In this document: piece after piece, positions 1-51,434 of the stretch
Numbering within the stretch: position 1 is the stretch's first letter
Layout of the letters: each line of letters begins with the position of its first letter
DNA from: a bacterium
GTDB taxonomy: Bacteria > Zixibacteria > MSB-5A5 > GN15 > FEB-12
DNA: 51,434 nt
NCBI GenBank assembly: GCA_029211095.1
Contig: JARGFS010000003.1
Span: 1-51,434, forward strand
Direction: 5' to 3'
Translations under genes and position numbers: made by a program
Notes under the pieces: model-generated
Databases searched by the model: none
Told to the model about the DNA's origin: nothing
Seen by the model: the letters and a program-made list of their open reading frames with translations, nothing else

Positions 1-117
1 ACAACTCTGGAAATTGTCACCGGACTTTCCGACGGTATCAATATCGAGGTTGTCGAGGGGCTGGAAGAAGGGATGCTTCTGGTGGAACGTCCGCCGAAGG
101 AGATAACCGCCGACTAA
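1..117 (+). CDS. C-terminal fragment of efflux periplasmic adaptor (MacA/HlyD-like), 5'-truncated by window
   Basis: Frame 1 reads TTLEIVTGLSDGINIEVVEGLEEGMLLVERPPKEITAD*, a typical MFP C-terminal GLSDG..EV..GL motif, directly upstream of MacB-type permeases. Confidence 0.8.
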   Translation, partial: TTLEIVTGLSDGINIEVVEGLEEGMLLVERPPKEITAD

Positions 118-134
118 GCGGTTAGCGAGTCCCA

Positions 135-1370
135 ATGATTCCTTTGATGACCATTAAGCAGTTCTTCAACGACATGCGTCGCCAGAAACTTCGCTCAGCC
201 CTGACCATGTTCGGCATCTTCTGGGGGACCTGTTCTATTGTATTGCTTTTCGCCTTTGGTCAGGGGATAACGGAATCTCAGATCAAAGCACAGCGCGGGC
301 TAGGTGATAATATTGCTATTATTTGGCCGGGAGTTACATCCAAGGAGTTTCGTGGACTGCCGACCGGGCGGCGGGTTAGATTCACCGAAGAGGATGCACG
401 GCTGATCAAGTCCAAGGCGGCTACACTCAAAGGGATTTCACCTGAATATCGTGGCTGGAATATCAACCTTCGCTACAAAAAGCAGACAACGCTCCGATCG
501 GTCTCCGGTGTCTGGCCGGAGTTTAGCGATCTTCGCAACGTGATTCCGGATATCGGCTCTCGTTTCATCAATAAGCGCGACATGGATGAAAAGCGGCGCG
601 TGATTTTTCTTGGTGACAAACTGGCTGAAGATCTCTTTGAAGAGGCTGAACCGGTGGGACAGTCAGTCCTGTTCAACGGCACTCCCTTCACGGTGATCGG
701 GGTGATGAAAGAGAAAAAGCAGAATTCCTCTTATAATGGACGGGACAACCGGAACGCCTTTATTCCTTCAACAACTTTCAAAGCGATGTTTTCACGCCGA
801 TTTGTAAATGTGATGATCGTTCAGGCCTACCCGACCGCTTCTATGGAAGACACCAAGAGCGAAGTCTACAAAATCATGGGAGAGAGGTACAAGTTTGATC
901 CCAGTGATAAAGAGGCGCTCTCTATTTGGGATACCACGCGCGGGATTGCATTTTTGAAAACATTTTTTATGGCCTTCCAGTACTTTCTATTTGGGATCGG
1001 GGTTGCCACTCTGATCACCGGAGGGATTGGAGTGTCAAACATCATGAATGTGGTTCTGGAGGAACGGACCAAGGAGATTGGGATCAAAATGGCTCTTGGG
1101 GCCAAGAAGCAGATGATCATGTTGCAGTTTGTGTTAGAGACGCTTCTGATAACCGCCATCGGCGGACTGCTGGGATTCCTTTTTGCCTACGCTCTGATTC
1201 AGGTTTTTCCTTACCTGGAACTTGATGAGTTTATCGGGACCCCACGAGTGAATATGGTGGGTAGTCTGATGGTTATCGGCGTGCTTGGCCTGGTCGGTTT
1301 GGCATCCGGTTATTTCCCGGCGCGAAGAGCGGCCAACCTGCAGCCGGTGCAGGCATTAAAACTGTTTTAG
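135..1370 (+). CDS. ABC transporter permease, MacB/FtsX family
   Basis: N-terminal TM (LRSALTMFGIFWG), periplasmic domain, GGIGVSNIM..ERTKEIGIKMALGA and PARRAA.L.P motifs. Confidence 0.95.
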   Translation: MIPLMTIKQFFNDMRRQKLRSALTMFGIFWGTCSIVLLFAFGQGITESQIKAQRGLGDNIAIIWPGVTSKEFRGLPTGRRVRFTEEDARLIKSKAATLKGISPEYRGWNINLRYKKQTTLRSVSGVWPEFSDLRNVIPDIGSRFINKRDMDEKRRVIFLGDKLAEDLFEEAEPVGQSVLFNGTPFTVIGVMKEKKQNSSYNGRDNRNAFIPSTTFKAMFSRRFVNVMIVQAYPTASMEDTKSEVYKIMGERYKFDPSDKEALSIWDTTRGIAFLKTFFMAFQYFLFGIGVATLITGGIGVSNIMNVVLEERTKEIGIKMALGAKKQMIMLQFVLETLLITAIGGLLGFLFAYALIQVFPYLELDEFIGTPRVNMVGSLMVIGVLGLVGLASGYFPARRAANLQPVQALKLF

Positions 1371-1379
1371 GATAGAACT

Positions 1380-2627
1380 ATGAAGATTGGAATCATTTAC
1401 AACGTCTTCCTCAGAGATTTTAGAAAGCAGAAGAAGCGGATAGCGCTCACGCTGATCGCTCTGGTGTGGGGGACGATTTCAATCATGTTGCTGCTCGGTT
1501 TTGGTGAGGGGCTGCACCGGCAGATGACTGTGAATGATAAGGGGCTGGGCGAGGGGATTGCAATTGTCTGGGGCGGGCAGACTTCCATACCGTTCAAAGG
1601 AATGGGCAAGGGGCGGCGCATCCGGTTGAATACCGATGATTTAGACTATATTAAGGGGCGCATACCGGAGATAAAAGAGATTGGCGGCCAATACGACCGA
1701 TGGGGCGTGAACCTCCAGTACGGGGATCAAGTGATATCCGAGCATTGTGTTGGTCTGACCCCCAACTACAGGCAGATGCGTAATCTCAATCCGCAGATGG
1801 GCGGACGGATGATAAATGAACTGGATCTGAAATATAAGCGGCGCGTGATTTTCCTGGGGGACAATGTTGCTGATCGTCTCATGGGAGGAGATGAACCGAT
1901 CGGGAAACAGATAATGCTCAACTCAATACCGTTTACGGTAGTTGGCGTGATGGCCCAGAAGCTCCAGAACTCCAGCTACGGGGGCATGGATGAAAACCAG
2001 GTCTCAATTCCGCTGACCACCTTCAAAGCAATCTTTGGTGATCCGTATCTGGACAATATTGTGTACCAGATTTCCGATGTGAGCCGGAATGAAGAAATAG
2101 AAAAGGAACTCTATGCGGTCATGGGAGAGCGCTATAAGTTTGATCCCGAAGATGAGCGCGCTCTGTCTGTCTGGGATACGGTGGCCGGCAAAAAAGAGTT
2201 TGATCAGATCATGTTCGGTATCCAGATTTTTATGGGTATAATCGGCGGCCTTACTCTACTCATTGCCGGGGTTGGCGTGGCAAACATAATGTATGTGTCC
2301 ATCAAGGAGCGCACCCGTGAGATCGGTATCAAGATGGCAATGGGGGCGAGGCGTTCCTATATCCTGACCCAGTTCCTTTTGGAAGCAATCCTGATTACAT
2401 TCGGCGGCGGTGTTCTGGGGATGGCGCTGAGCTATATAATGACCGAGGGATTCAAGCGCATTCCGATTGAGTCAGATGTTTTGGATATGATGGGCAGACC
2501 TACGATATCGTTGGAGATCGGACTTTTGGTGATTGTCATTCTGAGTGTTATGGGCATTCTGGCCGGGCTTTTTCCGGCCATGCGGGCTTCTTCGGTCAAC
2601 CCGGTGGAATCGCTGCGCTATGAATAA
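1380..2627 (+). CDS. ABC transporter permease, MacB/FtsX family (tandem paralog)
   Basis: GVGVANIM..ERTREIGIKMAMGA, PAMRAS.V.PVESLRYE; collinear with 135..1370. Confidence 0.95.
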   Translation: MKIGIIYNVFLRDFRKQKKRIALTLIALVWGTISIMLLLGFGEGLHRQMTVNDKGLGEGIAIVWGGQTSIPFKGMGKGRRIRLNTDDLDYIKGRIPEIKEIGGQYDRWGVNLQYGDQVISEHCVGLTPNYRQMRNLNPQMGGRMINELDLKYKRRVIFLGDNVADRLMGGDEPIGKQIMLNSIPFTVVGVMAQKLQNSSYGGMDENQVSIPLTTFKAIFGDPYLDNIVYQISDVSRNEEIEKELYAVMGERYKFDPEDERALSVWDTVAGKKEFDQIMFGIQIFMGIIGGLTLLIAGVGVANIMYVSIKERTREIGIKMAMGARRSYILTQFLLEAILITFGGGVLGMALSYIMTEGFKRIPIESDVLDMMGRPTISLEIGLLVIVILSVMGILAGLFPAMRASSVNPVESLRYE

Positions 2628-2647
2628 CTGCATGGGAGCAAATTGCT

Positions 2648-3337
2648 ATGATTAGAATGAACCAGGTAGTCAAAAGCTATACTACCGGCAAAGTGGATTT
2701 TACGGCGCTCAAAGGGATTGACCTGCATATCCGCAAAGGGGAACTGGCGGCCGTGATTGGTCCTTCCGGTTCAGGAAAATCCACCCTGATGAATATTGTT
2801 GGCTGCCTTGACATCCCTTCTTCGGGCGAATATATGCTGGAAGGGAGCGATGTTGGACAGCTCTCCTCTAATGAACTTGCCGAGATCAGGAATAGGAAAA
2901 TTGGTTTTGTCTTTCAGGCTTTCAATCTTCTGCCGTATGCCACTGCCTATGAGAATGTGGAAGTTCCGTTGCTATTTGCCGGGGCCAAAGCAAAGTATCG
3001 GCGCGAGCGGGTGATAGAGTTGCTGTCCCGGGTTGGCCTGGCTAACAAAGTATCCAACCGGCCGACCGAAATGTCCGGTGGTGAAATGCAGCGCGTGGCC
3101 ATTGCCAGAGCGCTGGCCAATGAACCGGATGTTATCCTGGCTGATGAGCCGACCGGAAACCTGGATAGTAAATCCGGCGGGGAGATTGTGAAGCTGTTTC
3201 ATGAACTCTGGGAATCGGGTAAGACAATAATTATGATTACCCATGACAACAATATTGCCGCGACTGCGGAGCGGGTCATCAAGCTCAAAGATGGCATGAT
3301 TGATTCCAACGGTTTGAAAGCGAGGACGTCCGCCTGA
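2648..3337 (+). CDS. ABC transporter ATP-binding protein, LolD/MacB-type
   Basis: Walker [10 protein letters not shown], signature MSGGEMQR, Walker [13 protein letters not shown]-loop ITHD. Confidence 0.95.
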
Positions 3338-3370
3338 TCGACATGCTACCATTCAAAGAGAATCGGGTGG

Positions 3371-3663
3371 CCGTCTCAGACTCGTTTGGGACGGATTGTA
3401 TGTTCAACCGGAATCAGGGCCAAACAAGTTTGGCCCTGGCACTCCGGCATCGTCATAACCACCCTTCGACAGGCTCAGGGTGACCTGGTCCCCATAAGAA
3501 GTGTAACAGGTATGCATGCAAAGCATGAGTAGGGCGGAATTCCCTTCGACAAGCTCAGGACAGGCTTTAGCAGTTCCGCCTTCGCTTTGTTGGTATGACC
3601 GCTGGAATATTTTGCATTACTGAGTTGAGTTGAATTGTCGGGACCGTAAAGGTCCCGACCTAC
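3371..3663. repeat. Cluster of REP-like palindromes
   Basis: Hairpins at 3371-3394 and 3415-3438 (CAGGGCCAAAC-AA-GTTTGGCCCTG); CCCTTCGACA(G/A)GCTCAGG elements at 3460-3482 and 3542-3564; GTAG-footed REPs at 3529-3580 (+) and 3637-3663 (-, GTAG-GTCGGGACC-TTTAC-GGTCCCGAC). Confidence 0.75.
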
Positions 3664-3749
3664 GAAGAATATGCTCGCTACGAAGAATATGCTCGCTACG
3701 AAGAATGTGCTCGCTACGAAGAATATGCTCGCTACGAAGAATATGCTCG
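3660..3749. repeat. Tandem repeat, 5 x 18 bp (CTACGAAGAATATGCTCG)
   Basis: Five contiguous copies with one A>G substitution in copy 3; no spacers. Confidence 0.95.
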
Positions 3750-3773
3750 CGAGGCTCTTAGCGCATCAAATGC

Positions 3774-3802
3774 AAAGCGGCAGGCGCTGTGCCTGCCGCT
3801 TT
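3774..3802. terminator. Probable bidirectional intrinsic terminator
   Basis: AAAGCGGCAGGC-GCTGT-GCCTGCCGCTTT perfect 12-bp stem between convergent genes. Confidence 0.7.
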
Positions 3803-3885
3803 CGGCGTATATACAAAACAGATAGCGTGGCTCTCTAAAATGGCCGCATCCCGGAAATGCCGCCTAACTCATTTCTGTTATCGTA

Positions 3886-6012
3886 CTACCGTTCGGCCAA
3901 TTCCTGTTTAAGCTCGCGTGCCTGACTGAGGAGATAGAGGAACTGATCAGTCTTAGTCGACTCCAATTCCGAAGTTGCTCTGCGGGCGACACGAACCAAG
4001 TCATTCAGATCGGACCTTTTGGCCCAATAAGAGTTGCGAAGAATCTCCGCAAGCTCCGCAGCACAGGCAGCCAGTTGAAATTCCGAGCTGGTGCGCTCGA
4101 AACTACTGTTGATAGCTTGGGGACTGAGCATAAAGCGCTCTTCGGCAACTTCAAACAGACTTTCCACCGGATGCCATTCGTCACTTTCAAAACGGCGCTC
4201 ATTTTCGCGCGGATCGTCGTCATCCCGATAGACCGGCACATAGTCCGGCTTTTTGTATCGGATGTTAACATACCCGATAGCCCGTTTGGGAAAACCGTGA
4301 TGTACCTTAATCTCGTAGAGGGCGGTCACGGAATGTCCGGCCCCAATCTCACCGCCATCGACAGTATCATTGCGGAAATCCTTGTCAGCGACATCCCGGT
4401 TTTCATACCCCAGGAGGCGATAGCTGCGGACCACCGAAGGATCAAAGTCGACCTGGATCTTAACATCGCGGGCGATCACCTGAAGGTTTCCGGTCAGGTT
4501 GTCCACAAAGATGCGCTTGGCTTCATGAATGTCATCGACATAAGCATAGTAGCCGTTCCCTTTGTTGCCCAGCTTCTCAAGCAGAATATCGTTGTAATTT
4601 CCCATGCCAAACCCGATTGAGCTGAGCGTGATCCCTTTACCGGCATACCGCTTGATTTCTTTCAGGATAGCCTCGGCACCGGTCTGGCCAACGTTGGCGA
4701 CACCGTCGCTGCAGAGGATTACACGATTGATCTTGCGCGGGTCAAACATCCGATTAGCCATAGCGTAGCCGAGTTTAATCCCCTGCTCGGCATAGGTGGC
4801 ACCGTTGGGTACCAGCATATCAATCGCCTGATATATCCTATTTCGGTCCTTAATTGAAGTTGGTTGGAGAACTTCATAAGCAGTGGAACCGTAGACGACG
4901 ATTCCAACTTTATCATCCGATTTCAACTGGTCAACCAGCATCCGCAATGCTTTCCTGACCAACCCGAGACGGTCTTCACGCCCCATTGATCCAGAGACAT
5001 CGACAACAAAAGTCAGATTGGCCGGTTTACGGTCGCGCGGGTCAATCTCCTGCCCCTTGATTCCGATCCGGAGGAGGTAGCTGTTCTGGCCAAAGTACGA
5101 AGGAGAACCCTCGAAAGAGAGATCGAACGGTTTGTTGTGTGGGGCTTTGTAGTTGTAATCAAAGTGATTGATAAACTCTTCCACACGTACGGCATCCTTT
5201 GGTGGAAGATTACCGCTTTCCAGGTAACTTCTGGTCATGATATAGGAGGCGTCATCAACATCTATGGCAAAGGTCGAGAGATGGTCATCTTCGGTATCGA
5301 CAAACGGATTGACACCATAGTTCTCGAAAAACATAGCGTCGTAGGCCTCGCCATTGACAATAGCGTTCCCGCCATGCGCCGGAGAATAAGCGGTCCTGTC
5401 CTGCCGGGGAGGTATCACGCAGGTAGGTGCACCCATGACCGAAGCAGTTTTCTTTTTTCCGTCGACAACGTAAGCGACATCACCTGCTCTACCACCTTTA
5501 ACGTTGGGTTTCCCGGCGGTTCCAGTAACAACTCCGGCGACCTGATTCAGCATTTCATCGACAGTTGCGACGGGACGTGGCTTGATCTCTTCTTTTGAGA
5601 TTGTCACCTGACTTGAGACTCCGAACTTTTCGATGATATCAGGCTCGGCAGTTATTTTGATAGTTTTGCTAAGATCGGTCGTCCTTTTTTCCAGTAACAA
5701 CTTCAGTTCCAGGGCCTGATCTGCCGTGATTGTTATTGAGTCAATCTCGACCACATTGTATTCCAGGTGAGAAACTTTCAGAGTGTAGCTGCCGGGGGGG
5801 AGAGTTCTGATCAGGAACTTCCCATCAAAGTCAGTCAGGGCGCCCATAGTGGTGCCCACGACCGCAACGGAAGCACTGACAATTGGATCACCGGTAGTTT
5901 TGTCGGTAATGGTACCTTTGATTTGTCCGGTGGAACCGGCCCTTAGAGCCAGGGTAAGTCCGAGCAGGACAATGAAGAGGAAAAGATAGGGAAGCGCTTT
6001 GCGTGTAAACAT
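3886..6012 (-). CDS. Secreted vWA-domain protein (carboxypeptidase-regulatory-like + TonB-plug-like + YfbK/DUF3520-type vWA)
   Basis: Start reassigned to ATG 6012 (GGAGG SD); signal peptide; TG.IKG.ITD..TG.P N-domain; GGRAGDVAYVVDG plug-like motif; STFAIDVDDASY, VRVEEFINHF, MIDAS DVSGSM, YRLLGYENR, DGGEIGAGHSVTALYE. Confidence 0.88.
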   Translation of the reverse strand: MFTRKALPYLFLFIVLLGLTLALRAGSTGQIKGTITDKTTGDPIVSASVAVVGTTMGALTDFDGKFLIRTLPPGSYTLKVSHLEYNVVEIDSITITADQALELKLLLEKRTTDLSKTIKITAEPDIIEKFGVSSQVTISKEEIKPRPVATVDEMLNQVAGVVTGTAGKPNVKGGRAGDVAYVVDGKKKTASVMGAPTCVIPPRQDRTAYSPAHGGNAIVNGEAYDAMFFENYGVNPFVDTEDDHLSTFAIDVDDASYIMTRSYLESGNLPPKDAVRVEEFINHFDYNYKAPHNKPFDLSFEGSPSYFGQNSYLLRIGIKGQEIDPRDRKPANLTFVVDVSGSMGREDRLGLVRKALRMLVDQLKSDDKVGIVVYGSTAYEVLQPTSIKDRNRIYQAIDMLVPNGATYAEQGIKLGYAMANRMFDPRKINRVILCSDGVANVGQTGAEAILKEIKRYAGKGITLSSIGFGMGNYNDILLEKLGNKGNGYYAYVDDIHEAKRIFVDNLTGNLQVIARDVKIQVDFDPSVVRSYRLLGYENRDVADKDFRNDTVDGGEIGAGHSVTALYEIKVHHGFPKRAIGYVNIRYKKPDYVPVYRDDDDPRENERRFESDEWHPVESLFEVAEERFMLSPQAINSSFERTSSEFQLAACAAELAEILRNSYWAKRSDLNDLVRVARRATSELESTKTDQFLYLLSQARELKQELAER

Positions 6013-6155
6013 GTTACACCTCCAGAACAACTGGTTAGAGAAGATTTCTGCTTTCTGAAGGGGATTACACCAATGAGACGAACTTCTTCCCATATTTGTG
6101 CACAGGCAAGGGATGGTTTCTTGTAAGTTAAGTGACAGGAATAATTTACGGACAC

Positions 6156-6181
6156 AAAAAGGCCGCCCGATGGGCGGCCTT
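6156..6181 (-). terminator. Intrinsic terminator of M6 protease gene
   Basis: Minus strand AAGGCCGCCC-ATC-GGGCGGCCTTTTT. Confidence 0.85.
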
Positions 6182-6207
6182 AGTAGATTCAGGGTGTCAT
6201 TCGATTA

Positions 6208-8244
6208 CTAAAACGCCGGACACGGCGCCGGGGCTGGTCCACCGGCAAAGAGATAGTCGACAAAGTAAGTCAGGTCGCTGATGTCATAGTTGTTATCTCC
6301 GGTAACATCTCCATGCTGAGGACAGGCTGCAACAGGTCCAAAGTTGAAGAGGAAATCAACCTGATCGGTGAGATCAGTTATATCCACGGAACCATCACTG
6401 TTATAGTCTCCCCGCAAGACGCAACAGCATGCATTGCCAATGCCGTCCAGGTTGTTGTCCAACTGATCCGGGTTGGAAACGGTGGGGCAATTATCAGTGG
6501 CATAACAGTGGCCATCGGAGTCATCATCGTTGAGGGGATCATCCGGGCAAACATCACAAGCATCGCCAAAAGTGTCGCTGTCAGAATCGATCTGATCATC
6601 GTTGATGTCATCCGGGCAGTTGTCACAGGCGTTGCCGTAAATGTCACCATCATTGTTGGCCTGGTCACCGTTGGGAGTGTCAACACAATTGTCGGTGTCA
6701 TCCGAGACCCCGTCACCATCAGAATCAACCCCATTCGGGCTATTGACATAGGCGTACAGTTTGTCGCCTACAATAGAGTCAACCCGAACGACAATCCCGC
6801 TCGGACCGTAGTAGCCATTACTGTTTGGAGTCGAACTCGGGTTAAACTCAGACTGTCCGGAAGTGTTGTTGTTCCAGGCTCCACCGAGCCGGGTTTCATA
6901 TGGATACCACCACTGAGCGGAATCGGTTACGCTACCTTCGGGGTTCATGGTATGGTCAAAGGCCGGATTGTACCCGGCATCTTCGACAATGACTTTATAA
7001 TGAGCCCAGTCCGGGGTGCCATTGTTGTTCCAGGAGCCAACCGAGTCATGGATATGGGTGATGATCAATCCCTGGTCCAAAGTGTCCGAACCGTAAGTCA
7101 GATCGGGATAGAAGTAGCAGGAGTAGTCCGCGTCCACCTTGTCATACTGCGCTGTCGAGTGCGGGTTGCGGTACTCCAGGTAGAAAAATTCCCCATCCGC
7201 CCAGTTGATGGGGAGAATGTAAAGGGAACTGTCCTGATGCGTTTCAACATCGTACAGGACAACATCGAAAAACTCCCCCTGTTCGAGCACGACCGGATTC
7301 ACCCAGCCCAGTTCATATTTGCTCCAGCCACAGGGGTGCGAAGGATTGTTGCTCTCGCCACCGAGCGAGAAGACACCATAGCCGCCATAGCCCATAACGC
7401 ACCAGTCGGTCAGCGGATGATCATTGAAGTCATTGGGGGTGGTGTAAGTTGACATGACCAGTTTGTCATCATAGTCATACAGATCGGGCAGGCCCAGATT
7501 ATGCATAAGCTCATGACAGTATACGCGAATGCCGCTCAGTCGCTCACCATTGTCACAGGTGGTCGGCCAGAAATCATAACGAGTAGGGTATGACTCGGGC
7601 GAAGTATTCCATGAAGAGACCATCTTGCCATCAAAGGGTCCGGGACCGCCGCCCGGAGTGTAGCGGTAGGCGTGGGACCAGATATCGGCCGGGTCATTGA
7701 ACTCGCAGGCTTCGCTGAATTCAAGGCCGACCCCGGAACGAATGAACACGACCGCATCGACAATTCCATCATCGTCACCGTCATATTGAGAGAAATCGAT
7801 AAACGGGTCCAACTCGTACAAAAGGCTCTCAAAGTCATACCAACCGGAGGCCGGGTTGGGGTCAGTGTGCCAACCATAGACATCGCCGACAACGGTCACC
7901 GTGCCATAAGAGACTTCGTTGACATAGTCAGCCACCGAGCCGCCGGGGAATACGTGATCGGAAAACATCAGGCTGTCCATGGTCTCCGCAGAATATGTGT
8001 GAGGCCGATCCACCCAATCGACCAGGATGGCCAGAACCTTAAGCGTGTCACCGGAAAATCGGTAGGCGGCAATGTCCAACGAGTCCTGTCGGGTCAACTC
8101 CGAGATTGGAACCGGCCCATAAGCCTTTTCCAGCTCATTGTCCGGAAAGTCGTACATTATTCCTTGGGAGAGATCAATTCCGAAGACTGCAGACGAGACC
8201 AGAAGAATCAAAGTTATCGTCAGGAGGCCTGATTTTGCGAACAT
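6208..8244 (-). CDS. M6-family (immune inhibitor A-like) metalloprotease with thrombospondin type-3 repeats and C-terminal dockerin-like domain
   Basis: ATG 8244 with AAAGGA SD and signal peptide; HELMHNLGLPDLY, WCVMGYG; D.DGDG..D..DNC repeats; CCCVLRGD..DITDLT..VDFLF / DISDLTYFVDYLF tail. Confidence 0.9.
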   Translation of the reverse strand: MFAKSGLLTITLILLVSSAVFGIDLSQGIMYDFPDNELEKAYGPVPISELTRQDSLDIAAYRFSGDTLKVLAILVDWVDRPHTYSAETMDSLMFSDHVFPGGSVADYVNEVSYGTVTVVGDVYGWHTDPNPASGWYDFESLLYELDPFIDFSQYDGDDDGIVDAVVFIRSGVGLEFSEACEFNDPADIWSHAYRYTPGGGPGPFDGKMVSSWNTSPESYPTRYDFWPTTCDNGERLSGIRVYCHELMHNLGLPDLYDYDDKLVMSTYTTPNDFNDHPLTDWCVMGYGGYGVFSLGGESNNPSHPCGWSKYELGWVNPVVLEQGEFFDVVLYDVETHQDSSLYILPINWADGEFFYLEYRNPHSTAQYDKVDADYSCYFYPDLTYGSDTLDQGLIITHIHDSVGSWNNNGTPDWAHYKVIVEDAGYNPAFDHTMNPEGSVTDSAQWWYPYETRLGGAWNNNTSGQSEFNPSSTPNSNGYYGPSGIVVRVDSIVGDKLYAYVNSPNGVDSDGDGVSDDTDNCVDTPNGDQANNDGDIYGNACDNCPDDINDDQIDSDSDTFGDACDVCPDDPLNDDDSDGHCYATDNCPTVSNPDQLDNNLDGIGNACCCVLRGDYNSDGSVDITDLTDQVDFLFNFGPVAACPQHGDVTGDNNYDISDLTYFVDYLFAGGPAPAPCPAF

Positions 8245-8290
8245 GATGGTTCCTTTCGGCGGTGAGAACATATTAAAGAACTACATATCC

Positions 8291-8318
8291 AATTTACGGT
8301 TTGAATGGATTCTGTCAA
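8291..8318 (-). promoter_or_regulatory. Sigma70-type promoter of M6 protease gene
   Basis: Minus strand TTGACA-N16-TAAATT about 45 nt upstream of the start. Confidence 0.55.
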
Positions 8319-8459
8319 GGCTGCAAAGCGGCTGCCGCACCGGCTGCGCCGATAGCGAGTCTGCGGGTACATCTGCCAGTTTATATTTCAATCTTGATCT
8401 GTACCCGTAATTGATGCAGATTATGCTCAATTAGTCAGATATTTTGGAGGATACCAATA

Positions 8460-9686
8460 GTGCGCGAGTTAATACGTGAAGGATTGTCTAATTTAGGGGT
8501 GGTGGAATCGGCCAGCGAAACGGTGACCTGGCTAGTAGCAGCGCTGATTATTATATTGTTAGCGGTTCTCTCTCATCTGATAACACGCCGTATTCTTTTG
8601 ACAACTGTGGCCATTGTCGTTCGCAAGAGCAAAACCAAGTGGGACGATGTTCTGGTTGAACGGAAGTTTTTCCGAAGGATTGCCCATTTAGCTCCGGCTA
8701 TGGTAGTTTATGCTACTGCTCATTATTTGCCGGAAATTGAAACGCTGCTGATCAAATTCTCCAATGTCTATATGCTTTTTGTTGGGGTGATGGCTGTTTC
8801 AGCATTCTTGTCATCTGTCAATGATATCTATCAGGGATATGAGATATCCAAGGGACGCCCCATCAAAGGATATATCCAGGTCGTCAAGATCATTGTTTTT
8901 GTAATGGTAGGGATCAGTGTTTTTGCATCGCTGATCGGCAAGTCACCGCTGGCGATATTGGGGGGCGTGGGGGCGATGTCGGCGGTGATGCTTCTGATTT
9001 TCAAAGACTCAATCCTTGGCCTGGTGGCCGGTATCCAGCTTTCGGCCAATGATATGGTCCGGGTGGGGGACTGGATTGAGATGCCGAAATTCGGGGCCGA
9101 TGGGGATGTTATCGATCTCTCCCTTAACACTGTCCAAGTGCAAAACTGGGACAAGACGATTGTCAGTATCCCAGCCTATGGTCTGATTTCTGATTCATTC
9201 AAGAACTGGCGCGGAATGGAACAGTCTGGCGGACGGCGGATCAAGCGGGCGATCAATATCGACATGACGAGTGTGAGATTCTGCGATGAAGAGATGCTGC
9301 AGCGGTTTAAGAGATTTGAGTATCTCAAGGACTATATCAGCGTCAGGCAGAGTGAGATCGATCAGCACAACAAAGAGAAGAATATAGACAATTCCGAGTT
9401 GGTGAATGGCCGACGGATGACCAACCTGGGGACATTCCGCGCCTACCTGGTCGCCTATCTAAAAAGCCATCCCAAAATTCATCAGGAGATGACTTTCTTG
9501 GTTCGGCATCTGAGTCCGACCGAGAAGGGGTTGCCGATTGAGATTTATGTATTCTCCAATGACCAGGCCTGGGCGAATTACGAAGCTATCATGGCTGACA
9601 TTTTTGATCATCTGCTGGCGGTGATCCCGCGTTTTGATCTTCGCGTCTTCCAAAACCCGACCGGCCAGGACTGGCGGAGAGTTTGA
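8460..9686 (+). CDS. ybdG: Mechanosensitive ion channel, MscS family (YbdG-like)
   Basis: GTG start with GGAGG; FKDSILGLVAGIQLSANDMVRVGDWIEMP, VQNWDKTI, FKNWRGM..SGGRRIKR. Confidence 0.92.
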   Translation: MRELIREGLSNLGVVESASETVTWLVAALIIILLAVLSHLITRRILLTTVAIVVRKSKTKWDDVLVERKFFRRIAHLAPAMVVYATAHYLPEIETLLIKFSNVYMLFVGVMAVSAFLSSVNDIYQGYEISKGRPIKGYIQVVKIIVFVMVGISVFASLIGKSPLAILGGVGAMSAVMLLIFKDSILGLVAGIQLSANDMVRVGDWIEMPKFGADGDVIDLSLNTVQVQNWDKTIVSIPAYGLISDSFKNWRGMEQSGGRRIKRAINIDMTSVRFCDEEMLQRFKRFEYLKDYISVRQSEIDQHNKEKNIDNSELVNGRRMTNLGTFRAYLVAYLKSHPKIHQEMTFLVRHLSPTEKGLPIEIYVFSNDQAWANYEAIMADIFDHLLAVIPRFDLRVFQNPTGQDWRRV

Positions 9687-9748
9687 TAAGGGGGGACGAG
9701 GCCACCGCTCTTTTTCTCTCCGAGTATACTTAGCGATGTATACATTCA

Positions 9749-9812
9749 GTCATCTCGAGCACAGTCGAGAGATGATCAGGTAATAGTTCGCCCTTCGACT
9801 GAGCTCAGGGCG
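9749..9812. repeat. Inverted pair of CTTCGAC..GCTCAGG-family REP elements
   Basis: 9749-9773 GTCATCTCGAGCACAGTCGAGAGAT (reverse orientation) and 9789-9812 CGCCCTTCGACTGAGCTCAGGGCG, matching the copies at 3460 and 3542. Confidence 0.7.
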
Positions 9813-9859
9813 GCTGGGATCAGGCGCGAAGTGTTGTGATCAAAGCTCAGCCGGGCACA

Positions 9860-10258
9860 CTAAGGCCCTTCCTGCTCCCACTCCCTCACCACAGTCGTTT
9901 GGATGCCGCCGCGAGAGTTGAAGATTCCCTCCAACCTTGCCCGGCGCGGTTTCGCTGCCGCTACAACATCATCAAGAACCCGATTGACCACATTCTCGTG
10001 AAATATCCCTTTATCACGGAATGCGAGAAGATATTCTTTGAAACTCTTCAGTTCCAAGCAGCGCCTGTCTGGTACATAGGTTAGTTTGAGCACCGCAAAA
10101 TCGGGCAGACCGGTTTTGGGGCAGATACAGGAGAACTCGTTGACCGACATCTGGATTTCATAATCCCGGTCCGGGTAGATGTTCTCAAACAGTTCTATTT
10201 CAGGCGTTTTCCAGTCACGGATGCCAGACTGGCGGCCCTCGTAATCAGATTTATTCAT
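9860..10258 (-). CDS. queF: NADPH-dependent 7-cyano-7-deazaguanine (preQ0) reductase, unimodular type
   Basis: EFSCICPKTGLPDFA, LELKSFKEYL, FHE, RGGI motifs. Confidence 0.95.
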   Translation of the reverse strand: MNKSDYEGRQSGIRDWKTPEIELFENIYPDRDYEIQMSVNEFSCICPKTGLPDFAVLKLTYVPDRRCLELKSFKEYLLAFRDKGIFHENVVNRVLDDVVAAAKPRRARLEGIFNSRGGIQTTVVREWEQEGP

Positions 10259-10264
10259 GGACCA

Positions 10265-10293
10265 AATATAACCAGCCGCGCCCGATAAGGCAA
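10265..10293 (-). promoter_or_regulatory. Sigma70-type promoter for leaderless queF
   Basis: TTGCCT-N17-TATATT ending 6 nt before the ATG; no SD. Confidence 0.65.
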
Positions 10294-10309
10294 CGGGAGT
10301 GTGGTCTGT

Positions 10310-10411
10310 TGCGGCAGGTCTTGATCCGCTTTTCGCGGATTGTGACCTGCCACTAAGCTAACAGGTGGATGTCGGGTCACATCCTGCTAAAGCAGGTCAA
10401 GACTCGATGCA
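10310..10411. repeat. Inverted pair of ~42-bp palindromic elements (REPIN-like)
   Basis: TGCGGCAGGTCTTGATCCGCTTTTCGCGGATTGTGACCTGCC and the reverse complement of 10371-10411 (TGCATCGAGTCTTGACCTGCTTTAGCAGGATGTGACCCGAC) align; each is an internal hairpin. Confidence 0.6.
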
Positions 10412-10487
10412 AAAGCCTGGTTCCGGGAGGATTGTCAGGTCGTGAATCCTGAAAAACAAGGAGAGGTCTGGCTTTCGGGCAATAGGA

Positions 10488-10515
10488 TTGATTTCAATGT
10501 AGGAAGCTGTATATT
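10488..10515 (+). promoter_or_regulatory. Possible sigma70 promoter of queC-queE-queD
   Basis: TTGATT-N16-TATATT. Confidence 0.45.
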
Positions 10516-10519
10516 GGTT

Positions 10520-10544
10520 CTGGATTCCGCTTCGCGGGAATGAC
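10520..10544. repeat. CTGGATTCC..GCGGGAATGAC-type dispersed palindromic repeat
   Basis: CTGGATTCCGCTTCGCGGGAATGAC resembles the widespread GTCATTCCCGC..GGGAATCCAG repeat (dRS3/RPE-like). Confidence 0.6.
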
Positions 10545-10645
10545 TTGTGAGAGCAGAGATGTTTGAGAGCAGAAAAATCTGAGAGCGGGAATTACTTGGG
10601 TGGACGGAAACTATATTGGTGAATGAACTACAGTGAGATTCTGTT

Positions 10646-11353
10646 TTGAGTGAGTTGAGTAATCAGAAAAAAGCAGTGGTGCTGCTCAGCGGTGGGTTGG
10701 ATTCCTATACCACGGCCGCTATAGCCAAAGAGGATGGTTTTGAAATTTACGCCATCAGTTTTGACTATGGCCAGCGGCATCGGTTTGAACTGGAGGGAGC
10801 AAAAAAGATCGCGCTATCACTTAAAGTCAAGCAGCACCTGGTGCAGGTAGTTGACCTAAGATCAATCGGAGGTTCGGCCCTTACCGATGACATTGCCGTG
10901 CCCGATGCGACTGAAGGGACAAGTTCCGAAATACCAGTCACCTATGTCCCGGCGCGCAACACGATTTTTCTGTCGCTGGCCCTTGCATGGGCTGAAGTGC
11001 TCGGGGCGGAGTCGATTTTCATTGGGGCCAATGCGGTTGACTATTCCGGCTACCCGGACTGCCGGCCGGAGTTCATTGAGTCGTTTGAGAAGATGGCTAA
11101 TCTGGCCACGAGGGTTGGCGTTCAAGGGGGGCAGATCAAAGTATCGGCACCACTGATGGAGTTGTCGAAGTCAGAAATAATCAAGAAGGGGATCAGCCTC
11201 GGGCTGGACTACTCGCTGACGATTAGTTGCTACAACCTGGATCAGTCCGGTCATGCCTGTGGCAAGTGCGACAGTTGCCGTTTGAGACGTAATGGGTTCA
11301 AAGAAGCAGACGTGCCGGACCCTACTATCTATAGCCAACCGAAGCAGAGTTAG
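10646..11353 (+). CDS. queC: 7-cyano-7-deazaguanine synthase
   Basis: [35 protein letters not shown] zinc site; TTG start. Confidence 0.96.
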
Positions 11354-12103
11354 ATGGACTACAAACCAGCCATAGCCAGTTGGCCGCATGATTTTGAAGA
11401 TAAGCTGCCGCTCTCCGAATTGTTTCTGTCGGTTCAGGGGGAAGGTCGGTATGCTGGATACCCGGCCCTCTTTATTCGATTCCAATACTGCAATCTTGGC
11501 TGCGCCTGGTGTGATACCAGGTTTAGCTGGGACAAGAACGAGCTTGAGGAGGGGAGTTTGCTGACAGTGACCGAATTAGTTGGGCAAGCCAAGCAGGCGA
11601 TTGCAGTGGGAGAGAATCGCCCTGAGGGCGTACATGTTGTGCTTACCGGTGGCGAACCGATGCTGCATCAGGATCGTCTGCCAGTCTTGATGGAACAGAT
11701 GCGCAGGGCCGGTTTCAATTTCTTTGAGATCGAGACGAACGGTATGTTTGTGCCATCGACAGAAATGCTGAAAGCGATAGACTGGTGGAACTGCTCCCCC
11801 AAGCTGAGCAACAGCGGTCTTCCAATTGAGAATTGTCTGGTGCCGGAAGCGATAAAAGCTATCTCCGGGACCGACCGGGCGGACTTCAAGTTCGTAGTTT
11901 CAGAAGCGAGTGATCTGGATGAACTTACTAAGTACTATCTGCCGCTGATTAAGAGAGAACAGGTTATGCTGATGCCGGAAGGGTATACGCAGAAAAGACA
12001 GCTCCGCAATAGTCCATGGGTGATCCGGGAATGTGCCAAACGCGGCTTTCGTTTCAGTCCCAGATTGCATATATTGGCCTTTGGAAATGAACGAGGAAAA
12101 TAA
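11354..12103 (+). CDS. queE: 7-carboxy-7-deazaguanine synthase (radical SAM)
   Basis: SVQGEG, CNLGCAWCDT, TGGEP, IETNG, CSPKL, PRLH; abuts queC stop. Confidence 0.93.
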   Translation: MDYKPAIASWPHDFEDKLPLSELFLSVQGEGRYAGYPALFIRFQYCNLGCAWCDTRFSWDKNELEEGSLLTVTELVGQAKQAIAVGENRPEGVHVVLTGGEPMLHQDRLPVLMEQMRRAGFNFFEIETNGMFVPSTEMLKAIDWWNCSPKLSNSGLPIENCLVPEAIKAISGTDRADFKFVVSEASDLDELTKYYLPLIKREQVMLMPEGYTQKRQLRNSPWVIRECAKRGFRFSPRLHILAFGNERGK

Positions 12104-12115
12104 CGGCTAAATTGA

Positions 12116-12478
12116 ATGATTGTCAAACTTACCAAGAATTTCAGCTTTGAGGCATCGCACCGCCTCGACCATCTTCCCGAAACTCACCCCTGTTACAACC
12201 TTCACGGCCATTCCTATCGTGTCCGGGTTGAGGTAACTGGCGAAGTAAATGAGCAGACCGGCTTTCTTTTGGACTACGCCGATCTCAAAGCGGCCATCCA
12301 GCCGGTTATCAAAATGCTGGACCACAAGCATCTCAATGACATTGAAGGACTCCGGTTGACTTCGACCGAACATCTGGTCAAGTGGTTGTGGGACCGGTTA
12401 AAACCAGATCTGCCAATTCTCAGCAAGATCACGATTTTTGAAACGGACTCAACCAGCTGTGAATATACCGGCGAGTAG
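12116..12478 (+). CDS. queD: 6-carboxy-5,6,7,8-tetrahydropterin synthase
   Basis: FEASH, C.NLHGHSY, LDHKHLND, TSTE, IFET. Confidence 0.95.
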   Translation: MIVKLTKNFSFEASHRLDHLPETHPCYNLHGHSYRVRVEVTGEVNEQTGFLLDYADLKAAIQPVIKMLDHKHLNDIEGLRLTSTEHLVKWLWDRLKPDLPILSKITIFETDSTSCEYTGE

Positions 12479-15400
12479 CAAGCTACACTTTCTACAATCA
12501 TATCGCACCGCTCTCTTAATTCTCCTACTCGCATTTGCCTTGTCCGCTACTGTTAGGGCATCATCAATTGCACCCAGTGGCAGCGGTCGCCCGGCTGACT
12601 ACTGGCAGCAGGAAGTCAACTACGAGATGCAAGTCAGCCTCCGGGCGGATCTAAGAACCATTGTTGGCAACGTTCAGATTGAGTACATAAATAATTCCCC
12701 TGACAGTTTGAAGGTGATCTATTTCAAGGCTTTCCCGAATGCGATCCGGAAAGATTCCTACGCCGACAAAAAACGAAGGTCAATGAACGACTACTCCCTG
12801 GCCTCACTTAAACCGGAACAGGAGGGGAGACTCACGCTGGACAAGGATCGCTCCGTTTCAAGGGGTGAGTTTACATTCGAGAACAGCATCATAACCTACC
12901 ATCTCGACCGTCCCCTACCGCCGAATGACAGTGCCCGGTTTGAATTTGATTTTACCACGGTACTCCCTTCTCCGGATGCCATGCGGATGGGATACAGCCG
13001 ACAGGTAACCAAGGCTGCCTACTGGTATCCACAGGTATGCGTTTATGATTGGAAGCTGGGCTGGGTGAATTCGCAGTATATTGGATGGGGGGAATCTTAT
13101 GGTGACTTTGGGAATTTCGATGTAGCCATAACGGCGCCGGAGAATCAGGTTGTTGCCGCTACCGGCCAATTGGTGAACGAAGCCGAGGTTCTCCCCGGGG
13201 ATATTCGCTCCGGCCTGGATATCAAGAACTATCTGTTGCCGCGATCCGAATGGCCAAACCTGAACCTGGACAAAGAGAACAGCAAGACCTGGCATTATGT
13301 CGCCGAAAACGTCCCAGATTTTGTTTTCACGGCGTCATCAGAGTTCTGTATTGACAGTGGATCGGTCAACGGTGTCCGGGTTGTTTCTTATCCACTGAGA
13401 TCAAAAGCGGCCGGGTGGGTTGATGCGGTCCGGTTGGGGAAAAAGGCGATAGAAACATTTTCGGAGTTGTACTTCCCTTACCAGTGGCCGGTAATTCGCA
13501 TTTGCGATGCCTATGGCGGCATGGAATACCCGATGCTGACCAATTGCAGTGGGAAGGGACCTTCGCCATTTTTCAGTATGCTTCTCTACCACGAGATTGG
13601 TCATCAGTGGTTTATGGGGCAGGTTGCCTCCAATCCGGTGGATCGTCCTTTTCTTGACGAAGGGTTCACGACCCATGCCGAGCACAATGCGATGGAAAAA
13701 TATCGAGGACGCGCAGGAAACTATGTTAATTACAAGAACTGGTATCAAAGAAAATTCGCGCCATTAATAGAAAATCGCAATGCACGCGGGTTCAGGCCGC
13801 TCTACCTCTTAATGAAGCGTGGTTATGACAAGCCGATGACTTTCTCGTTCGACCAGGGGGAAGAGTACTGGACGTATCGGGTCTCCGCCTATTACAAATC
13901 AGCAGCGATGCATTACTCCTTAAGATCGATTTTTGGTGATAGTCTGTACTACCGGACGATGCACCAATATTGTGATCGTTGGTTCTTTGGGCATCCGTAC
14001 GAAAATGACTTCACGGCTGTCTTTGAAGAAGTGACCGGGACAGAGCTTGACAACTACCTGCAGCAGTGGTACTACGGAAGGAAGCGGACCGACTACGCCT
14101 ATACCGGTCGTTCCCGGGCGGAGCAGGGACGCTACTATGAACACAAGATCAAACTCAGGAACAAAGGGAGGTTTGTCTCGCCCATTGACGTGGCCATTAT
14201 CTGGAAGCAGGGGGATACAACTCTATACACAGTCTCTCCCGAAGGGATGGCGTACGCCAAGCCGGGGTATGTCAGTTTACCGGTCTGGCCGCAGTTCAGA
14301 AATCTTAACCGGGAGTATGAGTTTACCGTTCGGGCCCAGCGAGAAATCAAAAAGATTGTCATTGATCCGTTTAATCTGCTGGTCGATCTGGAACGAAGAA
14401 ACAACAGCTCAGACTTTCTGCCGCCAATAGAATTGAAACTAGATAATATGAAATTCGACCGGACGCCTCTGTATGAATATGCTCTTCGGTGGCGGCCGGA
14501 CCTCTGGTACACCAAAGCGAATGGAGTTGAGATAGGGGCTCATTGGCACGGTTCCTATCTTGAAGTGGATGATCGCATCTCCCTGGATGCCAGAGTTGGT
14601 ACTGAATCGGTCAGACCATTTATTGATTTCCGGTTGTCCGACCAATCCTCACTGCTGGGACGGAACGGCTATGCCGGATGGCGTGTGCTTAGATCGGACC
14701 GGAGAACTTATGTTTCTCAATGGTTTGAAAAGAGATTTCAGTCCCGGCTCACTATTGCAAACTACAACACTCTTCGTCTGGAAATGAATAGTCTTGATCT
14801 TAGCTCACATCAACTGAGTCGCTTCCAACCGCTGCCGTCAGAGCTGCAGGAGTATTTGCCGGAGAGTACATGGGATGGAAACACAACTTATTACATGAAC
14901 GTACTGTTTGAACACTCTCGTACTTTTAGATATGGGACGTTTTTCTGGGAGACTGCTGCCAACAGCGGTTTGTACAAGGAACTGCTCAGTCATAGAGGGT
15001 TCGTGATACACGAAGAAAAAATCAGCCTTGCTCTTACCAGAAAATCGAAAAACTATTTAGAACTGTCTCTTGAGTACCTGGGAACAACCGGCGTACCCCC
15101 TTCGCAATTTATCCCGCATCTCAGTAGAGCTTCGGCAGCTTACGCCTTTGTCAACGCGCCGCTGTTTCGGGGAAGAGGTACCATTCCGGAAGGCTGGACC
15201 GACAATTTCTATCTCTCCGGCTCCCGCGTCCGGGGCTACCAGGACCGAAATGTTTACCTGACCGAAGCTATGAGCGGCAGCCTTGAGTTGATCCCCCCTG
15301 ATCTTTTGCCGTATCGCTGGTTTGGAAAGGTTCCGCTGATCGGTAACTTTCTGAGCGGAATTGACCAGTCATTTTTCTGTGACCTGGCTGTCGTCTCGTT

Positions 15401-15635
15401 GGGAGAAATCAGCAGTTACTATCCTGCCCCTATCGGAATTTCAGAACTGTCCGGCAGCGGCAAGGTGGAAGAGAGCTACCTCTCCGCCGGTCTATCTATA
15501 CGCATGCCGCCGGTCTGGTCAGACCAGTCGTTGCAAATCGACTTTCCGTTTTACTTGAATAAACCGGCTGCCGATGAATCCGAGTTTGAATTTCGCCTGT
15601 CGTTTGCCTGGAGTGTGAACGCTGTTCGCCGGTAG
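12438..15635 (+). CDS. M1-family metallo-aminopeptidase with C-terminal putative outer-membrane beta-barrel extension
   Basis: YWQQ.V.Y, WYPQ, GGMEYP, HEIGHQWF-x-DEG; signal peptide; amphipathic C-terminal ~400 aa (VRGY, IDFPFY, FRLSFAW). Start uncertain (TTG 12438 or GTG 12459, both inside queD). Confidence 0.85.
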   Translation: MKRTQPAVNIPASSKLHFLQSYRTALLILLLAFALSATVRASSIAPSGSGRPADYWQQEVNYEMQVSLRADLRTIVGNVQIEYINNSPDSLKVIYFKAFPNAIRKDSYADKKRRSMNDYSLASLKPEQEGRLTLDKDRSVSRGEFTFENSIITYHLDRPLPPNDSARFEFDFTTVLPSPDAMRMGYSRQVTKAAYWYPQVCVYDWKLGWVNSQYIGWGESYGDFGNFDVAITAPENQVVAATGQLVNEAEVLPGDIRSGLDIKNYLLPRSEWPNLNLDKENSKTWHYVAENVPDFVFTASSEFCIDSGSVNGVRVVSYPLRSKAAGWVDAVRLGKKAIETFSELYFPYQWPVIRICDAYGGMEYPMLTNCSGKGPSPFFSMLLYHEIGHQWFMGQVASNPVDRPFLDEGFTTHAEHNAMEKYRGRAGNYVNYKNWYQRKFAPLIENRNARGFRPLYLLMKRGYDKPMTFSFDQGEEYWTYRVSAYYKSAAMHYSLRSIFGDSLYYRTMHQYCDRWFFGHPYENDFTAVFEEVTGTELDNYLQQWYYGRKRTDYAYTGRSRAEQGRYYEHKIKLRNKGRFVSPIDVAIIWKQGDTTLYTVSPEGMAYAKPGYVSLPVWPQFRNLNREYEFTVRAQREIKKIVIDPFNLLVDLERRNNSSDFLPPIELKLDNMKFDRTPLYEYALRWRPDLWYTKANGVEIGAHWHGSYLEVDDRISLDARVGTESVRPFIDFRLSDQSSLLGRNGYAGWRVLRSDRRTYVSQWFEKRFQSRLTIANYNTLRLEMNSLDLSSHQLSRFQPLPSELQEYLPESTWDGNTTYYMNVLFEHSRTFRYGTFFWETAANSGLYKELLSHRGFVIHEEKISLALTRKSKNYLELSLEYLGTTGVPPSQFIPHLSRASAAYAFVNAPLFRGRGTIPEGWTDNFYLSGSRVRGYQDRNVYLTEAMSGSLELIPPDLLPYRWFGKVPLIGNFLSGIDQSFFCDLAVVSLGEISSYYPAPIGISELSGSGKVEESYLSAGLSIRMPPVWSDQSLQIDFPFYLNKPAADESEFEFRLSFAWSVNAVRR

Positions 15636-15647
15636 AATCAGTCAGCT

Positions 15648-16634
15648 TCAAACCGACTGCTTCAGATATTTGAGCCGGAAATAGTCAAGCGCCTGGCGCA
15701 CATCTTCCGGATTGGAAATAGTCTCCAGGGCCACGCGGAGTTCTTTGGCCCCGTTAAATCCGGCCGCGTGTTCCCTGAGATGCTTACGCATGATCAGGAA
15801 ATTCTTTTCATCGCCAAAAATCTCAAGAAAAGAATCGGCGTGCATTTGCATGACATCAAGTCTTTCCGCCAGCGGAATTTCCGCACTCTTGCGGGTGCGA
15901 TCAAAAAGCCAGGGGTTGCCAAAAATAGCGCGCCCCAGCATGGCGCCATCTATTTCATACTTGTTGACCATCTCTTGAGCATGGTCCAGGTCGCGAAGGT
16001 CCCCGTTCCCCATCAGGAGGGTGTTGCTCCCCTTGAACATGGGAGCGGCAATTTCCATCTCTTCCCAGTGTGCTTCCACTTTGGACATCTCTTTGGCTGT
16101 CCTGAGGTGCACTGTCACCGCCACCGGTTCGGTCTGGAGCAAGTGCCCCAGCCATTCTTCGGTAATTCTCTTGTTGAATCCGATCCTTGTTTTTACAGAA
16201 ACCGGAAGGTTCCCGGCACCTTCAATAGTGGCGTGGATAATCTCTTTGGCCAGTTCCGGGTCCTTGATCAAGGCCGCCCCGGAACTCTGTTTGCAGATAT
16301 TTTTGTCCGGGCAGCCCATGTTGATATCAATACCGTCGAACTTCAAGTCCTGCACCATCTCTGCCGTTTTCAAAAAGTACTCCGGCTCTTTACCGAAAAC
16401 CTGGGCGACTATAGGGCGCTGGTTTTCATCGTACCGAAGCAGCTTCATCAGTTTTGGCCGACCGGGGGAGAAAAGTCCCCGACAGGAGACAAACTCGGTG
16501 AAGAAAACATCCGGCTTCCCTAGTCCGGCGATAACACGGCGGAAGGCGGCATCGGTGACATCGATCATCGGTGCCAGCGTAAAAATCGGTTTGGGTAAAT
16601 CTTTCCAGAATCCGGCGGGTCTATTCATGGGCAT
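15648..16634 (-). CDS. dus: tRNA-dihydrouridine synthase (Dus family)
   Basis: LAPM.DVTD.AFR, TEFV, DINMGCP, VSVKTRIG, HLRT, GNGD, MLGRA.GNPW; start ATG 16634 or 16628. Confidence 0.93.
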   Translation of the reverse strand: MPMNRPAGFWKDLPKPIFTLAPMIDVTDAAFRRVIAGLGKPDVFFTEFVSCRGLFSPGRPKLMKLLRYDENQRPIVAQVFGKEPEYFLKTAEMVQDLKFDGIDINMGCPDKNICKQSSGAALIKDPELAKEIIHATIEGAGNLPVSVKTRIGFNKRITEEWLGHLLQTEPVAVTVHLRTAKEMSKVEAHWEEMEIAAPMFKGSNTLLMGNGDLRDLDHAQEMVNKYEIDGAMLGRAIFGNPWLFDRTRKSAEIPLAERLDVMQMHADSFLEIFGDEKNFLIMRKHLREHAAGFNGAKELRVALETISNPEDVRQALDYFRLKYLKQSV

Positions 16635-16712
16635 ATATATAATCAATCGGAGCGTTGGTGCAATCTGTTTTCTGACTATGGACCTGGGAGATTGGGGGTC
16701 AGACTGTCCTGG

Positions 16713-17885
16713 TTATTTTCTGAAGAACTCAAGGTACTTGTACCCACTTCCGGTCAAAAACAGTACGACCTGATCAGTGGCGGCAACGAATCCGCTGGCA
16801 AGCAACTTCTTTAGTGCCGCCAGTGTCGCACCTGCTTCGGGTGCGGCAAAGATCCCTTCCTGAGAGGCCAAATCCAGAGTGGACTTATAAATCTCCTGTT
16901 CTGAGACGGATATGGCGGTGCCGTTGCTTTCGCGAACGGCATTGAGGATCAGGAAATCTCCTACGGCCGAGGGGACTCGTAGTCCCAATGCGGCTGTTTC
17001 CGGATGGGGCCAGAGTTCCGCCTCTTTTTTACCTTCGTCAAACGCCTTAACAATCGGAGCACACCCTTCGCTCTGGACCGATACCATCCGTGGACGCTTT
17101 GAGTCTATCAGGCCAAGCTGCTCCAACTCATCAAACGCCTTCCACATCCCAATCAATCCGGTGCCGCCGCCGGTGGGGTAAATGATAACATCCGGTAATG
17201 TCCAGCCCAGCTGCTCGGCCAATTCGTACCCCATTGTTTTTTTGCCTTCAATTCGGTACGGTTCTTTGAGCGTGGCGACAGAAAAATAATCCTCCGAGGC
17301 TACCAGCCCGGCCGCATACTCACCACAATCTTTGATACTGCCATCAATCAGTTCCACTCGTGCGCCATGCGCCTGGCAGTCGGTGATGAATACGGGGTCG
17401 GACGCCGAAGGCATCACCACGCATATTTCCATGGAGGCTCGTGCACCATAGGCGGACAGGGCGCTGCCTGCATTTCCGGCCGTGGGTACAATGAGTTTGT
17501 TGAGTCCCAGTTCGTGTGCCCGGGAGACAGCCATACTCAGACCGCGCGCTTTGAACGAACCGGTCGGGTTGGTGGATTCATCTTTCAGGAGTAGGTTCTT
17601 CAGGCCAAGTTTAACGCCGGTTCTTTGGGCGGCAAGGAGTTCTGTGCCTCCCTCTCCAAGACTTATGACATGCTTCCGGTTTTGAACGGGAAGCATCTCC
17701 CGGTACTTCCACATATTCTGGTCGCGACCCTTGAGCGATTCAACCGTCAGGCTTTTCATTGCAAGAGCATAGTCGTACTCAACCAGAAGTGGTTTTCCGC
17801 ACTGGCAGAGATTCACTATTTCTGAAAGAGAATATTGTTTGCCGCATTCTGAGCAGCGGAGATTGATCGAGGTTGAATTGGTCAT
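16713..17885 (-). CDS. thrC: Threonine synthase (PLP-dependent, N-terminal Zn-ribbon)
   Basis: C..CG..C.CG, SLGEG.T, NPTGSFKARG, AGNAG, EGKKTMGYE, YPTGGG, TGSG.K. Confidence 0.88.
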   Translation of the reverse strand: MTNSTSINLRCSECGKQYSLSEIVNLCQCGKPLLVEYDYALAMKSLTVESLKGRDQNMWKYREMLPVQNRKHVISLGEGGTELLAAQRTGVKLGLKNLLLKDESTNPTGSFKARGLSMAVSRAHELGLNKLIVPTAGNAGSALSAYGARASMEICVVMPSASDPVFITDCQAHGARVELIDGSIKDCGEYAAGLVASEDYFSVATLKEPYRIEGKKTMGYELAEQLGWTLPDVIIYPTGGGTGLIGMWKAFDELEQLGLIDSKRPRMVSVQSEGCAPIVKAFDEGKKEAELWPHPETAALGLRVPSAVGDFLILNAVRESNGTAISVSEQEIYKSTLDLASQEGIFAAPEAGATLAALKKLLASGFVAATDQVVLFLTGSGYKYLEFFRK

Positions 17886-17888
17886 TAC

Positions 17889-19724
17889 TTACTTAACCTG
17901 TAACTGTCTCCGGGTCTCTACCCAGTCTTTGATCCGTTCTTCAAGTACCATCAGTGGTATCGGTCCGGTCTCCAGGATTGTGTCGTGGAAGCCCCGGATA
18001 TCAAAAGTGTCGCCGAGTTCCTTTTCCGCGTAAGCGCGAAGTTCACGGATTTTTAGCTCCCCAATTTTATAGGCCAGGGCCTGTCCGGGCCAAACAATAT
18101 AGCGGTCAATTTCCACGATGATATCATGCTCGCTTTTGCTGGAATTCTCTTTGAAATATTCAATCGCCTGCTCTCTTGTCCAGCCTTTGTAATGCATCCC
18201 CACATCGACAACCAGGCGGATGGCTCGCCACATTTCATAGGTGAGCTGACCGAATTTGGAATAGGGGTCTTCATAAAAACCCATTTCTTCGCCCAGCTTC
18301 TCGGCATAGAGACCCCACCCCTCTCCATAGGCAGTGATCCAGCTGTTCCGCCTGAACCTGGGCAGGTTGGTCAGTTCCCTGGCAATGGAGATTTGAAGGT
18401 GATGTCCGGGGACAGCTTCGTGAAGGCTCAATGCTTCCATCTCCCACTTTGGTCGGGAGGCCAGATCATAGGTGTTGACGAAATAGTAGCCGGGGCGACG
18501 AGCGGCATGAGAGCCGGGCTGATAGTAAGCGGTTGTCTGGGACTTGGCCCCGTAGTCCGGAATTTCAATGACTCCGTAGGGCAGGCGGGGGAGGACACCA
18601 AACAGCTTGACCAATTGGGCATCAGCCCGTTTGGAAATGTCCCGATACTCGCGCACAAGATCACGCGCCTCGGTGAAATAGAATTGGTCGCTGGTCCGAA
18701 GGAACTCGCAGAAAGAACCGAAATCTCCCTTGAACCCGGTGCTATCGATAATCTCTTCCATTTCGGCCCGAATTCTTTTCACTTCACCCAGACCGATCTC
18801 ATGGATTTGATTCGGGGTGAGGTCTGTAGTGGTGTAGTACCGGCACAGATATTCATACCACTCTTTACCGAGCGGAAGGGCCGACAGTCCAATCTCTTCA
18901 CGACAGCCAGGGATATATTTACTGACGAGAAAAGTGTGCAACCGCTTCAGAGAGGGGAGCGCCTTGCTCCGGTAAACTGTGTAGGCTTCGTTCTGGATTT
19001 CCGTTTGCTGCTTCTCAGTAACTGTTTCCGGAAACTCCCCAAACACTTCCAGCATGGGGGCCGTGGAAGGCTCTTCGGCAATCTGGCTGAGTACCTGTTC
19101 CGGCAGATCACGCATGGTAACTCTGGGCGGGGTGATCTTCTGTTCCAGTCCCTTTTCCATGAGCATGATGGTTTGTGAAATCAGATCAGGCAGTGCTTTC
19201 AAACGAGCGATGATATTCTCATAGTCCTCCTTGCGGTCCGTGGACATGATACCGAACATCTCCGCCGCGGTCTGGTGAACGCCGCCCATCTGGTTGATGG
19301 GCATCAATTCCTGCTGATACTTTCGTGACTCCCGGTCAGTCAGTTTCTCCCGCATGAAGAGATCGTAACTAAGCCGGTCAACTTCGTGTAGCTCAGAGCG
19401 ATTGATAGATTCCAGGACGGCAATGATAGCGTCCTGCTCCTGCCGCCGGAACTCAATTGCTTCAAAGGAGCGATCGGTCCAACGATCATCCTGACCGGCA
19501 AATCCGTTATAGGTGGCTGACTCGGGCGATCTCAGCATCCGGTTTTCCCAGTCCATCTCGAACAGTTGGTGTAATCGTTCGGACTCTGAGAGACCGTCTG
19601 TTTTCGCTTCAAGGGCTTGGCAGGCTTCAATAAATTTAGTGTCATTCTGTTTCATAGCGCTCAGGTCTCCGGGTACTATCAGGGCAGCTATTATAGCCAA
19701 AACCGGCGAAAAAGCTTTTTGCAT
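17889..19724 (-). CDS. DUF885-family secreted protein (putative metallopeptidase)
   Basis: HEAVPGHHLQ, AYGEGWGLYAE, WRA.RLVVD.GMH, RY..WPGQALAYK.G; start reassigned to ATG 19724 (signal peptide MQKAFSPVLAIIAAL). Confidence 0.9.
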   Translation of the reverse strand: MQKAFSPVLAIIAALIVPGDLSAMKQNDTKFIEACQALEAKTDGLSESERLHQLFEMDWENRMLRSPESATYNGFAGQDDRWTDRSFEAIEFRRQEQDAIIAVLESINRSELHEVDRLSYDLFMREKLTDRESRKYQQELMPINQMGGVHQTAAEMFGIMSTDRKEDYENIIARLKALPDLISQTIMLMEKGLEQKITPPRVTMRDLPEQVLSQIAEEPSTAPMLEVFGEFPETVTEKQQTEIQNEAYTVYRSKALPSLKRLHTFLVSKYIPGCREEIGLSALPLGKEWYEYLCRYYTTTDLTPNQIHEIGLGEVKRIRAEMEEIIDSTGFKGDFGSFCEFLRTSDQFYFTEARDLVREYRDISKRADAQLVKLFGVLPRLPYGVIEIPDYGAKSQTTAYYQPGSHAARRPGYYFVNTYDLASRPKWEMEALSLHEAVPGHHLQISIARELTNLPRFRRNSWITAYGEGWGLYAEKLGEEMGFYEDPYSKFGQLTYEMWRAIRLVVDVGMHYKGWTREQAIEYFKENSSKSEHDIIVEIDRYIVWPGQALAYKIGELKIRELRAYAEKELGDTFDIRGFHDTILETGPIPLMVLEERIKDWVETRRQLQVK

Positions 19725-19818
19725 TCTTAACTCATTGCTTGGGTAGTGGTTAGCATGTCTCAATATGAACCAGAGAAATGATTTCCGCAACGGAAAAGAG
19801 CTTTGTAAAACAAGGCCT

Positions 19819-19870
19819 TTACCGCCTAAATCCGGCGGTAAGCTTAAGAAGCAGAGCGGTTTTCCGATAG
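19819..19870 (+). promoter_or_regulatory. Inverted-repeat operator plus sigma-28-like promoter of the giant-protein operon
   Basis: TTACCGCC-N7-GGCGGTAA (19819-19841) then TTAAG-N14-TCCGATAG (19844-19870), 8 nt before ATG 19879. Confidence 0.45.
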
Positions 19871-19878
19871 TTGCTATA

Positions 19879-22800
19879 ATGGAAACTTCTCGGCTCAAAA
19901 TCGTCATATTGGCTCTACTGACAGTGGTTTTCCCCGCCTCGGCCGGGGCTACCAACTACTATGTCTCGCCCACCGGCTCCGATGCAGCCGATGGACAGAC
20001 CATATTGACTCCATGGCTGTCAATTGAGAACGGTGAAAAAACCGGCGTGCTGGCTCCGGGGGATTCCATCTTTGTTCTGTCCGGTTCCTACAGTCGCACT
20101 ACCGGCGCAAGTTTTCCAACCTCTGGTACGGCTGTCGCTCCCATCGTTTATACTTCACTGGGGAAAAAAAGGCCACTCATTGACTTTGGAAACAGTGGCG
20201 ATGTGGCCATAAGTCTGGTTGGGAACCATATCAATTTTAAGAACATTGCAATCACCAATGGAAATAACAGCGGTATTGAGATTGTCGGTGATTCCATTTA
20301 TCTGTTTGGATGCCAAATCAGCGGGTTCTCGAAACAAGGTATTCGGGTTCTTGGCAGCTATAATAAAATTGTCGCCAATGTCGTCAATGCGGTCGGAGAC
20401 CGGGGGATAGAGAACGAAGACTCCGGCGAATTTGAAAACGTTTTCTACAACAACACTATCTACGGCTGCGGCAGTCACGGAATAGAATTGCACGCCAAAA
20501 TAAAAAGCAGCCGGGTCTTTAACAACATTGTTGCCGCAAATAACAATGATGGTATCAGAGGGAAAGTAGAAAATGTCTACGGTTTTAATAATGTCTGGGG
20601 AAATCTGGGGAATGACTACTCAGATGGTGCGGTCGACTCAGCCGGGGGAATATCGTTCCAGCCAGGGTTTGTAAATGTCTTATCGGTCCGTTTTGATCTC
20701 AAAAAGAATGCCAAAGAGATTAATGCCGGTCTGGATATCGGCTACCCGTTCAATGGAACGTCACCCGATATGGGAGCTTACGAAAAATATAACAACTACT
20801 TTGTGAGTCCGGATGGCAACGATCAAAACAGCGGACGGCATCCTGATTCGGCTTGGTTATCAATCGATAACGGTGATTCAACCCTCTTTCCCGGTGACAC
20901 TGTATATGTTCTGGCGGGAAACTATAGTAACCCGGTTTCAATAACTGACAGTGGGACTGTTGACGAAGAGATCTTCTATGTTGGCGTGTTGGATTCTGTT
21001 ACAATTGACGGCACGGGAAATTCAGTCACGGTCAGGATTTCCGGAATGTGTATCAAGTGGTATGGAATCGACATAGCGTCATCGACAACTGCGAATATTG
21101 AGATCAGCGGCTCCAAAAACAGACTCGAGAATTGTGATATATCCAATTGCGATCTGTATGGGTTGCTTGTTACAGGTAACGAAAATACCATACAACAAAA
21201 CCGGATTTTTGGAAACCAGAACTCAGGGCTACTGATTTCAGGCAATGAATGTATTGTTTACAACAACAGTTTTTACAACAATGCCCTGTTCGGAATAGAT
21301 GCTTTAGGGAGTACGCTTCATCAGTTCGTCAATAACATCATCAGCGGTTCGGCAACTTCGACCGGTGTAAGAGCGGATGGAGGCAGCCTGCTGTCTTACT
21401 CCATACTGCACAATCTAACTACTCCTTTCACTGGAGGACTATCTGTCTCATCTGATGTGACTTATGATGATCCCCTGTTTGTGGATGCTCCTGGAAGTGA
21501 TTTCAACCTCGGCTCCTTTTCTCCGGCAATTGATGCAGGCGTTGATGTTGGTTTGCCATATAACAACAGCGATCCGGATCTGGGTGCTATCGAAACTGGT
21601 GTTCTGGCTGTTCTTCAAATCAGTCCGGTTATCGATAGTCTGATCTCTGACTCAACATATCAGTTCGATGTTGTTGCCCTGGATTCATCCGGTCTTCCCG
21701 CCGATCCCGGTTTAATAGTCTGGTCACACACCTTCTCTTCAGGTGTGATCAGTTCCGGTGGACTTTTTACACCGGACAAGATTGGGTCCGGAGTGGTAAC
21801 GGTCCAATCTCTGTCCTACCCGGTCAATGGTTCCTCCGCTGTAATGACAGTAGTTCCGGGCGCTTTGTCATCTTTGTCAGTTTCTCCCGATCAAGATACT
21901 GTTTCGGCAGATTCCACCCGGCAGTTTGTGGCTACCGGAATTGATATCCACGGGAACAATACCGGTCTGGTTGGTGACTTGACCTGGTATGTGCTTGGCG
22001 ATATCGGAACCATTGACAGCGGCGGTCTTTTTGATGCCGGTCGGGTCGGGTCTGGACGTATTAGTGTTGTCAGCAGTCTTGGTGCAAGTGGAACGAGCGA
22101 TTCAATTGTAGTGACACCCGGAGCGCTTTCCATATTGTCAGTATCCCCCCAGGCGGCCATTGTAGTACAGGCCGAATCTCAGGCATTTGCTGCCTCCGGG
22201 CTGGATAGTGACTCCAACTTTATTTCTGATCTGACGGACGGCTCTGTCTGGACGACCAGCGATCCGGATGGAAGCGTTGGTGGTTCCGGGACATATACGG
22301 CGGGGAATATTGTATCGTCCCCTTATTACTATGTCAAAGCAACCGATGGAGTCCGGTCGGATTCCGCGCAAATCACCGTCATTGCCAGTGGTGACCTGAC
22401 TCATATCAGAATAGAACTGGCCGATCACTCGGTGGTAGGGGATACAACTCTGTCCTCGGATAACGACAGTACCATTCTCTATGCCCGGGGATATGATGCC
22501 GGATGGACCTTGATAGGTGATCTGGTGGTCGACTGGACCATAACCGGTGTTGATACCATAGGCTCCCTGACAAGCAGTAATGCTCCGCAGACAAATCTCA
22601 TCCTGACAACTCCCGGCCAGTCAGTTGTTCAAGCTACCTACTCCGGCTCCCTGACTGATTCAACGGGACTGATTACCTGCCAGCCGGGTGTGGCGAGCGT
22701 GATGACGATTGTACCTGATACCATGACTCTGACCGCCGGGGAAACTTTCGACTTTGATGTCGTGGTAACGGATGCCGATGGCAACACTCCGGGATTGAGT

Positions 22801-25800
22801 CTGGTTCCGGCGTGGGCACTGCTTGGGGATATTGGCAGTATGGAATCTTTCGGGCATTTTTCGGCATCGACCGTCGGCACTGGGCGGGCGGTGGCCGCGG
22901 CCGGTGGGTTAGCAGATACCTCCGGAGCCATTAACGTAGTGGCAGGAAGTCTTACCAGTCTAATGGTTGTGCCGGACTCAGCAGTGATCCCGACCGACAG
23001 TAGTTTACAGTTTTCGGTCGCGGGATTTGACCTCTTTGGCAACGAGCAATCGACCGGAAATATCACCTGGTCCTTGACCAGTCCTGTCGGCGTGATAGAC
23101 TCCACCGGTTTTTTTGTCCCGACTTCAACAGGTATCACGCAGGCTATCGCCGTCTCTGAATTCGGACCGATTGACACCTCCGCCTATCTTGAAGTCACGC
23201 CCGGCCGATTGGCATTGCTTACAATTAACCCGGACCTGGTGAACATGGTTACCGGAGATAGTCAGAACTTCACTGTATCGGGGAAGGATGCCCTTGGTTA
23301 TTCCACAGCCGTGGGTGGTGTCTCCTGGTCTGTTACAGGAGGCATTGGCGACATCACCTCCTCCGGTTTGTTCACCGCAAGGTCCATTGGTAGTGGACAG
23401 ATTGTGGCTGAAAGCAGCATTGGTGGAGTGACAGATACAAATAGCGCTGTCGTTGTGGCGGCGGGAGTGCCAACCAGACTGTCGATCTCCCCGGATGAAA
23501 TCATGCTGGCGCTGGGAGACTCAACAGATTTTTCCGCCCGCGCATTTGACGAATACTTCAACGAGGTTAGTCCTGGAGAACTCTCCTGGTCCGTTGTCGG
23601 AGCAATTGGTTCCATAGACAGTCTGGGGAGATTCCAGGCAGAATCTGCCGGGACAGGACGGATTGCCGTACACAGTTCCAGTTTCGGGCTGTATGACAGT
23701 ACTTCGTCGGTAGTGGTCGAGGCGTTAACGGTGGCCTCGCTTCCGCTTGGAGATCGGGTCGTCCTGGCCGGTCAATCTGACATTGACATACTAAGATTCC
23801 AGGTCAACAATCTGTACTCGGTTGGCAAGGGGGTCGAAGGTTTCCGTTTCCGAATGCAGAGTACCGGTGCCGGATCAGACGCGGAGATGCTTGCAAATTT
23901 AGACTCGCTCCATCTCTATCGTGAGTCAGTTTCAGACAGTCTGCTGGGCAGCGCTGTTGTTGACAGTGACACCAGCCTGATGATATTTTCATCGCTGACT
24001 ATTCCGATGCTTGACAGCCTGACTTTTTCTGTCCGGGCCGATGTCAGCAGTTTCCCTCATGATGGAGACTTCGCCGATCTCCTGATGATTCCGGCTCTGG
24101 ATGTTGTTAGTTCCGATGGATCAGCAGTGGCCGGTACCGACAGTCTCAATTCCCTGGGACAACTGCTGTTCGACGGACTTACTCGGAGTCAGATTACTCT
24201 TACTCCGGTGGGCCTTGATTCCATAATGCTGACTGACAGCATGTACGCCATAATGATTATTGATATTCCCCGGAACGGCTATGCAGGCGATACTCTGGAG
24301 TTGATCAGTGTTGTCGTGGATACGGCTCTTGGCGGCACTGTCAGCGATCAGGATTTTGACTCGCTTGTCATCTATTCCGACAACGGGGATGACATCTGGA
24401 ACGGAGCCAGTCTGGAGCAGAGGTTGGGCGTTCTGGTTTTCACCGGCAATCGATGGATAAGAAGCGGGCTCTCGTATGAGTTGATCAATCCGCTCAATCG
24501 GCTGTACGTTGCTGCGGCTCTCTCGGCGCAGCCCACACGAGGTGCCGTAGTCGCCTTTGGGATTCCTCTGAATGGGATTCAAGTTACTTCGAACAATGAC
24601 GGCCCTATTGACTATCCGGTTGGAGCCGTTGACAGTATTGTGATAGCCACTTCCGAATCGTTCGCCGTTTCTGTCATCAAGGGGGAGGTTCAGCTCCTTG
24701 TACCCGGCGAACTGTCGGGCGCGCTGACGACCATTGAATTGATAAACAACTTCTATGATCCCTACCAGTTGGACAGCCTCATTTTTGATCTGGAAATCTC
24801 TTCCATTTACCCGGAAACACAGGGGATCAAGGATTCGCAACTGGACAGCCTTCTGCTGGTGGTTCATGACATCTCCGATATTAATCAGCTCGGTTCCCAG
24901 GGAACAGTTGTTTCATCAACATTCCCGATTGACGGTGTGGCTGCCTTTGACTGCCATAACCTGACCCTTGCGGGCGCTGGGAGTCCAGTCTACTTGAGTG
25001 TTCAAGCGGCGGTAAGTCTGGAGTCGGCCAGAAACGGCAATCTCGTCAGCCTCTCGCTTCCGGATTCAAGCAGAATTGTGCTAAGCCCCTCAACGAGTAT
25101 TGAGGCAACTTATCCGCTTCAGGGTACGCTTGGGCATCAGATCGACCGGTTCCCGTTGGCGTCCGCAAGCGCCTATCAAATGGGGAGCCAGACAATCTTT
25201 GGCGGACAGACCCGGCTGCCTGTTTTCGAATTCAGATTGCCTGGCGATGGATACTCTGTAGACAATTTGCGTTCCATCCGTCTGGCCAATCGCGGGAGTT
25301 TGAACGATGGTGCCGCCCTGACCGGAGTGAGCCTTTGGTATGACTGGGAGGAGGACGGACTTACAGCCAATGACTCGCTGGTGTCAACCCTGAGCTATGA
25401 ATCCGGCGAGTGGACTGTTTCCGGAGTCGTCAGAACCATACCTTCGGAAGGGAGCCGTTTTATTGCCACTGTTGATGTTGGCAACACTCAGTTCCTGGCC
25501 GGTACTCTGGAGTTTGTTCTGCCTGTGGGCGGGGTCACCTATTGGTCCGGGGCGGATGGTCCGGATGATGGAGAGTTGGGGAGTCAGGAGAGTCATTTTT
25601 TAATACCGACCGATCGCGTGACGGTGATTTCGTTACAGGGGGAATCGGGTGAAGTGTACCCCGGTGCCACCATTGACCAGCTGCTGACTTTCGCTTTATA
25701 CAATGGGTATGCAGCCACCGATACGCTCTCTATTGAGGCGATAACGTTTACCAACATCTCACGCTCTCAGTCCGGACGTGACTGGGCGGACAGTTCTCTG

Positions 25801-28800
25801 GCCCAGGTCTCACTATACTTTGATTCTGATCATAATCGTCTCTTTGATGAAAGTGACAGCCTGATCGGAACCGGGTACTTTGCCTCCGGTCAATTGAAAA
25901 TGAACGGCCTCAGTGTAAGTCTTCCACCGGAGGAAATAAGTTCATTTTTTGTGTCAGCGGAGCTTTCACTGGCCCAAATAGATCTGGACAGTCTGGCGAT
26001 TTCAATTGAGCAGGCCTCAGACTTTGTTTTTGCCGATACCGGATCAATCTCAGTTAATGGAGACCTCCCGCTGACCAGTGGTGGCTGGAACATAGTTAAC
26101 GGTTCCGTTTCGGATCAATATGAAATGAGCGGATTGCCGCCTACCTCGGTCACTCCGGGAGATACGGCTGTCCTCCTGATGGTATTCAGACCGGCCAGCA
26201 ACGGTGACCGCATAGATACGCTGACTTCGATCACCGTGGAGAACGCTAACACGACCAATGTTGCCAGTGGTGCGGACATATCCAATATGAATCTCTGGAT
26301 GGATATGAATGACAACGCGCTGTATGATTCATCAGACAGTCTGATCGGTTCCTTGAGTTTTGGCGCCTCTCAGCATTGGATCAGCGCTGCCCTGGATTGT
26401 GAGATCGGGCGGACACCACCAAGATTGCTGTTGGTGGCCGATATATCTTCCGGCGCTACTCCGAACCGCCAGTTCCGTGGAAAAATTGTCACTAGCGGTT
26501 GTGGCTACCGGTCGTCAAACAATGGTCCCCTTGATCAGCCCCTGCTAAGTGACCGCCAGGTGACTATTTCAAACGCCGCGCTGGCTATCTCTATGCAAAA
26601 TCAACCGGAGCGCTATACAGTCGGACAAACGATTCATCATCAGCTTACCGTAACCAACAATGGGTTGATACCTCTGCTGGATGTCTCAGCTTATGCAACA
26701 GTAAGCGATTCACTGCTTCTAACGTTGGACAGCAGTCAGATCGGACCGGTGCCTCTCGTTGCAGGCGTTTCAGCCGACTTTGATTTTTATTACACCGCTC
26801 TGGATACCGGAAAAATTGTCTGGCAGTTTCAGGCAACAGCCGATGTCACCGGGGATTCCTCTGTTGTTCTGGTGACAGATTCGATAGAATTTCAGCGGGC
26901 GGTATCGGCGGTGCCGATTCAGTTCGTGAACAGCAATCCGACTTCGGTGACCAGAGGACAGCAAAATGTCTTTCCGCTTAGTTTGACGATCGCTCATCCA
27001 GACACCGATCCGATATCAGCTTCAATCCGGATAGACAGTTTGAGAATCCGGGTTGAGGATGGTTCTGGCAATGGCCGACGGGCAGACTCAACTCTCGCAC
27101 GTCTGGTACTGGCCTCAGGCTACACTAACCTCACTATTTTGGAAACCATGCCAGCCAGCGCAGATTTGTCTCTGATCTTCGGCGAACCGGTAGTTATTGA
27201 TCCTGCGCAGCAAAGAAATTTCTCCCTGCTGGTGGATATTGATAGCGCCGCCGCTGCCGGGAGTTTTGCCATCTCAATAGTAGAGAGTTCCGCAATAGTT
27301 GTGACCGATAACAATAGTTCACAGCCAATCAGCCTTGCACCCGGTCTTGTATTTCCAATGGTTACCGCCTCCTGTCGGATAGATAATCCTTCGGCCAACT
27401 TGTTATTGTCATCGGAGCCGCTCCTTCAGGCCACGGTAAATTACGGGCAGGATGATCTTGACCTGGTGCAACTACTGTTTACTCATCCGGGAGAGTTTGG
27501 AAGTTCTCCAATCCAGGTGACCTCAATGATTGTCAATTTTGTGGACAGCCTGCTCAATCCGATAAGCGCCACACATCTGCTTGAGCGTCTTCAAATCAGA
27601 CGGCAGCAAGTTATTGTGGCCGAGGTTACCAATTTTGGACCGATGGAGGATTCTGTTGAGGTCGTTCTCAATTCGCCGCTGACACTTAATCCCGGTGAGC
27701 AGGATTCACTGGCCATACGAGTCTCATTAGATGATCAGTCGTTATACAGCAACTTTGGACTTATTATCTCCGACAGTACCCGCTTTGTGGTGCGGGATTT
27801 AAGCTCCCATTCCCTGATTGAAATTACGACCGATACTTCCTTGCTGGCCACCGGTTCCGTCTTCCCCATCCACTCCGGCAGCGCCCGTTTGTTGCAACCG
27901 GCCAGTGTCGGCGAAGTCTGCCTGACAACCCACCTCCCGGATGCTGTGGTTGGGGGGAAAGATAGCCTGGCCCTGGTTGACATTACCCTGGAGTATCCTG
28001 CCACGCTCGGTCATTCCTCGGTTATGATTTTTGCCGCTGATCTCAACGTCATGGATTCACTGGGACGACCCCTGAATCCTGACCGGCTGTTTGACAGAAT
28101 CGGATATGTTGTCGACGGCCAAAACCTGACCTACCAGCCTTTTGTTGGAATTGTCAATGGTTCCGCACACTTCACCTTTGGAAGCGGTGTCCGTTTGGAT
28201 CCGGGTGAACAAAAGACAATCTCACTGGTAGGGGATATCGAAGCGGATGTGCCGTTTACGAACTTCTCCGTTTCCATACCGCAGTCCGAAGCCATGGACT
28301 TTAGAGATGCCAACGATACCAACGCTCTCCCCGGACTGGTCAGTGGAGCTTCCTGCGGTGGACAGTTCCCCTTCGTCACCAATACTGCTGATATCTTCCT
28401 TCCGGCCGGTCGACCGCTCTTTGAATGCAGGAAGCTTCCCGTACAAGTCACTGCTCCGGGTCAGGAGATGCTCAAACTGTTTGAAGGAACGCTCACGTAT
28501 GATGGCGATGGCTTGCAGGGGGATGTTTCCATTGAAGGAGTGAGCGGAAAATTTGTTCGAAGACTTTCCGATGGATGGCATACAGCCAGTCCCGGAGAGG
28601 CGCTCACAAGGATCAGCGTGATGGTGGACAGCAGTCTTGCGTGCGAGGATTCGTTACTTACCGGTGACAGTCTTCAGTTGGACTTCCCGCAGCCGCTCAG
28701 TATCAGCAGTGGCGAAAAGGTCACGGTAGAAATCTATGTCTCTCTGGAAGATAATATTCTGCTGGGAAATTACGCACTTAAATTTGATGATTCCGGCTTC

Positions 28801-29208
28801 ATCAAGCTGATCGACAAAAATATTTCAAATGATCTGTTCGCCGCCGGTAACGAGAGTTACCCCCTGTATTCGGCCGAGATTTCAGTTCTCGAAGCAAACC
28901 TCGGCGAGTCGTTTGTGAACTATCCCAATCCGTTTCACCCCTCACTGGGTGAGCAAACAACCATTGCTTACGTGCTCCCCGCTGACGCCCATGTTGATAT
29001 TGAAATATTCACTATTACCGGCAGCCTGGTCGCCCTCATCGCCGACAATCAATTCCGCAGCCAGGGGGCTCATTCCGAAGATACCTGGACCGCACTCAAT
29101 GATCGCGGACTGAAGGTGATCAGCGGAACCTACTATTGCCGCATTACGGCTCGCTACGGTTCCGGGAAAACCGAAGAAGTTCGCAGAAAAGTTGCGGTGA
29201 TCCGATGA
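19879..29208 (+). CDS. Giant (~3110 aa) secreted surface protein: 2 right-handed beta-helix domains, 8 Ig-like repeats, further beta-sandwich repeats, C-terminal FlgD-Ig/T9SS-like CTD
   Basis: Signal peptide from ATG 19879; NY(Y/F)VSP.G.D...PD(M/L)GA(Y/I)E twice; ~87-aa L..L.VSP repeats 21600-23720; C-terminal NYPNPF..T.I.Y..V.I.I(F/Y)...G..V..W...N..G..V.SG.Y. Confidence 0.85.
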   Translation: METSRLKIVILALLTVVFPASAGATNYYVSPTGSDAADGQTILTPWLSIENGEKTGVLAPGDSIFVLSGSYSRTTGASFPTSGTAVAPIVYTSLGKKRPLIDFGNSGDVAISLVGNHINFKNIAITNGNNSGIEIVGDSIYLFGCQISGFSKQGIRVLGSYNKIVANVVNAVGDRGIENEDSGEFENVFYNNTIYGCGSHGIELHAKIKSSRVFNNIVAANNNDGIRGKVENVYGFNNVWGNLGNDYSDGAVDSAGGISFQPGFVNVLSVRFDLKKNAKEINAGLDIGYPFNGTSPDMGAYEKYNNYFVSPDGNDQNSGRHPDSAWLSIDNGDSTLFPGDTVYVLAGNYSNPVSITDSGTVDEEIFYVGVLDSVTIDGTGNSVTVRISGMCIKWYGIDIASSTTANIEISGSKNRLENCDISNCDLYGLLVTGNENTIQQNRIFGNQNSGLLISGNECIVYNNSFYNNALFGIDALGSTLHQFVNNIISGSATSTGVRADGGSLLSYSILHNLTTPFTGGLSVSSDVTYDDPLFVDAPGSDFNLGSFSPAIDAGVDVGLPYNNSDPDLGAIETGVLAVLQISPVIDSLISDSTYQFDVVALDSSGLPADPGLIVWSHTFSSGVISSGGLFTPDKIGSGVVTVQSLSYPVNGSSAVMTVVPGALSSLSVSPDQDTVSADSTRQFVATGIDIHGNNTGLVGDLTWYVLGDIGTIDSGGLFDAGRVGSGRISVVSSLGASGTSDSIVVTPGALSILSVSPQAAIVVQAESQAFAASGLDSDSNFISDLTDGSVWTTSDPDGSVGGSGTYTAGNIVSSPYYYVKATDGVRSDSAQITVIASGDLTHIRIELADHSVVGDTTLSSDNDSTILYARGYDAGWTLIGDLVVDWTITGVDTIGSLTSSNAPQTNLILTTPGQSVVQATYSGSLTDSTGLITCQPGVASVMTIVPDTMTLTAGETFDFDVVVTDADGNTPGLSLVPAWALLGDIGSMESFGHFSASTVGTGRAVAAAGGLADTSGAINVVAGSLTSLMVVPDSAVIPTDSSLQFSVAGFDLFGNEQSTGNITWSLTSPVGVIDSTGFFVPTSTGITQAIAVSEFGPIDTSAYLEVTPGRLALLTINPDLVNMVTGDSQNFTVSGKDALGYSTAVGGVSWSVTGGIGDITSSGLFTARSIGSGQIVAESSIGGVTDTNSAVVVAAGVPTRLSISPDEIMLALGDSTDFSARAFDEYFNEVSPGELSWSVVGAIGSIDSLGRFQAESAGTGRIAVHSSSFGLYDSTSSVVVEALTVASLPLGDRVVLAGQSDIDILRFQVNNLYSVGKGVEGFRFRMQSTGAGSDAEMLANLDSLHLYRESVSDSLLGSAVVDSDTSLMIFSSLTIPMLDSLTFSVRADVSSFPHDGDFADLLMIPALDVVSSDGSAVAGTDSLNSLGQLLFDGLTRSQITLTPVGLDSIMLTDSMYAIMIIDIPRNGYAGDTLELISVVVDTALGGTVSDQDFDSLVIYSDNGDDIWNGASLEQRLGVLVFTGNRWIRSGLSYELINPLNRLYVAAALSAQPTRGAVVAFGIPLNGIQVTSNNDGPIDYPVGAVDSIVIATSESFAVSVIKGEVQLLVPGELSGALTTIELINNFYDPYQLDSLIFDLEISSIYPETQGIKDSQLDSLLLVVHDISDINQLGSQGTVVSSTFPIDGVAAFDCHNLTLAGAGSPVYLSVQAAVSLESARNGNLVSLSLPDSSRIVLSPSTSIEATYPLQGTLGHQIDRFPLASASAYQMGSQTIFGGQTRLPVFEFRLPGDGYSVDNLRSIRLANRGSLNDGAALTGVSLWYDWEEDGLTANDSLVSTLSYESGEWTVSGVVRTIPSEGSRFIATVDVGNTQFLAGTLEFVLPVGGVTYWSGADGPDDGELGSQESHFLIPTDRVTVISLQGESGEVYPGATIDQLLTFALYNGYAATDTLSIEAITFTNISRSQSGRDWADSSLAQVSLYFDSDHNRLFDESDSLIGTGYFASGQLKMNGLSVSLPPEEISSFFVSAELSLAQIDLDSLAISIEQASDFVFADTGSISVNGDLPLTSGGWNIVNGSVSDQYEMSGLPPTSVTPGDTAVLLMVFRPASNGDRIDTLTSITVENANTTNVASGADISNMNLWMDMNDNALYDSSDSLIGSLSFGASQHWISAALDCEIGRTPPRLLLVADISSGATPNRQFRGKIVTSGCGYRSSNNGPLDQPLLSDRQVTISNAALAISMQNQPERYTVGQTIHHQLTVTNNGLIPLLDVSAYATVSDSLLLTLDSSQIGPVPLVAGVSADFDFYYTALDTGKIVWQFQATADVTGDSSVVLVTDSIEFQRAVSAVPIQFVNSNPTSVTRGQQNVFPLSLTIAHPDTDPISASIRIDSLRIRVEDGSGNGRRADSTLARLVLASGYTNLTILETMPASADLSLIFGEPVVIDPAQQRNFSLLVDIDSAAAAGSFAISIVESSAIVVTDNNSSQPISLAPGLVFPMVTASCRIDNPSANLLLSSEPLLQATVNYGQDDLDLVQLLFTHPGEFGSSPIQVTSMIVNFVDSLLNPISATHLLERLQIRRQQVIVAEVTNFGPMEDSVEVVLNSPLTLNPGEQDSLAIRVSLDDQSLYSNFGLIISDSTRFVVRDLSSHSLIEITTDTSLLATGSVFPIHSGSARLLQPASVGEVCLTTHLPDAVVGGKDSLALVDITLEYPATLGHSSVMIFAADLNVMDSLGRPLNPDRLFDRIGYVVDGQNLTYQPFVGIVNGSAHFTFGSGVRLDPGEQKTISLVGDIEADVPFTNFSVSIPQSEAMDFRDANDTNALPGLVSGASCGGQFPFVTNTADIFLPAGRPLFECRKLPVQVTAPGQEMLKLFEGTLTYDGDGLQGDVSIEGVSGKFVRRLSDGWHTASPGEALTRISVMVDSSLACEDSLLTGDSLQLDFPQPLSISSGEKVTVEIYVSLEDNILLGNYALKFDDSGFIKLIDKNISNDLFAAGNESYPLYSAEISVLEANLGESFVNYPNPFHPSLGEQTTIAYVLPADAHVDIEIFTITGSLVALIADNQFRSQGAHSEDTWTALNDRGLKVISGTYYCRITARYGSGKTEEVRRKVAVIR

Positions 29209-31211
29209 AGAGATTAATTGTCATAACTCTTCTGTTGTTAAGTGTGCCCCTTTCGGTGCGGGGAGGGGAGGCTGGTACCGAAACTCCCTTTGCGATGGGA
29301 GCAGGGGCGGCCGATATATCTCTCTCCGGTTCGGCAATCGCCAGTTCCGCCGGTTGGACGGCAGCTTACTGGAACCCTTCCCGGCTGGCCTCTATTCAGC
29401 AGACGGAGTTAGGGGGATTCCACACCCGACTTTTTGATAGCGATGTTTCTTATCAGTATTTGGGCGTTGCTCACCCAACCCTGGATTGGGGAACTTTTGG
29501 TTTTGGATTGTTCCGCCTGGGGATTGGCGGAATTGAGAAGCGGGATGCATCGAACCTGTACCTCGGCGATATCGAAGACAGCCGCCTGGGACTGCTCCTG
29601 GCCTATGGTCGGGTAATATCCAACTACCGGATTGGACTGGCCCTGTCAATGGAGCACCATTCCATAGACAACTACAAGTCAACTTCATCCCCCGGTCTCA
29701 ACCTGGCTGTTTCGCGGGCGTGGGAGATGGGTGGACGAATCAGGGGTGTTACGGCCGCTCTGGTCATGTACAACGTTTTGAGCCCATCGATGAAATTGGA
29801 TAATGAAGATGTGTCTCTGCCACTCTCCACCGGGGTTGGGGTAACCATTCCAGTACAGCCGAACAGAAATTGGGATCACCTGGTTAATCTCCATCTGACC
29901 TTAAATAAAGTTGATGCGCTGCCGGCCCAGATAGCAGTCGGTGTTGAGTACAGCGTAGGCAATTTGCTGACTCTGAGAGGCGGCGCCAACGATGGAAAGC
30001 TGACCTCCGGGGTCGGACTCAAGCTTATGTCGGTCGGGTTTGATTACGCCTTTGTGGATCGGGACCTCGGCACCCTCCATATGTTCAACCTGACCAGTTC
30101 GTTTGGGAAAAGCAAATCATCCAAACGACAGGAACGAGCGGCCCGCCGGGAACGGGAGTTTAATGAATTGATGTCGCAGCAGTTAACGGCCAGCAACGAG
30201 AAGATGCTGCAGCAGCTCCTGAATCGGGGAGAGGAAGCCCTTGAAGCGGGAGATTTGGAGAAGGCTGAAAGTCAGTATGATCGGGCTCTGTTCCTGGCCC
30301 GTTCTTCCGGTTCAGATACTGCTCAAATCTATTCGACTCTCAACGAGGTTCGCGAAAGATTGAGCGAAGTCCAGCGTTTGCAGCAGTACAACGACCGTCT
30401 TGACTCCGCCCAGGTGAATCTGGCCGCCCATGATTATCTTGCCGCTCGGTACTATGCATCATTGGCTCTTGAATTTGTGGAGAATTCTGATGAGGCTCAA
30501 CAGGTCATAAAGGAAGCCGAAGAAAGCCTGCGGCGTGAGAGCTCCCGCGAGGAGCTAATCAAGCAGCGCACACTCCTTTCTGACTCACTGGTCAGCTACG
30601 GACGCACTGACGAAGCCATCAATGTTCTTATGAGCCTGGTTGAGATAGCGCCGAATGACAACAGTATCCTTATGGCTCTTCGGAGAGCCCAGTTTGAGCG
30701 ACTCCGGGCGAAAGCTTCGCAGGCCTACAGCAATAAGCGGTTGAACAGCGCTCTGGTCAGTCTGGATTCAGCCCTCGGTTACTTCCCCGGACACCAGTGG
30801 TGCGAAGAGATGAAAAGCATGATCACCGGACAGATCAAGTCGATCGACCCCGGTCAGCCAACCAGAAAGTCCGGAAAAAAGACAGTTCTGAGCGCGGAAC
30901 TGCAAAAAGAAGTGTCGGACAGTTATAAGGAGGGGCAACGATTGTTTACTTCGGGGAACATGACCGCGGCTATCGAGAATTGGGAAAAGGTGGAACGGAT
31001 TTTGCCGGACTATGCCTCGGTCCGTGAGTATCTGATCAATGCCTACAAATTTGTCGGCGTCGAGCTGTATAGCCGGGGAGAGCTTGAGGAGGCGGTATCC
31101 ATCTGGAGAAAGGCAGCCTTCCTGCGGCCGGACAACCAGGAGATTGCCGAGTACATCAAGAGAACCGAAAACGAAATAAGAAAACTGAAAGAACTATCCT
31201 ATGAGCAGTAA
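29205..31211 (+). CDS. PorV/PorQ-like (UPF0164/FadL-type) outer-membrane barrel fused to C-terminal TPR region
   Basis: ATG 29205 overlaps the upstream TGA (ATGA); signal peptide; MGAGAADISLSG..AAYWNPSRLA PorV-type motif; LTLRGG..G.G..FDYAF; then TPR helices. Confidence 0.8.
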   Translation: MKRLIVITLLLLSVPLSVRGGEAGTETPFAMGAGAADISLSGSAIASSAGWTAAYWNPSRLASIQQTELGGFHTRLFDSDVSYQYLGVAHPTLDWGTFGFGLFRLGIGGIEKRDASNLYLGDIEDSRLGLLLAYGRVISNYRIGLALSMEHHSIDNYKSTSSPGLNLAVSRAWEMGGRIRGVTAALVMYNVLSPSMKLDNEDVSLPLSTGVGVTIPVQPNRNWDHLVNLHLTLNKVDALPAQIAVGVEYSVGNLLTLRGGANDGKLTSGVGLKLMSVGFDYAFVDRDLGTLHMFNLTSSFGKSKSSKRQERAARREREFNELMSQQLTASNEKMLQQLLNRGEEALEAGDLEKAESQYDRALFLARSSGSDTAQIYSTLNEVRERLSEVQRLQQYNDRLDSAQVNLAAHDYLAARYYASLALEFVENSDEAQQVIKEAEESLRRESSREELIKQRTLLSDSLVSYGRTDEAINVLMSLVEIAPNDNSILMALRRAQFERLRAKASQAYSNKRLNSALVSLDSALGYFPGHQWCEEMKSMITGQIKSIDPGQPTRKSGKKTVLSAELQKEVSDSYKEGQRLFTSGNMTAAIENWEKVERILPDYASVREYLINAYKFVGVELYSRGELEEAVSIWRKAAFLRPDNQEIAEYIKRTENEIRKLKELSYEQ

Positions 31212-32787
31212 TTCCAGTGATGTCCTCCAGCAGGAGTGGCCGCAATCGTCGGAGTTTAAAAAATCGATCCGGATGGAGTTCTCCATATATATCTCTTCCA
31301 TGATTTTCCTCCTTATGATCATTGCCGGATCGGTCATTATGGATAGATATGTTGATTCGGTTACGCAGGCAGCGGCTGACAAACTTCTGGTACAGGCCCG
31401 TTCCTATTCCGGACCGGCGGGGAAGTTGATCATCTCAACCACCGGACCGGATGCGTTGCTACTTAACAATATCTGTAAGAAACTGGCTGCCGACAACTCG
31501 GACATTATATGGGTTGCTATTACCGGCCGCGAAGACACTCTTTTGGCTCATACCGATATTTCCAAAGTGGCCAAGGGGGGAAGTCTGACTCCGGTAATTG
31601 GGGGAGAATACCCCTCGCTATTGAGAAACGGAGAAGGTTTCAAGTTAGCTGATGAGACTATCAACATCTCTGTTCCTATTGCCGAAGGCGACGTCAAGAT
31701 TGGGCACCTTCACCTGTCTTCATCGGCAGCAAAAATCTCTGAGGCGCGACAGGACTCCATTGTCGCGGTGGCAACGATTTCGGTACTGGCTCTTCTTCTG
31801 GGTCTGCCTCTTATTATGATCGGGCTGCACCGAAAACTCAAACCGATCAGTACGATTACCGATCACCTCAAGGATATCAGATTTGATAACATTCAATTGG
31901 ATATCCCGGTTACCGGCCGCAATGAACTGGGCTACCTGGCTGAGACTCTTCGGGTCATGGGGGGAAAACTAAACGCCGCTCAGAAAGAGATGATTGAGGC
32001 TGAGAGGATTTCCCGCGAGTTTGAAATCGCCCGGGAGATTCAGTCCAGCATGCTTCCTTCGGCCATCCCGACCAACGATCATTACAGTTTCACCGGCTTC
32101 TATCGCAGCGCCAAGGAAGTGGGGGGAGATTACTACGATTTCATTAAACTAAGCGATACCAAAGTTGCCTTTCTGGTGGCCGATGTATCAGGAAAATCGT
32201 TGCCGGGCATGCTGGTCATGCTATTGACCAGAGATATTGTCAAGAAGCATTGCTACCGAACGCATGATCCGGTCTCGCTGATATGCAAAGTCAACCAGGA
32301 ACTGCTGGCTAACATCAAGAAGGGTATGTTTGTAACCATGTTCTATGGTGTGCTGGACTATTCAACCGGAACTTTCAGTTTTGCCTCGGCCGGGCACAAC
32401 CCTCTGATAGTTATGAACGATCACCAGGCGCCGCGCCTGATTAAGACCAAGGGATTCCCATTGGGAATGGTCCCTCCGGACCAATTTGACCGTCGGATAG
32501 AACGGGGCGAGATTGTTCTGAAGCCTCATGACTGGTTGGTCCAGTATACCGATGGTGTAAATGAAGCTCAGAATCAGGACCACCGGGAATATGGAATGGA
32601 TCGGCTGGTCACCCGGTTGCACAACTCTGTTATGTTCGGCCCGGAACAGATGATTGATGCAATTGTGGCAGATCTTGATCAATTTGTAGGTGAACAGCCA
32701 CAATTTGATGACATCACCCTGATAGCTATGAAATTTGGTTTGAAATCTGTCGATAGTAATTCTATGAAGAAGGAAGTGTGCTATTAA
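31201..32787 (+). CDS. Membrane sensor HAMP-PP2C (SpoIIE/RsbU-family) phosphatase
   Basis: TM-periplasmic-TM, HAMP (NELGYLAE), EIAREIQ, VGGDYYD, ADVSGK, SAGH, YTDGVNEA, DDIT. Confidence 0.93.
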   Translation: MSSNSSDVLQQEWPQSSEFKKSIRMEFSIYISSMIFLLMIIAGSVIMDRYVDSVTQAAADKLLVQARSYSGPAGKLIISTTGPDALLLNNICKKLAADNSDIIWVAITGREDTLLAHTDISKVAKGGSLTPVIGGEYPSLLRNGEGFKLADETINISVPIAEGDVKIGHLHLSSSAAKISEARQDSIVAVATISVLALLLGLPLIMIGLHRKLKPISTITDHLKDIRFDNIQLDIPVTGRNELGYLAETLRVMGGKLNAAQKEMIEAERISREFEIAREIQSSMLPSAIPTNDHYSFTGFYRSAKEVGGDYYDFIKLSDTKVAFLVADVSGKSLPGMLVMLLTRDIVKKHCYRTHDPVSLICKVNQELLANIKKGMFVTMFYGVLDYSTGTFSFASAGHNPLIVMNDHQAPRLIKTKGFPLGMVPPDQFDRRIERGEIVLKPHDWLVQYTDGVNEAQNQDHREYGMDRLVTRLHNSVMFGPEQMIDAIVADLDQFVGEQPQFDDITLIAMKFGLKSVDSNSMKKEVCY

Positions 32788-33551
32788 TGACTGTTGATTA
32801 CACAAAAAAGAAGATGCTCACATTGCCGGTAGAGATCGGATTTGAACATCAGCAGGAGTTTATCTCCAAATTGAAAGAGTCTGTCAGGCAGACTGAGCAT
32901 GATCTGCTTGTTGACTGTTCAAAAGTTGAACAGGTTACTTCGACCCATGTGAATATGCTCTGGAGAGCCTATTCGCTCTGCAAAGATTACGGTCTCAAGA
33001 TGACCTTGTGCAACCCTACCGAGGGCGTCATTCGGGTCCTCAACGCGCTCGATCTTGGCGACATGTTTTTTATCGAGCAAGGTCTGAAAGACTCAACCGG
33101 CGGGCAGACCAAAGCAACCGAATTTGCAGGTTTGGATGACAGCCTGGAACTGGAAATCAAACTTGAATCCAGGCAAATATCTCTGGGGCTAAAACGTCTG
33201 CAGGAGTTTTTGAGGAGAGTCTCCATCGCTCCCGCCATCCTGGTGGAGATAGAGACAATCTTCTACGAATTAGCTACCAATATAAATCTGCATAGTGGTC
33301 TTTCTAACGGCGATAGTCTGCATTGTTCTGTGGTACTAACTGACAAGAGAGTTACCCTGACCTTTGTCGATGCCGGGGTTCCGTTTGATCCCTCCTCTGT
33401 CGAAGTCGGGTACGATCCCAAGTCTATGATATCAAATTACAAGAAACGCGGACTGGGGCTGGTGATGATTCAACGGATGGCAGATTCTATCAGTTATGAA
33501 CGACGGAATGGCCAACAGAACGTTGTTACGGTTACGAAAGACGGGAGATAG
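32787..33551 (+). CDS. STAS + RsbW-type anti-sigma/Ser kinase (HATPase_c_2) fusion
   Basis: N-terminal STAS (LLVDCSKVEQVTST..L); YELATN..H, DAGVPFDP, RGLGL..I..MAD boxes; TAATG overlap with PP2C stop. Confidence 0.85.
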   Translation: MTVDYTKKKMLTLPVEIGFEHQQEFISKLKESVRQTEHDLLVDCSKVEQVTSTHVNMLWRAYSLCKDYGLKMTLCNPTEGVIRVLNALDLGDMFFIEQGLKDSTGGQTKATEFAGLDDSLELEIKLESRQISLGLKRLQEFLRRVSIAPAILVEIETIFYELATNINLHSGLSNGDSLHCSVVLTDKRVTLTFVDAGVPFDPSSVEVGYDPKSMISNYKKRGLGLVMIQRMADSISYERRNGQQNVVTVTKDGR

Positions 33552-33554
33552 CCG

Positions 33555-33893
33555 ATGTCAGACAGTACCATAGTTCAGCAGCAGATTGATGACCATTCTC
33601 TCAACATTAAGACTTCGGAAGTTCTCGATAATAGCAATGCGCACGAGATGATTGAAGTGTTGACCGAGGCACACCAGAGAGGAATTGAAAACGTCACAAT
33701 TGATATGAGTGATCTCTGTTTTATCTCTTCCGCCGGAGTCGGGTCTATCCTTGGTACGGTTGAGCTCTTTCGTGAAACGGGTGGAGATATCCATCTTTGC
33801 AACCTGAGACCGCCCGTGACCCATGTGCTCGAAGTGCTTGATCTGACTGACTATCTGACGGTGCAGAGCGAAGTGAAGGAAGCTGTTGACTAA
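33555..33893 (+). CDS. STAS-domain anti-anti-sigma factor (RsbV/SpoIIAA-like)
   Basis: IDMSDLCFISSAGVG with phospho-acceptor Ser, GG.I.L.NL...V..VL. Confidence 0.9.
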   Translation: MSDSTIVQQQIDDHSLNIKTSEVLDNSNAHEMIEVLTEAHQRGIENVTIDMSDLCFISSAGVGSILGTVELFRETGGDIHLCNLRPPVTHVLEVLDLTDYLTVQSEVKEAVD

Positions 33894-33906
33894 ACAGTCA
33901 TCTTGA

Positions 33907-35583
33907 GTGAATGGAATGACACCAGAAACAAGACAATTTATAGACAACTACACCGGCGATGAGCTCTCCTTCAAGCGCAATATGATGGCTCTTGATGCTC
34001 TGTCCAAGCTGGCCCGCCGTTTCTCCAACCATCCCGATCTGCAGCACCTCTCTTCATTGCTGCTGCTCACCCTGGCCGGTCAGTTTTCAATCAGCAGTGC
34101 CTTTGCTCTCTACTGTGACCCCAGCCTGTCTGAGTCCGGTTTGGCCTATATGGGACTGGGTAAATTTATGGACCACTCGGACCTGAGAGAGATTACCATC
34201 CCCGATTGTATACGTGAACATTTTGTCTCTCACCCGGACCCGGTTCAAGTAGACGAATATGAATCCATGGTAGCGTGCCAGGAGATAAAGGAACTGTTGG
34301 TAGCCAATCAGGTTAAGGTTGTAGTCCCGCTAGTGCATAAAGATGGTTTGATTGGCATCCTCGGTCTCGGCGAGAAAGTTACTAAAAAAGAGTTTGAAAA
34401 TAACGACCTGGAGATTCTGAGTACGCTGGCGCATTCCCTCACTCCCTTTATCTCCAACTCAATACTTTTCAGGGAGCTGTCCGACCTGAATTGCTGGTAT
34501 GTTGACATCCTGAGTTCAGTCAAGCAGGCTGTTCTCATCTTTGATAGTGACTATCGATTGAAACTGGCCAATCTCTCTGCTGCCAGCATTTTGGAAAAAC
34601 TACGCGAAGATGCCGCTGTCATTGGCAACAATAAGCCAACCATTGACGAGCTATTCTCCCAATCAGCCTTTCCCGGTTGGTCAAGCCGTATCAAAAACGC
34701 CCACATTCTGGGAGCAGCCGGAACACTTGAAAATCTGGTTGCCTGCGTTGGGGAGGACGAGCTGATTTTCAATGTCCGGACGGGCAGTTTCAAAAGAGAC
34801 AACCGCTCAGAGTTCGACATCTTTGTTACGCTCGATGACGTCACTGACCAGAAGGCGAGTGAGCAACGTCTTTTTGAGGTAGAGAAATTTGCTGAAAAAG
34901 GAGTTATGGCCTCAACCATCTCCCATGAATTGAATAACTTCCTCGGCCTCATCCTGGGTGGAACAGAACTGGCCGGTATGGCTCTGGCCAAAGGGAACAC
35001 CGAGAAGGTCGCCGCTACCCTGGAAAAGATCAAAAAGAACGTCGGAAAGATGGAACGGTTCACGGCCGGATTGGTCGACTATACGCGGCTGAACACTAAG
35101 AAGAGTGAAACGAATCTCAACAGTGTCATAACCGATGTGTTATCGTTTGTTGCCGTTCAAAAGAAATTCACTCGTATTGCCATTACCACGGAACTGGCCA
35201 AAGAAATTCCTCCCTTTGTTGTCGATGCCGATCAGATGTCACAGTTGATTATGAACCTGGTGAACAATGCCGCCGATGCCATCATAGATTCCCGCAAACC
35301 GACCAGGAAGATAGCCGTCTCAACCAGATTTGAGAACGGGAATGTTATCCTGGAAATATCGGACAATGGAAAGGGGATTGATCCGGAACTCAAGGGTAAA
35401 CTGTTCAAAGCTCACTTCACTACCAAGGAAAAAGGGCATGGCTACGGGCTGGTCACCTGCTCAAAAATCATTGATAACCACAAAGGGAAAATTGAGATTG
35501 AATCCGAGGTTGGCCAGGGGGCTACTTTCAGACTCTCCTTCCCGGTTGATCAATCAGTCGAGTCACAGCCCTCGGCCGTCTGA
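33907..35583 (+). CDS. Cytoplasmic GAF/PAS sensor histidine kinase
   Basis: GAF-like VPL...LIGILGLGEK; H-box ISHELNN; NLVNNAADA, DNGKGI, FTTK..GHGYGL, G.GATF. Confidence 0.92.
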   Translation: MNGMTPETRQFIDNYTGDELSFKRNMMALDALSKLARRFSNHPDLQHLSSLLLLTLAGQFSISSAFALYCDPSLSESGLAYMGLGKFMDHSDLREITIPDCIREHFVSHPDPVQVDEYESMVACQEIKELLVANQVKVVVPLVHKDGLIGILGLGEKVTKKEFENNDLEILSTLAHSLTPFISNSILFRELSDLNCWYVDILSSVKQAVLIFDSDYRLKLANLSAASILEKLREDAAVIGNNKPTIDELFSQSAFPGWSSRIKNAHILGAAGTLENLVACVGEDELIFNVRTGSFKRDNRSEFDIFVTLDDVTDQKASEQRLFEVEKFAEKGVMASTISHELNNFLGLILGGTELAGMALAKGNTEKVAATLEKIKKNVGKMERFTAGLVDYTRLNTKKSETNLNSVITDVLSFVAVQKKFTRIAITTELAKEIPPFVVDADQMSQLIMNLVNNAADAIIDSRKPTRKIAVSTRFENGNVILEISDNGKGIDPELKGKLFKAHFTTKEKGHGYGLVTCSKIIDNHKGKIEIESEVGQGATFRLSFPVDQSVESQPSAV

Positions 35584-35631
35584 GTTTTCTGGAGATCGCT
35601 TTTCTTTCGTATAGGGAGACTCTGTCCCTGC

Positions 35632-37413
35632 TCAAAAGGCGGGACAGTCGGTTGGAGCGGGCCCGCTGCCAAAAATATAATCCACCAGGTAGGTCAAATC
35701 ACTGATATTGAGCTCTTCACCCGAATCACCGTTGCTGTTTGATTCCAGCGGACAGGCCGGTTCCGGTCCTCCACTAAAGAGATACTCCACCAGATAAGTG
35801 AGATCGGTGATACTGATTTCATCGAGCGGATCACTGTCGACATTGCCGCGCTGCCCCCGGCAGCAGGAAGGAGGGAGGCCGACATAAAGATCGGCCAGCA
35901 GACCGGCCGGGTCACAGGAAGTTGATTGAATAACTATTTTGACTTCAGTATTGCTTCCATCGTACGAAGTTGCCGAAGGCGCCGACAGGCTGTCAAAGGT
36001 CCCGCCCAGCCAGAGGTCTCCCGGCGAGTTATCTTCCATCCCGTCAAACTCTTCCAGATCGACCCAGCGATGCAAGTCATTCGAATTAGTTGAGCGGCTG
36101 TCGTCAATATGCCAGATGGCCGCGCCGCAGCCCGGGATGAGAGAATCAAATCCTATCTGCCTTCGGTATTCCAGCAGGAAATATTCATTTCCGCCAGCGC
36201 CGCTATTCCAGAGCTTGTATACCGCTTGATTCTGCTCTACATCCACCAGGGTTTCATCCCACAGATCAACTCCAACATTAATGGGGGTCAGCCAGTTCAG
36301 GCGGTCTTTGCACCAGGCGCTCAGATGGGCCGGTACAGCGCCAGCTCCGTTCCAGGTTCCTCCGGCCATATTGCACCAGGAACCAATCCCGTTACTGCTG
36401 CCATCGGTATCATACAAATCCGGCAGGCCCAGGGCATGTCCGTACTCATGGCAGAAGACGCCGATCGTTGAAATCCCGGACCAGAGCATTTCCGGCTCCA
36501 TAGTGTAGCCGTTGATTGTCTTTCCATCGGCAACCACCGCCGGCAATCCGGCACAGGTAAAGCACCAGGCGTGTGACCAGGGATAACCATTGTTACCTGT
36601 TTCCGCTCCCGGTCCGGCGTGTACTACAAAAAGCCCGTCCACGTTGCCATCGTTGTCATTGTCAAAAGGAGCAAAGTCAACTCCGGCATTTTCAGCCGCT
36701 ATGACCGCCTCCCGCGCCAGTTCAGCCGAGGCTCCCCAATTACTACCATCATTGTACCCATAATAGGAACGATTGTGCGAAGCTGTGTACCAACCAACGA
36801 CAATCCCGTTAACCCCAAACTGGCCGTATGAGACTTCCTGGAAATAGTCATTGACACTCCCATACTCGTTAAACCCGACCCGGTTCATTAGTTCATCAAA
36901 GTTGTCGGTGGAGAATACGGTATCTTCGTCCGGGAATTTTACCATGATGACCAAAATGTCAGCAATACTCAATATCCGGCTGTCGCCGTTGGTTGAGGTC
37001 AAATCAAATTGGTCAAGTCCCTCAAGAGTGGGGACCAATCGTTCCGCATTGGCCGCCAGTCTTTTCGGATACTCATTGGGGTCGGTTGATTTACTGACTA
37101 TCCCCCGGACAGAATTCGTGACTCGCTCTTGTGAGGGCTGCAAATTCCCCTGTTCATCCAGAACGGCATAACAATACCAGCCCTGGCTGTCCCGGACGAC
37201 GGTGTAGTCTTCCATTGTCACATAGCGGCCGTTTCGCTCATCACCAATCGGTCTAAATTCCAGAATCGTTCCATCAGGCTGGGTAACCTCAAAGGTCTCG
37301 CCTTGATAAGCGGGGACAGCCGAAGTTGTGGAGGCAAGAGAGACAAAAAACAGCGATAGGGCTGCAAAGAAATATGAGAGTGGTTTCCTGTTAGGTCCGG
37401 CGGGCTGTCTCAA
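35632..37413 (-). CDS. M6-family metalloprotease with propeptide and C-terminal dockerin-like domain
   Basis: TTG start with GGAGG SD; QPDG..GDE propeptide; HAGPGAE, HEYGHALGLPDLYD, W.NMAGG.W; CCRGQRGNVD..ITDLTYLVEYLF..ISDLTYLVDYIF..CPAF. Confidence 0.92.
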   Translation of the reverse strand: MRQPAGPNRKPLSYFFAALSLFFVSLASTTSAVPAYQGETFEVTQPDGTILEFRPIGDERNGRYVTMEDYTVVRDSQGWYCYAVLDEQGNLQPSQERVTNSVRGIVSKSTDPNEYPKRLAANAERLVPTLEGLDQFDLTSTNGDSRILSIADILVIMVKFPDEDTVFSTDNFDELMNRVGFNEYGSVNDYFQEVSYGQFGVNGIVVGWYTASHNRSYYGYNDGSNWGASAELAREAVIAAENAGVDFAPFDNDNDGNVDGLFVVHAGPGAETGNNGYPWSHAWCFTCAGLPAVVADGKTINGYTMEPEMLWSGISTIGVFCHEYGHALGLPDLYDTDGSSNGIGSWCNMAGGTWNGAGAVPAHLSAWCKDRLNWLTPINVGVDLWDETLVDVEQNQAVYKLWNSGAGGNEYFLLEYRRQIGFDSLIPGCGAAIWHIDDSRSTNSNDLHRWVDLEEFDGMEDNSPGDLWLGGTFDSLSAPSATSYDGSNTEVKIVIQSTSCDPAGLLADLYVGLPPSCCRGQRGNVDSDPLDEISITDLTYLVEYLFSGGPEPACPLESNSNGDSGEELNISDLTYLVDYIFGSGPAPTDCPAF

Positions 37414-37477
37414 TGCTCAACCTCCAATGGTGTAAGGCAAGTAAACAAGTTGCGGTCTTTCATTCAAGAGAACAGAA

Positions 37478-37504
37478 TTGTCGGAGTAGGTTCGGTCTCT
37501 TTGA
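37478..37504 (-). promoter_or_regulatory. Sigma-28-like promoter of second M6 protease
   Basis: Minus strand TCAAA-N14-TCCGACAA, same geometry as 19844-19870. Confidence 0.4.
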
Positions 37505-37701
37505 TTGGGTAAAATATACTAAATCCTGCCAATTTTCAAAGCATCATTTCATCACCTGTCGGCGGTCTGGAATTGAAAATTGATGTCAACCGACCTCAGG
37601 CCAAAAATCAGAAATCGCTTGAAAACGGTAGAGGACCTGCTTAATTTTCGGAACATTTTATAGTTTATCCCACTGTCGGGCCATTACTTCAGGAGGTGTT
37701 T

Positions 37702-39714
37702 ATGAAGCAAACCGCTAGGCTTCTGACGTTCTTATTCGCGTTAACATTGACCATCAGTCCACAGGTCAAGAGCGCACCCTATGATTATCTTACTCCGCAG
37801 CAAATCAACAGCCAGCTGGTCTCTCTCAAGACAGCTTCGGGAGTTAGTACAAAAACTCATCTGTTAGCCAAAACCGAAGGCGGCCGTGACCTGACTCTGC
37901 TGGAGATTTCCGGTGAGCAGCCAACCGGGTCGGCTATTCTGGTTGTGGCCAATATGGATGGGGATTATCCATTGGCCAGCGAAGCCGCTGTCAGATTGAG
38001 CAAGCTGTTAGCCAATGAATGGAGCGACCTCCTCAAAGATCACAGCTGGTTTATCGTACCGGTGGGAAATCCGGATGGATATGCAAGGTTCTTCTCCTCT
38101 CCGGCATCCGGGAATTTTACCAATGGAAGATCGGTCAACGCCGACCAGGATAATGCTTATGACGAAGATGGTCCGGAAGACCTCAACAAAGATGGTTTCA
38201 TCACCACCATGCGCCAGTTGCACCCGGAAGGGAAATGGATTGAAGTTGAGTCCAATCCGCTGTTGCTTAAGAAAGCCGATGGCGCCAAAGGAGAGGTTGG
38301 CAAGTACCGCCTGTTTCCGGAGGGGATTGACAATGATGGGGACGGCGAGATAAACGAGGATGGTCCCGATGGTGTAAATCCGGGTAACAATTTCCCCCAT
38401 GATTTCCAGCACTACACTACCACCAATGGGCTTCACGCTGCCAGCGAAAGTGAGACGCGTGGAGTTCTTGAATTCTGTTTTGACCACACCGAGATCGGCA
38501 TGGTGATATCATTTGGACGGGCCAACAGTCTCAAGGAAACGCCTAAATCAGGGCGTAAAGCCGAAGCCGACCAGTCCAAATACAAAGTACCGGAACGCTG
38601 GGCCAAAAGAATGGGGCTGGACCAGGAGAAGGAATACCCGATTAAGGACCTTCTCTCAATGGCCCGTGACTACACCGGCTATAAAGAGCTGACCGAAGAC
38701 CAGCTCCTGCAGTGGCTTGGTGTTGGCGCCGCAGTCAACCCTGACAAGGGAGACCTCTCCTACTGGGAGGAGATCAGCAAGAAATACAACGACTATATCA
38801 AAGAGGCGGAACTGGACGGCAAGCGTCTTGACCCGCCCGGCTTTGGCTCCGGTTCTATCGAAGAGTGGTCTTACTATCAGTATGGCGTGCCTACTTTCGC
38901 GATGGATTTCTGGACCCTGCCGGAACCAAAGGAAGAAAAAAAAGAAGAGGAACCGGCCGGGATCACGCTGGACTCGTTGGAAAATATGTCCAGCGACCAG
39001 TTCATTGAACTGGGCCAGGAGCGTATAGCGGAATTTCTTAAGGCGAACGACGCCCCCCCTATGTACACGGCTGAAATGGTCATCAACGCCCTCAAAGGAG
39101 GGATGATGGACACCAAGAAGATGGCCAAGTTTATGCGCAAAAGCAAAAAGCAGGAGGATGCAGGCGGTGCCGATGAAGAGGATGAAGCTCTCTTTGCATA
39201 CGCTCCCGATGCGTTCGTCGCCTGGAGTGCTTATGATCATCCCACTCTCGGCCAGGTTGAAATTGGCGGACAAAAACCGCATGTTCAAGTTTTACCCAAA
39301 GGAGAAGAGGTGGACAGCCTTCTCAGTAAGCAGCTTCCGTTTGTGAGAGAGTTAGCCAATATGCTCCCCAAACTTGAAATTGGCCGGGCGGTTGTCGAAC
39401 GAGTCAGTTCCGATGTCTTCCGCCTTGATGTCTGGGTGACCAATTCCGGACTCCTCCCGTATCCCACCTATCAAGGGAAGCGAAGCCAGCGACCCGCTCC
39501 TCCGGCTCTAACCCTTGGTGAGGAAAAAGTGACAATCCTCGAAGGGCGCGCTCGAAATCCGCTGGGGTTGCTTGGTGGGTCCGGAGCTGTTGAAAAGGTA
39601 ACCTGGCTTTTGCAGGGAACGGCCGGGAGCAAGGTCAGTTTGAGCCTGCACTCGTTCAGTGCCGGAACCGACGAAATGACGATAACCCTCACCGAAGGGG
39701 AGACCATCCGATGA
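37702..39714 (+). CDS. M14 carboxypeptidase-like protein lacking zinc ligands
   Basis: AGGAGG SD before ATG 37702; M14 fold motifs (GR.L, NPDG, EG.DNDGDG.INED, SE.ET, HPTLG.VEIGG) but HxxE replaced by DGDY. Confidence 0.82.
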   Translation: MKQTARLLTFLFALTLTISPQVKSAPYDYLTPQQINSQLVSLKTASGVSTKTHLLAKTEGGRDLTLLEISGEQPTGSAILVVANMDGDYPLASEAAVRLSKLLANEWSDLLKDHSWFIVPVGNPDGYARFFSSPASGNFTNGRSVNADQDNAYDEDGPEDLNKDGFITTMRQLHPEGKWIEVESNPLLLKKADGAKGEVGKYRLFPEGIDNDGDGEINEDGPDGVNPGNNFPHDFQHYTTTNGLHAASESETRGVLEFCFDHTEIGMVISFGRANSLKETPKSGRKAEADQSKYKVPERWAKRMGLDQEKEYPIKDLLSMARDYTGYKELTEDQLLQWLGVGAAVNPDKGDLSYWEEISKKYNDYIKEAELDGKRLDPPGFGSGSIEEWSYYQYGVPTFAMDFWTLPEPKEEKKEEEPAGITLDSLENMSSDQFIELGQERIAEFLKANDAPPMYTAEMVINALKGGMMDTKKMAKFMRKSKKQEDAGGADEEDEALFAYAPDAFVAWSAYDHPTLGQVEIGGQKPHVQVLPKGEEVDSLLSKQLPFVRELANMLPKLEIGRAVVERVSSDVFRLDVWVTNSGLLPYPTYQGKRSQRPAPPALTLGEEKVTILEGRARNPLGLLGGSGAVEKVTWLLQGTAGSKVSLSLHSFSAGTDEMTITLTEGETIR

Positions 39715-41441
39715 ATAAACTGAATCTATTTGTTACTGGCATACTGTTGGCCCTGATGACTGTTTCGGTCAGCGCAGAGAAACTGCATCTGACTTTTGAC
39801 CATTTCTACGATGGACAGGCAACAGTAGAGGCCGTTCATGCTCTCAACAAGGCCTACCCCAATCTGACCACTCTGCAGTCACTCGGGCAGAGTGAAGAGG
39901 GACGCGACATCTGGCAGTTGACGATCAATAATCCCAAAACAGGTCAGGATACCGATAAGCCGGGTGTCTATGTGGATGGGGCCATTCACGGGAATGAGAT
40001 TCAGGCAACCGAAGTTTGCCTGTACCTGGCCTGGTATCTGCTGGATTCTTATGGCAGCAACGAAGTCATCACGGAGCTGATTGACAGCCGCGCTTTCTAT
40101 ATTATTCCGGTAGTCAATGTTGATAATCGTTGGCACTTCTTTACAGACGCGGGAGGCTACAATAGCGGACGGACCGGCATGGTTCCTTATGACGATGACC
40201 GGGACGGGCTTCTGGACGAAGATGACTCCGAAGACATAGACGGGGATGGACAGGTTCTGCGGATGAGAATAAAAGACCCGTACGGAAACTGGAAAGATCA
40301 TCCGGACGATCCGAGAGTCATGGTCCGGGTCAAGGATGGTGAGCAGGGACAGTGGACCCGCCTGGGATCAGAAGGTATCGACAACGACGGCGACGGTCAG
40401 ATTAACGAAGACGGCCCCGGCTACCTGGACATGAACCGCAACTGGGGATTCAAATGGCAGCCTCCGTATGTTCAGTCCGGATCGGGCGATTATCCAATGT
40501 CCGGCAAGGTGACACGGGCTATTTCCAGTTTTATCCTGACCAAACCAAACATCTGTTTCAATTTCGCCTTCCACAATTCCGGCGGCCTCATCGTGCGCGG
40601 ACCGGGTTCCAAGCTGGCGGGCATGTACCCGCCGCAGGATGTCAAAGTATATGATTTCCTCGGGCATGAAGGGGAGAAAATCCTTCCCGGCTACGAGTAT
40701 ATCATTGGCGGCCTGTCCATGTATACCACCCACGGCGACTTTGATGAATGGATGTATTCCAACCTGGGCATCTTTGGGTTTGTGGGCGAACTCTTTATGA
40801 GTGAAAAGGAGCGCTACCGCCGCTCCAAAGATAAGATGGAAGAGTCGGACGAAGAGTGGTTTGATGGCACTCCGGCGATTGAGAAACACAAATTCGATGA
40901 TAATGTCAACCAGGGACGAATGTTCTCCGATTGGAAAGAATTTGATCATCCAACGCTGGGGAAAATTGAGATTGGTGGCTGGAACACGTTCACCACGCGG
41001 ATACCACCGCTGTTTATGCTGCCGGAAATGGTCCATCGCAACGCCTCGCTTGTCATCTTTACATCCCAGCAGGCGCCCGAAATAGACCTGGAACTGATCG
41101 ACATCACCGACATTGGTGACGGGCTCAAGAGAGTTCGGGTCAGGGCTCATAACAAGAATGCTATTCCATCGCTGTCAGCCCAGGCGGTAAGAAAAGAGAT
41201 CTACCGTCGGGATCTGTTTGAAATCAGCGGCGGTTCCATTGAAGTTCTCTCCGGGGCGATTGTAAATGATTTGCATATGGACCGGGTTTCACCAAAGCGA
41301 AATCGTCCGGAGCTCATTTTCTCAAGCGTACCTGCTTTTGGAACGCGCGAAATCCAGTGGATTGTCAAGGGGAGTGGGTCAGCTATAATTAGTTACTCGG
41401 CCGTGAAGGCGAAAGATACTAAATTGAGTATTGACCTGTAG
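39711..41441 (+). CDS. M14-family zinc carboxypeptidase
   Basis: GAIHGNE, DMNRNW, AFHNSG, GELF; ATGA overlap with upstream paralog. Confidence 0.9.
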   Translation: MNKLNLFVTGILLALMTVSVSAEKLHLTFDHFYDGQATVEAVHALNKAYPNLTTLQSLGQSEEGRDIWQLTINNPKTGQDTDKPGVYVDGAIHGNEIQATEVCLYLAWYLLDSYGSNEVITELIDSRAFYIIPVVNVDNRWHFFTDAGGYNSGRTGMVPYDDDRDGLLDEDDSEDIDGDGQVLRMRIKDPYGNWKDHPDDPRVMVRVKDGEQGQWTRLGSEGIDNDGDGQINEDGPGYLDMNRNWGFKWQPPYVQSGSGDYPMSGKVTRAISSFILTKPNICFNFAFHNSGGLIVRGPGSKLAGMYPPQDVKVYDFLGHEGEKILPGYEYIIGGLSMYTTHGDFDEWMYSNLGIFGFVGELFMSEKERYRRSKDKMEESDEEWFDGTPAIEKHKFDDNVNQGRMFSDWKEFDHPTLGKIEIGGWNTFTTRIPPLFMLPEMVHRNASLVIFTSQQAPEIDLELIDITDIGDGLKRVRVRAHNKNAIPSLSAQAVRKEIYRRDLFEISGGSIEVLSGAIVNDLHMDRVSPKRNRPELIFSSVPAFGTREIQWIVKGSGSAIISYSAVKAKDTKLSIDL

Positions 41442-41460
41442 ACTGAACAGTTTTGCTGTC

Positions 41461-41489
41461 AAGGGCGGTCATTGGCCGCCCTTTTTTTT
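41461..41489 (+). terminator. Intrinsic terminator
   Basis: AAGGGCGGTC-ATT-GGCCGCCC followed by a run of 8 T. Confidence 0.88.
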
Positions 41490-41695
41490 GACTGGAAGGG
41501 GGTGGAAGTTTAAGGAACAACCGGGAGATTTTCTCGTTTTTCTATTATCCAGGGTCGGTCAGGTGCTGGCTTGCGTGTTCAAATGCCTTGACAGTCTGAA
41601 CCCCCTGATACATTGTTGAAAACTGCGTCCAAAGTAAGAAATACATTAGATCATTTTGCCCTGGTGATGGTCTAAGTCTATAAAAGGAAGATTGA

Positions 41696-42829
41696 ATGTC
41701 CCGATTAATGAAGTTTGCCGTTCCAGTCTTGATTTTGGCTGTTGGCGCAATAAGTATGTTTTTCCTCCTGGGATTGAAAGATGATGCCCCGCGGCATACA
41801 CCGGAAATCCGAGCCAAACTGGTGGGAGCAGAAGTTGTTAAACTACAGTCACTTCCAACTGAAATTGGCGGTCTGGGCCGGGTCACTTCCTCACAGCCGG
41901 TAGAACTGGTTAGTGAGGTTTCGGGGAAGCTTAAGAACGGTGATATTCCCTTCATGCCCGGTCAGTCATTCACTAAGGGGCAGCTTCTGGCTAAAATAGA
42001 TGATCGGCAGGCGCGATTGCAGACCAATAGCAAAAAAGCGGAGCTACTGTCAGCGCTGGCTCAGTTCCTCCCGGAGATAAAAGTAGCCTTCCCCAATGAG
42101 TATCCGGTCTGGGAGCAGTATTTCAAAAACTGTGAGTTTAATCGCCCGCTCGATATTCTCCCGGAGGCGGCCAACGAGAAAATCAAACTATACCTTTCCC
42201 GTTTCAACATCTACCAACTCTATTTTGCTGTTCTGAACCTTGAGATCGAATTGGAAAAGCACTTCTTCTATGCTCCCTTTAACGGCTCCATTACTCTGGC
42301 AAACAAACGCGAAGGGGCCAACATCCGCAGTGGGAACAGCGTTGGTCAGATTGTAAACCTGGTAGACCTGGAAATTGAAATCCCGGTTGCCGCCGAAGAT
42401 ATCGAGTGGCTGGACTATTCCGCCCCGGTCTTTCTTACGTCGTCTGAGCTGATCGGTCAATGGTCCGGAGAGATAAAACGGGTGGGCAGCACCATTGATA
42501 CCCGCACTCAAACGATACCTATCTTTGTTGATATTGATAATGAGCACTCTCATCAGATGCGGGAGGGTCTCTTCCTGAACGCGGCTATTACCGGACAGAA
42601 TGTGGAGAAGGCGTATCGCGTTCCGCGTCGGGCCATTTATGATGAATCCACGGTTTACCTGGTTGTCAATGGCAAATTATCCCAGCGCAAAGTGAGTATC
42701 GTAAGGCGCGTCGCCGATGATGTCATCGTTTCCGGCGGTCTCAATGATGGTGATACACTGGTAGTTGATATGATGCAGGGTGTGGTGGCCGGAATGCCGG
42801 CCAAAGCGATGCTCAGCCAGGAAGGATAA
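41696..42829 (+). CDS. RND efflux periplasmic adaptor subunit
   Basis: N-terminal TM, SEVSG..KGQLL..ID lipoyl-like motif, APFNG, ID..TQT, VPRRAI, GL..GD. Confidence 0.9.
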   Translation: MSRLMKFAVPVLILAVGAISMFFLLGLKDDAPRHTPEIRAKLVGAEVVKLQSLPTEIGGLGRVTSSQPVELVSEVSGKLKNGDIPFMPGQSFTKGQLLAKIDDRQARLQTNSKKAELLSALAQFLPEIKVAFPNEYPVWEQYFKNCEFNRPLDILPEAANEKIKLYLSRFNIYQLYFAVLNLEIELEKHFFYAPFNGSITLANKREGANIRSGNSVGQIVNLVDLEIEIPVAAEDIEWLDYSAPVFLTSSELIGQWSGEIKRVGSTIDTRTQTIPIFVDIDNEHSHQMREGLFLNAAITGQNVEKAYRVPRRAIYDESTVYLVVNGKLSQRKVSIVRRVADDVIVSGGLNDGDTLVVDMMQGVVAGMPAKAMLSQEG

Positions 42830-42839
42830 GGGGGACGGT

Positions 42840-45800
42840 ATGAGAAAAGTAATTTCATATTTTATCAAATACCCGATCTGGACTTCGGTCCTGATGTTTG
42901 GCGTCATTCTGTTTGGACTCTTTTCACTCGGACTGATGCGCAACTCATTTTTCCCGGAGACAAAACCAGACCTTGTTATGGTTCAGGTGGTCTATCCGGG
43001 CGCCTCACCGGATGAAGTTGCCGAAGGGGTCGTATTAAAAATCGAAGAAAACCTGGACGGCCTGGACGGTGTTGATCGGGTGACTTCGATCTCCCGCGAG
43101 AATTTCGGAACGGTCACGGCGGAACTTCTCAAAGGGACAGACATTGATGAGGCCCTGGCCGATATCAAGAACGCCGTAGACCGGATCAACTCTTTTCCCG
43201 AAGATGTAGAGCAGCCGGTCATTTTCAAACAGAGATTCAGGACCAGGGCGTTATCGGTTGTACTATACGGCGAAACCGACCTCTACAATATGAAATATAT
43301 CGCCGAGCAGATGCGTGATAATCTGCTTGAGTCGGATGTTATTTCGCAGGTTGCTATTGAAGGTCTTCCGGAGCTTGAAATATCAATCGAAGTATCCGAA
43401 GCGGACCTTCGCCGCTACCAATTGACATTCGATGAGATCGCCAACGCCGTACGCAATGCCAATGTAAATATCTCGGGCGGTAAATTTGAGACCAAAGATG
43501 AAGAGATTCTAATCCGGGCCTGGGGCCGTAATTACTATGCGGATGAATTGAACGATATTCCAATCCGCGGCAACTCGGACGGATCGGTTATACACTTAGG
43601 GGATGTTGCCAGCGTTGAGGAGCAGTGGGAAGACATCCCGGACAAGCGTCTTTACAACGGCCGGACCGCCCTGGTCCTGAATATTGACCAGGCCGAGAGC
43701 GAAGATATTATCGGTATTGCCGAAAAAGCTATTGCCCACATTGCCGAGTTCAATGACAACAATGAAAATGTCAAAGCTCTGGTTCTTGATGATCGCACCG
43801 TTCCGCTCAGACAGCGTTTAGCCCTGCTGGTTAAGAATGGTATGATCGGACTACTGCTGATTGTGGTGGCCCTGGGACTGTTCCTTAATCTCAGGCTGTC
43901 GTTCTGGGTGGCGATCTCCATTCCCTTCTCCTTTGCCGGGATGTTCATTGTAGCCTCTATGTGGGGGATTACCATTAATGTCATCTCGCTCTTTGGCATG
44001 ATTATCGTGGTAGGTATTCTGGTCGATGATGCCATTGTGGTGGGGGAAAATATCTTTGCCAATTATGAACGAGGCAAGTCGGCGGTGCAGGCGGCCGTGG
44101 ACGGGACGATAGAAGTCATTGCCCCTGTCACAACTTCGGTACTGACGACAGTGCTTGCTTTTCTTCCCTTTTTCTTTCTTGATGGAATGTTGGGAAAATT
44201 CATTTGGGAGATGGCCCTGGTAGTCAGCGCTTCCCTGCTGTTTTCATTGGCCGAGGCTTTCTTAATTCTCCCGTCTCACCTGGCTCACTCCAAAGGGCTC
44301 AAACCGCACAAGCAGGATCATCCTATTCGCAAGAAAATTGAAAAAGGGATTGCGTACTTGACCCATGATCTGTATGCCCCGTTGCTCAGGATGACGCTCA
44401 GGCATAAGTGGATAACAATGGTTACACCAATTGCGCTGGTTCTGTTTACGGTTGGGTTGATTGGAGGGGGCGTAATCGGTTTGACCTTCTTCCCCTTTAT
44501 CGATGGTGATACCCTGCCGATAAACATTACGCTGGTCTCCGGTCGTCAGGAGTTTGATACCGATTCACTACTGCAGCAGATTGAAACCAAGTGTTGGGAA
44601 GTGAACGATGAACTCAAATCAGAGCGTTCGGATGGCGAAGATGTCGTTTTGGGGATCAGTCGCATTCTTGGCAGCAATGACCTGGGCGAAAGCGGGGCTC
44701 ACACCGGGCAATTGATTCTGCAACTCATGGACGGCGAATTCCGGGACATGGACAGTTATCTGATCGGCAATCGCATCCGTGAGAAAGTGGGCCAGCTGTC
44801 AGAAGTTCAGAATATCACTTTTGGTCGGGCCGGGCACTTTGGAAAACCGGTCTCCATCAGCCTGCTGGGTAACGACTATGACCAACTGGAGAAAGCAAAA
44901 AACCTGCTTATATCTGAGATGAAAGATTTCTCCTCGCTCCGAGATGTGACCGATTCGGACCAGAAAGGGAGAAGAGAATTTAACATCAGTCTCAAGCCAG
45001 CCGCCCACGCGCTCGGCCTGACTCTTCAGGATATTGCCGGGCAGGTGCGGCAGGGTTTCTTTGGCAAGGAGATTCAACGCATTCAACGCGGTCGGGATGA
45101 GATCAGGGTCTGGGTGCGCTACTCCGATGCAGACCGGGGGTCACTCGGCCTGATTAACCAGATTAGGATACGTACGCCCGATGGACGGGAGTATCCCTTT
45201 GGCCAGCTGGCCGACTATACAGTGGAGCGAGGAATCAATTCGATCAGTCATCTCAATCGGATGCGCGAAGTGAAAGTCGAAGCCAACCAGGCCGATGTCG
45301 CTGACGACCTCCCGCCGATTTTAGCTGAAATTGAAGAAGATGTCATTCCCCGGGTGCTTGGCCAGGTGCAGGGAGTCAGAGCTTCGTTTGAAGGGCAGTC
45401 GCGCGATCAGGCCAAGATTCAAAAGTCGATGAAGACCGCCTTCCCACTGGCTATGTTAGGCATGTTTATTCTGGTGGTCCTGGTTTTCAGATCATACCTG
45501 CAGGCGATAATTATATTCTCTCTGATTCCCATTGGAATGATTGGGGCCATCTGGGGACACGGAATTCATGGATTACAGTTGAACATGCTCTCACTCTTTG
45601 GGGTCATAGCCTTAAGCGGTATCATTATTAACGACAGTATTGTGCTGGTTGATCAGATCAACCGGTATCTTCGCCAGGGGCAGAAAGTCTATGACGCCGT
45701 ATTCAATGCCGGCCTGGCCCGTCTCCGTCCTATTCTTCTGACCTCCTTGACAACCGCCCTCGGACTGGCTCCCCTGATTCTTGAGACCAGTCGTCAGGCT

Positions 45801-46001
45801 CAATTCTTGATTCCAATGGCGGTTTCGGTTGCTTACGGATTGATCTTTGGAACCTTTATCCTTCTGATAATTCTGCCGGCCTCTTTCCTGGCTATCAACT
45901 CAATCAGAAGAAATACCAGTTCGCTGATCAAGAAGAGAGCCATCACGGCGGAAGAAGTAGAACCGGCGGTCAAAGAATTGGAGTTGTCAGGGATAGAGTA
46001 A
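42840..46001 (+). CDS. RND efflux transporter permease (AcrB/AcrD/AcrF family)
   Basis: Start ATG 42840; YPGASP.EV, GILVDDAIVVGEN, GIIINDSIVL, RLRPILLTSLTT..GL.P. Confidence 0.94.
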   Translation: MRKVISYFIKYPIWTSVLMFGVILFGLFSLGLMRNSFFPETKPDLVMVQVVYPGASPDEVAEGVVLKIEENLDGLDGVDRVTSISRENFGTVTAELLKGTDIDEALADIKNAVDRINSFPEDVEQPVIFKQRFRTRALSVVLYGETDLYNMKYIAEQMRDNLLESDVISQVAIEGLPELEISIEVSEADLRRYQLTFDEIANAVRNANVNISGGKFETKDEEILIRAWGRNYYADELNDIPIRGNSDGSVIHLGDVASVEEQWEDIPDKRLYNGRTALVLNIDQAESEDIIGIAEKAIAHIAEFNDNNENVKALVLDDRTVPLRQRLALLVKNGMIGLLLIVVALGLFLNLRLSFWVAISIPFSFAGMFIVASMWGITINVISLFGMIIVVGILVDDAIVVGENIFANYERGKSAVQAAVDGTIEVIAPVTTSVLTTVLAFLPFFFLDGMLGKFIWEMALVVSASLLFSLAEAFLILPSHLAHSKGLKPHKQDHPIRKKIEKGIAYLTHDLYAPLLRMTLRHKWITMVTPIALVLFTVGLIGGGVIGLTFFPFIDGDTLPINITLVSGRQEFDTDSLLQQIETKCWEVNDELKSERSDGEDVVLGISRILGSNDLGESGAHTGQLILQLMDGEFRDMDSYLIGNRIREKVGQLSEVQNITFGRAGHFGKPVSISLLGNDYDQLEKAKNLLISEMKDFSSLRDVTDSDQKGRREFNISLKPAAHALGLTLQDIAGQVRQGFFGKEIQRIQRGRDEIRVWVRYSDADRGSLGLINQIRIRTPDGREYPFGQLADYTVERGINSISHLNRMREVKVEANQADVADDLPPILAEIEEDVIPRVLGQVQGVRASFEGQSRDQAKIQKSMKTAFPLAMLGMFILVVLVFRSYLQAIIIFSLIPIGMIGAIWGHGIHGLQLNMLSLFGVIALSGIIINDSIVLVDQINRYLRQGQKVYDAVFNAGLARLRPILLTSLTTALGLAPLILETSRQAQFLIPMAVSVAYGLIFGTFILLIILPASFLAINSIRRNTSSLIKKRAITAEEVEPAVKELELSGIE

Positions 46002-46013
46002 TCTATGTCCGAC

Positions 46014-46049
46014 AAAGAAAAAAGGCGGGAGCTATTCCCGCCTTCTTTT
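46014..46049. terminator. Bidirectional intrinsic terminator
   Basis: A-rich-AAGGCGGGA-GCTAT-TCCCGCCTT-CTTTT between convergent genes. Confidence 0.85.
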
Positions 46050-46058
46050 ATCTGCAGA

Positions 46059-46790
46059 CTATTTCTGGCTCATGGTGCGGACTGTCCGTTTGATCGGGAT
46101 TGTGAAGCGGGTGTTCTTTTCGTCATTCAGTTCAATGGTAAAGGATTTCTCAAACGAGTTATCCAGAACCTGCTTATTGAGCAAAACCATTCCGTCCTGC
46201 TTTTCTCCCGGTCCTATCAGCTCCGGCAAACTGACTTCCATGATGTCGTTCGGCGCATAGACCAAAGTTGGCCGAATCTCCTGATCCGAAACATTCTCAA
46301 GCGTAAAAGAGATGCGATCCCGTGTTACTTCGGTAAATTGAGACATGTCCAATTTGTAAGGGGAGATAACTATCGGATAGGTTGAGTCCGGGCGCGAGAC
46401 GACATGCGTCATAATTTTGATACTGCGGTCGGTGCCCCCTTCGTTGGTGGTGATTTTTGGGGCTTTGGTTATCCGGTTGCGGTACGTCTTGGTGGAAAAT
46501 ATTATCTCCAGACGAGCGCTGTCTCCCGGAAGGAGCACATCTTTGTCCAGCGGCGCTTTGGTACAGCCGCAACCGGGCGTGACCTTCACAATCTTAAGCG
46601 TATCATCCCCTGCTGATTTGAGCCAGAAACTGTGACTGATTTTGGCATGCTGCGGAGCGTAACCAAAATTGAAAACGTCCGTTGATATCTCCATCCGGGG
46701 TGTACCAGCCTGGGCGGTACCGCCGATTACAGCGGCTAATGTCATGGTCAGGATGAAACCGGTAAGTTTTGATATGGTTCTGTTGGGCAT
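46059..46790 (-). CDS. DUF1573-domain secreted protein
   Basis: Signal peptide; FNFG..H.F.L.S.G...L.I..V.PGCGCT..L.PGDS; second Ig-like module. Confidence 0.8.
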   Translation of the reverse strand: MPNRTISKLTGFILTMTLAAVIGGTAQAGTPRMEISTDVFNFGYAPQHAKISHSFWLKSAGDDTLKIVKVTPGCGCTKAPLDKDVLLPGDSARLEIIFSTKTYRNRITKAPKITTNEGGTDRSIKIMTHVVSRPDSTYPIVISPYKLDMSQFTEVTRDRISFTLENVSDQEIRPTLVYAPNDIMEVSLPELIGPGEKQDGMVLLNKQVLDNSFEKSFTIELNDEKNTRFTIPIKRTVRTMSQK

Positions 46791-46821
46791 CTTTTTTCTC
46801 CGTTGGTAAATTCATGTTCTG

Positions 46822-47430
46822 TTATAGCAGGTTTGGGCCCTGCCGATTATCGGTGACCGGCCTGATACTGGTTTCAATCTCCCCGGTCTGCATCCGGGAG
46901 ACAGCGCCAGCCACCAGTCTTGCTTCGGACTCTGTCTTGAGGAGGACAATATGAAAGCGACAGGTGCTGTCACAACCAAGATGATGAATGTCGGCATCGG
47001 ACAATCCAAGATTCATCAACAGGTCACACATTTGATCACTGTCTTCAATGTACTCCCGCTCCATTCCGGAGACCATGACTTCGTAGCCAACAATCTCCGC
47101 CTCCTGTCGCGGCCAGAGAGCCGCAACTAGAACGAGCAGGGCCGCGGCCACTCCAATCGCCGGACGCCACCGTCGGTTCTCCCGCCCTGACTGCCAGCGC
47201 ACCGATTCCCTTTGTTCCAGAGAATCCCGCATTGACTGAAGCGAAACTACTCCGGAAACATCAGCTACTCTCTCCCGTCTAATCGACTGATTCAAGAGTT
47301 GGATTGCTTTTGCCTCTCGTGAACAGGTGGGGCAGCTTTTAATATGTTCCAGGACTGCATCCGGCAGATCAGAAAAGCTCAATCTGGAATCGACAGTTTC
47401 TAATCGGCTTTGGACTTCGCGGCAACGCAT
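46822..47430 (-). CDS. Transmembrane anti-sigma factor, zf-HC2 (ZAS) type
   Basis: M.C.E..HIKSCPTC motif, single TM (PAIGVAAALLVLVAALW), overlaps ECF sigma gene. Confidence 0.8.
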   Translation of the reverse strand: MRCREVQSRLETVDSRLSFSDLPDAVLEHIKSCPTCSREAKAIQLLNQSIRRERVADVSGVVSLQSMRDSLEQRESVRWQSGRENRRWRPAIGVAAALLVLVAALWPRQEAEIVGYEVMVSGMEREYIEDSDQMCDLLMNLGLSDADIHHLGCDSTCRFHIVLLKTESEARLVAGAVSRMQTGEIETSIRPVTDNRQGPNLL

Positions 47431-47978
47431 GGAATTTCCCTTTCAGTTCTCTTGGAGCTTTGTCCGAGCTTCTCCGCTCTATCAATGAATGCGACCAACC
47501 GCTTTTTCATTTTCTTGCGAGAGCGGTGCAGCTCAGTTTTGACAGCGCTCTCAGACCTGTTCAACAGCTCGGCCAATTCGGCGACAGTCCAGCCCTGTAA
47601 TTCATAGAGGAGGATAGTCGCTCTTTCGGCTGGATTGAGGGCATCAAGTCCCCGCTCCAGCCAGCGCCGGGTGGCTATTGAACTCTCGCTGTCGACCGCT
47701 TTCAGGTCGGCTGTCAATTCCTCACTGTAGGTGACTCTTTTTTTCCACCAGGGACGCCTGAATTCCGCGCGATAAGTAGTCACGACAATTCGGTACAACC
47801 AGGGTCGAAATGAACCGGTCTCCCGAAGGTTTGGAAAACTTCTCAGTCCGATCATCAGGGCATCATGCAGCAGATCGTTGCCACTGTCCGGATCAGCGGT
47901 TAGCCGACTGCAGAAGGCACCAATGGCCTGGTAGTGAGGCGTGAGCAGCTCCCAAAAGAGCTCGTTAGTTTCGCGCAT
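47400..47978 (-). CDS. ECF RNA polymerase sigma factor
   Basis: Region 2 DLLHDA..F..LR...SF.PWLYRI; region 4 L...ER...L..LQG.TVAELA.L..SE..VKT.LHR.RK. Confidence 0.9.
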   Translation of the reverse strand: MRETNELFWELLTPHYQAIGAFCSRLTADPDSGNDLLHDALMIGLRSFPNLRETGSFRPWLYRIVVTTYRAEFRRPWWKKRVTYSEELTADLKAVDSESSIATRRWLERGLDALNPAERATILLYELQGWTVAELAELLNRSESAVKTELHRSRKKMKKRLVAFIDRAEKLGQSSKRTEREIPCVAAKSKAD

Positions 47979-47986
47979 TCGCTATA

Positions 47987-48014
47987 AGATGTTTGAGGCG
48001 TGATTTTGGTTACA
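47987..48014 (-). promoter_or_regulatory. ECF-type autoregulatory promoter (leaderless)
   Basis: TGTAAC-N17-CATCT ending 8 nt before the sigma ATG; no SD. Confidence 0.55.
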
Positions 48015-48122
48015 AATTTTCTCAGACAACTGTAGATTGATTTGAGCTTCTGTTGTTTATACAAAAGTTGGTCTGAATCTACTCTTTTTTGATTTTAGCT
48101 GAAGGCTGATATTTGGTAAAAC

Positions 48123-48151
48123 AAAGGAGCAGCCAGTTTCCTGACTACTCC
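48123..48151 (-). terminator. Intrinsic terminator downstream of relic gene
   Basis: Minus strand GGAGTAGTCAG-GAAA-CTGGCTGCTCC-TTTG. Confidence 0.65.
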
Positions 48152-48202
48152 CGATTGTAAGTGGCCGCCATACCACCAACTATCCGTTGCCGGATTGATG
48201 CT

Positions 48203-48343
48203 TTACAAGCAGTCTTGCGGAATAGGTCCGCTGTTAAAAAGGTACTCAACCAGATAGGTCAGATCGGCGATATTGGTTTGGGTATCAGTATCCAGATCGG
48301 CTTCTTCGACACAAGTGGGCGGGGGACCGCTCTGGAAGAGGTA
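48203..48343 (-). pseudogene. 3' relic of a gene with the dockerin-like C-terminal domain
   Basis: YLFQSGPPPTCVEEADLDTDTQTNIADLTYLVEYLFNSGPIPQDCL*, homologous to both M6 tails; no upstream body. Confidence 0.75.
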
Positions 48344-48469
48344 GACCGGGTTGACGAAGCATCCCGGCTCTATGCGGAGTTCCTGCATCTCTGGCGCGAA
48401 GGAGACCAGGATATTCCGGAACTCAAAGATGCCGCTATCAGGCTGGACCGTCTGAGACACTCCCCCTGA
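48344..48469 (+). pseudogene. 3' relic of a TPR-containing protein gene
   Basis: DRVDEASRLYAEFLHLWREGDQDIPELKDAAIRLDRL resembles the terminal TPR cap of Ser/Thr kinase-TPR proteins; no credible start. Confidence 0.6.
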
Positions 48470-48540
48470 TTGGTCGCCAACCGGTTCCGGGCCGATTTTC
48501 GGAGCTGACAATTCAATTTCTCGGAAACATTTTCTACTTG

Positions 48541-48585
48541 GCCGGTGTAGTTATATATGCTTATTGTTATAAGTATATGACCGGC
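48541..48585. promoter_or_regulatory. Palindromic ArsR-type operator
   Basis: ATATGCTTAT-TGTT-ATAAGTATAT (1 mismatch), flanked by GCCGGT/ACCGGC. Confidence 0.65.
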
Positions 48586-48617
48586 GAGAGACTGTAACTG
48601 GATCTGGGAGAAGATCG

Positions 48618-48923
48618 ATGGATCAGAAAGCATACAGCAAGTATTTCAAAGCATTTGGCGACCCCACCCGCCTCAAGATTCTCTGGCTGCTATCTTCAAA
48701 GCCGCTGAATGTCAATGAGATAACAGCAGAAATCGGACTCTCGCAACCGACTATCAGTCGTCACCTGGCTATTCTCAGGGACGTGGGTGCTGTCAATGAC
48801 AAGCGTGAAGGGCAACAGGTTTTTTACAGTCTCAACCACTCTTCGGTTCAGAATTGCTGCTCAGGATTCTGTGATTGTCTCTCAATTCCGGTGGTGATTC
48901 CTACAAAAAAGGAAGAAAAGTAA
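48618..48923 (+). CDS. ArsR/SmtB-family metalloregulator with C-terminal Cys cluster
   Basis: FKAFGDPTRLKIL, LSQPTISRHL..LR, REGQQVFYSL, tail CCSGFCDC. Confidence 0.93.
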   Translation: MDQKAYSKYFKAFGDPTRLKILWLLSSKPLNVNEITAEIGLSQPTISRHLAILRDVGAVNDKREGQQVFYSLNHSSVQNCCSGFCDCLSIPVVIPTKKEEK

Positions 48924-48945
48924 AAAAATTTGGGAACAAATATTG

Positions 48946-48968
48946 ATATATAGCCATATACTTATATG
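48946..48968. promoter_or_regulatory. Second ArsR operator-like site
   Basis: ATATAG-CCATATAC-TTATAT; contains CATATACTTATA (48955-48966), identical to the reverse complement of 48568-48579. Confidence 0.6.
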
Positions 48969-48993
48969 AACATTTAACTGAAAGGAATTTGAA

Positions 48994-49167
48994 ATGGAAA
49001 AAGAAGTGGGATTCATTCGAGTCACGGAAACCCCCAAGGGGATGCGCTTTGAGGTCGAAGGTGACTATTTCAAAGGGCAGAAGTCCAATTGCTGCTGCCT
49101 GCCGGTTTTTGCCTGCACTTGCAAGTGCGACCCTGACTGCTGTACCGAGGAATCTTCCGGGAAGTAG
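48994..49167 (+). CDS. 57-aa Cys-rich metallothionein-like protein (not in ORF track)
   Basis: AAAGGA SD 7 nt upstream; MEKEVGFIRVTETPKGMRFEVEGDYFKGQKSNCCCLPVFACTCKCDPDCCTEESSGK*. Confidence 0.75.
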   Translation: MEKEVGFIRVTETPKGMRFEVEGDYFKGQKSNCCCLPVFACTCKCDPDCCTEESSGK

Positions 49168-49208
49168 CGGTCAACTGAAATCAGAACCCATTTGTTAAGG
49201 AGAGAGTT

Positions 49209-49259
49209 ATGAGACGTTTTTCGATCCCCAGAGTAGCTCATTGCTGCTCAGGTAGTTAG
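49209..49259 (+). CDS. 16-aa His-Cys-Cys micropeptide
   Basis: AAGGAG SD 6 nt upstream; MRRFSIPRVAHCCSGS*. Confidence 0.45.
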   Translation: MRRFSIPRVAHCCSGS

Positions 49260-49301
49260 GTCAGGTCCTGGGCAGGACCTAAAACCGCTCGCCCAACTTG
49301 A

Positions 49302-49338
49302 GGGCCAGAGGGCAGGATAGCTCTCTGGCCTCTCTTTA
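49302..49338 (+). terminator. Probable terminator of arsR micro-operon
   Basis: GGCCAGAG...CTCTGGCC stem followed by TCTCTTT; a REP-like hairpin (TAGGTCAGGTCCTGGGCAGGACCT) precedes it at 49257-49280. Confidence 0.5.
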
Positions 49339-49479
49339 TACCGGAGAAAACCGACCTCAATCGTGGACGATAAATCTCCATTATTTTTCGAAGCGCGGGA
49401 ACCTGTTCTCCAACAATCCGGTTAAGACGTGTACTGACAACGGATAATGCCGACTAACTTGATTACTTTGGGTTTGATT

Positions 49480-49773
49480 ATGACAGAACAGGAGATCAAA
49501 GAACAACTGCAAAACTTCCCTTACCTTCGGAAGTACCTCTCAGAAATACCATCCAACTGCTGGTCACTTCTGGTTCCGAACTCAGTTACGAAGTTCAAAG
49601 AATTTGAATACACTATTCGTGAGTGTTGGGCCGAAGGAGAAATCCGTGACAGCGTTATGTCGGTCCAGAATCGATTCGGCCTTCCGCTAAGGCCAAACCT
49701 CAGTATTCGTGAGACACTTCAGCGGCTGAGAATCAGGAAACTGAAGTCCCGCCGCCAGCCCGGTCGTAGATAG
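49480..49773 (+). CDS. Hypothetical protein
   Basis: Open frame 49447/49480-49773 in an otherwise empty gap; no recognisable motif. Confidence 0.45.
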   Translation: MTEQEIKEQLQNFPYLRKYLSEIPSNCWSLLVPNSVTKFKEFEYTIRECWAEGEIRDSVMSVQNRFGLPLRPNLSIRETLQRLRIRKLKSRRQPGRR

Positions 49774-49818
49774 AATACCGTTGACTTCCAGAGGGCCAGC
49801 GATAATACTTCGCTCGCT

Positions 49819-50580
49819 ATGCGCCACCCGATAGAATACAGAATCGTTACCGCTGCGGAATCGCCCGAACTGGTGTTGGAAGCGAATGCGAAAATTGGCC
49901 ATGAGTGGCCGGAATTTATGCTGCACGATCCGGTTGCGGAACTTTTTGAACGCCTCTATCGGGATCTGCCGGATTATCAGTTTGTGATGATTGAAGAGCC
50001 AAGCGGCAAAACTGTTGCGGTCGGAAACTCGGTGCCTCTGTCCTACAACGAAGAGATTGAGGATCTACCGGAGGATGGCTGGGATTGGGCGATGAAAAAG
50101 AGCTTTGCCGATCTGGACGCCGGGGCAACTCCCAACATGCAGTGCGCCATTCAGATTGTAGTTTTTGGTGGAAACCGGGGGAAGGGGATGAGTCGCCAGG
50201 CGGTAGCGTCAATGAAAGAATTAGGTCGCTTGAGCTGTCCCCGCGGAATGGTAGCCCCCGTTCGTCCCAACCATAAACCGAATTATCCGCTCATCTCAAT
50301 TGACGATTATATCACTTGGAAGCGGGAGGATGGTCAGCCGTTTGATCCCTGGCTTCGGGTCCATTACAGTCTGGGCGCGGAGATTATCAAGCCGTGCCAT
50401 ACGGCTATGCAAATCTCTGGTACGGTAAGCGAATGGCAGGACTGGACCGGGATACACTTTTTGCAAAGTGGTGACTATGTTATCCCCGGGGCATTGACCC
50501 CGGTTACGTTTGATGTTCGTGCCGATGTTGGCCTATACATTGAGCCCAATGTCTGGATGTTCCACCCTCCTTTGAGATAG
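49819..50580 (+). CDS. GNAT-fold N-acetyltransferase-like protein
   Basis: WPEFMLHD, LP..GWD, RGKGMS acetyl-CoA motif, APVRP..K..YP, DPWLRVH...G, Y.EPNVW. Confidence 0.85.
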   Translation: MRHPIEYRIVTAAESPELVLEANAKIGHEWPEFMLHDPVAELFERLYRDLPDYQFVMIEEPSGKTVAVGNSVPLSYNEEIEDLPEDGWDWAMKKSFADLDAGATPNMQCAIQIVVFGGNRGKGMSRQAVASMKELGRLSCPRGMVAPVRPNHKPNYPLISIDDYITWKREDGQPFDPWLRVHYSLGAEIIKPCHTAMQISGTVSEWQDWTGIHFLQSGDYVIPGALTPVTFDVRADVGLYIEPNVWMFHPPLR

Positions 50581-50593
50581 CAGGGCCAATCCG

Positions 50594-51070
50594 ATGCCAG
50601 TACATCCCAATCTGAAATTCGTACCTTATGACCGGGAGAACTGGGAAGCCGGGATGAAACTCACTATCCACCCGGAGCAGCAGCAGTTTGCCCAACGGCG
50701 GCGGAGTCATTGGCAGCTGCCTATATCAAACCGTGGGATGAAAAGCTTGATCCATACCTGATCTACGATGGAGATAAGATCGTCGGATCGTTCTACCTGT
50801 CCTACACTCCTTCCTCATCCGATGACTACCGGCTGGGCGGATTTTATCATAGACAAAAACTACCAGCGACTCGGTTATGGAAGAGCGGCTCTGCTCAAGA
50901 TGCTTTCATTTGTGCCCTACCGGCACGACAGTTGTCAGGTAATTCAGCTGACCGTGGAAAAAGAGAATACGATTACACAAAGGTTGTATAAGAGCCTCGG
51001 GTTTAGTGACAGTGGCCGGGTCAATAAATATGGCGAGATTGTGTACCGGCTTCCGATCAGCAGGGGTTAA
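50594..51070 (+). pseudogene. Spermine/spermidine N-acetyltransferase-like GNAT split by two frameshifts
   Basis: MPVHPNLKFVPYDRENWEAGMKLTIHPEQQQF / shift ~50690 / PTAAESLAAAYIKP..DDYRLGGF / shift ~50843 / IIDKNYQRLGYGR..LTVEKEN..LYKSLGF. Confidence 0.8.
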
Positions 51071-51168
51071 TGCAGAATTATCCGTTCAATCTGTCTCCAC
51101 GATTCGCCAAGGCACGATTATCAGATTATGTCAAGAGTGATTTTGTACGTAGATATTTGGAAAATGGC

Positions 51169-51200
51169 AAAAAAAAACCCGCCGAGTGGCGGGTTTGTTT
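51169..51200. terminator. Bidirectional intrinsic terminator
   Basis: A-run-AAACCCGCC-GAGT-GGCGGGTTT-GTTT. Confidence 0.85.
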
Positions 51201-51215
51201 GTTGGAAGCTAATCT

Positions 51216-51434
51216 CTATTTATTCCCAAGAGGCATTTGGGCCCCGACAATCACCTGGATGAGATTTACACCCGGGTCGGACATGACCATGTGAAAGCGT
51301 GGCTGGACGAAGATGCCAACTTTTGGTGATACCATGGTGCGGTATGAGAATCCGGCAAAAAAGCCCATATCGCTCCAGCCGCCGTAGTTTCCTACACCAG
51401 CGGTTAGAAACATCGCCGCTTTGTCTTCGGTGTA
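51216..51434 (-). CDS. C-terminus of a probable outer-membrane beta-barrel protein (5' end beyond window)
   Basis: Frame open to the window edge; alternating strands FLTAGVG, GFFAGFSY, GIFVQPRFH, IQVIVGAQMPL. Confidence 0.7.
   Translation of the reverse strand, partial: YTEDKAAMFLTAGVGNYGGWSDMGFFAGFSYRTMVSPKVGIFVQPRFHMVMSDPGVNLIQVIVGAQMPLGNK

Follow-up and report, generated by a model that had tools for sequence, protein, structure and literature searches.

A conserved six-gene block of Zixibacteria encoding a predicted T9SS cargo, a PorV-like barrel with a TPR tail and a putative PP2C/STAS switch with a histidine kinase

Do a giant surface protein, an outer-membrane barrel and a cytoplasmic phospho-switch that are encoded side by side form one functional unit? 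This question is raised by six genes on the plus strand at positions 19879-35583 of the window, the whole stretch of 51,434 nucleotides that was analysed. The coordinates and the junction letters reported for these genes in an earlier note on this DNA both agree with the sequence, and domain searches returned the products named there: a CTD protein, a PorV-like barrel with TPRs, a TM-sensor-TM-HAMP-PP2C protein, a fusion of STAS and an RsbW-like kinase, a STAS protein and a histidine kinase, the last of them soluble. The features are as follows.

19728..19878, no strand: intergenic region and presumed promoter region of the block, between a divergent DUF885 gene and the giant gene
19879..29208, plus strand: giant secreted protein of 3109 aa, with signal peptide, two beta-helix regions, Big_2 Ig-like repeats and CTD
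28909..29205, plus strand: C-terminal sorting domain (CTD) of the giant protein, residues 3011-3109, with an NYPNPF motif at its start, matching T9SS CTD models
29205..31211, plus strand: predicted outer-membrane PorV-like barrel (residues 23-301, nt 29271-30107), charged linker and TPR tail (residues 336-668, nt 30210-31208)
31201..32787, plus strand: predicted inner-membrane phosphatase, with TM1 (29-47), sensor (48-185, nt 31342-31755), TM2 (187-205), HAMP (209-262) and PP2C/SpoIIE (301-512)
32787..33551, plus strand: gene 4, STAS (1.4e-10) fused to an RsbW-like serine kinase (HATPase_c_2, 3.6e-15)
33555..33893, plus strand: gene 5, single-domain STAS protein of the anti-sigma-antagonist type (STAS 8.4e-16)
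33907..35583, plus strand: gene 6, soluble sensor histidine kinase, with GAF-like region, PAS-like region, HisKA and HATPase_c

The genes are tightly packed. The stop of the giant gene overlaps the start of the barrel gene in an ATGA (29205-29208), the barrel and phosphatase genes share 11 nt (31201-31211), and the phosphatase gene meets gene 4 in a TAATG (32785-32789), because of which ATG 32787 is the most likely start of gene 4. Gene 4 is followed by a gap of 3 nt (33552-33554) and gene 5 by one of 13 nt (33894-33906), after which gene 6 starts at GTG 33907, with a further ATG at 33916. A promoter scan of the 19728..19878 region gave nothing above shuffled controls.

The giant protein matched Beta_helix (E 5.2e-15) and, just under the cut-off, Big_2 (1.1e-4), while about 1700 aa between the Ig-like repeats and the CTD were without a family match. 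Its orthologues range from 2508 to 3386 aa; their N-terminal part is variable and roughly the last 2000 aa are conserved. The tail matched T9SS CTD-bearing models (NF052323 tail, 2e-8), and the CTD scored 23.6 bits in the genome search and 17.8 bits in the whole-protein hmmscan against TIGR04183 (cut-off 23), a borderline result. By the TIGR04183/PF18962 criterion, and at this borderline score, the protein is classed as a predicted T9SS type A cargo. The genome of the window encodes a T9SS core, with SprA, PorU and 38 CTD matches over the cut-off (about 40 CTD proteins), and a profile of the orthologous tails also matched 44 other CTD-bearing frames in it.

The barrel was claimed to be PorV-like, and this claim is supported. 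Against the PorV/PorQ family model NF033709 it scored 66.5 to 67.8 bits, with E values near 1e-18 (3e-18 at 66.5 bits) and with positions 9-325/326 of the profile covered. This is below the 90-bit cut-off, which a barrel paralogue on C96 exceeded with 108 bits. When a joint profile of 17 barrels from the block and from the paralogous cluster described below was searched against 177,635 PDB sequences, the sole match was PorV (6h3i_F), with an E value of 4.4e-13 and from the first to the last strand. The fold of the PorV/PorQ family is a 14-stranded FadL-like barrel. Residues 335-650 of the protein matched several TPR families. This tail presumably lies in the periplasm, because the PorV alignment ends at the last strand and because of the usual topology of even-stranded barrels. 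Its last TPR block (561-668) shows the strongest conservation in the whole protein: the mean pairwise identity is 0.56 there, 0.50 in the barrel and 0.35-0.38 in the other TPRs.

From the junction, the giant gene is predicted to be translationally coupled to a dedicated PorV-family barrel gene. Such an arrangement, as had been proposed, has precedent: a CTD-bearing gene lies directly upstream of 6 of the 11 PorV-like genes of this genome, at 5 loci including the PorU-PorV pair. What speaks for a putative binding of the cargo CTD by the barrel is the gene adjacency and the ATGA overlap.

The phosphatase gave a strong match to SpoIIE/PP2C (E 2.6e-44) and a weak one to HAMP (2.1e-3), and its metal-binding aspartates D310, D328, D451, D503 and D504 are invariant in 14/14 sequences. 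The PP2C profile matched the structures of RssB, 6k4e (5e-14), which we take to be SiaA, Rv1364c (3ke6, 3.4e-11) and SpoIIE. The periplasmic sensor domain of the window, searched alone, matched nothing in Pfam up to an E value of 5; however, sCache_3_2 (PF17203) was matched by 50 of the 79 scanned relatives found with a joint sensor profile (best E 1.8e-26). By its relatives, therefore, the sensor probably belongs to the single-Cache family. Domains of this family usually bind small molecules.

In gene 4, the residues E161, N165, D195, G197, G222 and G224 of the ATP-binding N-box and G-box are invariant or nearly so in 14 aligned sequences, and the STAS part carries an invariant Ser. Gene 5 scored 58.6 bits against TIGR00377, over the cut-off of 53.45, and its Ser58-Ser59 pair is invariant in 15/15 aligned sequences, one of them from the paralogous cluster; we take this position to be the phospho-site, as in SpoIIAA. 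Gene 6 matched HATPase_c (1.3e-23) and, below the cut-offs, GAF and HisKA (22.1 bits; cut-off 26.9), and its residues 187-551 aligned to the AtoS, ZraS and NtrB models. Pfam called no PAS family in this copy, whereas PAS was called in the orthologues of loci L014 and L023; two orthologues have an added C-terminal receiver domain. The PP2C aspartates, the STAS serine and the RsbW-type ATP boxes of a partner switch are thus present, and no sigma gene, its candidate target, was found in or beside the block at any locus compared.

Loss of gene order in relatives had been named as a finding that would speak against the whole idea, and it was decisively contradicted. The six-gene order is kept in 14/14 loci from relatives (34-80% identity), in 41/50 loci found by scanning 185,579 species genomes and in 7/7 loci from a second GTDB phylum; the remaining 9 of the 50 comprise 8 loci truncated by the end of a contig, in which the genes that are present keep their order, and 1 decayed locus. 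Such recurrence in all the intact orthologous loci that were examined goes far beyond chance. The flanking genes, on the other hand, are not conserved beyond the genus and differ even within the family, and there is no recurring seventh gene, the biggest neighbour cluster being of 4 loci. The block is therefore a discrete conserved module. The 4-nt stop/start overlap between cargo and barrel genes is kept in 13/14 loci of the form found in the window (A-type), and an overlap of 11-17 nt between barrel and phosphatase genes in 11/14. In a neighbouring phylum, 9 of 18 genomes carry the A-type block too.

A paralogous form (B-type), present in 200 of 285 Zixibacteria genomes, encodes in 20/20 loci a CTD cargo, a PorV-TPR protein, a HATPase_c_2-HAMP-SpoIIE protein, STAS, a GGDEF protein (diguanylate cyclase) and Wza/Wzz polysaccharide export; the 4-nt overlap of cargo and barrel genes is kept in 17/20. 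In tblastn searches of the window's genome, TPR-tailed barrels (E 1.3e-10 with the window's proteins) and PP2Cs with an alignable sensor region were both confined to the A-type and B-type clusters, which suggests that barrel and sensor phosphatase diverged as a pair. Two other PorV-like frames of the genome are also long, and the one that was read is without TPR. The window's sensor aligns with the B-type sensors at 10-18% identity. The CTDs of both forms are ordinary members of the genome's CTD family, the B-type tail ranking 19th against the A-type tail profile.

In two trans-envelope signalling systems, FecA-FecR-FecI surface signalling and RcsF-IgaA-Rcs, an outer-membrane component informs an inner-membrane sensor, with proteins and outputs unrelated to those of the block, whose own trans-periplasm contact is hypothetical. 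The PorA-PorY-PorX-SigP pathway, like the block, pairs a T9SS cargo with an inner-membrane sensor; its cargo is small, a histidine kinase acts as the sensor and signalling ends in an ECF sigma factor, and we know of no PP2C, STAS or TPR-tailed barrel in it, nor of its genes forming one operon. PorU and PorZ keep their CTDs. Participation of T9SS cargo in signalling is described for the PorA pathway in PMC12152298 and PMC7712824, and the PorU-PorV and PorZ-PorQ pairs of the attachment complex of Porphyromonas gingivalis in PMC8754138. These pairs resemble the block in joining a CTD-bearing surface protein to a barrel of the PorV/PorQ family, but the barrel of the block is TPR-tailed, its cargo is about 3100 aa, and the pair lies in one operon with a phospho-switch.

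The closest likeness on the cytoplasmic side is SiaABCD of Pseudomonas aeruginosa, described as a HAMP-PP2C, a Ser/Thr kinase and a STAS-like protein that, when unphosphorylated, activates an enzyme and frees no sigma factor (PMC7647112; PMC8457831). The block shares the membrane HAMP-PP2C, the serine kinase and the STAS protein, and the likeness goes further in the B-type cluster, which ends in a diguanylate cyclase. Unlike the block, SiaABCD is without an outer-membrane or secreted partner; in the block, the kinase shares a chain with a second STAS domain in the A-type and with the phosphatase in the B-type. The block would therefore work like Sia without being a member, since the A-type ends in a histidine kinase and its phosphatase scored 42.3 bits against the SiaA equivalog model (cut-off 700). 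PP2C, RsbW-like and STAS parts are fused in one chain in Rv1364c of Mycobacterium tuberculosis and in the multidomain partner switch SypE/SypA of Vibrio fischeri (PMC10120452), but with other domain orders, cytoplasmic inputs and no secretion link.

The mechanism that we propose is as follows. The general T9SS would export the giant protein, and the barrel would receive it and retain it on the cell surface, in the manner of PorV with PorU and PorQ with PorZ, its TPR tail of about 365 residues sitting in the periplasm. Genes 3-6 would act as a SiaABC-type partner switch, whose domains and catalytic residues are read from the sequence and whose biochemistry we infer, as we do every protein contact in the block. 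The single-Cache-like domain would set the activity of the cytoplasmic PP2C through HAMP, the RsbW-like kinase of gene 4 would phosphorylate the conserved serine of the STAS protein, and the PP2C would take the phosphate off. The unphosphorylated STAS protein would then bind and modulate the histidine kinase, as SiaC activates SiaD; this step is suggested by that analogy and by the paralogous cluster ending in a diguanylate cyclase. The cue would most likely be tied to the cargo or anchor, as surface engagement, secretion load or envelope state, but it need not come from either, because the single-Cache relatives of the sensor usually bind small molecules.

We give a probability of roughly 0.55 to the reading that the six genes are one functional module, in which a cargo and its dedicated anchor are coupled to a SiaABC-like switch with a kinase, not a sigma factor, as output. 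Counting against it are the patchy distribution of the A-type block (79 of 285 Zixibacteria genomes), the lack of a response regulator or kinase target encoded near the block in the flank comparison across loci, the failure of tblastn to detect STAS in 6 of the 20 B-type loci, and the spacing of the B-type barrel and phosphatase genes, which lie 11-133 nt apart without overlap. In addition, BLAST found no similarity between the N-terminal regions of the gene 6 kinase and the B-type cyclase, so that a common STAS-binding domain of the two is unsupported.

How a signal might enter this module is a further matter, on which an exploratory covariation test, with 66 domain pairs ranked by partial correlation, also bears. 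A true trans-envelope relay, the central inference of the earlier note, is unlikely: the periplasmic TPR arm of the cargo-holding barrel would touch the Cache-like domain of the PP2C, and the occupancy of the barrel by its cargo, a pull on it, or the adhesion or loss of the surface protein would be passed by contact to the STAS phosphorylation state and from there to the histidine kinase (A-type) or to the c-di-GMP cyclase heading the polysaccharide export locus (B-type). The adjoining barrel-TPR and sensor phosphatase genes of both clusters, their overlap in the A-type, the placement of the tail in the periplasm and the conserved distal TPR block, which fits a conserved partner, are consistent with it. 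However, the test did not single out the TPR-sensor pair (TPR_C-sensor 23rd, TPR_NM-sensor 43rd; barrel-sensor 64th), while PP2C-STAS, the expected enzyme-substrate pair, came 5th, and the single-Cache family of the sensor counts against the relay as well. It is possible, though still doubtful, that an ordinary small-molecule switch does no more than regulate the adhesin operon or some behaviour linked to it, and that the TPR sends no signal to the phosphatase but helps the cargo, by docking or chaperoning it in the periplasm or by linking it to the T9SS rings. The Cache relatives and the unoverlapped B-type genes agree with this, as do the partial correlation of 0.35 between cargo body and middle TPRs (2nd of 66) and the TPR proteins PorW and PorE, described as T9SS parts (PMC8754138; PMC12773672). 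The strict co-inheritance of six genes among unrelated flanks in every intact locus, the presence of the same triad in a paralogue that has another output enzyme, and the paired divergence of barrel and sensor phosphatase speak against it.

The CTD of the cargo, still in the periplasm, is quite unlikely to be itself the sensor ligand, by which the switch would gauge secretion load. The PorA CTD binds PorY in Porphyromonas gingivalis (PMC12152298), and cargo, barrel and sensor are always encoded together, but the CTD-sensor pair ranked 59 of 66 with a partial correlation of -0.04, and the CTDs of the two forms are no special class in the genome. The link to an alternative sigma factor in the earlier interpretation found no support, while the genes, their tight coupling, the PorV-like barrel and the conserved order stood. 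A classical partner switch, in which the RsbW-like domain of gene 4 would act as an anti-sigma factor on a sigma factor whose gene lies elsewhere, the kinase gene being a separate passenger, is very improbable. It could appeal to the matches of gene 4 to the RsbW (6.1e-5) and SpoIIAB (1.1e-4) models, weak and far under the cut-offs, and to an ECF sigma gene 12 kb downstream in the window (47400-47978, minus strand). Against it, no sigma factor or response regulator gene is conserved beside the block, where flanks differ even within the family, no intact locus lacks the histidine kinase, and the B-type RsbW-like domain cannot be a free anti-sigma factor because it is fused to the membrane phosphatase.

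Taken singly, T9SS cargo, barrels of the PorV family and PP2C/STAS partner switches are all familiar. A conserved operon joining the three, in two paralogous forms, was not described in the full-text literature searched, in agreement with the earlier note, whose author knew of no description of this architecture. Even on a conservative reading, the block is a defined genetic unit of adhesin, private anchor and private regulator in a phylum for which metagenomes are the only source, and PorV-family barrels can bear large, presumably periplasmic, domains. Should the coupling be physical, a Gram-negative cell would have a new route for sensing surface or secretion-system events, and the known outputs of partner switches would be widened to a histidine kinase. 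If the trans-envelope relay is true, cells would sense their surface through a T9SS-linked pathway, a kind for which no example is known from any phylum. The block may let the cell read the state of its own surface.

The block at 19879-35583 consists of six ORFs, all on the + strand, which encode a giant cargo protein with a C-terminal sorting domain (CTD), a PorV-TPR barrel, a sensor-HAMP-PP2C phosphatase, a STAS-RsbW-like kinase, a STAS protein and a histidine kinase (genes 1 to 6). The junctions were read from the sequence, and those claimed in the earlier note were confirmed letter for letter.

29205, + strand: junction of genes 1 and 2, ATGA
31201-31211, + strand: junction of genes 2 and 3, 11-nt overlap
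32785, + strand: junction of genes 3 and 4, TAATG
+ strand: junctions of genes 4/5 and 5/6, gaps of 3 nt, then 13 nt

The start of gene 4 is most likely ATG 32787, because of the TAATG and because the orthologues begin at that ATG too. A divergent DUF885 gene lies upstream of the block and a convergent M6-like peptidase gene downstream, and scans for promoters and terminators detected nothing above shuffled controls. Secreted-type peptidase genes are abundant in the window (two M6-like, two M14 carboxypeptidase-like and one M1-like), and the M6-like gene adjoining the block is missing from the same-genus relative.

6208-8271, - strand: peptidase gene(s)
35632-37413, - strand: peptidase gene(s)
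37696-41441, + strand: peptidase gene(s)
12438-15635, + strand: peptidase gene(s)

At 46059-47978 on the - strand, an ECF-type sigma gene, an ORF of 202 aa with no assigned family and a gene for a DUF1573 protein follow one another. They may form a sigma/anti-sigma unit, which is not conserved together with the block.

Conservation of the gene order, set as a check by the earlier note, was found in relatives. Full-length barrel-TPR orthologues were present in 14 of 40 relatives, and all 14 fetched loci had the same six-gene order, with 34-80% identity. In a scan of the genome collection with one genome per species, the relatives are labelled Candidatus Zixiibacteriota or candidate division Zixibacteria/GN15, with some generic or other labels. 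It yielded 50 loci: 41 carried all six genes in order, eight were interrupted by a contig end with all genes present in order, and one (L096) was decayed: the giant gene, barrel and kinase are missing, and the phosphatase and gene 4 remain with a fragment that holds TPRs only. This last locus lies in a complete genome (L096:6730-16126). A CTD protein of 925 aa, unrelated to the cargo, is separated by a gap of 533 nt from the TPR fragment (219 aa); the phosphatase and gene 4 come next, and then a 115-aa ORF without a STAS match. The barrel-TPR of this type, designated A-type, occurs in 79 of 285 genomes of the phylum (59/198 of the high-quality ones) and in 10 of 20 families. G285, the genome of locus L074, is outside the 285; in its own phylum, of 18 genomes, the barrel-TPR was found in nine, and the six-gene order in 7/7 fetched loci. 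Some genomes (G285, on contigs C170 and C62; G105; G079) have two A-type barrel-TPR copies, and each copy of G285 belongs to a full six-gene block (L074, L109).

Of the 14 A-type loci, 13 have a 4-nt overlap between the stop of the cargo gene and the start of the barrel gene, and 11 have one of 11-17 nt where the barrel gene meets the phosphatase gene; the other values are artefacts of using the first in-frame ATG. The flanking genes of the window's block are conserved no further than the genus, and no seventh conserved gene, regulator or sigma, was found beside it, no neighbour recurring in more than four loci. Because the order and the overlaps are kept and the flanks are not, the six genes are a discrete, co-inherited unit, and they are probably co-translated.

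The window's genome (3.06 Mb, 241 contigs) encodes SprA, PorU split across two contigs with a PorV fragment alongside, 17 PorV-family matches (8 over the cut-off) and 38 CTDs over the cut-off. With these parts the genome has a type IX secretion system (T9SS), for which the giant protein is a plausible cargo. The product of gene 1 (3109 aa) has a signal peptide, and Pfam/NCBIfam scans gave Beta_helix at 5.2e-15 and Big_2 near threshold. Its approximately 1700 central residues matched no Pfam family, only CARDB below threshold, and self-BLAST detected no internal repeats at E 1e-3. The tail, opened by NYPNPF, gave matches to T9SS models at their CTD ends (NF052323, 2e-8; PorU tail, 1.3e-5). In the genome-wide search this CTD, with 23.6 bits, just passes the TIGR04183 cut-off of 23, and it is among the weakest of the 38.

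The product of gene 2 (668 aa) has a signal peptide, a PorV/PorQ family match and TPR repeats at about 335-650. It aligns to profile positions 9-325 of 326 of the PorV/PorQ model with E 3e-18 and 66.5 bits, under the 90-bit cut-off. A profile from 17 such barrels had a single PDB match, PorV of the SprA complex (6h3i_F, E 4.4e-13). Since this alignment runs from the first strand through PorV residue 398 of 402, the barrel domain finishes near residue 301, and the other 365 residues are an added tail. Outer-membrane barrels with an even number of strands usually place such a tail in the periplasm, and by this topology the TPR tail would be periplasmic. Its last TPR block (561-668) has a mean pairwise identity of 0.56; the barrel reaches 0.50 and the other TPRs 0.35-0.38. 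Such conservation argues for a protein that partners the tail.

PorU-PorV and PorZ-PorQ are pairs of a CTD protein and a PorV-family barrel, according to PMC8754138, and the block likewise pairs the two. A CTD gene is directly upstream of 6 of 11 PorV-like genes in the window's genome. The idea of a dedicated barrel for the giant cargo stands. Elsewhere in this genome, contig C3 (L099:91-5815) encodes a 765-aa PorV-family barrel with an N-terminal extension matching Reg_prop, and the gene after it encodes an FG-GAP protein of 1129 aa that bears a T9SS CTD. The PorV-family barrels of this genome seem prone to domain fusions. More pairs of a CTD protein and then a PorV-like barrel are on C110 (L100:3721-10170), with a TonB-dependent receptor-like gene just upstream, and on C165 (19126-23695), with a tandem of two PorV-like genes.

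The remaining genes encode a partner switch. The product of gene 3 (528 aa) has transmembrane segments at 29-47 and 187-205, a weak HAMP and a strong SpoIIE/PP2C match (2.6e-44), the PP2C aspartates being invariant in 14/14 orthologues. Gene 4 encodes STAS fused to an RsbW-type kinase domain with conserved ATP-binding residues. The STAS protein of gene 5 scores over the TIGR00377 cut-off, and its invariant Ser-Ser 58-59 corresponds to the phospho-serine site of SpoIIAA. The kinase encoded by gene 6 is a soluble histidine kinase that includes GAF-like and PAS-like regions. In two of its orthologues a receiver domain is added at the C-terminus (L014:1766-4291, 841 aa; L023:1271-4279, 1002 aa), and these hybrid kinases hint at a downstream phosphorelay.

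When the six proteins were searched by tblastn against the window's own genome, one further site with barrel-TPR, RsbW-like domain and phosphatase was found, in which the sensor region aligned too. This paralogous cluster, designated B-type, contains in order a CTD cargo tail, PorV-TPR (609 aa), RsbW-like-TM-sensor-HAMP-PP2C, a STAS-like protein (232 aa), GGDEF (553 aa) and a Wza-like export protein. The gene order was also read from L033, a relative with an unbroken B-type locus.

C96 (1-4547), continuing on C103 (1-4035): B-type cluster of the window's genome, with a contig end inside the phosphatase gene
L033, gene 1: 1228-aa protein with a CTD-like end
L033, gene 2: PorV(UPF0164)-TPR, 607 aa
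L033, gene 3: HATPase_c_2-TM-sensor-TM-HAMP-SpoIIE in a single chain, 683 aa
L033, genes 4 and 5: STAS; GGDEF
L033, genes after GGDEF: Poly_export/SLBB (Wza-like); Wzz/GNVR

The first three genes were in order in 20/20 fetched B-type loci, with the GGDEF and export genes in 19, a detectable STAS in 14 and the 4-nt cargo/barrel overlap in 17. The B-type barrel-TPR is present in 200 of the 285 phylum genomes, and the B-type phosphatase was not found among the 18 genomes of the second phylum. Depending on the genome, the B-type STAS gene encodes either 129-147 aa or 222-282 aa (genes of L028, L033, L036-L039, L042 and L044). In the short genes the extension lies in another frame directly past the stop, as two HSPs, and in L033 (region 15340-15370) a run of 11 A stands where the short frame breaks off. 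Slippage or phase variation at this site could explain the break, as could homopolymer assembly errors.

Cargo, barrel-TPR and sensor phosphatase form a triad common to the two clusters, which differ in kinase fusion and output enzyme. For the barrel-TPR as for the sensor region, the sole BLAST-level relative in the window's genome is that of the other cluster, so the two have diverged together. The two cargos have only the CTD in common (28% identity over 104 aa). A special CTD class common to both was rejected, as the A-type profile placed the B-type tail only 19th of the CTDs in this genome.

The B-type kinase domain is tethered in one chain with the membrane phosphatase, which leaves the STAS protein as the only free component. 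The gene after STAS encodes a diguanylate cyclase and heads a polysaccharide export locus. In SiaABCD, the phosphorylation state of a STAS-like protein is governed by a HAMP-PP2C phosphatase together with a kinase, and the unphosphorylated protein activates the cyclase, as stated in PMC7647112 and PMC8457831. The tethered kinase, free STAS and adjoining cyclase follow this logic, and the cluster on C96/C103 looks like a Sia-type switch heading an exopolysaccharide locus. The switch of the A-type block resembles SiaABC, and fused forms of the partner switch are known, among them Rv1364c. The A-type switch would run in the same way, the histidine kinase being the enzyme regulated by STAS; by parsimony, its output would be this kinase. 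Compared by BLAST for a common N-terminal domain, the A-type kinase and the B-type cyclase showed no similarity in that region. The link to a sigma factor, raised in the earlier note, was not borne out: no sigma gene is conserved beside the block, and the B-type kinase is tethered to the phosphatase. A classical anti-sigma role for the RsbW-like part is unlikely.

To the coupling of cargo and barrel with the switch, a physical relay has been proposed, in which the surface protein acts through the PorV-TPR arm on the phosphatase across the envelope, by contact between TPR and sensor in the periplasm. A cargo-to-inner-membrane-sensor precedent is known in T9SS, where the PorA CTD binds PorY (PMC12152298). 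The TPR block 561-668, more conserved than the barrel or the other TPRs, agrees with such a contact. The nature of the sensor does not favour it. With E up to 1e-3 as the limit, a joint A-type and B-type profile of the sensor region retrieved 1257 representative proteins; among the best 150, 98 had at least 400 aa, and 79 of these were scanned. Matches were obtained to HAMP in 66, SpoIIE in 51, sCache_3_2 in 50, HATPase_c_2 in 28, HATPase_c in 22 and a cyclase domain in 11, and 28 had the HATPase_c_2-sCache-HAMP-SpoIIE make-up. On the 50 sCache_3_2 matches, the gene 3 sensor probably belongs to a single-Cache family; the window's own copy alone gave no Pfam match, and a PDB search with the sensor region gave no match. 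Cache domains usually bind small molecules, and the cue may therefore not be the anchor at all.

Covariation was analysed by the mirror-tree approach with 42 unique loci of 70 (14 were left out with some domain less than 80% covered), as partial correlations of pairwise distances among 12 domains, the mean of the other domains being removed. The test is exploratory, on related sequences, and its ranks among the 66 pairs carry no significance estimate: HAMP-kinase N-half was 1st, cargo body-middle TPRs 2nd, PP2C-STAS 5th, gene 4-STAS 11th, CTD-barrel 20th, TPR_C-sensor 23rd, TPR_NM-sensor 43rd and barrel-sensor 64th. Within these limits, the expected pairs of enzyme and substrate are recovered, and the TPRs seem related to the cargo rather than to the sensor; the TPR-sensor pair was not singled out. 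Neither the Cache assignment nor the covariation, both indirect, favours the relay, which stays a hypothesis with a probability of about one in four.

The interpretation given in the earlier note is supported in part: the dedicated barrel and the coupling of cargo and barrel to a partner switch in one operon hold. The module is real and conserved. The earlier note had regarded this architecture as undescribed; our literature search, with most subscription journals outside it, found no published description of a TPR-tailed PorV barrel and cargo in an operon with Cache-HAMP-PP2C, kinase, STAS and output enzyme, and the module is undescribed as far as could be found.

Follow-up and report, generated by a model that had tools for sequence, protein, structure and literature searches.

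The question raised by this locus is whether two very small open reading frames (ORFs) downstream of an arsR gene are genes and, if so, what an ArsR-controlled unit of this kind might do. It lies near the 3' end of the window, i.e. the whole 51,434-nucleotide stretch of DNA that was analysed, which originates from a member of the phylum Zixibacteria. A sequence-only reading of the window had pointed out the arsR gene, a 57-residue ORF with eight cysteines (Cys), a 16-residue ORF and a terminator-like hairpin, and had proposed a new metal or metalloid sequestration module. We find every one of these features to be present, together with operator-like repeats and a conserved non-coding element. 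The locus is composed as follows:

48552-48580, + strand: AT-rich operator-like repeats upstream of arsR, from repeat matches to the operator before the small gene
48618-48923, + strand: arsR, 101 residues, with Pfam and NCBIfam matches
48929-48970, + strand: intergenic operator and putative promoter of the small gene, from a palindrome and patterns in relatives
48994-49167, + strand: ORF of 57 residues with eight Cys, having a conserved family in relatives
49197-49259, + strand: SD site (AGGAG six bases upstream of the start codon) and 16-residue micro-ORF MRRFSIPRVAHCCSGS, from translation (ATG at 49209, stop codon at 49257-49259)
49265-49295, + strand: conserved non-coding element, from conservation in all codon positions and a looser pattern match in the window
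49302-49341, + strand: intrinsic-terminator-like hairpin and T-rich tail, from a hairpin scan and predicted folds, as the end of the transcription unit

The two small ORFs are genuine genes: they are conserved, under purifying selection and tightly linked to arsR. The arsR gene is positioned directly upstream of the 57-residue gene in 56 of 60 loci, the exceptions being two loci at contig ends and two in a single genus whose small gene is unlinked, and an intact micro-ORF is present in 38 of the 43 distinct downstream regions. For the 57-residue gene pN/pS was 0.247 in frame (1.33 and 1.74 in the shifted frames), and for the micro-ORF 0.32 (1.26 and 1.13, respectively). Hence, the checks suggested with the sequence-only reading, i.e. 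relatives of both peptides beside arsR, conserved Cys and signs of selection, came out in its favour. Its statement that both ORFs fell below the cut-off of the ORF list (20 residues) is correct for the 16-residue ORF, while the 57-residue gene is above it. That the two are chance reading frames in the 3' untranslated region of arsR can practically be dismissed. Such a view would fit with the lack of a family match for either ORF and with a 16-residue ORF that is, to our knowledge, shorter than the limit of any gene caller, but profile matches in relatives reach E values down to 1.4e-26, pN/pS is low only in the predicted frames (0.25 and 0.32 vs >1.1 in the others), an SD-like site (53 of 54 micro-ORF versions) and a start codon are kept, and so is synteny across loci. 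Dozens of related loci retain the frames and the Cys and bear the marks of purifying selection, so the small ORFs represent more than chance. Our literature search, which covered sources outside subscription journals, found no published account of a cassette combining ArsR, the 57-residue protein and the micro-ORF.

The eight Cys of the 57-residue protein (14%) are located at positions 33, 34, 35, 41, 43, 45, 49 and 50, i.e. within the last 25 residues, and the Cys-free N-terminal half, which had been described as beta-like, is predicted by AlphaFold2 to form a beta-hairpin (strands 6-13 and 16-23) and a helix (25-32). Block-mean pLDDT values are 76, 85 and 64 for residues 1-30 and mostly below 50 from residue 30 onwards, and the Cys tail is modelled as disordered. 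In the first ten family sequences E2, T11, E12, G16, G23, K27, C33, C35, C49 and C50 are invariant; family-wide, the N-terminal part is conserved, the Cys-bearing C-terminal part varies in length and sequence, and the Cys core consists of two vicinal pairs (CC...CC). The number of Cys ranges from 3 to 8, most often 5, in ≈56 residues, which places the eight of the window copy at the upper end. The core of the family is leaner than a classical metallothionein. In some members the N-domain is duplicated in tandem, and these members are the sole basis for any oligomer reading of the protein.

Searching 1.84 billion proteins yielded 78 representative clusters at E≤1e-3, and the family is present in 57 of the 285 Zixibacteria genomes. 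Pfam (E≤1) and NCBIfam returned no family for the 57-residue protein, and the same databases gave no family match for 64 members of its family. None of the 64 matched Metallothio_Pro (SmtA/BmtA; E≤0.1) or any other Pfam metallothionein family, in keeping with the earlier remark that the protein does not resemble SmtA/BmtA. A profile search of PDB sequences with the family gave a best E value of 0.17, a VIA-align search of 48,161 chains with the protein gave no hit with Z≥2, and the ESM Atlas returned unnamed clusters only (scores 0.77 and 0.76). The ArsD family of Pfam matched neither the 57-residue protein nor any of four micropeptides, and for these four peptides no family match was obtained in Pfam and NCBIfam as a whole.

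For the micro-ORF we identified 54 distinct homologous versions, starting with ATG (51) or GTG (three) and encoding 16-28 residues, with the stop at 16, 17, 18, 22 or 24 codons. The alignment shows codon periodicity, with third-position entropies of 0.85-1.9 bits where positions one and two are near zero. Every version has exactly two Cys (54/54), arranged in a hexapeptide that reads [H/R]CxxGC in 42 and [H/R]CCxGS in 12 versions; a Cys at position 13 is always paired with Ser at position 16, and this Ser is encoded by AGY as well as TCN codons. Amino-acid selection acts along the whole 16-residue core, which together with the use of two Ser codon families suggests that the peptide itself matters. 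Its N-terminal part is conserved and its Cys-bearing C-terminal part varies in length and sequence.

Several other interpretations of the micro-ORF region were considered and rejected. The 13-nt identity between the 3' end of arsR and the micro-ORF is rather a shared CCSG coding motif than a repeat element. A TGCAGC/GCTGCA hairpin within the micro-ORF (88.5% of cells paired) is broken in CC-type members with TCN Ser, so that codon content is the better explanation. The lack of a conserved UGA (entropy of 1.81 bits for the base there) speaks against a SECIS or readthrough signal, and an antisense ORF was discarded because the periodicity favours the + frame. Nor does the micro-ORF act as a leader peptide for a downstream gene, given that a terminator and a convergent gene come next.

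Downstream of the micro-ORF we detected a 26-nt element (alignment columns 72-97) that is conserved at every codon position and was absent from the earlier reading. Its consensus is GTCCCGGGyAnGAC-nnn-AAACTGCCC. The window carries a divergent copy, GTCCTGGGCAGGAC-CTA-AAAC..GCCCA, which is three positions off the pattern and thus was missed by it; a looser pattern locates the copy at 49266. The pattern matched in 93 of the 285 genomes, compared with three matches for a reversed control, and 30 loci were fetched among these 93 genomes. The distance between the element and the Cys motif is fixed in 54 of 56 segments even though the stop codon shifts. Across the alignment the element is compatible with a 5-bp hairpin (95.2% of cells paired, three compensatory cells, one pair with double changes) that has a conserved loop. 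In a possible second stem three pairs never vary and a flanking pair is formed in 23 of 54 versions; an H-type pseudoknot is neither supported nor excluded. For the window copy a 7-bp hairpin, AGGUCCU/AGGACCU, is predicted. In Rfam (E≤1, eight loci) no family reached its gathering threshold and the three sub-threshold matches were to anti-hemB (29.5 and 25.2 bits, threshold 49.5) and to a viral pseudoknot. The element loosely recalls the guanidine-III riboswitch, which was rejected as ykkC-III gave no match in these eight loci. A sigma-54 promoter and an integron attC site were rejected by inspection due to wrong spacing, and a genome-wide repeat since most genomes have one copy.

The terminator-like hairpin at 49302-49331 comprises 12 pairs, eight of which are G-C, with a T-rich tail behind it. 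No other such site is present between 48450 and 49460, although shuffled sequences averaged 1.1 sites and the scan alone is weak for that reason; the hairpin is also present in both the minimum-energy and the centroid fold (z = -3.02 for the region). Likewise, in relatives the element is followed by a GC-rich hairpin and a T-run, and the next gene is usually convergent.

Judged from its sequence, the arsR product is a member of the ArsR/SmtB metalloregulator family, with matches above the curated cut-offs to the winged-helix domain HTH_5 of Pfam (PF01022; E 5.8e-17, 61.7 bits vs 22) and to HTH_metalloreg of NCBIfam (NF033788; 93.8 bits vs 55). It scored 49.3 bits for BigR, far under the cut-off of 155, and it was under the cut-offs of SdpR and the remaining NCBIfam sub-families. 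Near its C-terminus there is a Cys cluster, NCCSGFCDC, with Cys80, Cys81, Cys85 and Cys87 (CC-x3-C-x-C), and the former three are invariant in 8/8 orthologues. In a second ArsR clade, linked to this micro-ORF as well, Cys are likewise clustered on the C-terminal helix. Among solved structures the best matches are chains of SrnR, HlyU, an ArsR and CzrA (E 1e-11 to 1e-10), and the alignments to the CzrA and SmtB chains stop at residues 76-77, short of the cluster. The alpha5 metal site of SmtB and CzrA has His/Asp/Glu ligands on the C-terminal helix; here, this helix bears Cys, not His.

With respect to As(III) sites, that of type 1 ArsR (R773) is described as Cys32-x-Cys34-x2-Cys37 in the DNA-binding region and that of type 2, in AfArsR of Acidithiobacillus ferrooxidans, as Cys95, Cys96 and Cys102 where the C-terminal helix ends (PMC11868830). 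The window ArsR lacks the type 1 site: its first Cys is residue 80 and its DNA-binding helix region is Cys-free. Compared by motif rather than by alignment to AfArsR, it has the CC-x3-C(-x-C) arrangement, with a spacing unlike Cys95/96/102. It may share with AfArsR and SpArsR a vicinal Cys pair and a third Cys a few residues on, at the end of the C-terminal helix, whereas the spacing differs, a fourth Cys is present and no ars genes are under control here. The genomic setting is also different, as the genome studied has a separate CVC-site ArsR together with an arsenic operon.

Related AT-rich palindromes precede both arsR and the small gene: a direct repeat (D3) links 48568-48580 with 48957-48969 (85%), an inverted pair (I2) links 48568-48579 with 48955-48966 (100% complementary), and there is a further inverted pair (I3). 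The genome of 3.06 Mb contains three copies of this 13-mer repeat type, two of which are at this locus. The intergenic operator consists of TTTGGGAAC followed by the palindrome CATATA-CT-TATATG (48955-48968), and the exact 6-2-6 palindrome occurs once in the whole genome, i.e. at this locus. The -35-like box of the window is degenerate. Among 39 regions upstream of arsR in relatives, 32 have a TTGAC[AT] box and 23 a relaxed, AT-rich inverted repeat; neither pattern matches upstream of the window's arsR, and a scan of 48450-49460 for the sigma-70 consensus gave no sites. Of 43 distinct regions upstream of the small gene, 35 carry CATAT-N2-6-ATATG and 35 a T-run together with G[A/G]AAC. An operator of the same type precedes the unlinked small gene in two genomes (G186 and G188), and in G186 the locus with arsR and the micro-ORF is on another contig. 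At two loci (L096 and L097) the internal operator/promoter leads straight into the micro-ORF with no 57-residue gene in between. Together, these patterns suggest that the small gene has an operator and a promoter of its own after arsR, and it appears not to be the plain continuation of an arsR operon that had been assumed.

The linkage data also bear on which component is the more constant one. Many genomes have arsR, the micro-ORF and the element without the 57-residue gene (element pattern in 93 vs 57-residue gene in 57 of 285 genomes), which makes the micro-ORF/RNA pair the more constant partner of arsR. Across 45 distinct loci no other gene family recurs in more than five, and genes for a transporter, a reductase or a maturase are not linked, which agrees with the earlier observation that the locus has no efflux or reductase gene. 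Specifically, no RiPP-type maturase (radical SAM or similar) was found beside the cassette in these 45 loci, and two neighbour clusters of five loci are not maturase-like, as judged by eye from printed N-terminal sequences. An arsenic gene, arsM, adjoins the cassette in one of the 45. Elsewhere in the same genome (contig C163) there is a canonical ars operon with the CVC-site ArsR, an Acr3-like permease (assigned by eye) and an ArsC-type phosphatase. The 57-residue cassette was not found in the sole genome of the same genus (85% complete).

Based on linkage, purifying selection, the locus-unique operator and the absence of any other constant neighbour, we lean towards a self-contained cassette, conserved in Zixibacteria, with sensor and effector for a thiophilic ligand, that would most likely sense and buffer a metal or metalloid. 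In this model, which infers the repression, the ligand, the binding of metal by the two products and the function of the RNA element, an ArsR dimer would bind the AT-rich palindromes over its own promoter and over the second promoter just downstream of arsR. Binding of a soft metal or metalloid, e.g. As(III)/Sb(III), or Cd, Zn, Cu(I) or Hg, to the ArsR Cys cluster would then free the repressor, by analogy with ArsR proteins having C-terminal sites. This would allow transcription of a second unit comprising the 57-residue gene, the micro-ORF, the RNA element and the terminator. The 57-residue protein would serve as a thiolate buffer or chaperone, with a hairpin/helix domain and a flexible tail of vicinal Cys pairs, while the micro-ORF would be translated into a peptide of 16-28 residues with one His/Arg and exactly two Cys, ahead of the RNA element and the terminator. 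Several data fit this model less well. The presence of a canonical ars operon elsewhere in the genome means that arsenite need not be the ligand, and only one of 45 loci has arsM beside it. Four to five Cys in ≈56 residues is lean for a metallothionein, a 16-mer with two Cys would be a costly and weak chelator, and sequestration leaves the conserved RNA element unexplained. Moreover, the distribution is patchy (57/285, and not found in the same-genus genome, 85% complete), the promoter region has a degenerate -35-like box and no sigma-70-type site in the scan, and the ArsR family has members that respond to persulfide or sulfite (BigR, 49 bits; cut-off 155).

It is conceivable, at a clearly lower probability, that the micro-ORF and the element form a regulatory RNA device and not a metal-binding effector, which can coexist with an ArsR sensor. 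It could be a dual-function small RNA in which the invariant stretch targets other mRNAs or is a protein-binding site, or the nascent His/Cys peptide could stall the ribosome in response to the ligand and thereby alter the fate of the transcript. Conservation of the 26-nt element at all three codon positions next to an ORF with periodicity, its fixed distance to the Cys motif (54/56) despite a moving stop, its hairpin-compatible sequence (95.2% paired, three compensatory cells, conserved loop) and its wider distribution (93 vs 57 genomes) all point in this direction, as does its being the sole product of an ArsR-type promoter in L096 and L097. The terminator and the usually convergent gene after the element imply that no downstream gene has it as a leader, and for stalling it is relevant that the peptide never exceeds the length of the ribosome tunnel. 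On the other hand, covariation is thin (one double-change pair, with three pairs of a possible second stem that never vary and a flanking pair in 23/54), no Rfam family reaches its gathering score, selection on amino acids over the whole 16-residue core, with Ser from two codon families, argues for the peptide, and the variable stop position makes a stall at the stop codon unlikely. A less probable combination of the two views is that the constant ArsR-controlled output is a bifunctional RNA of a new kind, i.e. the His/Cys micropeptide joined to a conserved hairpin or pseudoknot-like element, where the nascent or free peptide would bind the ligand, the RNA would turn this into regulation of transcript fate or of other genes and the 57-residue protein would be an optional buffer.

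The ligand might also be something other than a metal. The ArsR family includes persulfide- and sulfite-sensing members, and we regard it as rather unlikely that the cassette handles reactive sulfur or oxidative/electrophilic stress, with the ArsR Cys forming di- or polysulfide links as in ArsR proteins of the BigR/SqrR type and the products serving as sacrificial thiols or as carriers of sulfane sulfur. The sub-threshold matches include BigR, all three products are built on Cys pairs, metal transporters are not linked at the 45 loci, arsenic has a separate operon, and the relatives come from environmental metagenomes, for which sulfidic sediments are an assumption. However, the BigR score is far under its cut-off, as are those of SdpR and other sub-families under theirs, and at one locus it is arsM that is adjacent. 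Known BigR/SqrR/CstR regulons include sulfur-oxidation or persulfide dioxygenase genes, and none of these are linked at the 45 loci; furthermore, His next to Cys, as in the peptide, and vicinal Cys pairs typically serve as ligands for metal(loid)s. We consider it very improbable that one or both small products are RiPP-type precursors matured by enzymes encoded elsewhere. Both have the conserved N-terminal part and the variable Cys-bearing C-terminal part that this would entail, but genes for radical-SAM, cyclodehydratase, lanthipeptide or protease/export functions do not recur (no family in >5/45 loci), the sole constant partner is a repressor, and the N-domain of the 57-residue protein is modelled as a folded hairpin/helix and is tandem-duplicated in some members.

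The metal(loid) cassette that we favour has its closest counterparts in SmtB-SmtA and AzuR-NmtA. In the latter, AzuR recognises a 12-2-12 repeat ahead of nmtA and is released by metals (PMC8790569). The likeness lies in an ArsR/SmtB repressor, an inverted-repeat operator before a small Cys-bearing gene and the lack of a transporter. The differences are that the effector is outside the SmtA/BmtA family (0/64), that it has a Cys-free N-domain modelled as folded and a core of two vicinal Cys pairs, that the sensor has Cys on its C-terminal helix in place of the His/Asp/Glu site of SmtB, and that the unit includes a conserved micro-ORF and an RNA element. A folded domain with a Cys-rich tail is also known from TrxA of Runella aurantiaca, a thioredoxin-metallothionein chimera which binds heavy metals and raises the tolerance of Escherichia coli (PMC13578184). 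In place of a thioredoxin, the present protein has a modelled ≈30-residue hairpin/helix of no known family, and its Cys are far fewer.

The micropeptide has other parallels. ArsD forms metalloid sites from vicinal Cys pairs, the N-terminal one being Cys12-Cys13-Cys18, which we take the strand-like N-terminal part and CC/Cx3C loop of the micropeptide to resemble; it differs from ArsD in having no Pfam match, a length of 16-28 residues and no arsA partner. TnaC, MgtL and SgrS/SgrT are small translated regulatory ORFs or dual-function RNAs, and with these the locus has in common a very short conserved ORF joined to a conserved RNA structure and a peptide short enough to sit in the ribosome tunnel when translation ends. 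Unlike them, the micro-ORF is at the 3' end of its unit, is followed by a terminator, has no regulated downstream gene and has a variable stop.

Bacterial metallothionein-type systems are known from few lineages, and the cassette would add an uncultured phylum as well as a new architecture, i.e. a mini hairpin domain to which a tail with vicinal Cys pairs is attached. With Cys clustered on the dimerisation helix and an operator unique to the locus, this clade of ArsR proteins would be a candidate for a compact sensor part that has a minimal regulon. What stands out most is the micro-ORF, which is unseen by gene callers, is under amino-acid selection, has two interchangeable Cys arrangements and is tied to an RNA element; if the peptide or the RNA is functional, it would be a rare case of a conserved bacterial peptide of <30 residues with a link to metal(loid) or thiol stress. 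In many genomes this micro-ORF/RNA element is the only apparent target of the repressor. Finally, one relative of the 57-residue protein carries the label 'Nitrospirae'.

The sequence-only reading had described an ArsR-controlled micro-operon encoding a metallothionein-like 57-aa protein and a 16-aa HCC peptide, and had proposed a metal(loid) sequestration module. Direct reading of the sequence at 47800-49900, together with the ORF listing, recovered arsR, the two small ORFs and the terminator-like hairpin as described.

Features of the cassette in the window
48618-48923, + strand: arsR, 101 aa, from the ORF listing
48994-49167, + strand: 57-aa ORF (the small gene), MEKEVGFIRVTETPKGMRFEVEGDYFKGQKSNCCCLPVFACTCKCDPDCCTEESSGK
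49209 (ATG) to 49257-49259 (stop), + strand: 16-aa ORF (the micro-ORF), MRRFSIPRVAHCCSGS, with AGGAG at 49198-49202
49265-49295, + strand: divergent copy of a conserved non-coding element
49302-49331, + strand: terminator-like hairpin of 12 pairs with a T-rich tail, from a sequence scan; the only terminator-like site in 48450-49460

The arsR product is a clear ArsR/SmtB member, matching Pfam HTH_5 at 5.8e-17 and NCBIfam HTH_metalloreg with 93.8 bits (cut-off 55). Its DNA-binding region lacks Cys and its C-terminal end reads NCCSGFCDC; Cys80, Cys81 and Cys85 are invariant in the ArsR orthologues (eight aligned).

The 57-aa protein had no match in Pfam or NCBIfam. A word-indexed search returned only two close relatives (75% and 74% identity, both on short contigs), and full-length relatives at 36-42% identity came from six-frame translations of 41 related genomes. 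Using a ten-sequence profile against 1.84 billion representatives we found 78 clusters at E<=1e-3, of which a few of the weakest are probably false matches to long repetitive proteins, and 19 at E<=1e-10. Within the phylum, a 64-member profile detected the small gene, mostly in single copy, in 57 of 285 genomes (39 of the 198 high-quality genomes). According to record titles and source names the hosts are candidate division Zixibacteria or Zixiibacteriota, with a few MAGs labelled Ignavibacteria and one Nitrospirae protein as exceptions, and every product is named 'hypothetical protein' in the databases. The family pattern is MEKExGxIKxTETDDGFRIEVTGKxLK and, behind it, a tail in which CC (or CxC) and a second CC stand 8-12 residues apart. 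Among 42 distinct Zixibacterial proteins the number of Cys varies between 3 and 8 (most commonly 5), and 28 have exactly two CC pairs. Over the first 26 codons after the start, pN/pS is 0.247 in frame versus 1.33 and 1.74 in the shifted frames. Relatives and selection both uphold the 57-aa ORF as a genuine gene, whose family had not been described before.

AlphaFold2, run on the 64-member alignment, predicted strands at residues 6-13 and 16-23 and a helix at 25-32, with block-mean pLDDT values of 76, 85 and 64 over residues 1-30 and below 50 for most of the tail from residue 30. Neither a solved structure nor a fold match was found by PDB sequence profile search and structure-chain search. Some members have the hairpin unit twice in tandem, the duplicated form being modelled with two hairpins, and this hints that single-hairpin members pair up as dimers. 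Tandem duplication of the unit or the whole protein was seen at L031:709-945 and L032:1700-1876 (loci from related genomes) and in family proteins P0004, P0022, P0026, P0035, P0052, P0063 and P0067.

The pairing with arsR extends to relatives: of 60 small-gene loci (duplicates counted), 56 are immediately preceded, in the same orientation, by an arsR of the same clade. Two of the four exceptions begin at a contig end, and the other two, from one genus, have a methyltransferase-like ORF before the small gene. The spacer between arsR and the small gene, ~67-88 nt in 28 of 30 listed loci (264 nt in locus L006), is conserved as well. Of 43 distinct regions, 35 have a T-run with G[A/G]AAC after it, and 35 have, ~15 nt further on, an AT-rich inverted repeat, CATAT-N2-6-ATATG; a strong Shine-Dalgarno site precedes the small gene in 38 of the 43. 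Upstream of arsR, a TTGAC[AT] box is present in 32 of 39 regions, then a similar AT-rich repeat, which fits a relaxed pattern in 23 of the 39. In the window the palindrome CATATACTTATATG (48955-48968) has a near-copy at 48568-48580, upstream of arsR, and the exact palindrome occurs once in the 3.06-Mb assembly. Moreover, the operator type is kept in one genome (G186) where the small gene is unlinked and arsR and the micro-ORF lie together on another contig. From these sequences we infer two ArsR-controlled promoters and a regulon limited to the cassette. Against the two promoters count a scan for E. coli-type consensus promoters, which found none in 48450-49460, and the degenerate -35-like box of the window. 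The most frequent neighbouring gene family occurs in at most 5 of 45 distinct loci; linkage, a unique operator and the lack of other partners are directly supported by the data, as are gene reality and selection.

In 38 of 43 distinct regions the small gene is followed by an SD site and a start codon that opens the same peptide frame. The micro-ORF is absent from three loci (L056, L058 and L060) and broken in two others, through decay or faulty assembly: L008 (1750-1939) has a one-base insertion, and in L025 (282-391) the second codon is a stop. Both interrupted loci keep an intact element downstream. After addition of further loci, 54 distinct in-register segments were aligned; 53 have an SD-like site, and the start is ATG in 51 and GTG in 3. 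Column entropy shows textbook codon periodicity through codon 16: in the codons for Pro, Arg, Ala, His, Cys and Gly the first two positions have entropies of 0-1.0 bit (mostly 0) and the third 0.85-1.9, and Arg switches between CGN and AGR. pN/pS is 0.32 in frame versus 1.26 and 1.13 in shifted frames. The peptides conform to M-[KR]-R-[FY]-x-[IV]-P-R-x-A-[HR]-C-x-x-G-C. In 42 versions the hexapeptide at the end of this core is [H/R]CxxGC and in the other 12 it is [H/R]CCxGS, so that each of the 54 has exactly two Cys there. Frame and Cys are conserved, and the 16-aa ORF looks translated. Both AGY and TCN codons are used for the Ser of the CC type, which suggests that selection acts on the micropeptide rather than on an RNA helix. 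Past codon 16 the frame continues for 0-8 codons, with stops at 16, 17, 18, 22 or 24 codons, and is longer in three versions. One version outside the 54, in L097, reads HCCEGA.

The element, ~26 nt starting 9 nt past codon 16, is conserved at all three codon positions with the consensus GTCCCGGGyAnGAC-nnn-AAACTGCCC. RNAalifold predicted a 5-bp hairpin (GGGCA/UGCCC) whose 11-nt loop contains the invariant GAC and AAA(C). Across the 54 sequences pairing holds in 95.2% of cells, one pair is changed on both sides (3 cells) and several others show U-G wobbles, in a sequence too conserved for a strong covariation test. A possible second stem, GUC/GAC, has three unvarying pairs and a flanking pair that forms in 23 of 54; if formed, it would give an H-type pseudoknot whose third loop is A-rich. 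The predicted fold of the window's element has an extended second stem, AGGUCCU/AGGACCU (z = -3.02 for 49195-49345). With up to two mismatches the element pattern matched 93 of 285 genomes, mostly once per genome (three matches for the reversed control); the window's element has three mismatches and is therefore left out of this count. No Rfam family reached its threshold in the eight loci scanned. Sub-threshold matches to anti-hemB, a Burkholderia sRNA (gathering score 49.5), cover the element/terminator region at L044:1780-1862 (+, 29.5 bits) and L055:1270-1347 (-, 25.2 bits), probably due to CCCGGG hairpins. At alignment columns 82 and 93, G at the variable position of CAnGAC accompanies G for T in AAACTGCC (...CAGGAC...AAA[C/A]GGCC), a non-Watson-Crick co-variation accounted for by neither the hairpin nor the pseudoknot model.

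Of the loci retrieved with the element pattern, 29 were analysed: two are chance matches and one is cut at the contig start. Nine have arsR, small gene and micro-ORF, and 17 have arsR and micro-ORF with the small gene undetected by the 64-member profile; a spacer of 220-320 nt in L078 and L088-L092 could hide a divergent one. In 9 of these 17 the arsR belongs to a second clade, marked by a ..GCFPCC(C/S).. cluster, and overlaps the micro-ORF by ATGA. In L096 and L097 the internal T-run, GAAAC and palindrome are followed by ~90 nt lacking an ORF and then directly by the micro-ORF. The micro-ORF/element pair is thus the more constant partner of arsR. Downstream of the element come a GC-rich hairpin with a T-run and then, mostly, a convergent gene, so the micro-ORF is no leader for a gene further downstream. 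Some genomes carry two modules, e.g. G101 (L062 and L086, one complete and one with arsR and micro-ORF only), G032 (L095 and L049), G112 and G225. The second copy in G032 follows a seemingly decayed arsR, in which the 3' end alone of the reading frame is recognisable.

We lean towards the cassette being an ArsR-type sensor of a thiophilic metal(loid) that controls only itself and a tiny effector unit, which would comprise a Cys-pair buffer or chaperone protein and a His/Cys micropeptide with its RNA element; repression, ligand, metal binding and oligomerisation are what we infer here. The literature offers precedents for metallothioneins under ArsR/SmtB control (PMC8790569), for an ArsR with a C-terminal three-Cys As(III) site (PMC11868830) and for a folded domain carrying a metallothionein-like tail (PMC13578184). 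The regulatory logic is a variant of the SmtB/SmtA theme. New are the small-protein family, which lacks any profile or structure, the ArsR clade whose dimerisation helix bears a Cys cluster, and the unannotated micro-ORF, which has its Cys in one of two arrangements and is joined to a conserved RNA element. A literature search, with subscription journals and supplements outside its coverage, found nothing on the cassette.

As to the ligand, the window's assembly has four HTH_5 matches, and another of its contigs (C163:15218-17995) encodes an ArsR with a classical CVC motif, a 363-aa permease, Acr3-like by eye from length and sequence, and a 135-aa ArsC of the low-molecular-weight-phosphatase type (CTGNSCRS motif, read by eye), with its own palindromic operator, ATATCCGCATATACGGATAT. 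By sequence these appear to be a canonical arsenic operon, so ordinary arsenic resistance would be supplied outside the cassette and As(III) becomes less likely, though not removed, as ligand of the cassette's ArsR. Upstream of this operon, divergently, lies a gene for a 199-aa protein with a GMTCGGC heavy-metal-binding motif. A sensor of reactive sulfur or redox state seems to us quite improbable. That the micro-ORF and element act as a regulatory RNA device is unlikely, and is compatible with the metal(loid) sensor we prefer. We regard RiPP precursors as a very improbable identity for the small products, and chance frames, contradicted by the in-frame constraint, as having next to no probability.

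The only arsenic-specific neighbour seen among the 45 loci is an arsenite methyltransferase gene directly downstream of the cassette in L054 of genome G128 (423-1262, -; NF008823, 350.7 bits, cut-off 263). In the window, the cassette is followed by ORFs of 108 aa (49447-49773, +) and 253 aa (49819-50580, +), which have no Pfam or NCBIfam family and are not conserved beside the cassette in other genomes. Two 102-aa ORFs immediately before the arsR promoter overlap on opposite strands (48161-48469, +, and 48203-48511, -); the minus-strand one has no Pfam or NCBIfam match, ends in a ...IADLTYLVEYLFNSGPIP... tail and may be what is left of a larger secreted protein. Further upstream, an ECF-type sigma factor gene (47400-47978, -; Sigma70_r4_2 at 9.6e-15, Sigma70_r2 at 3.8e-8) overlaps a 202-aa ORF (the pair spans 46822-47978, -) that has Cys in its N-terminus and looks like the cognate anti-sigma factor.
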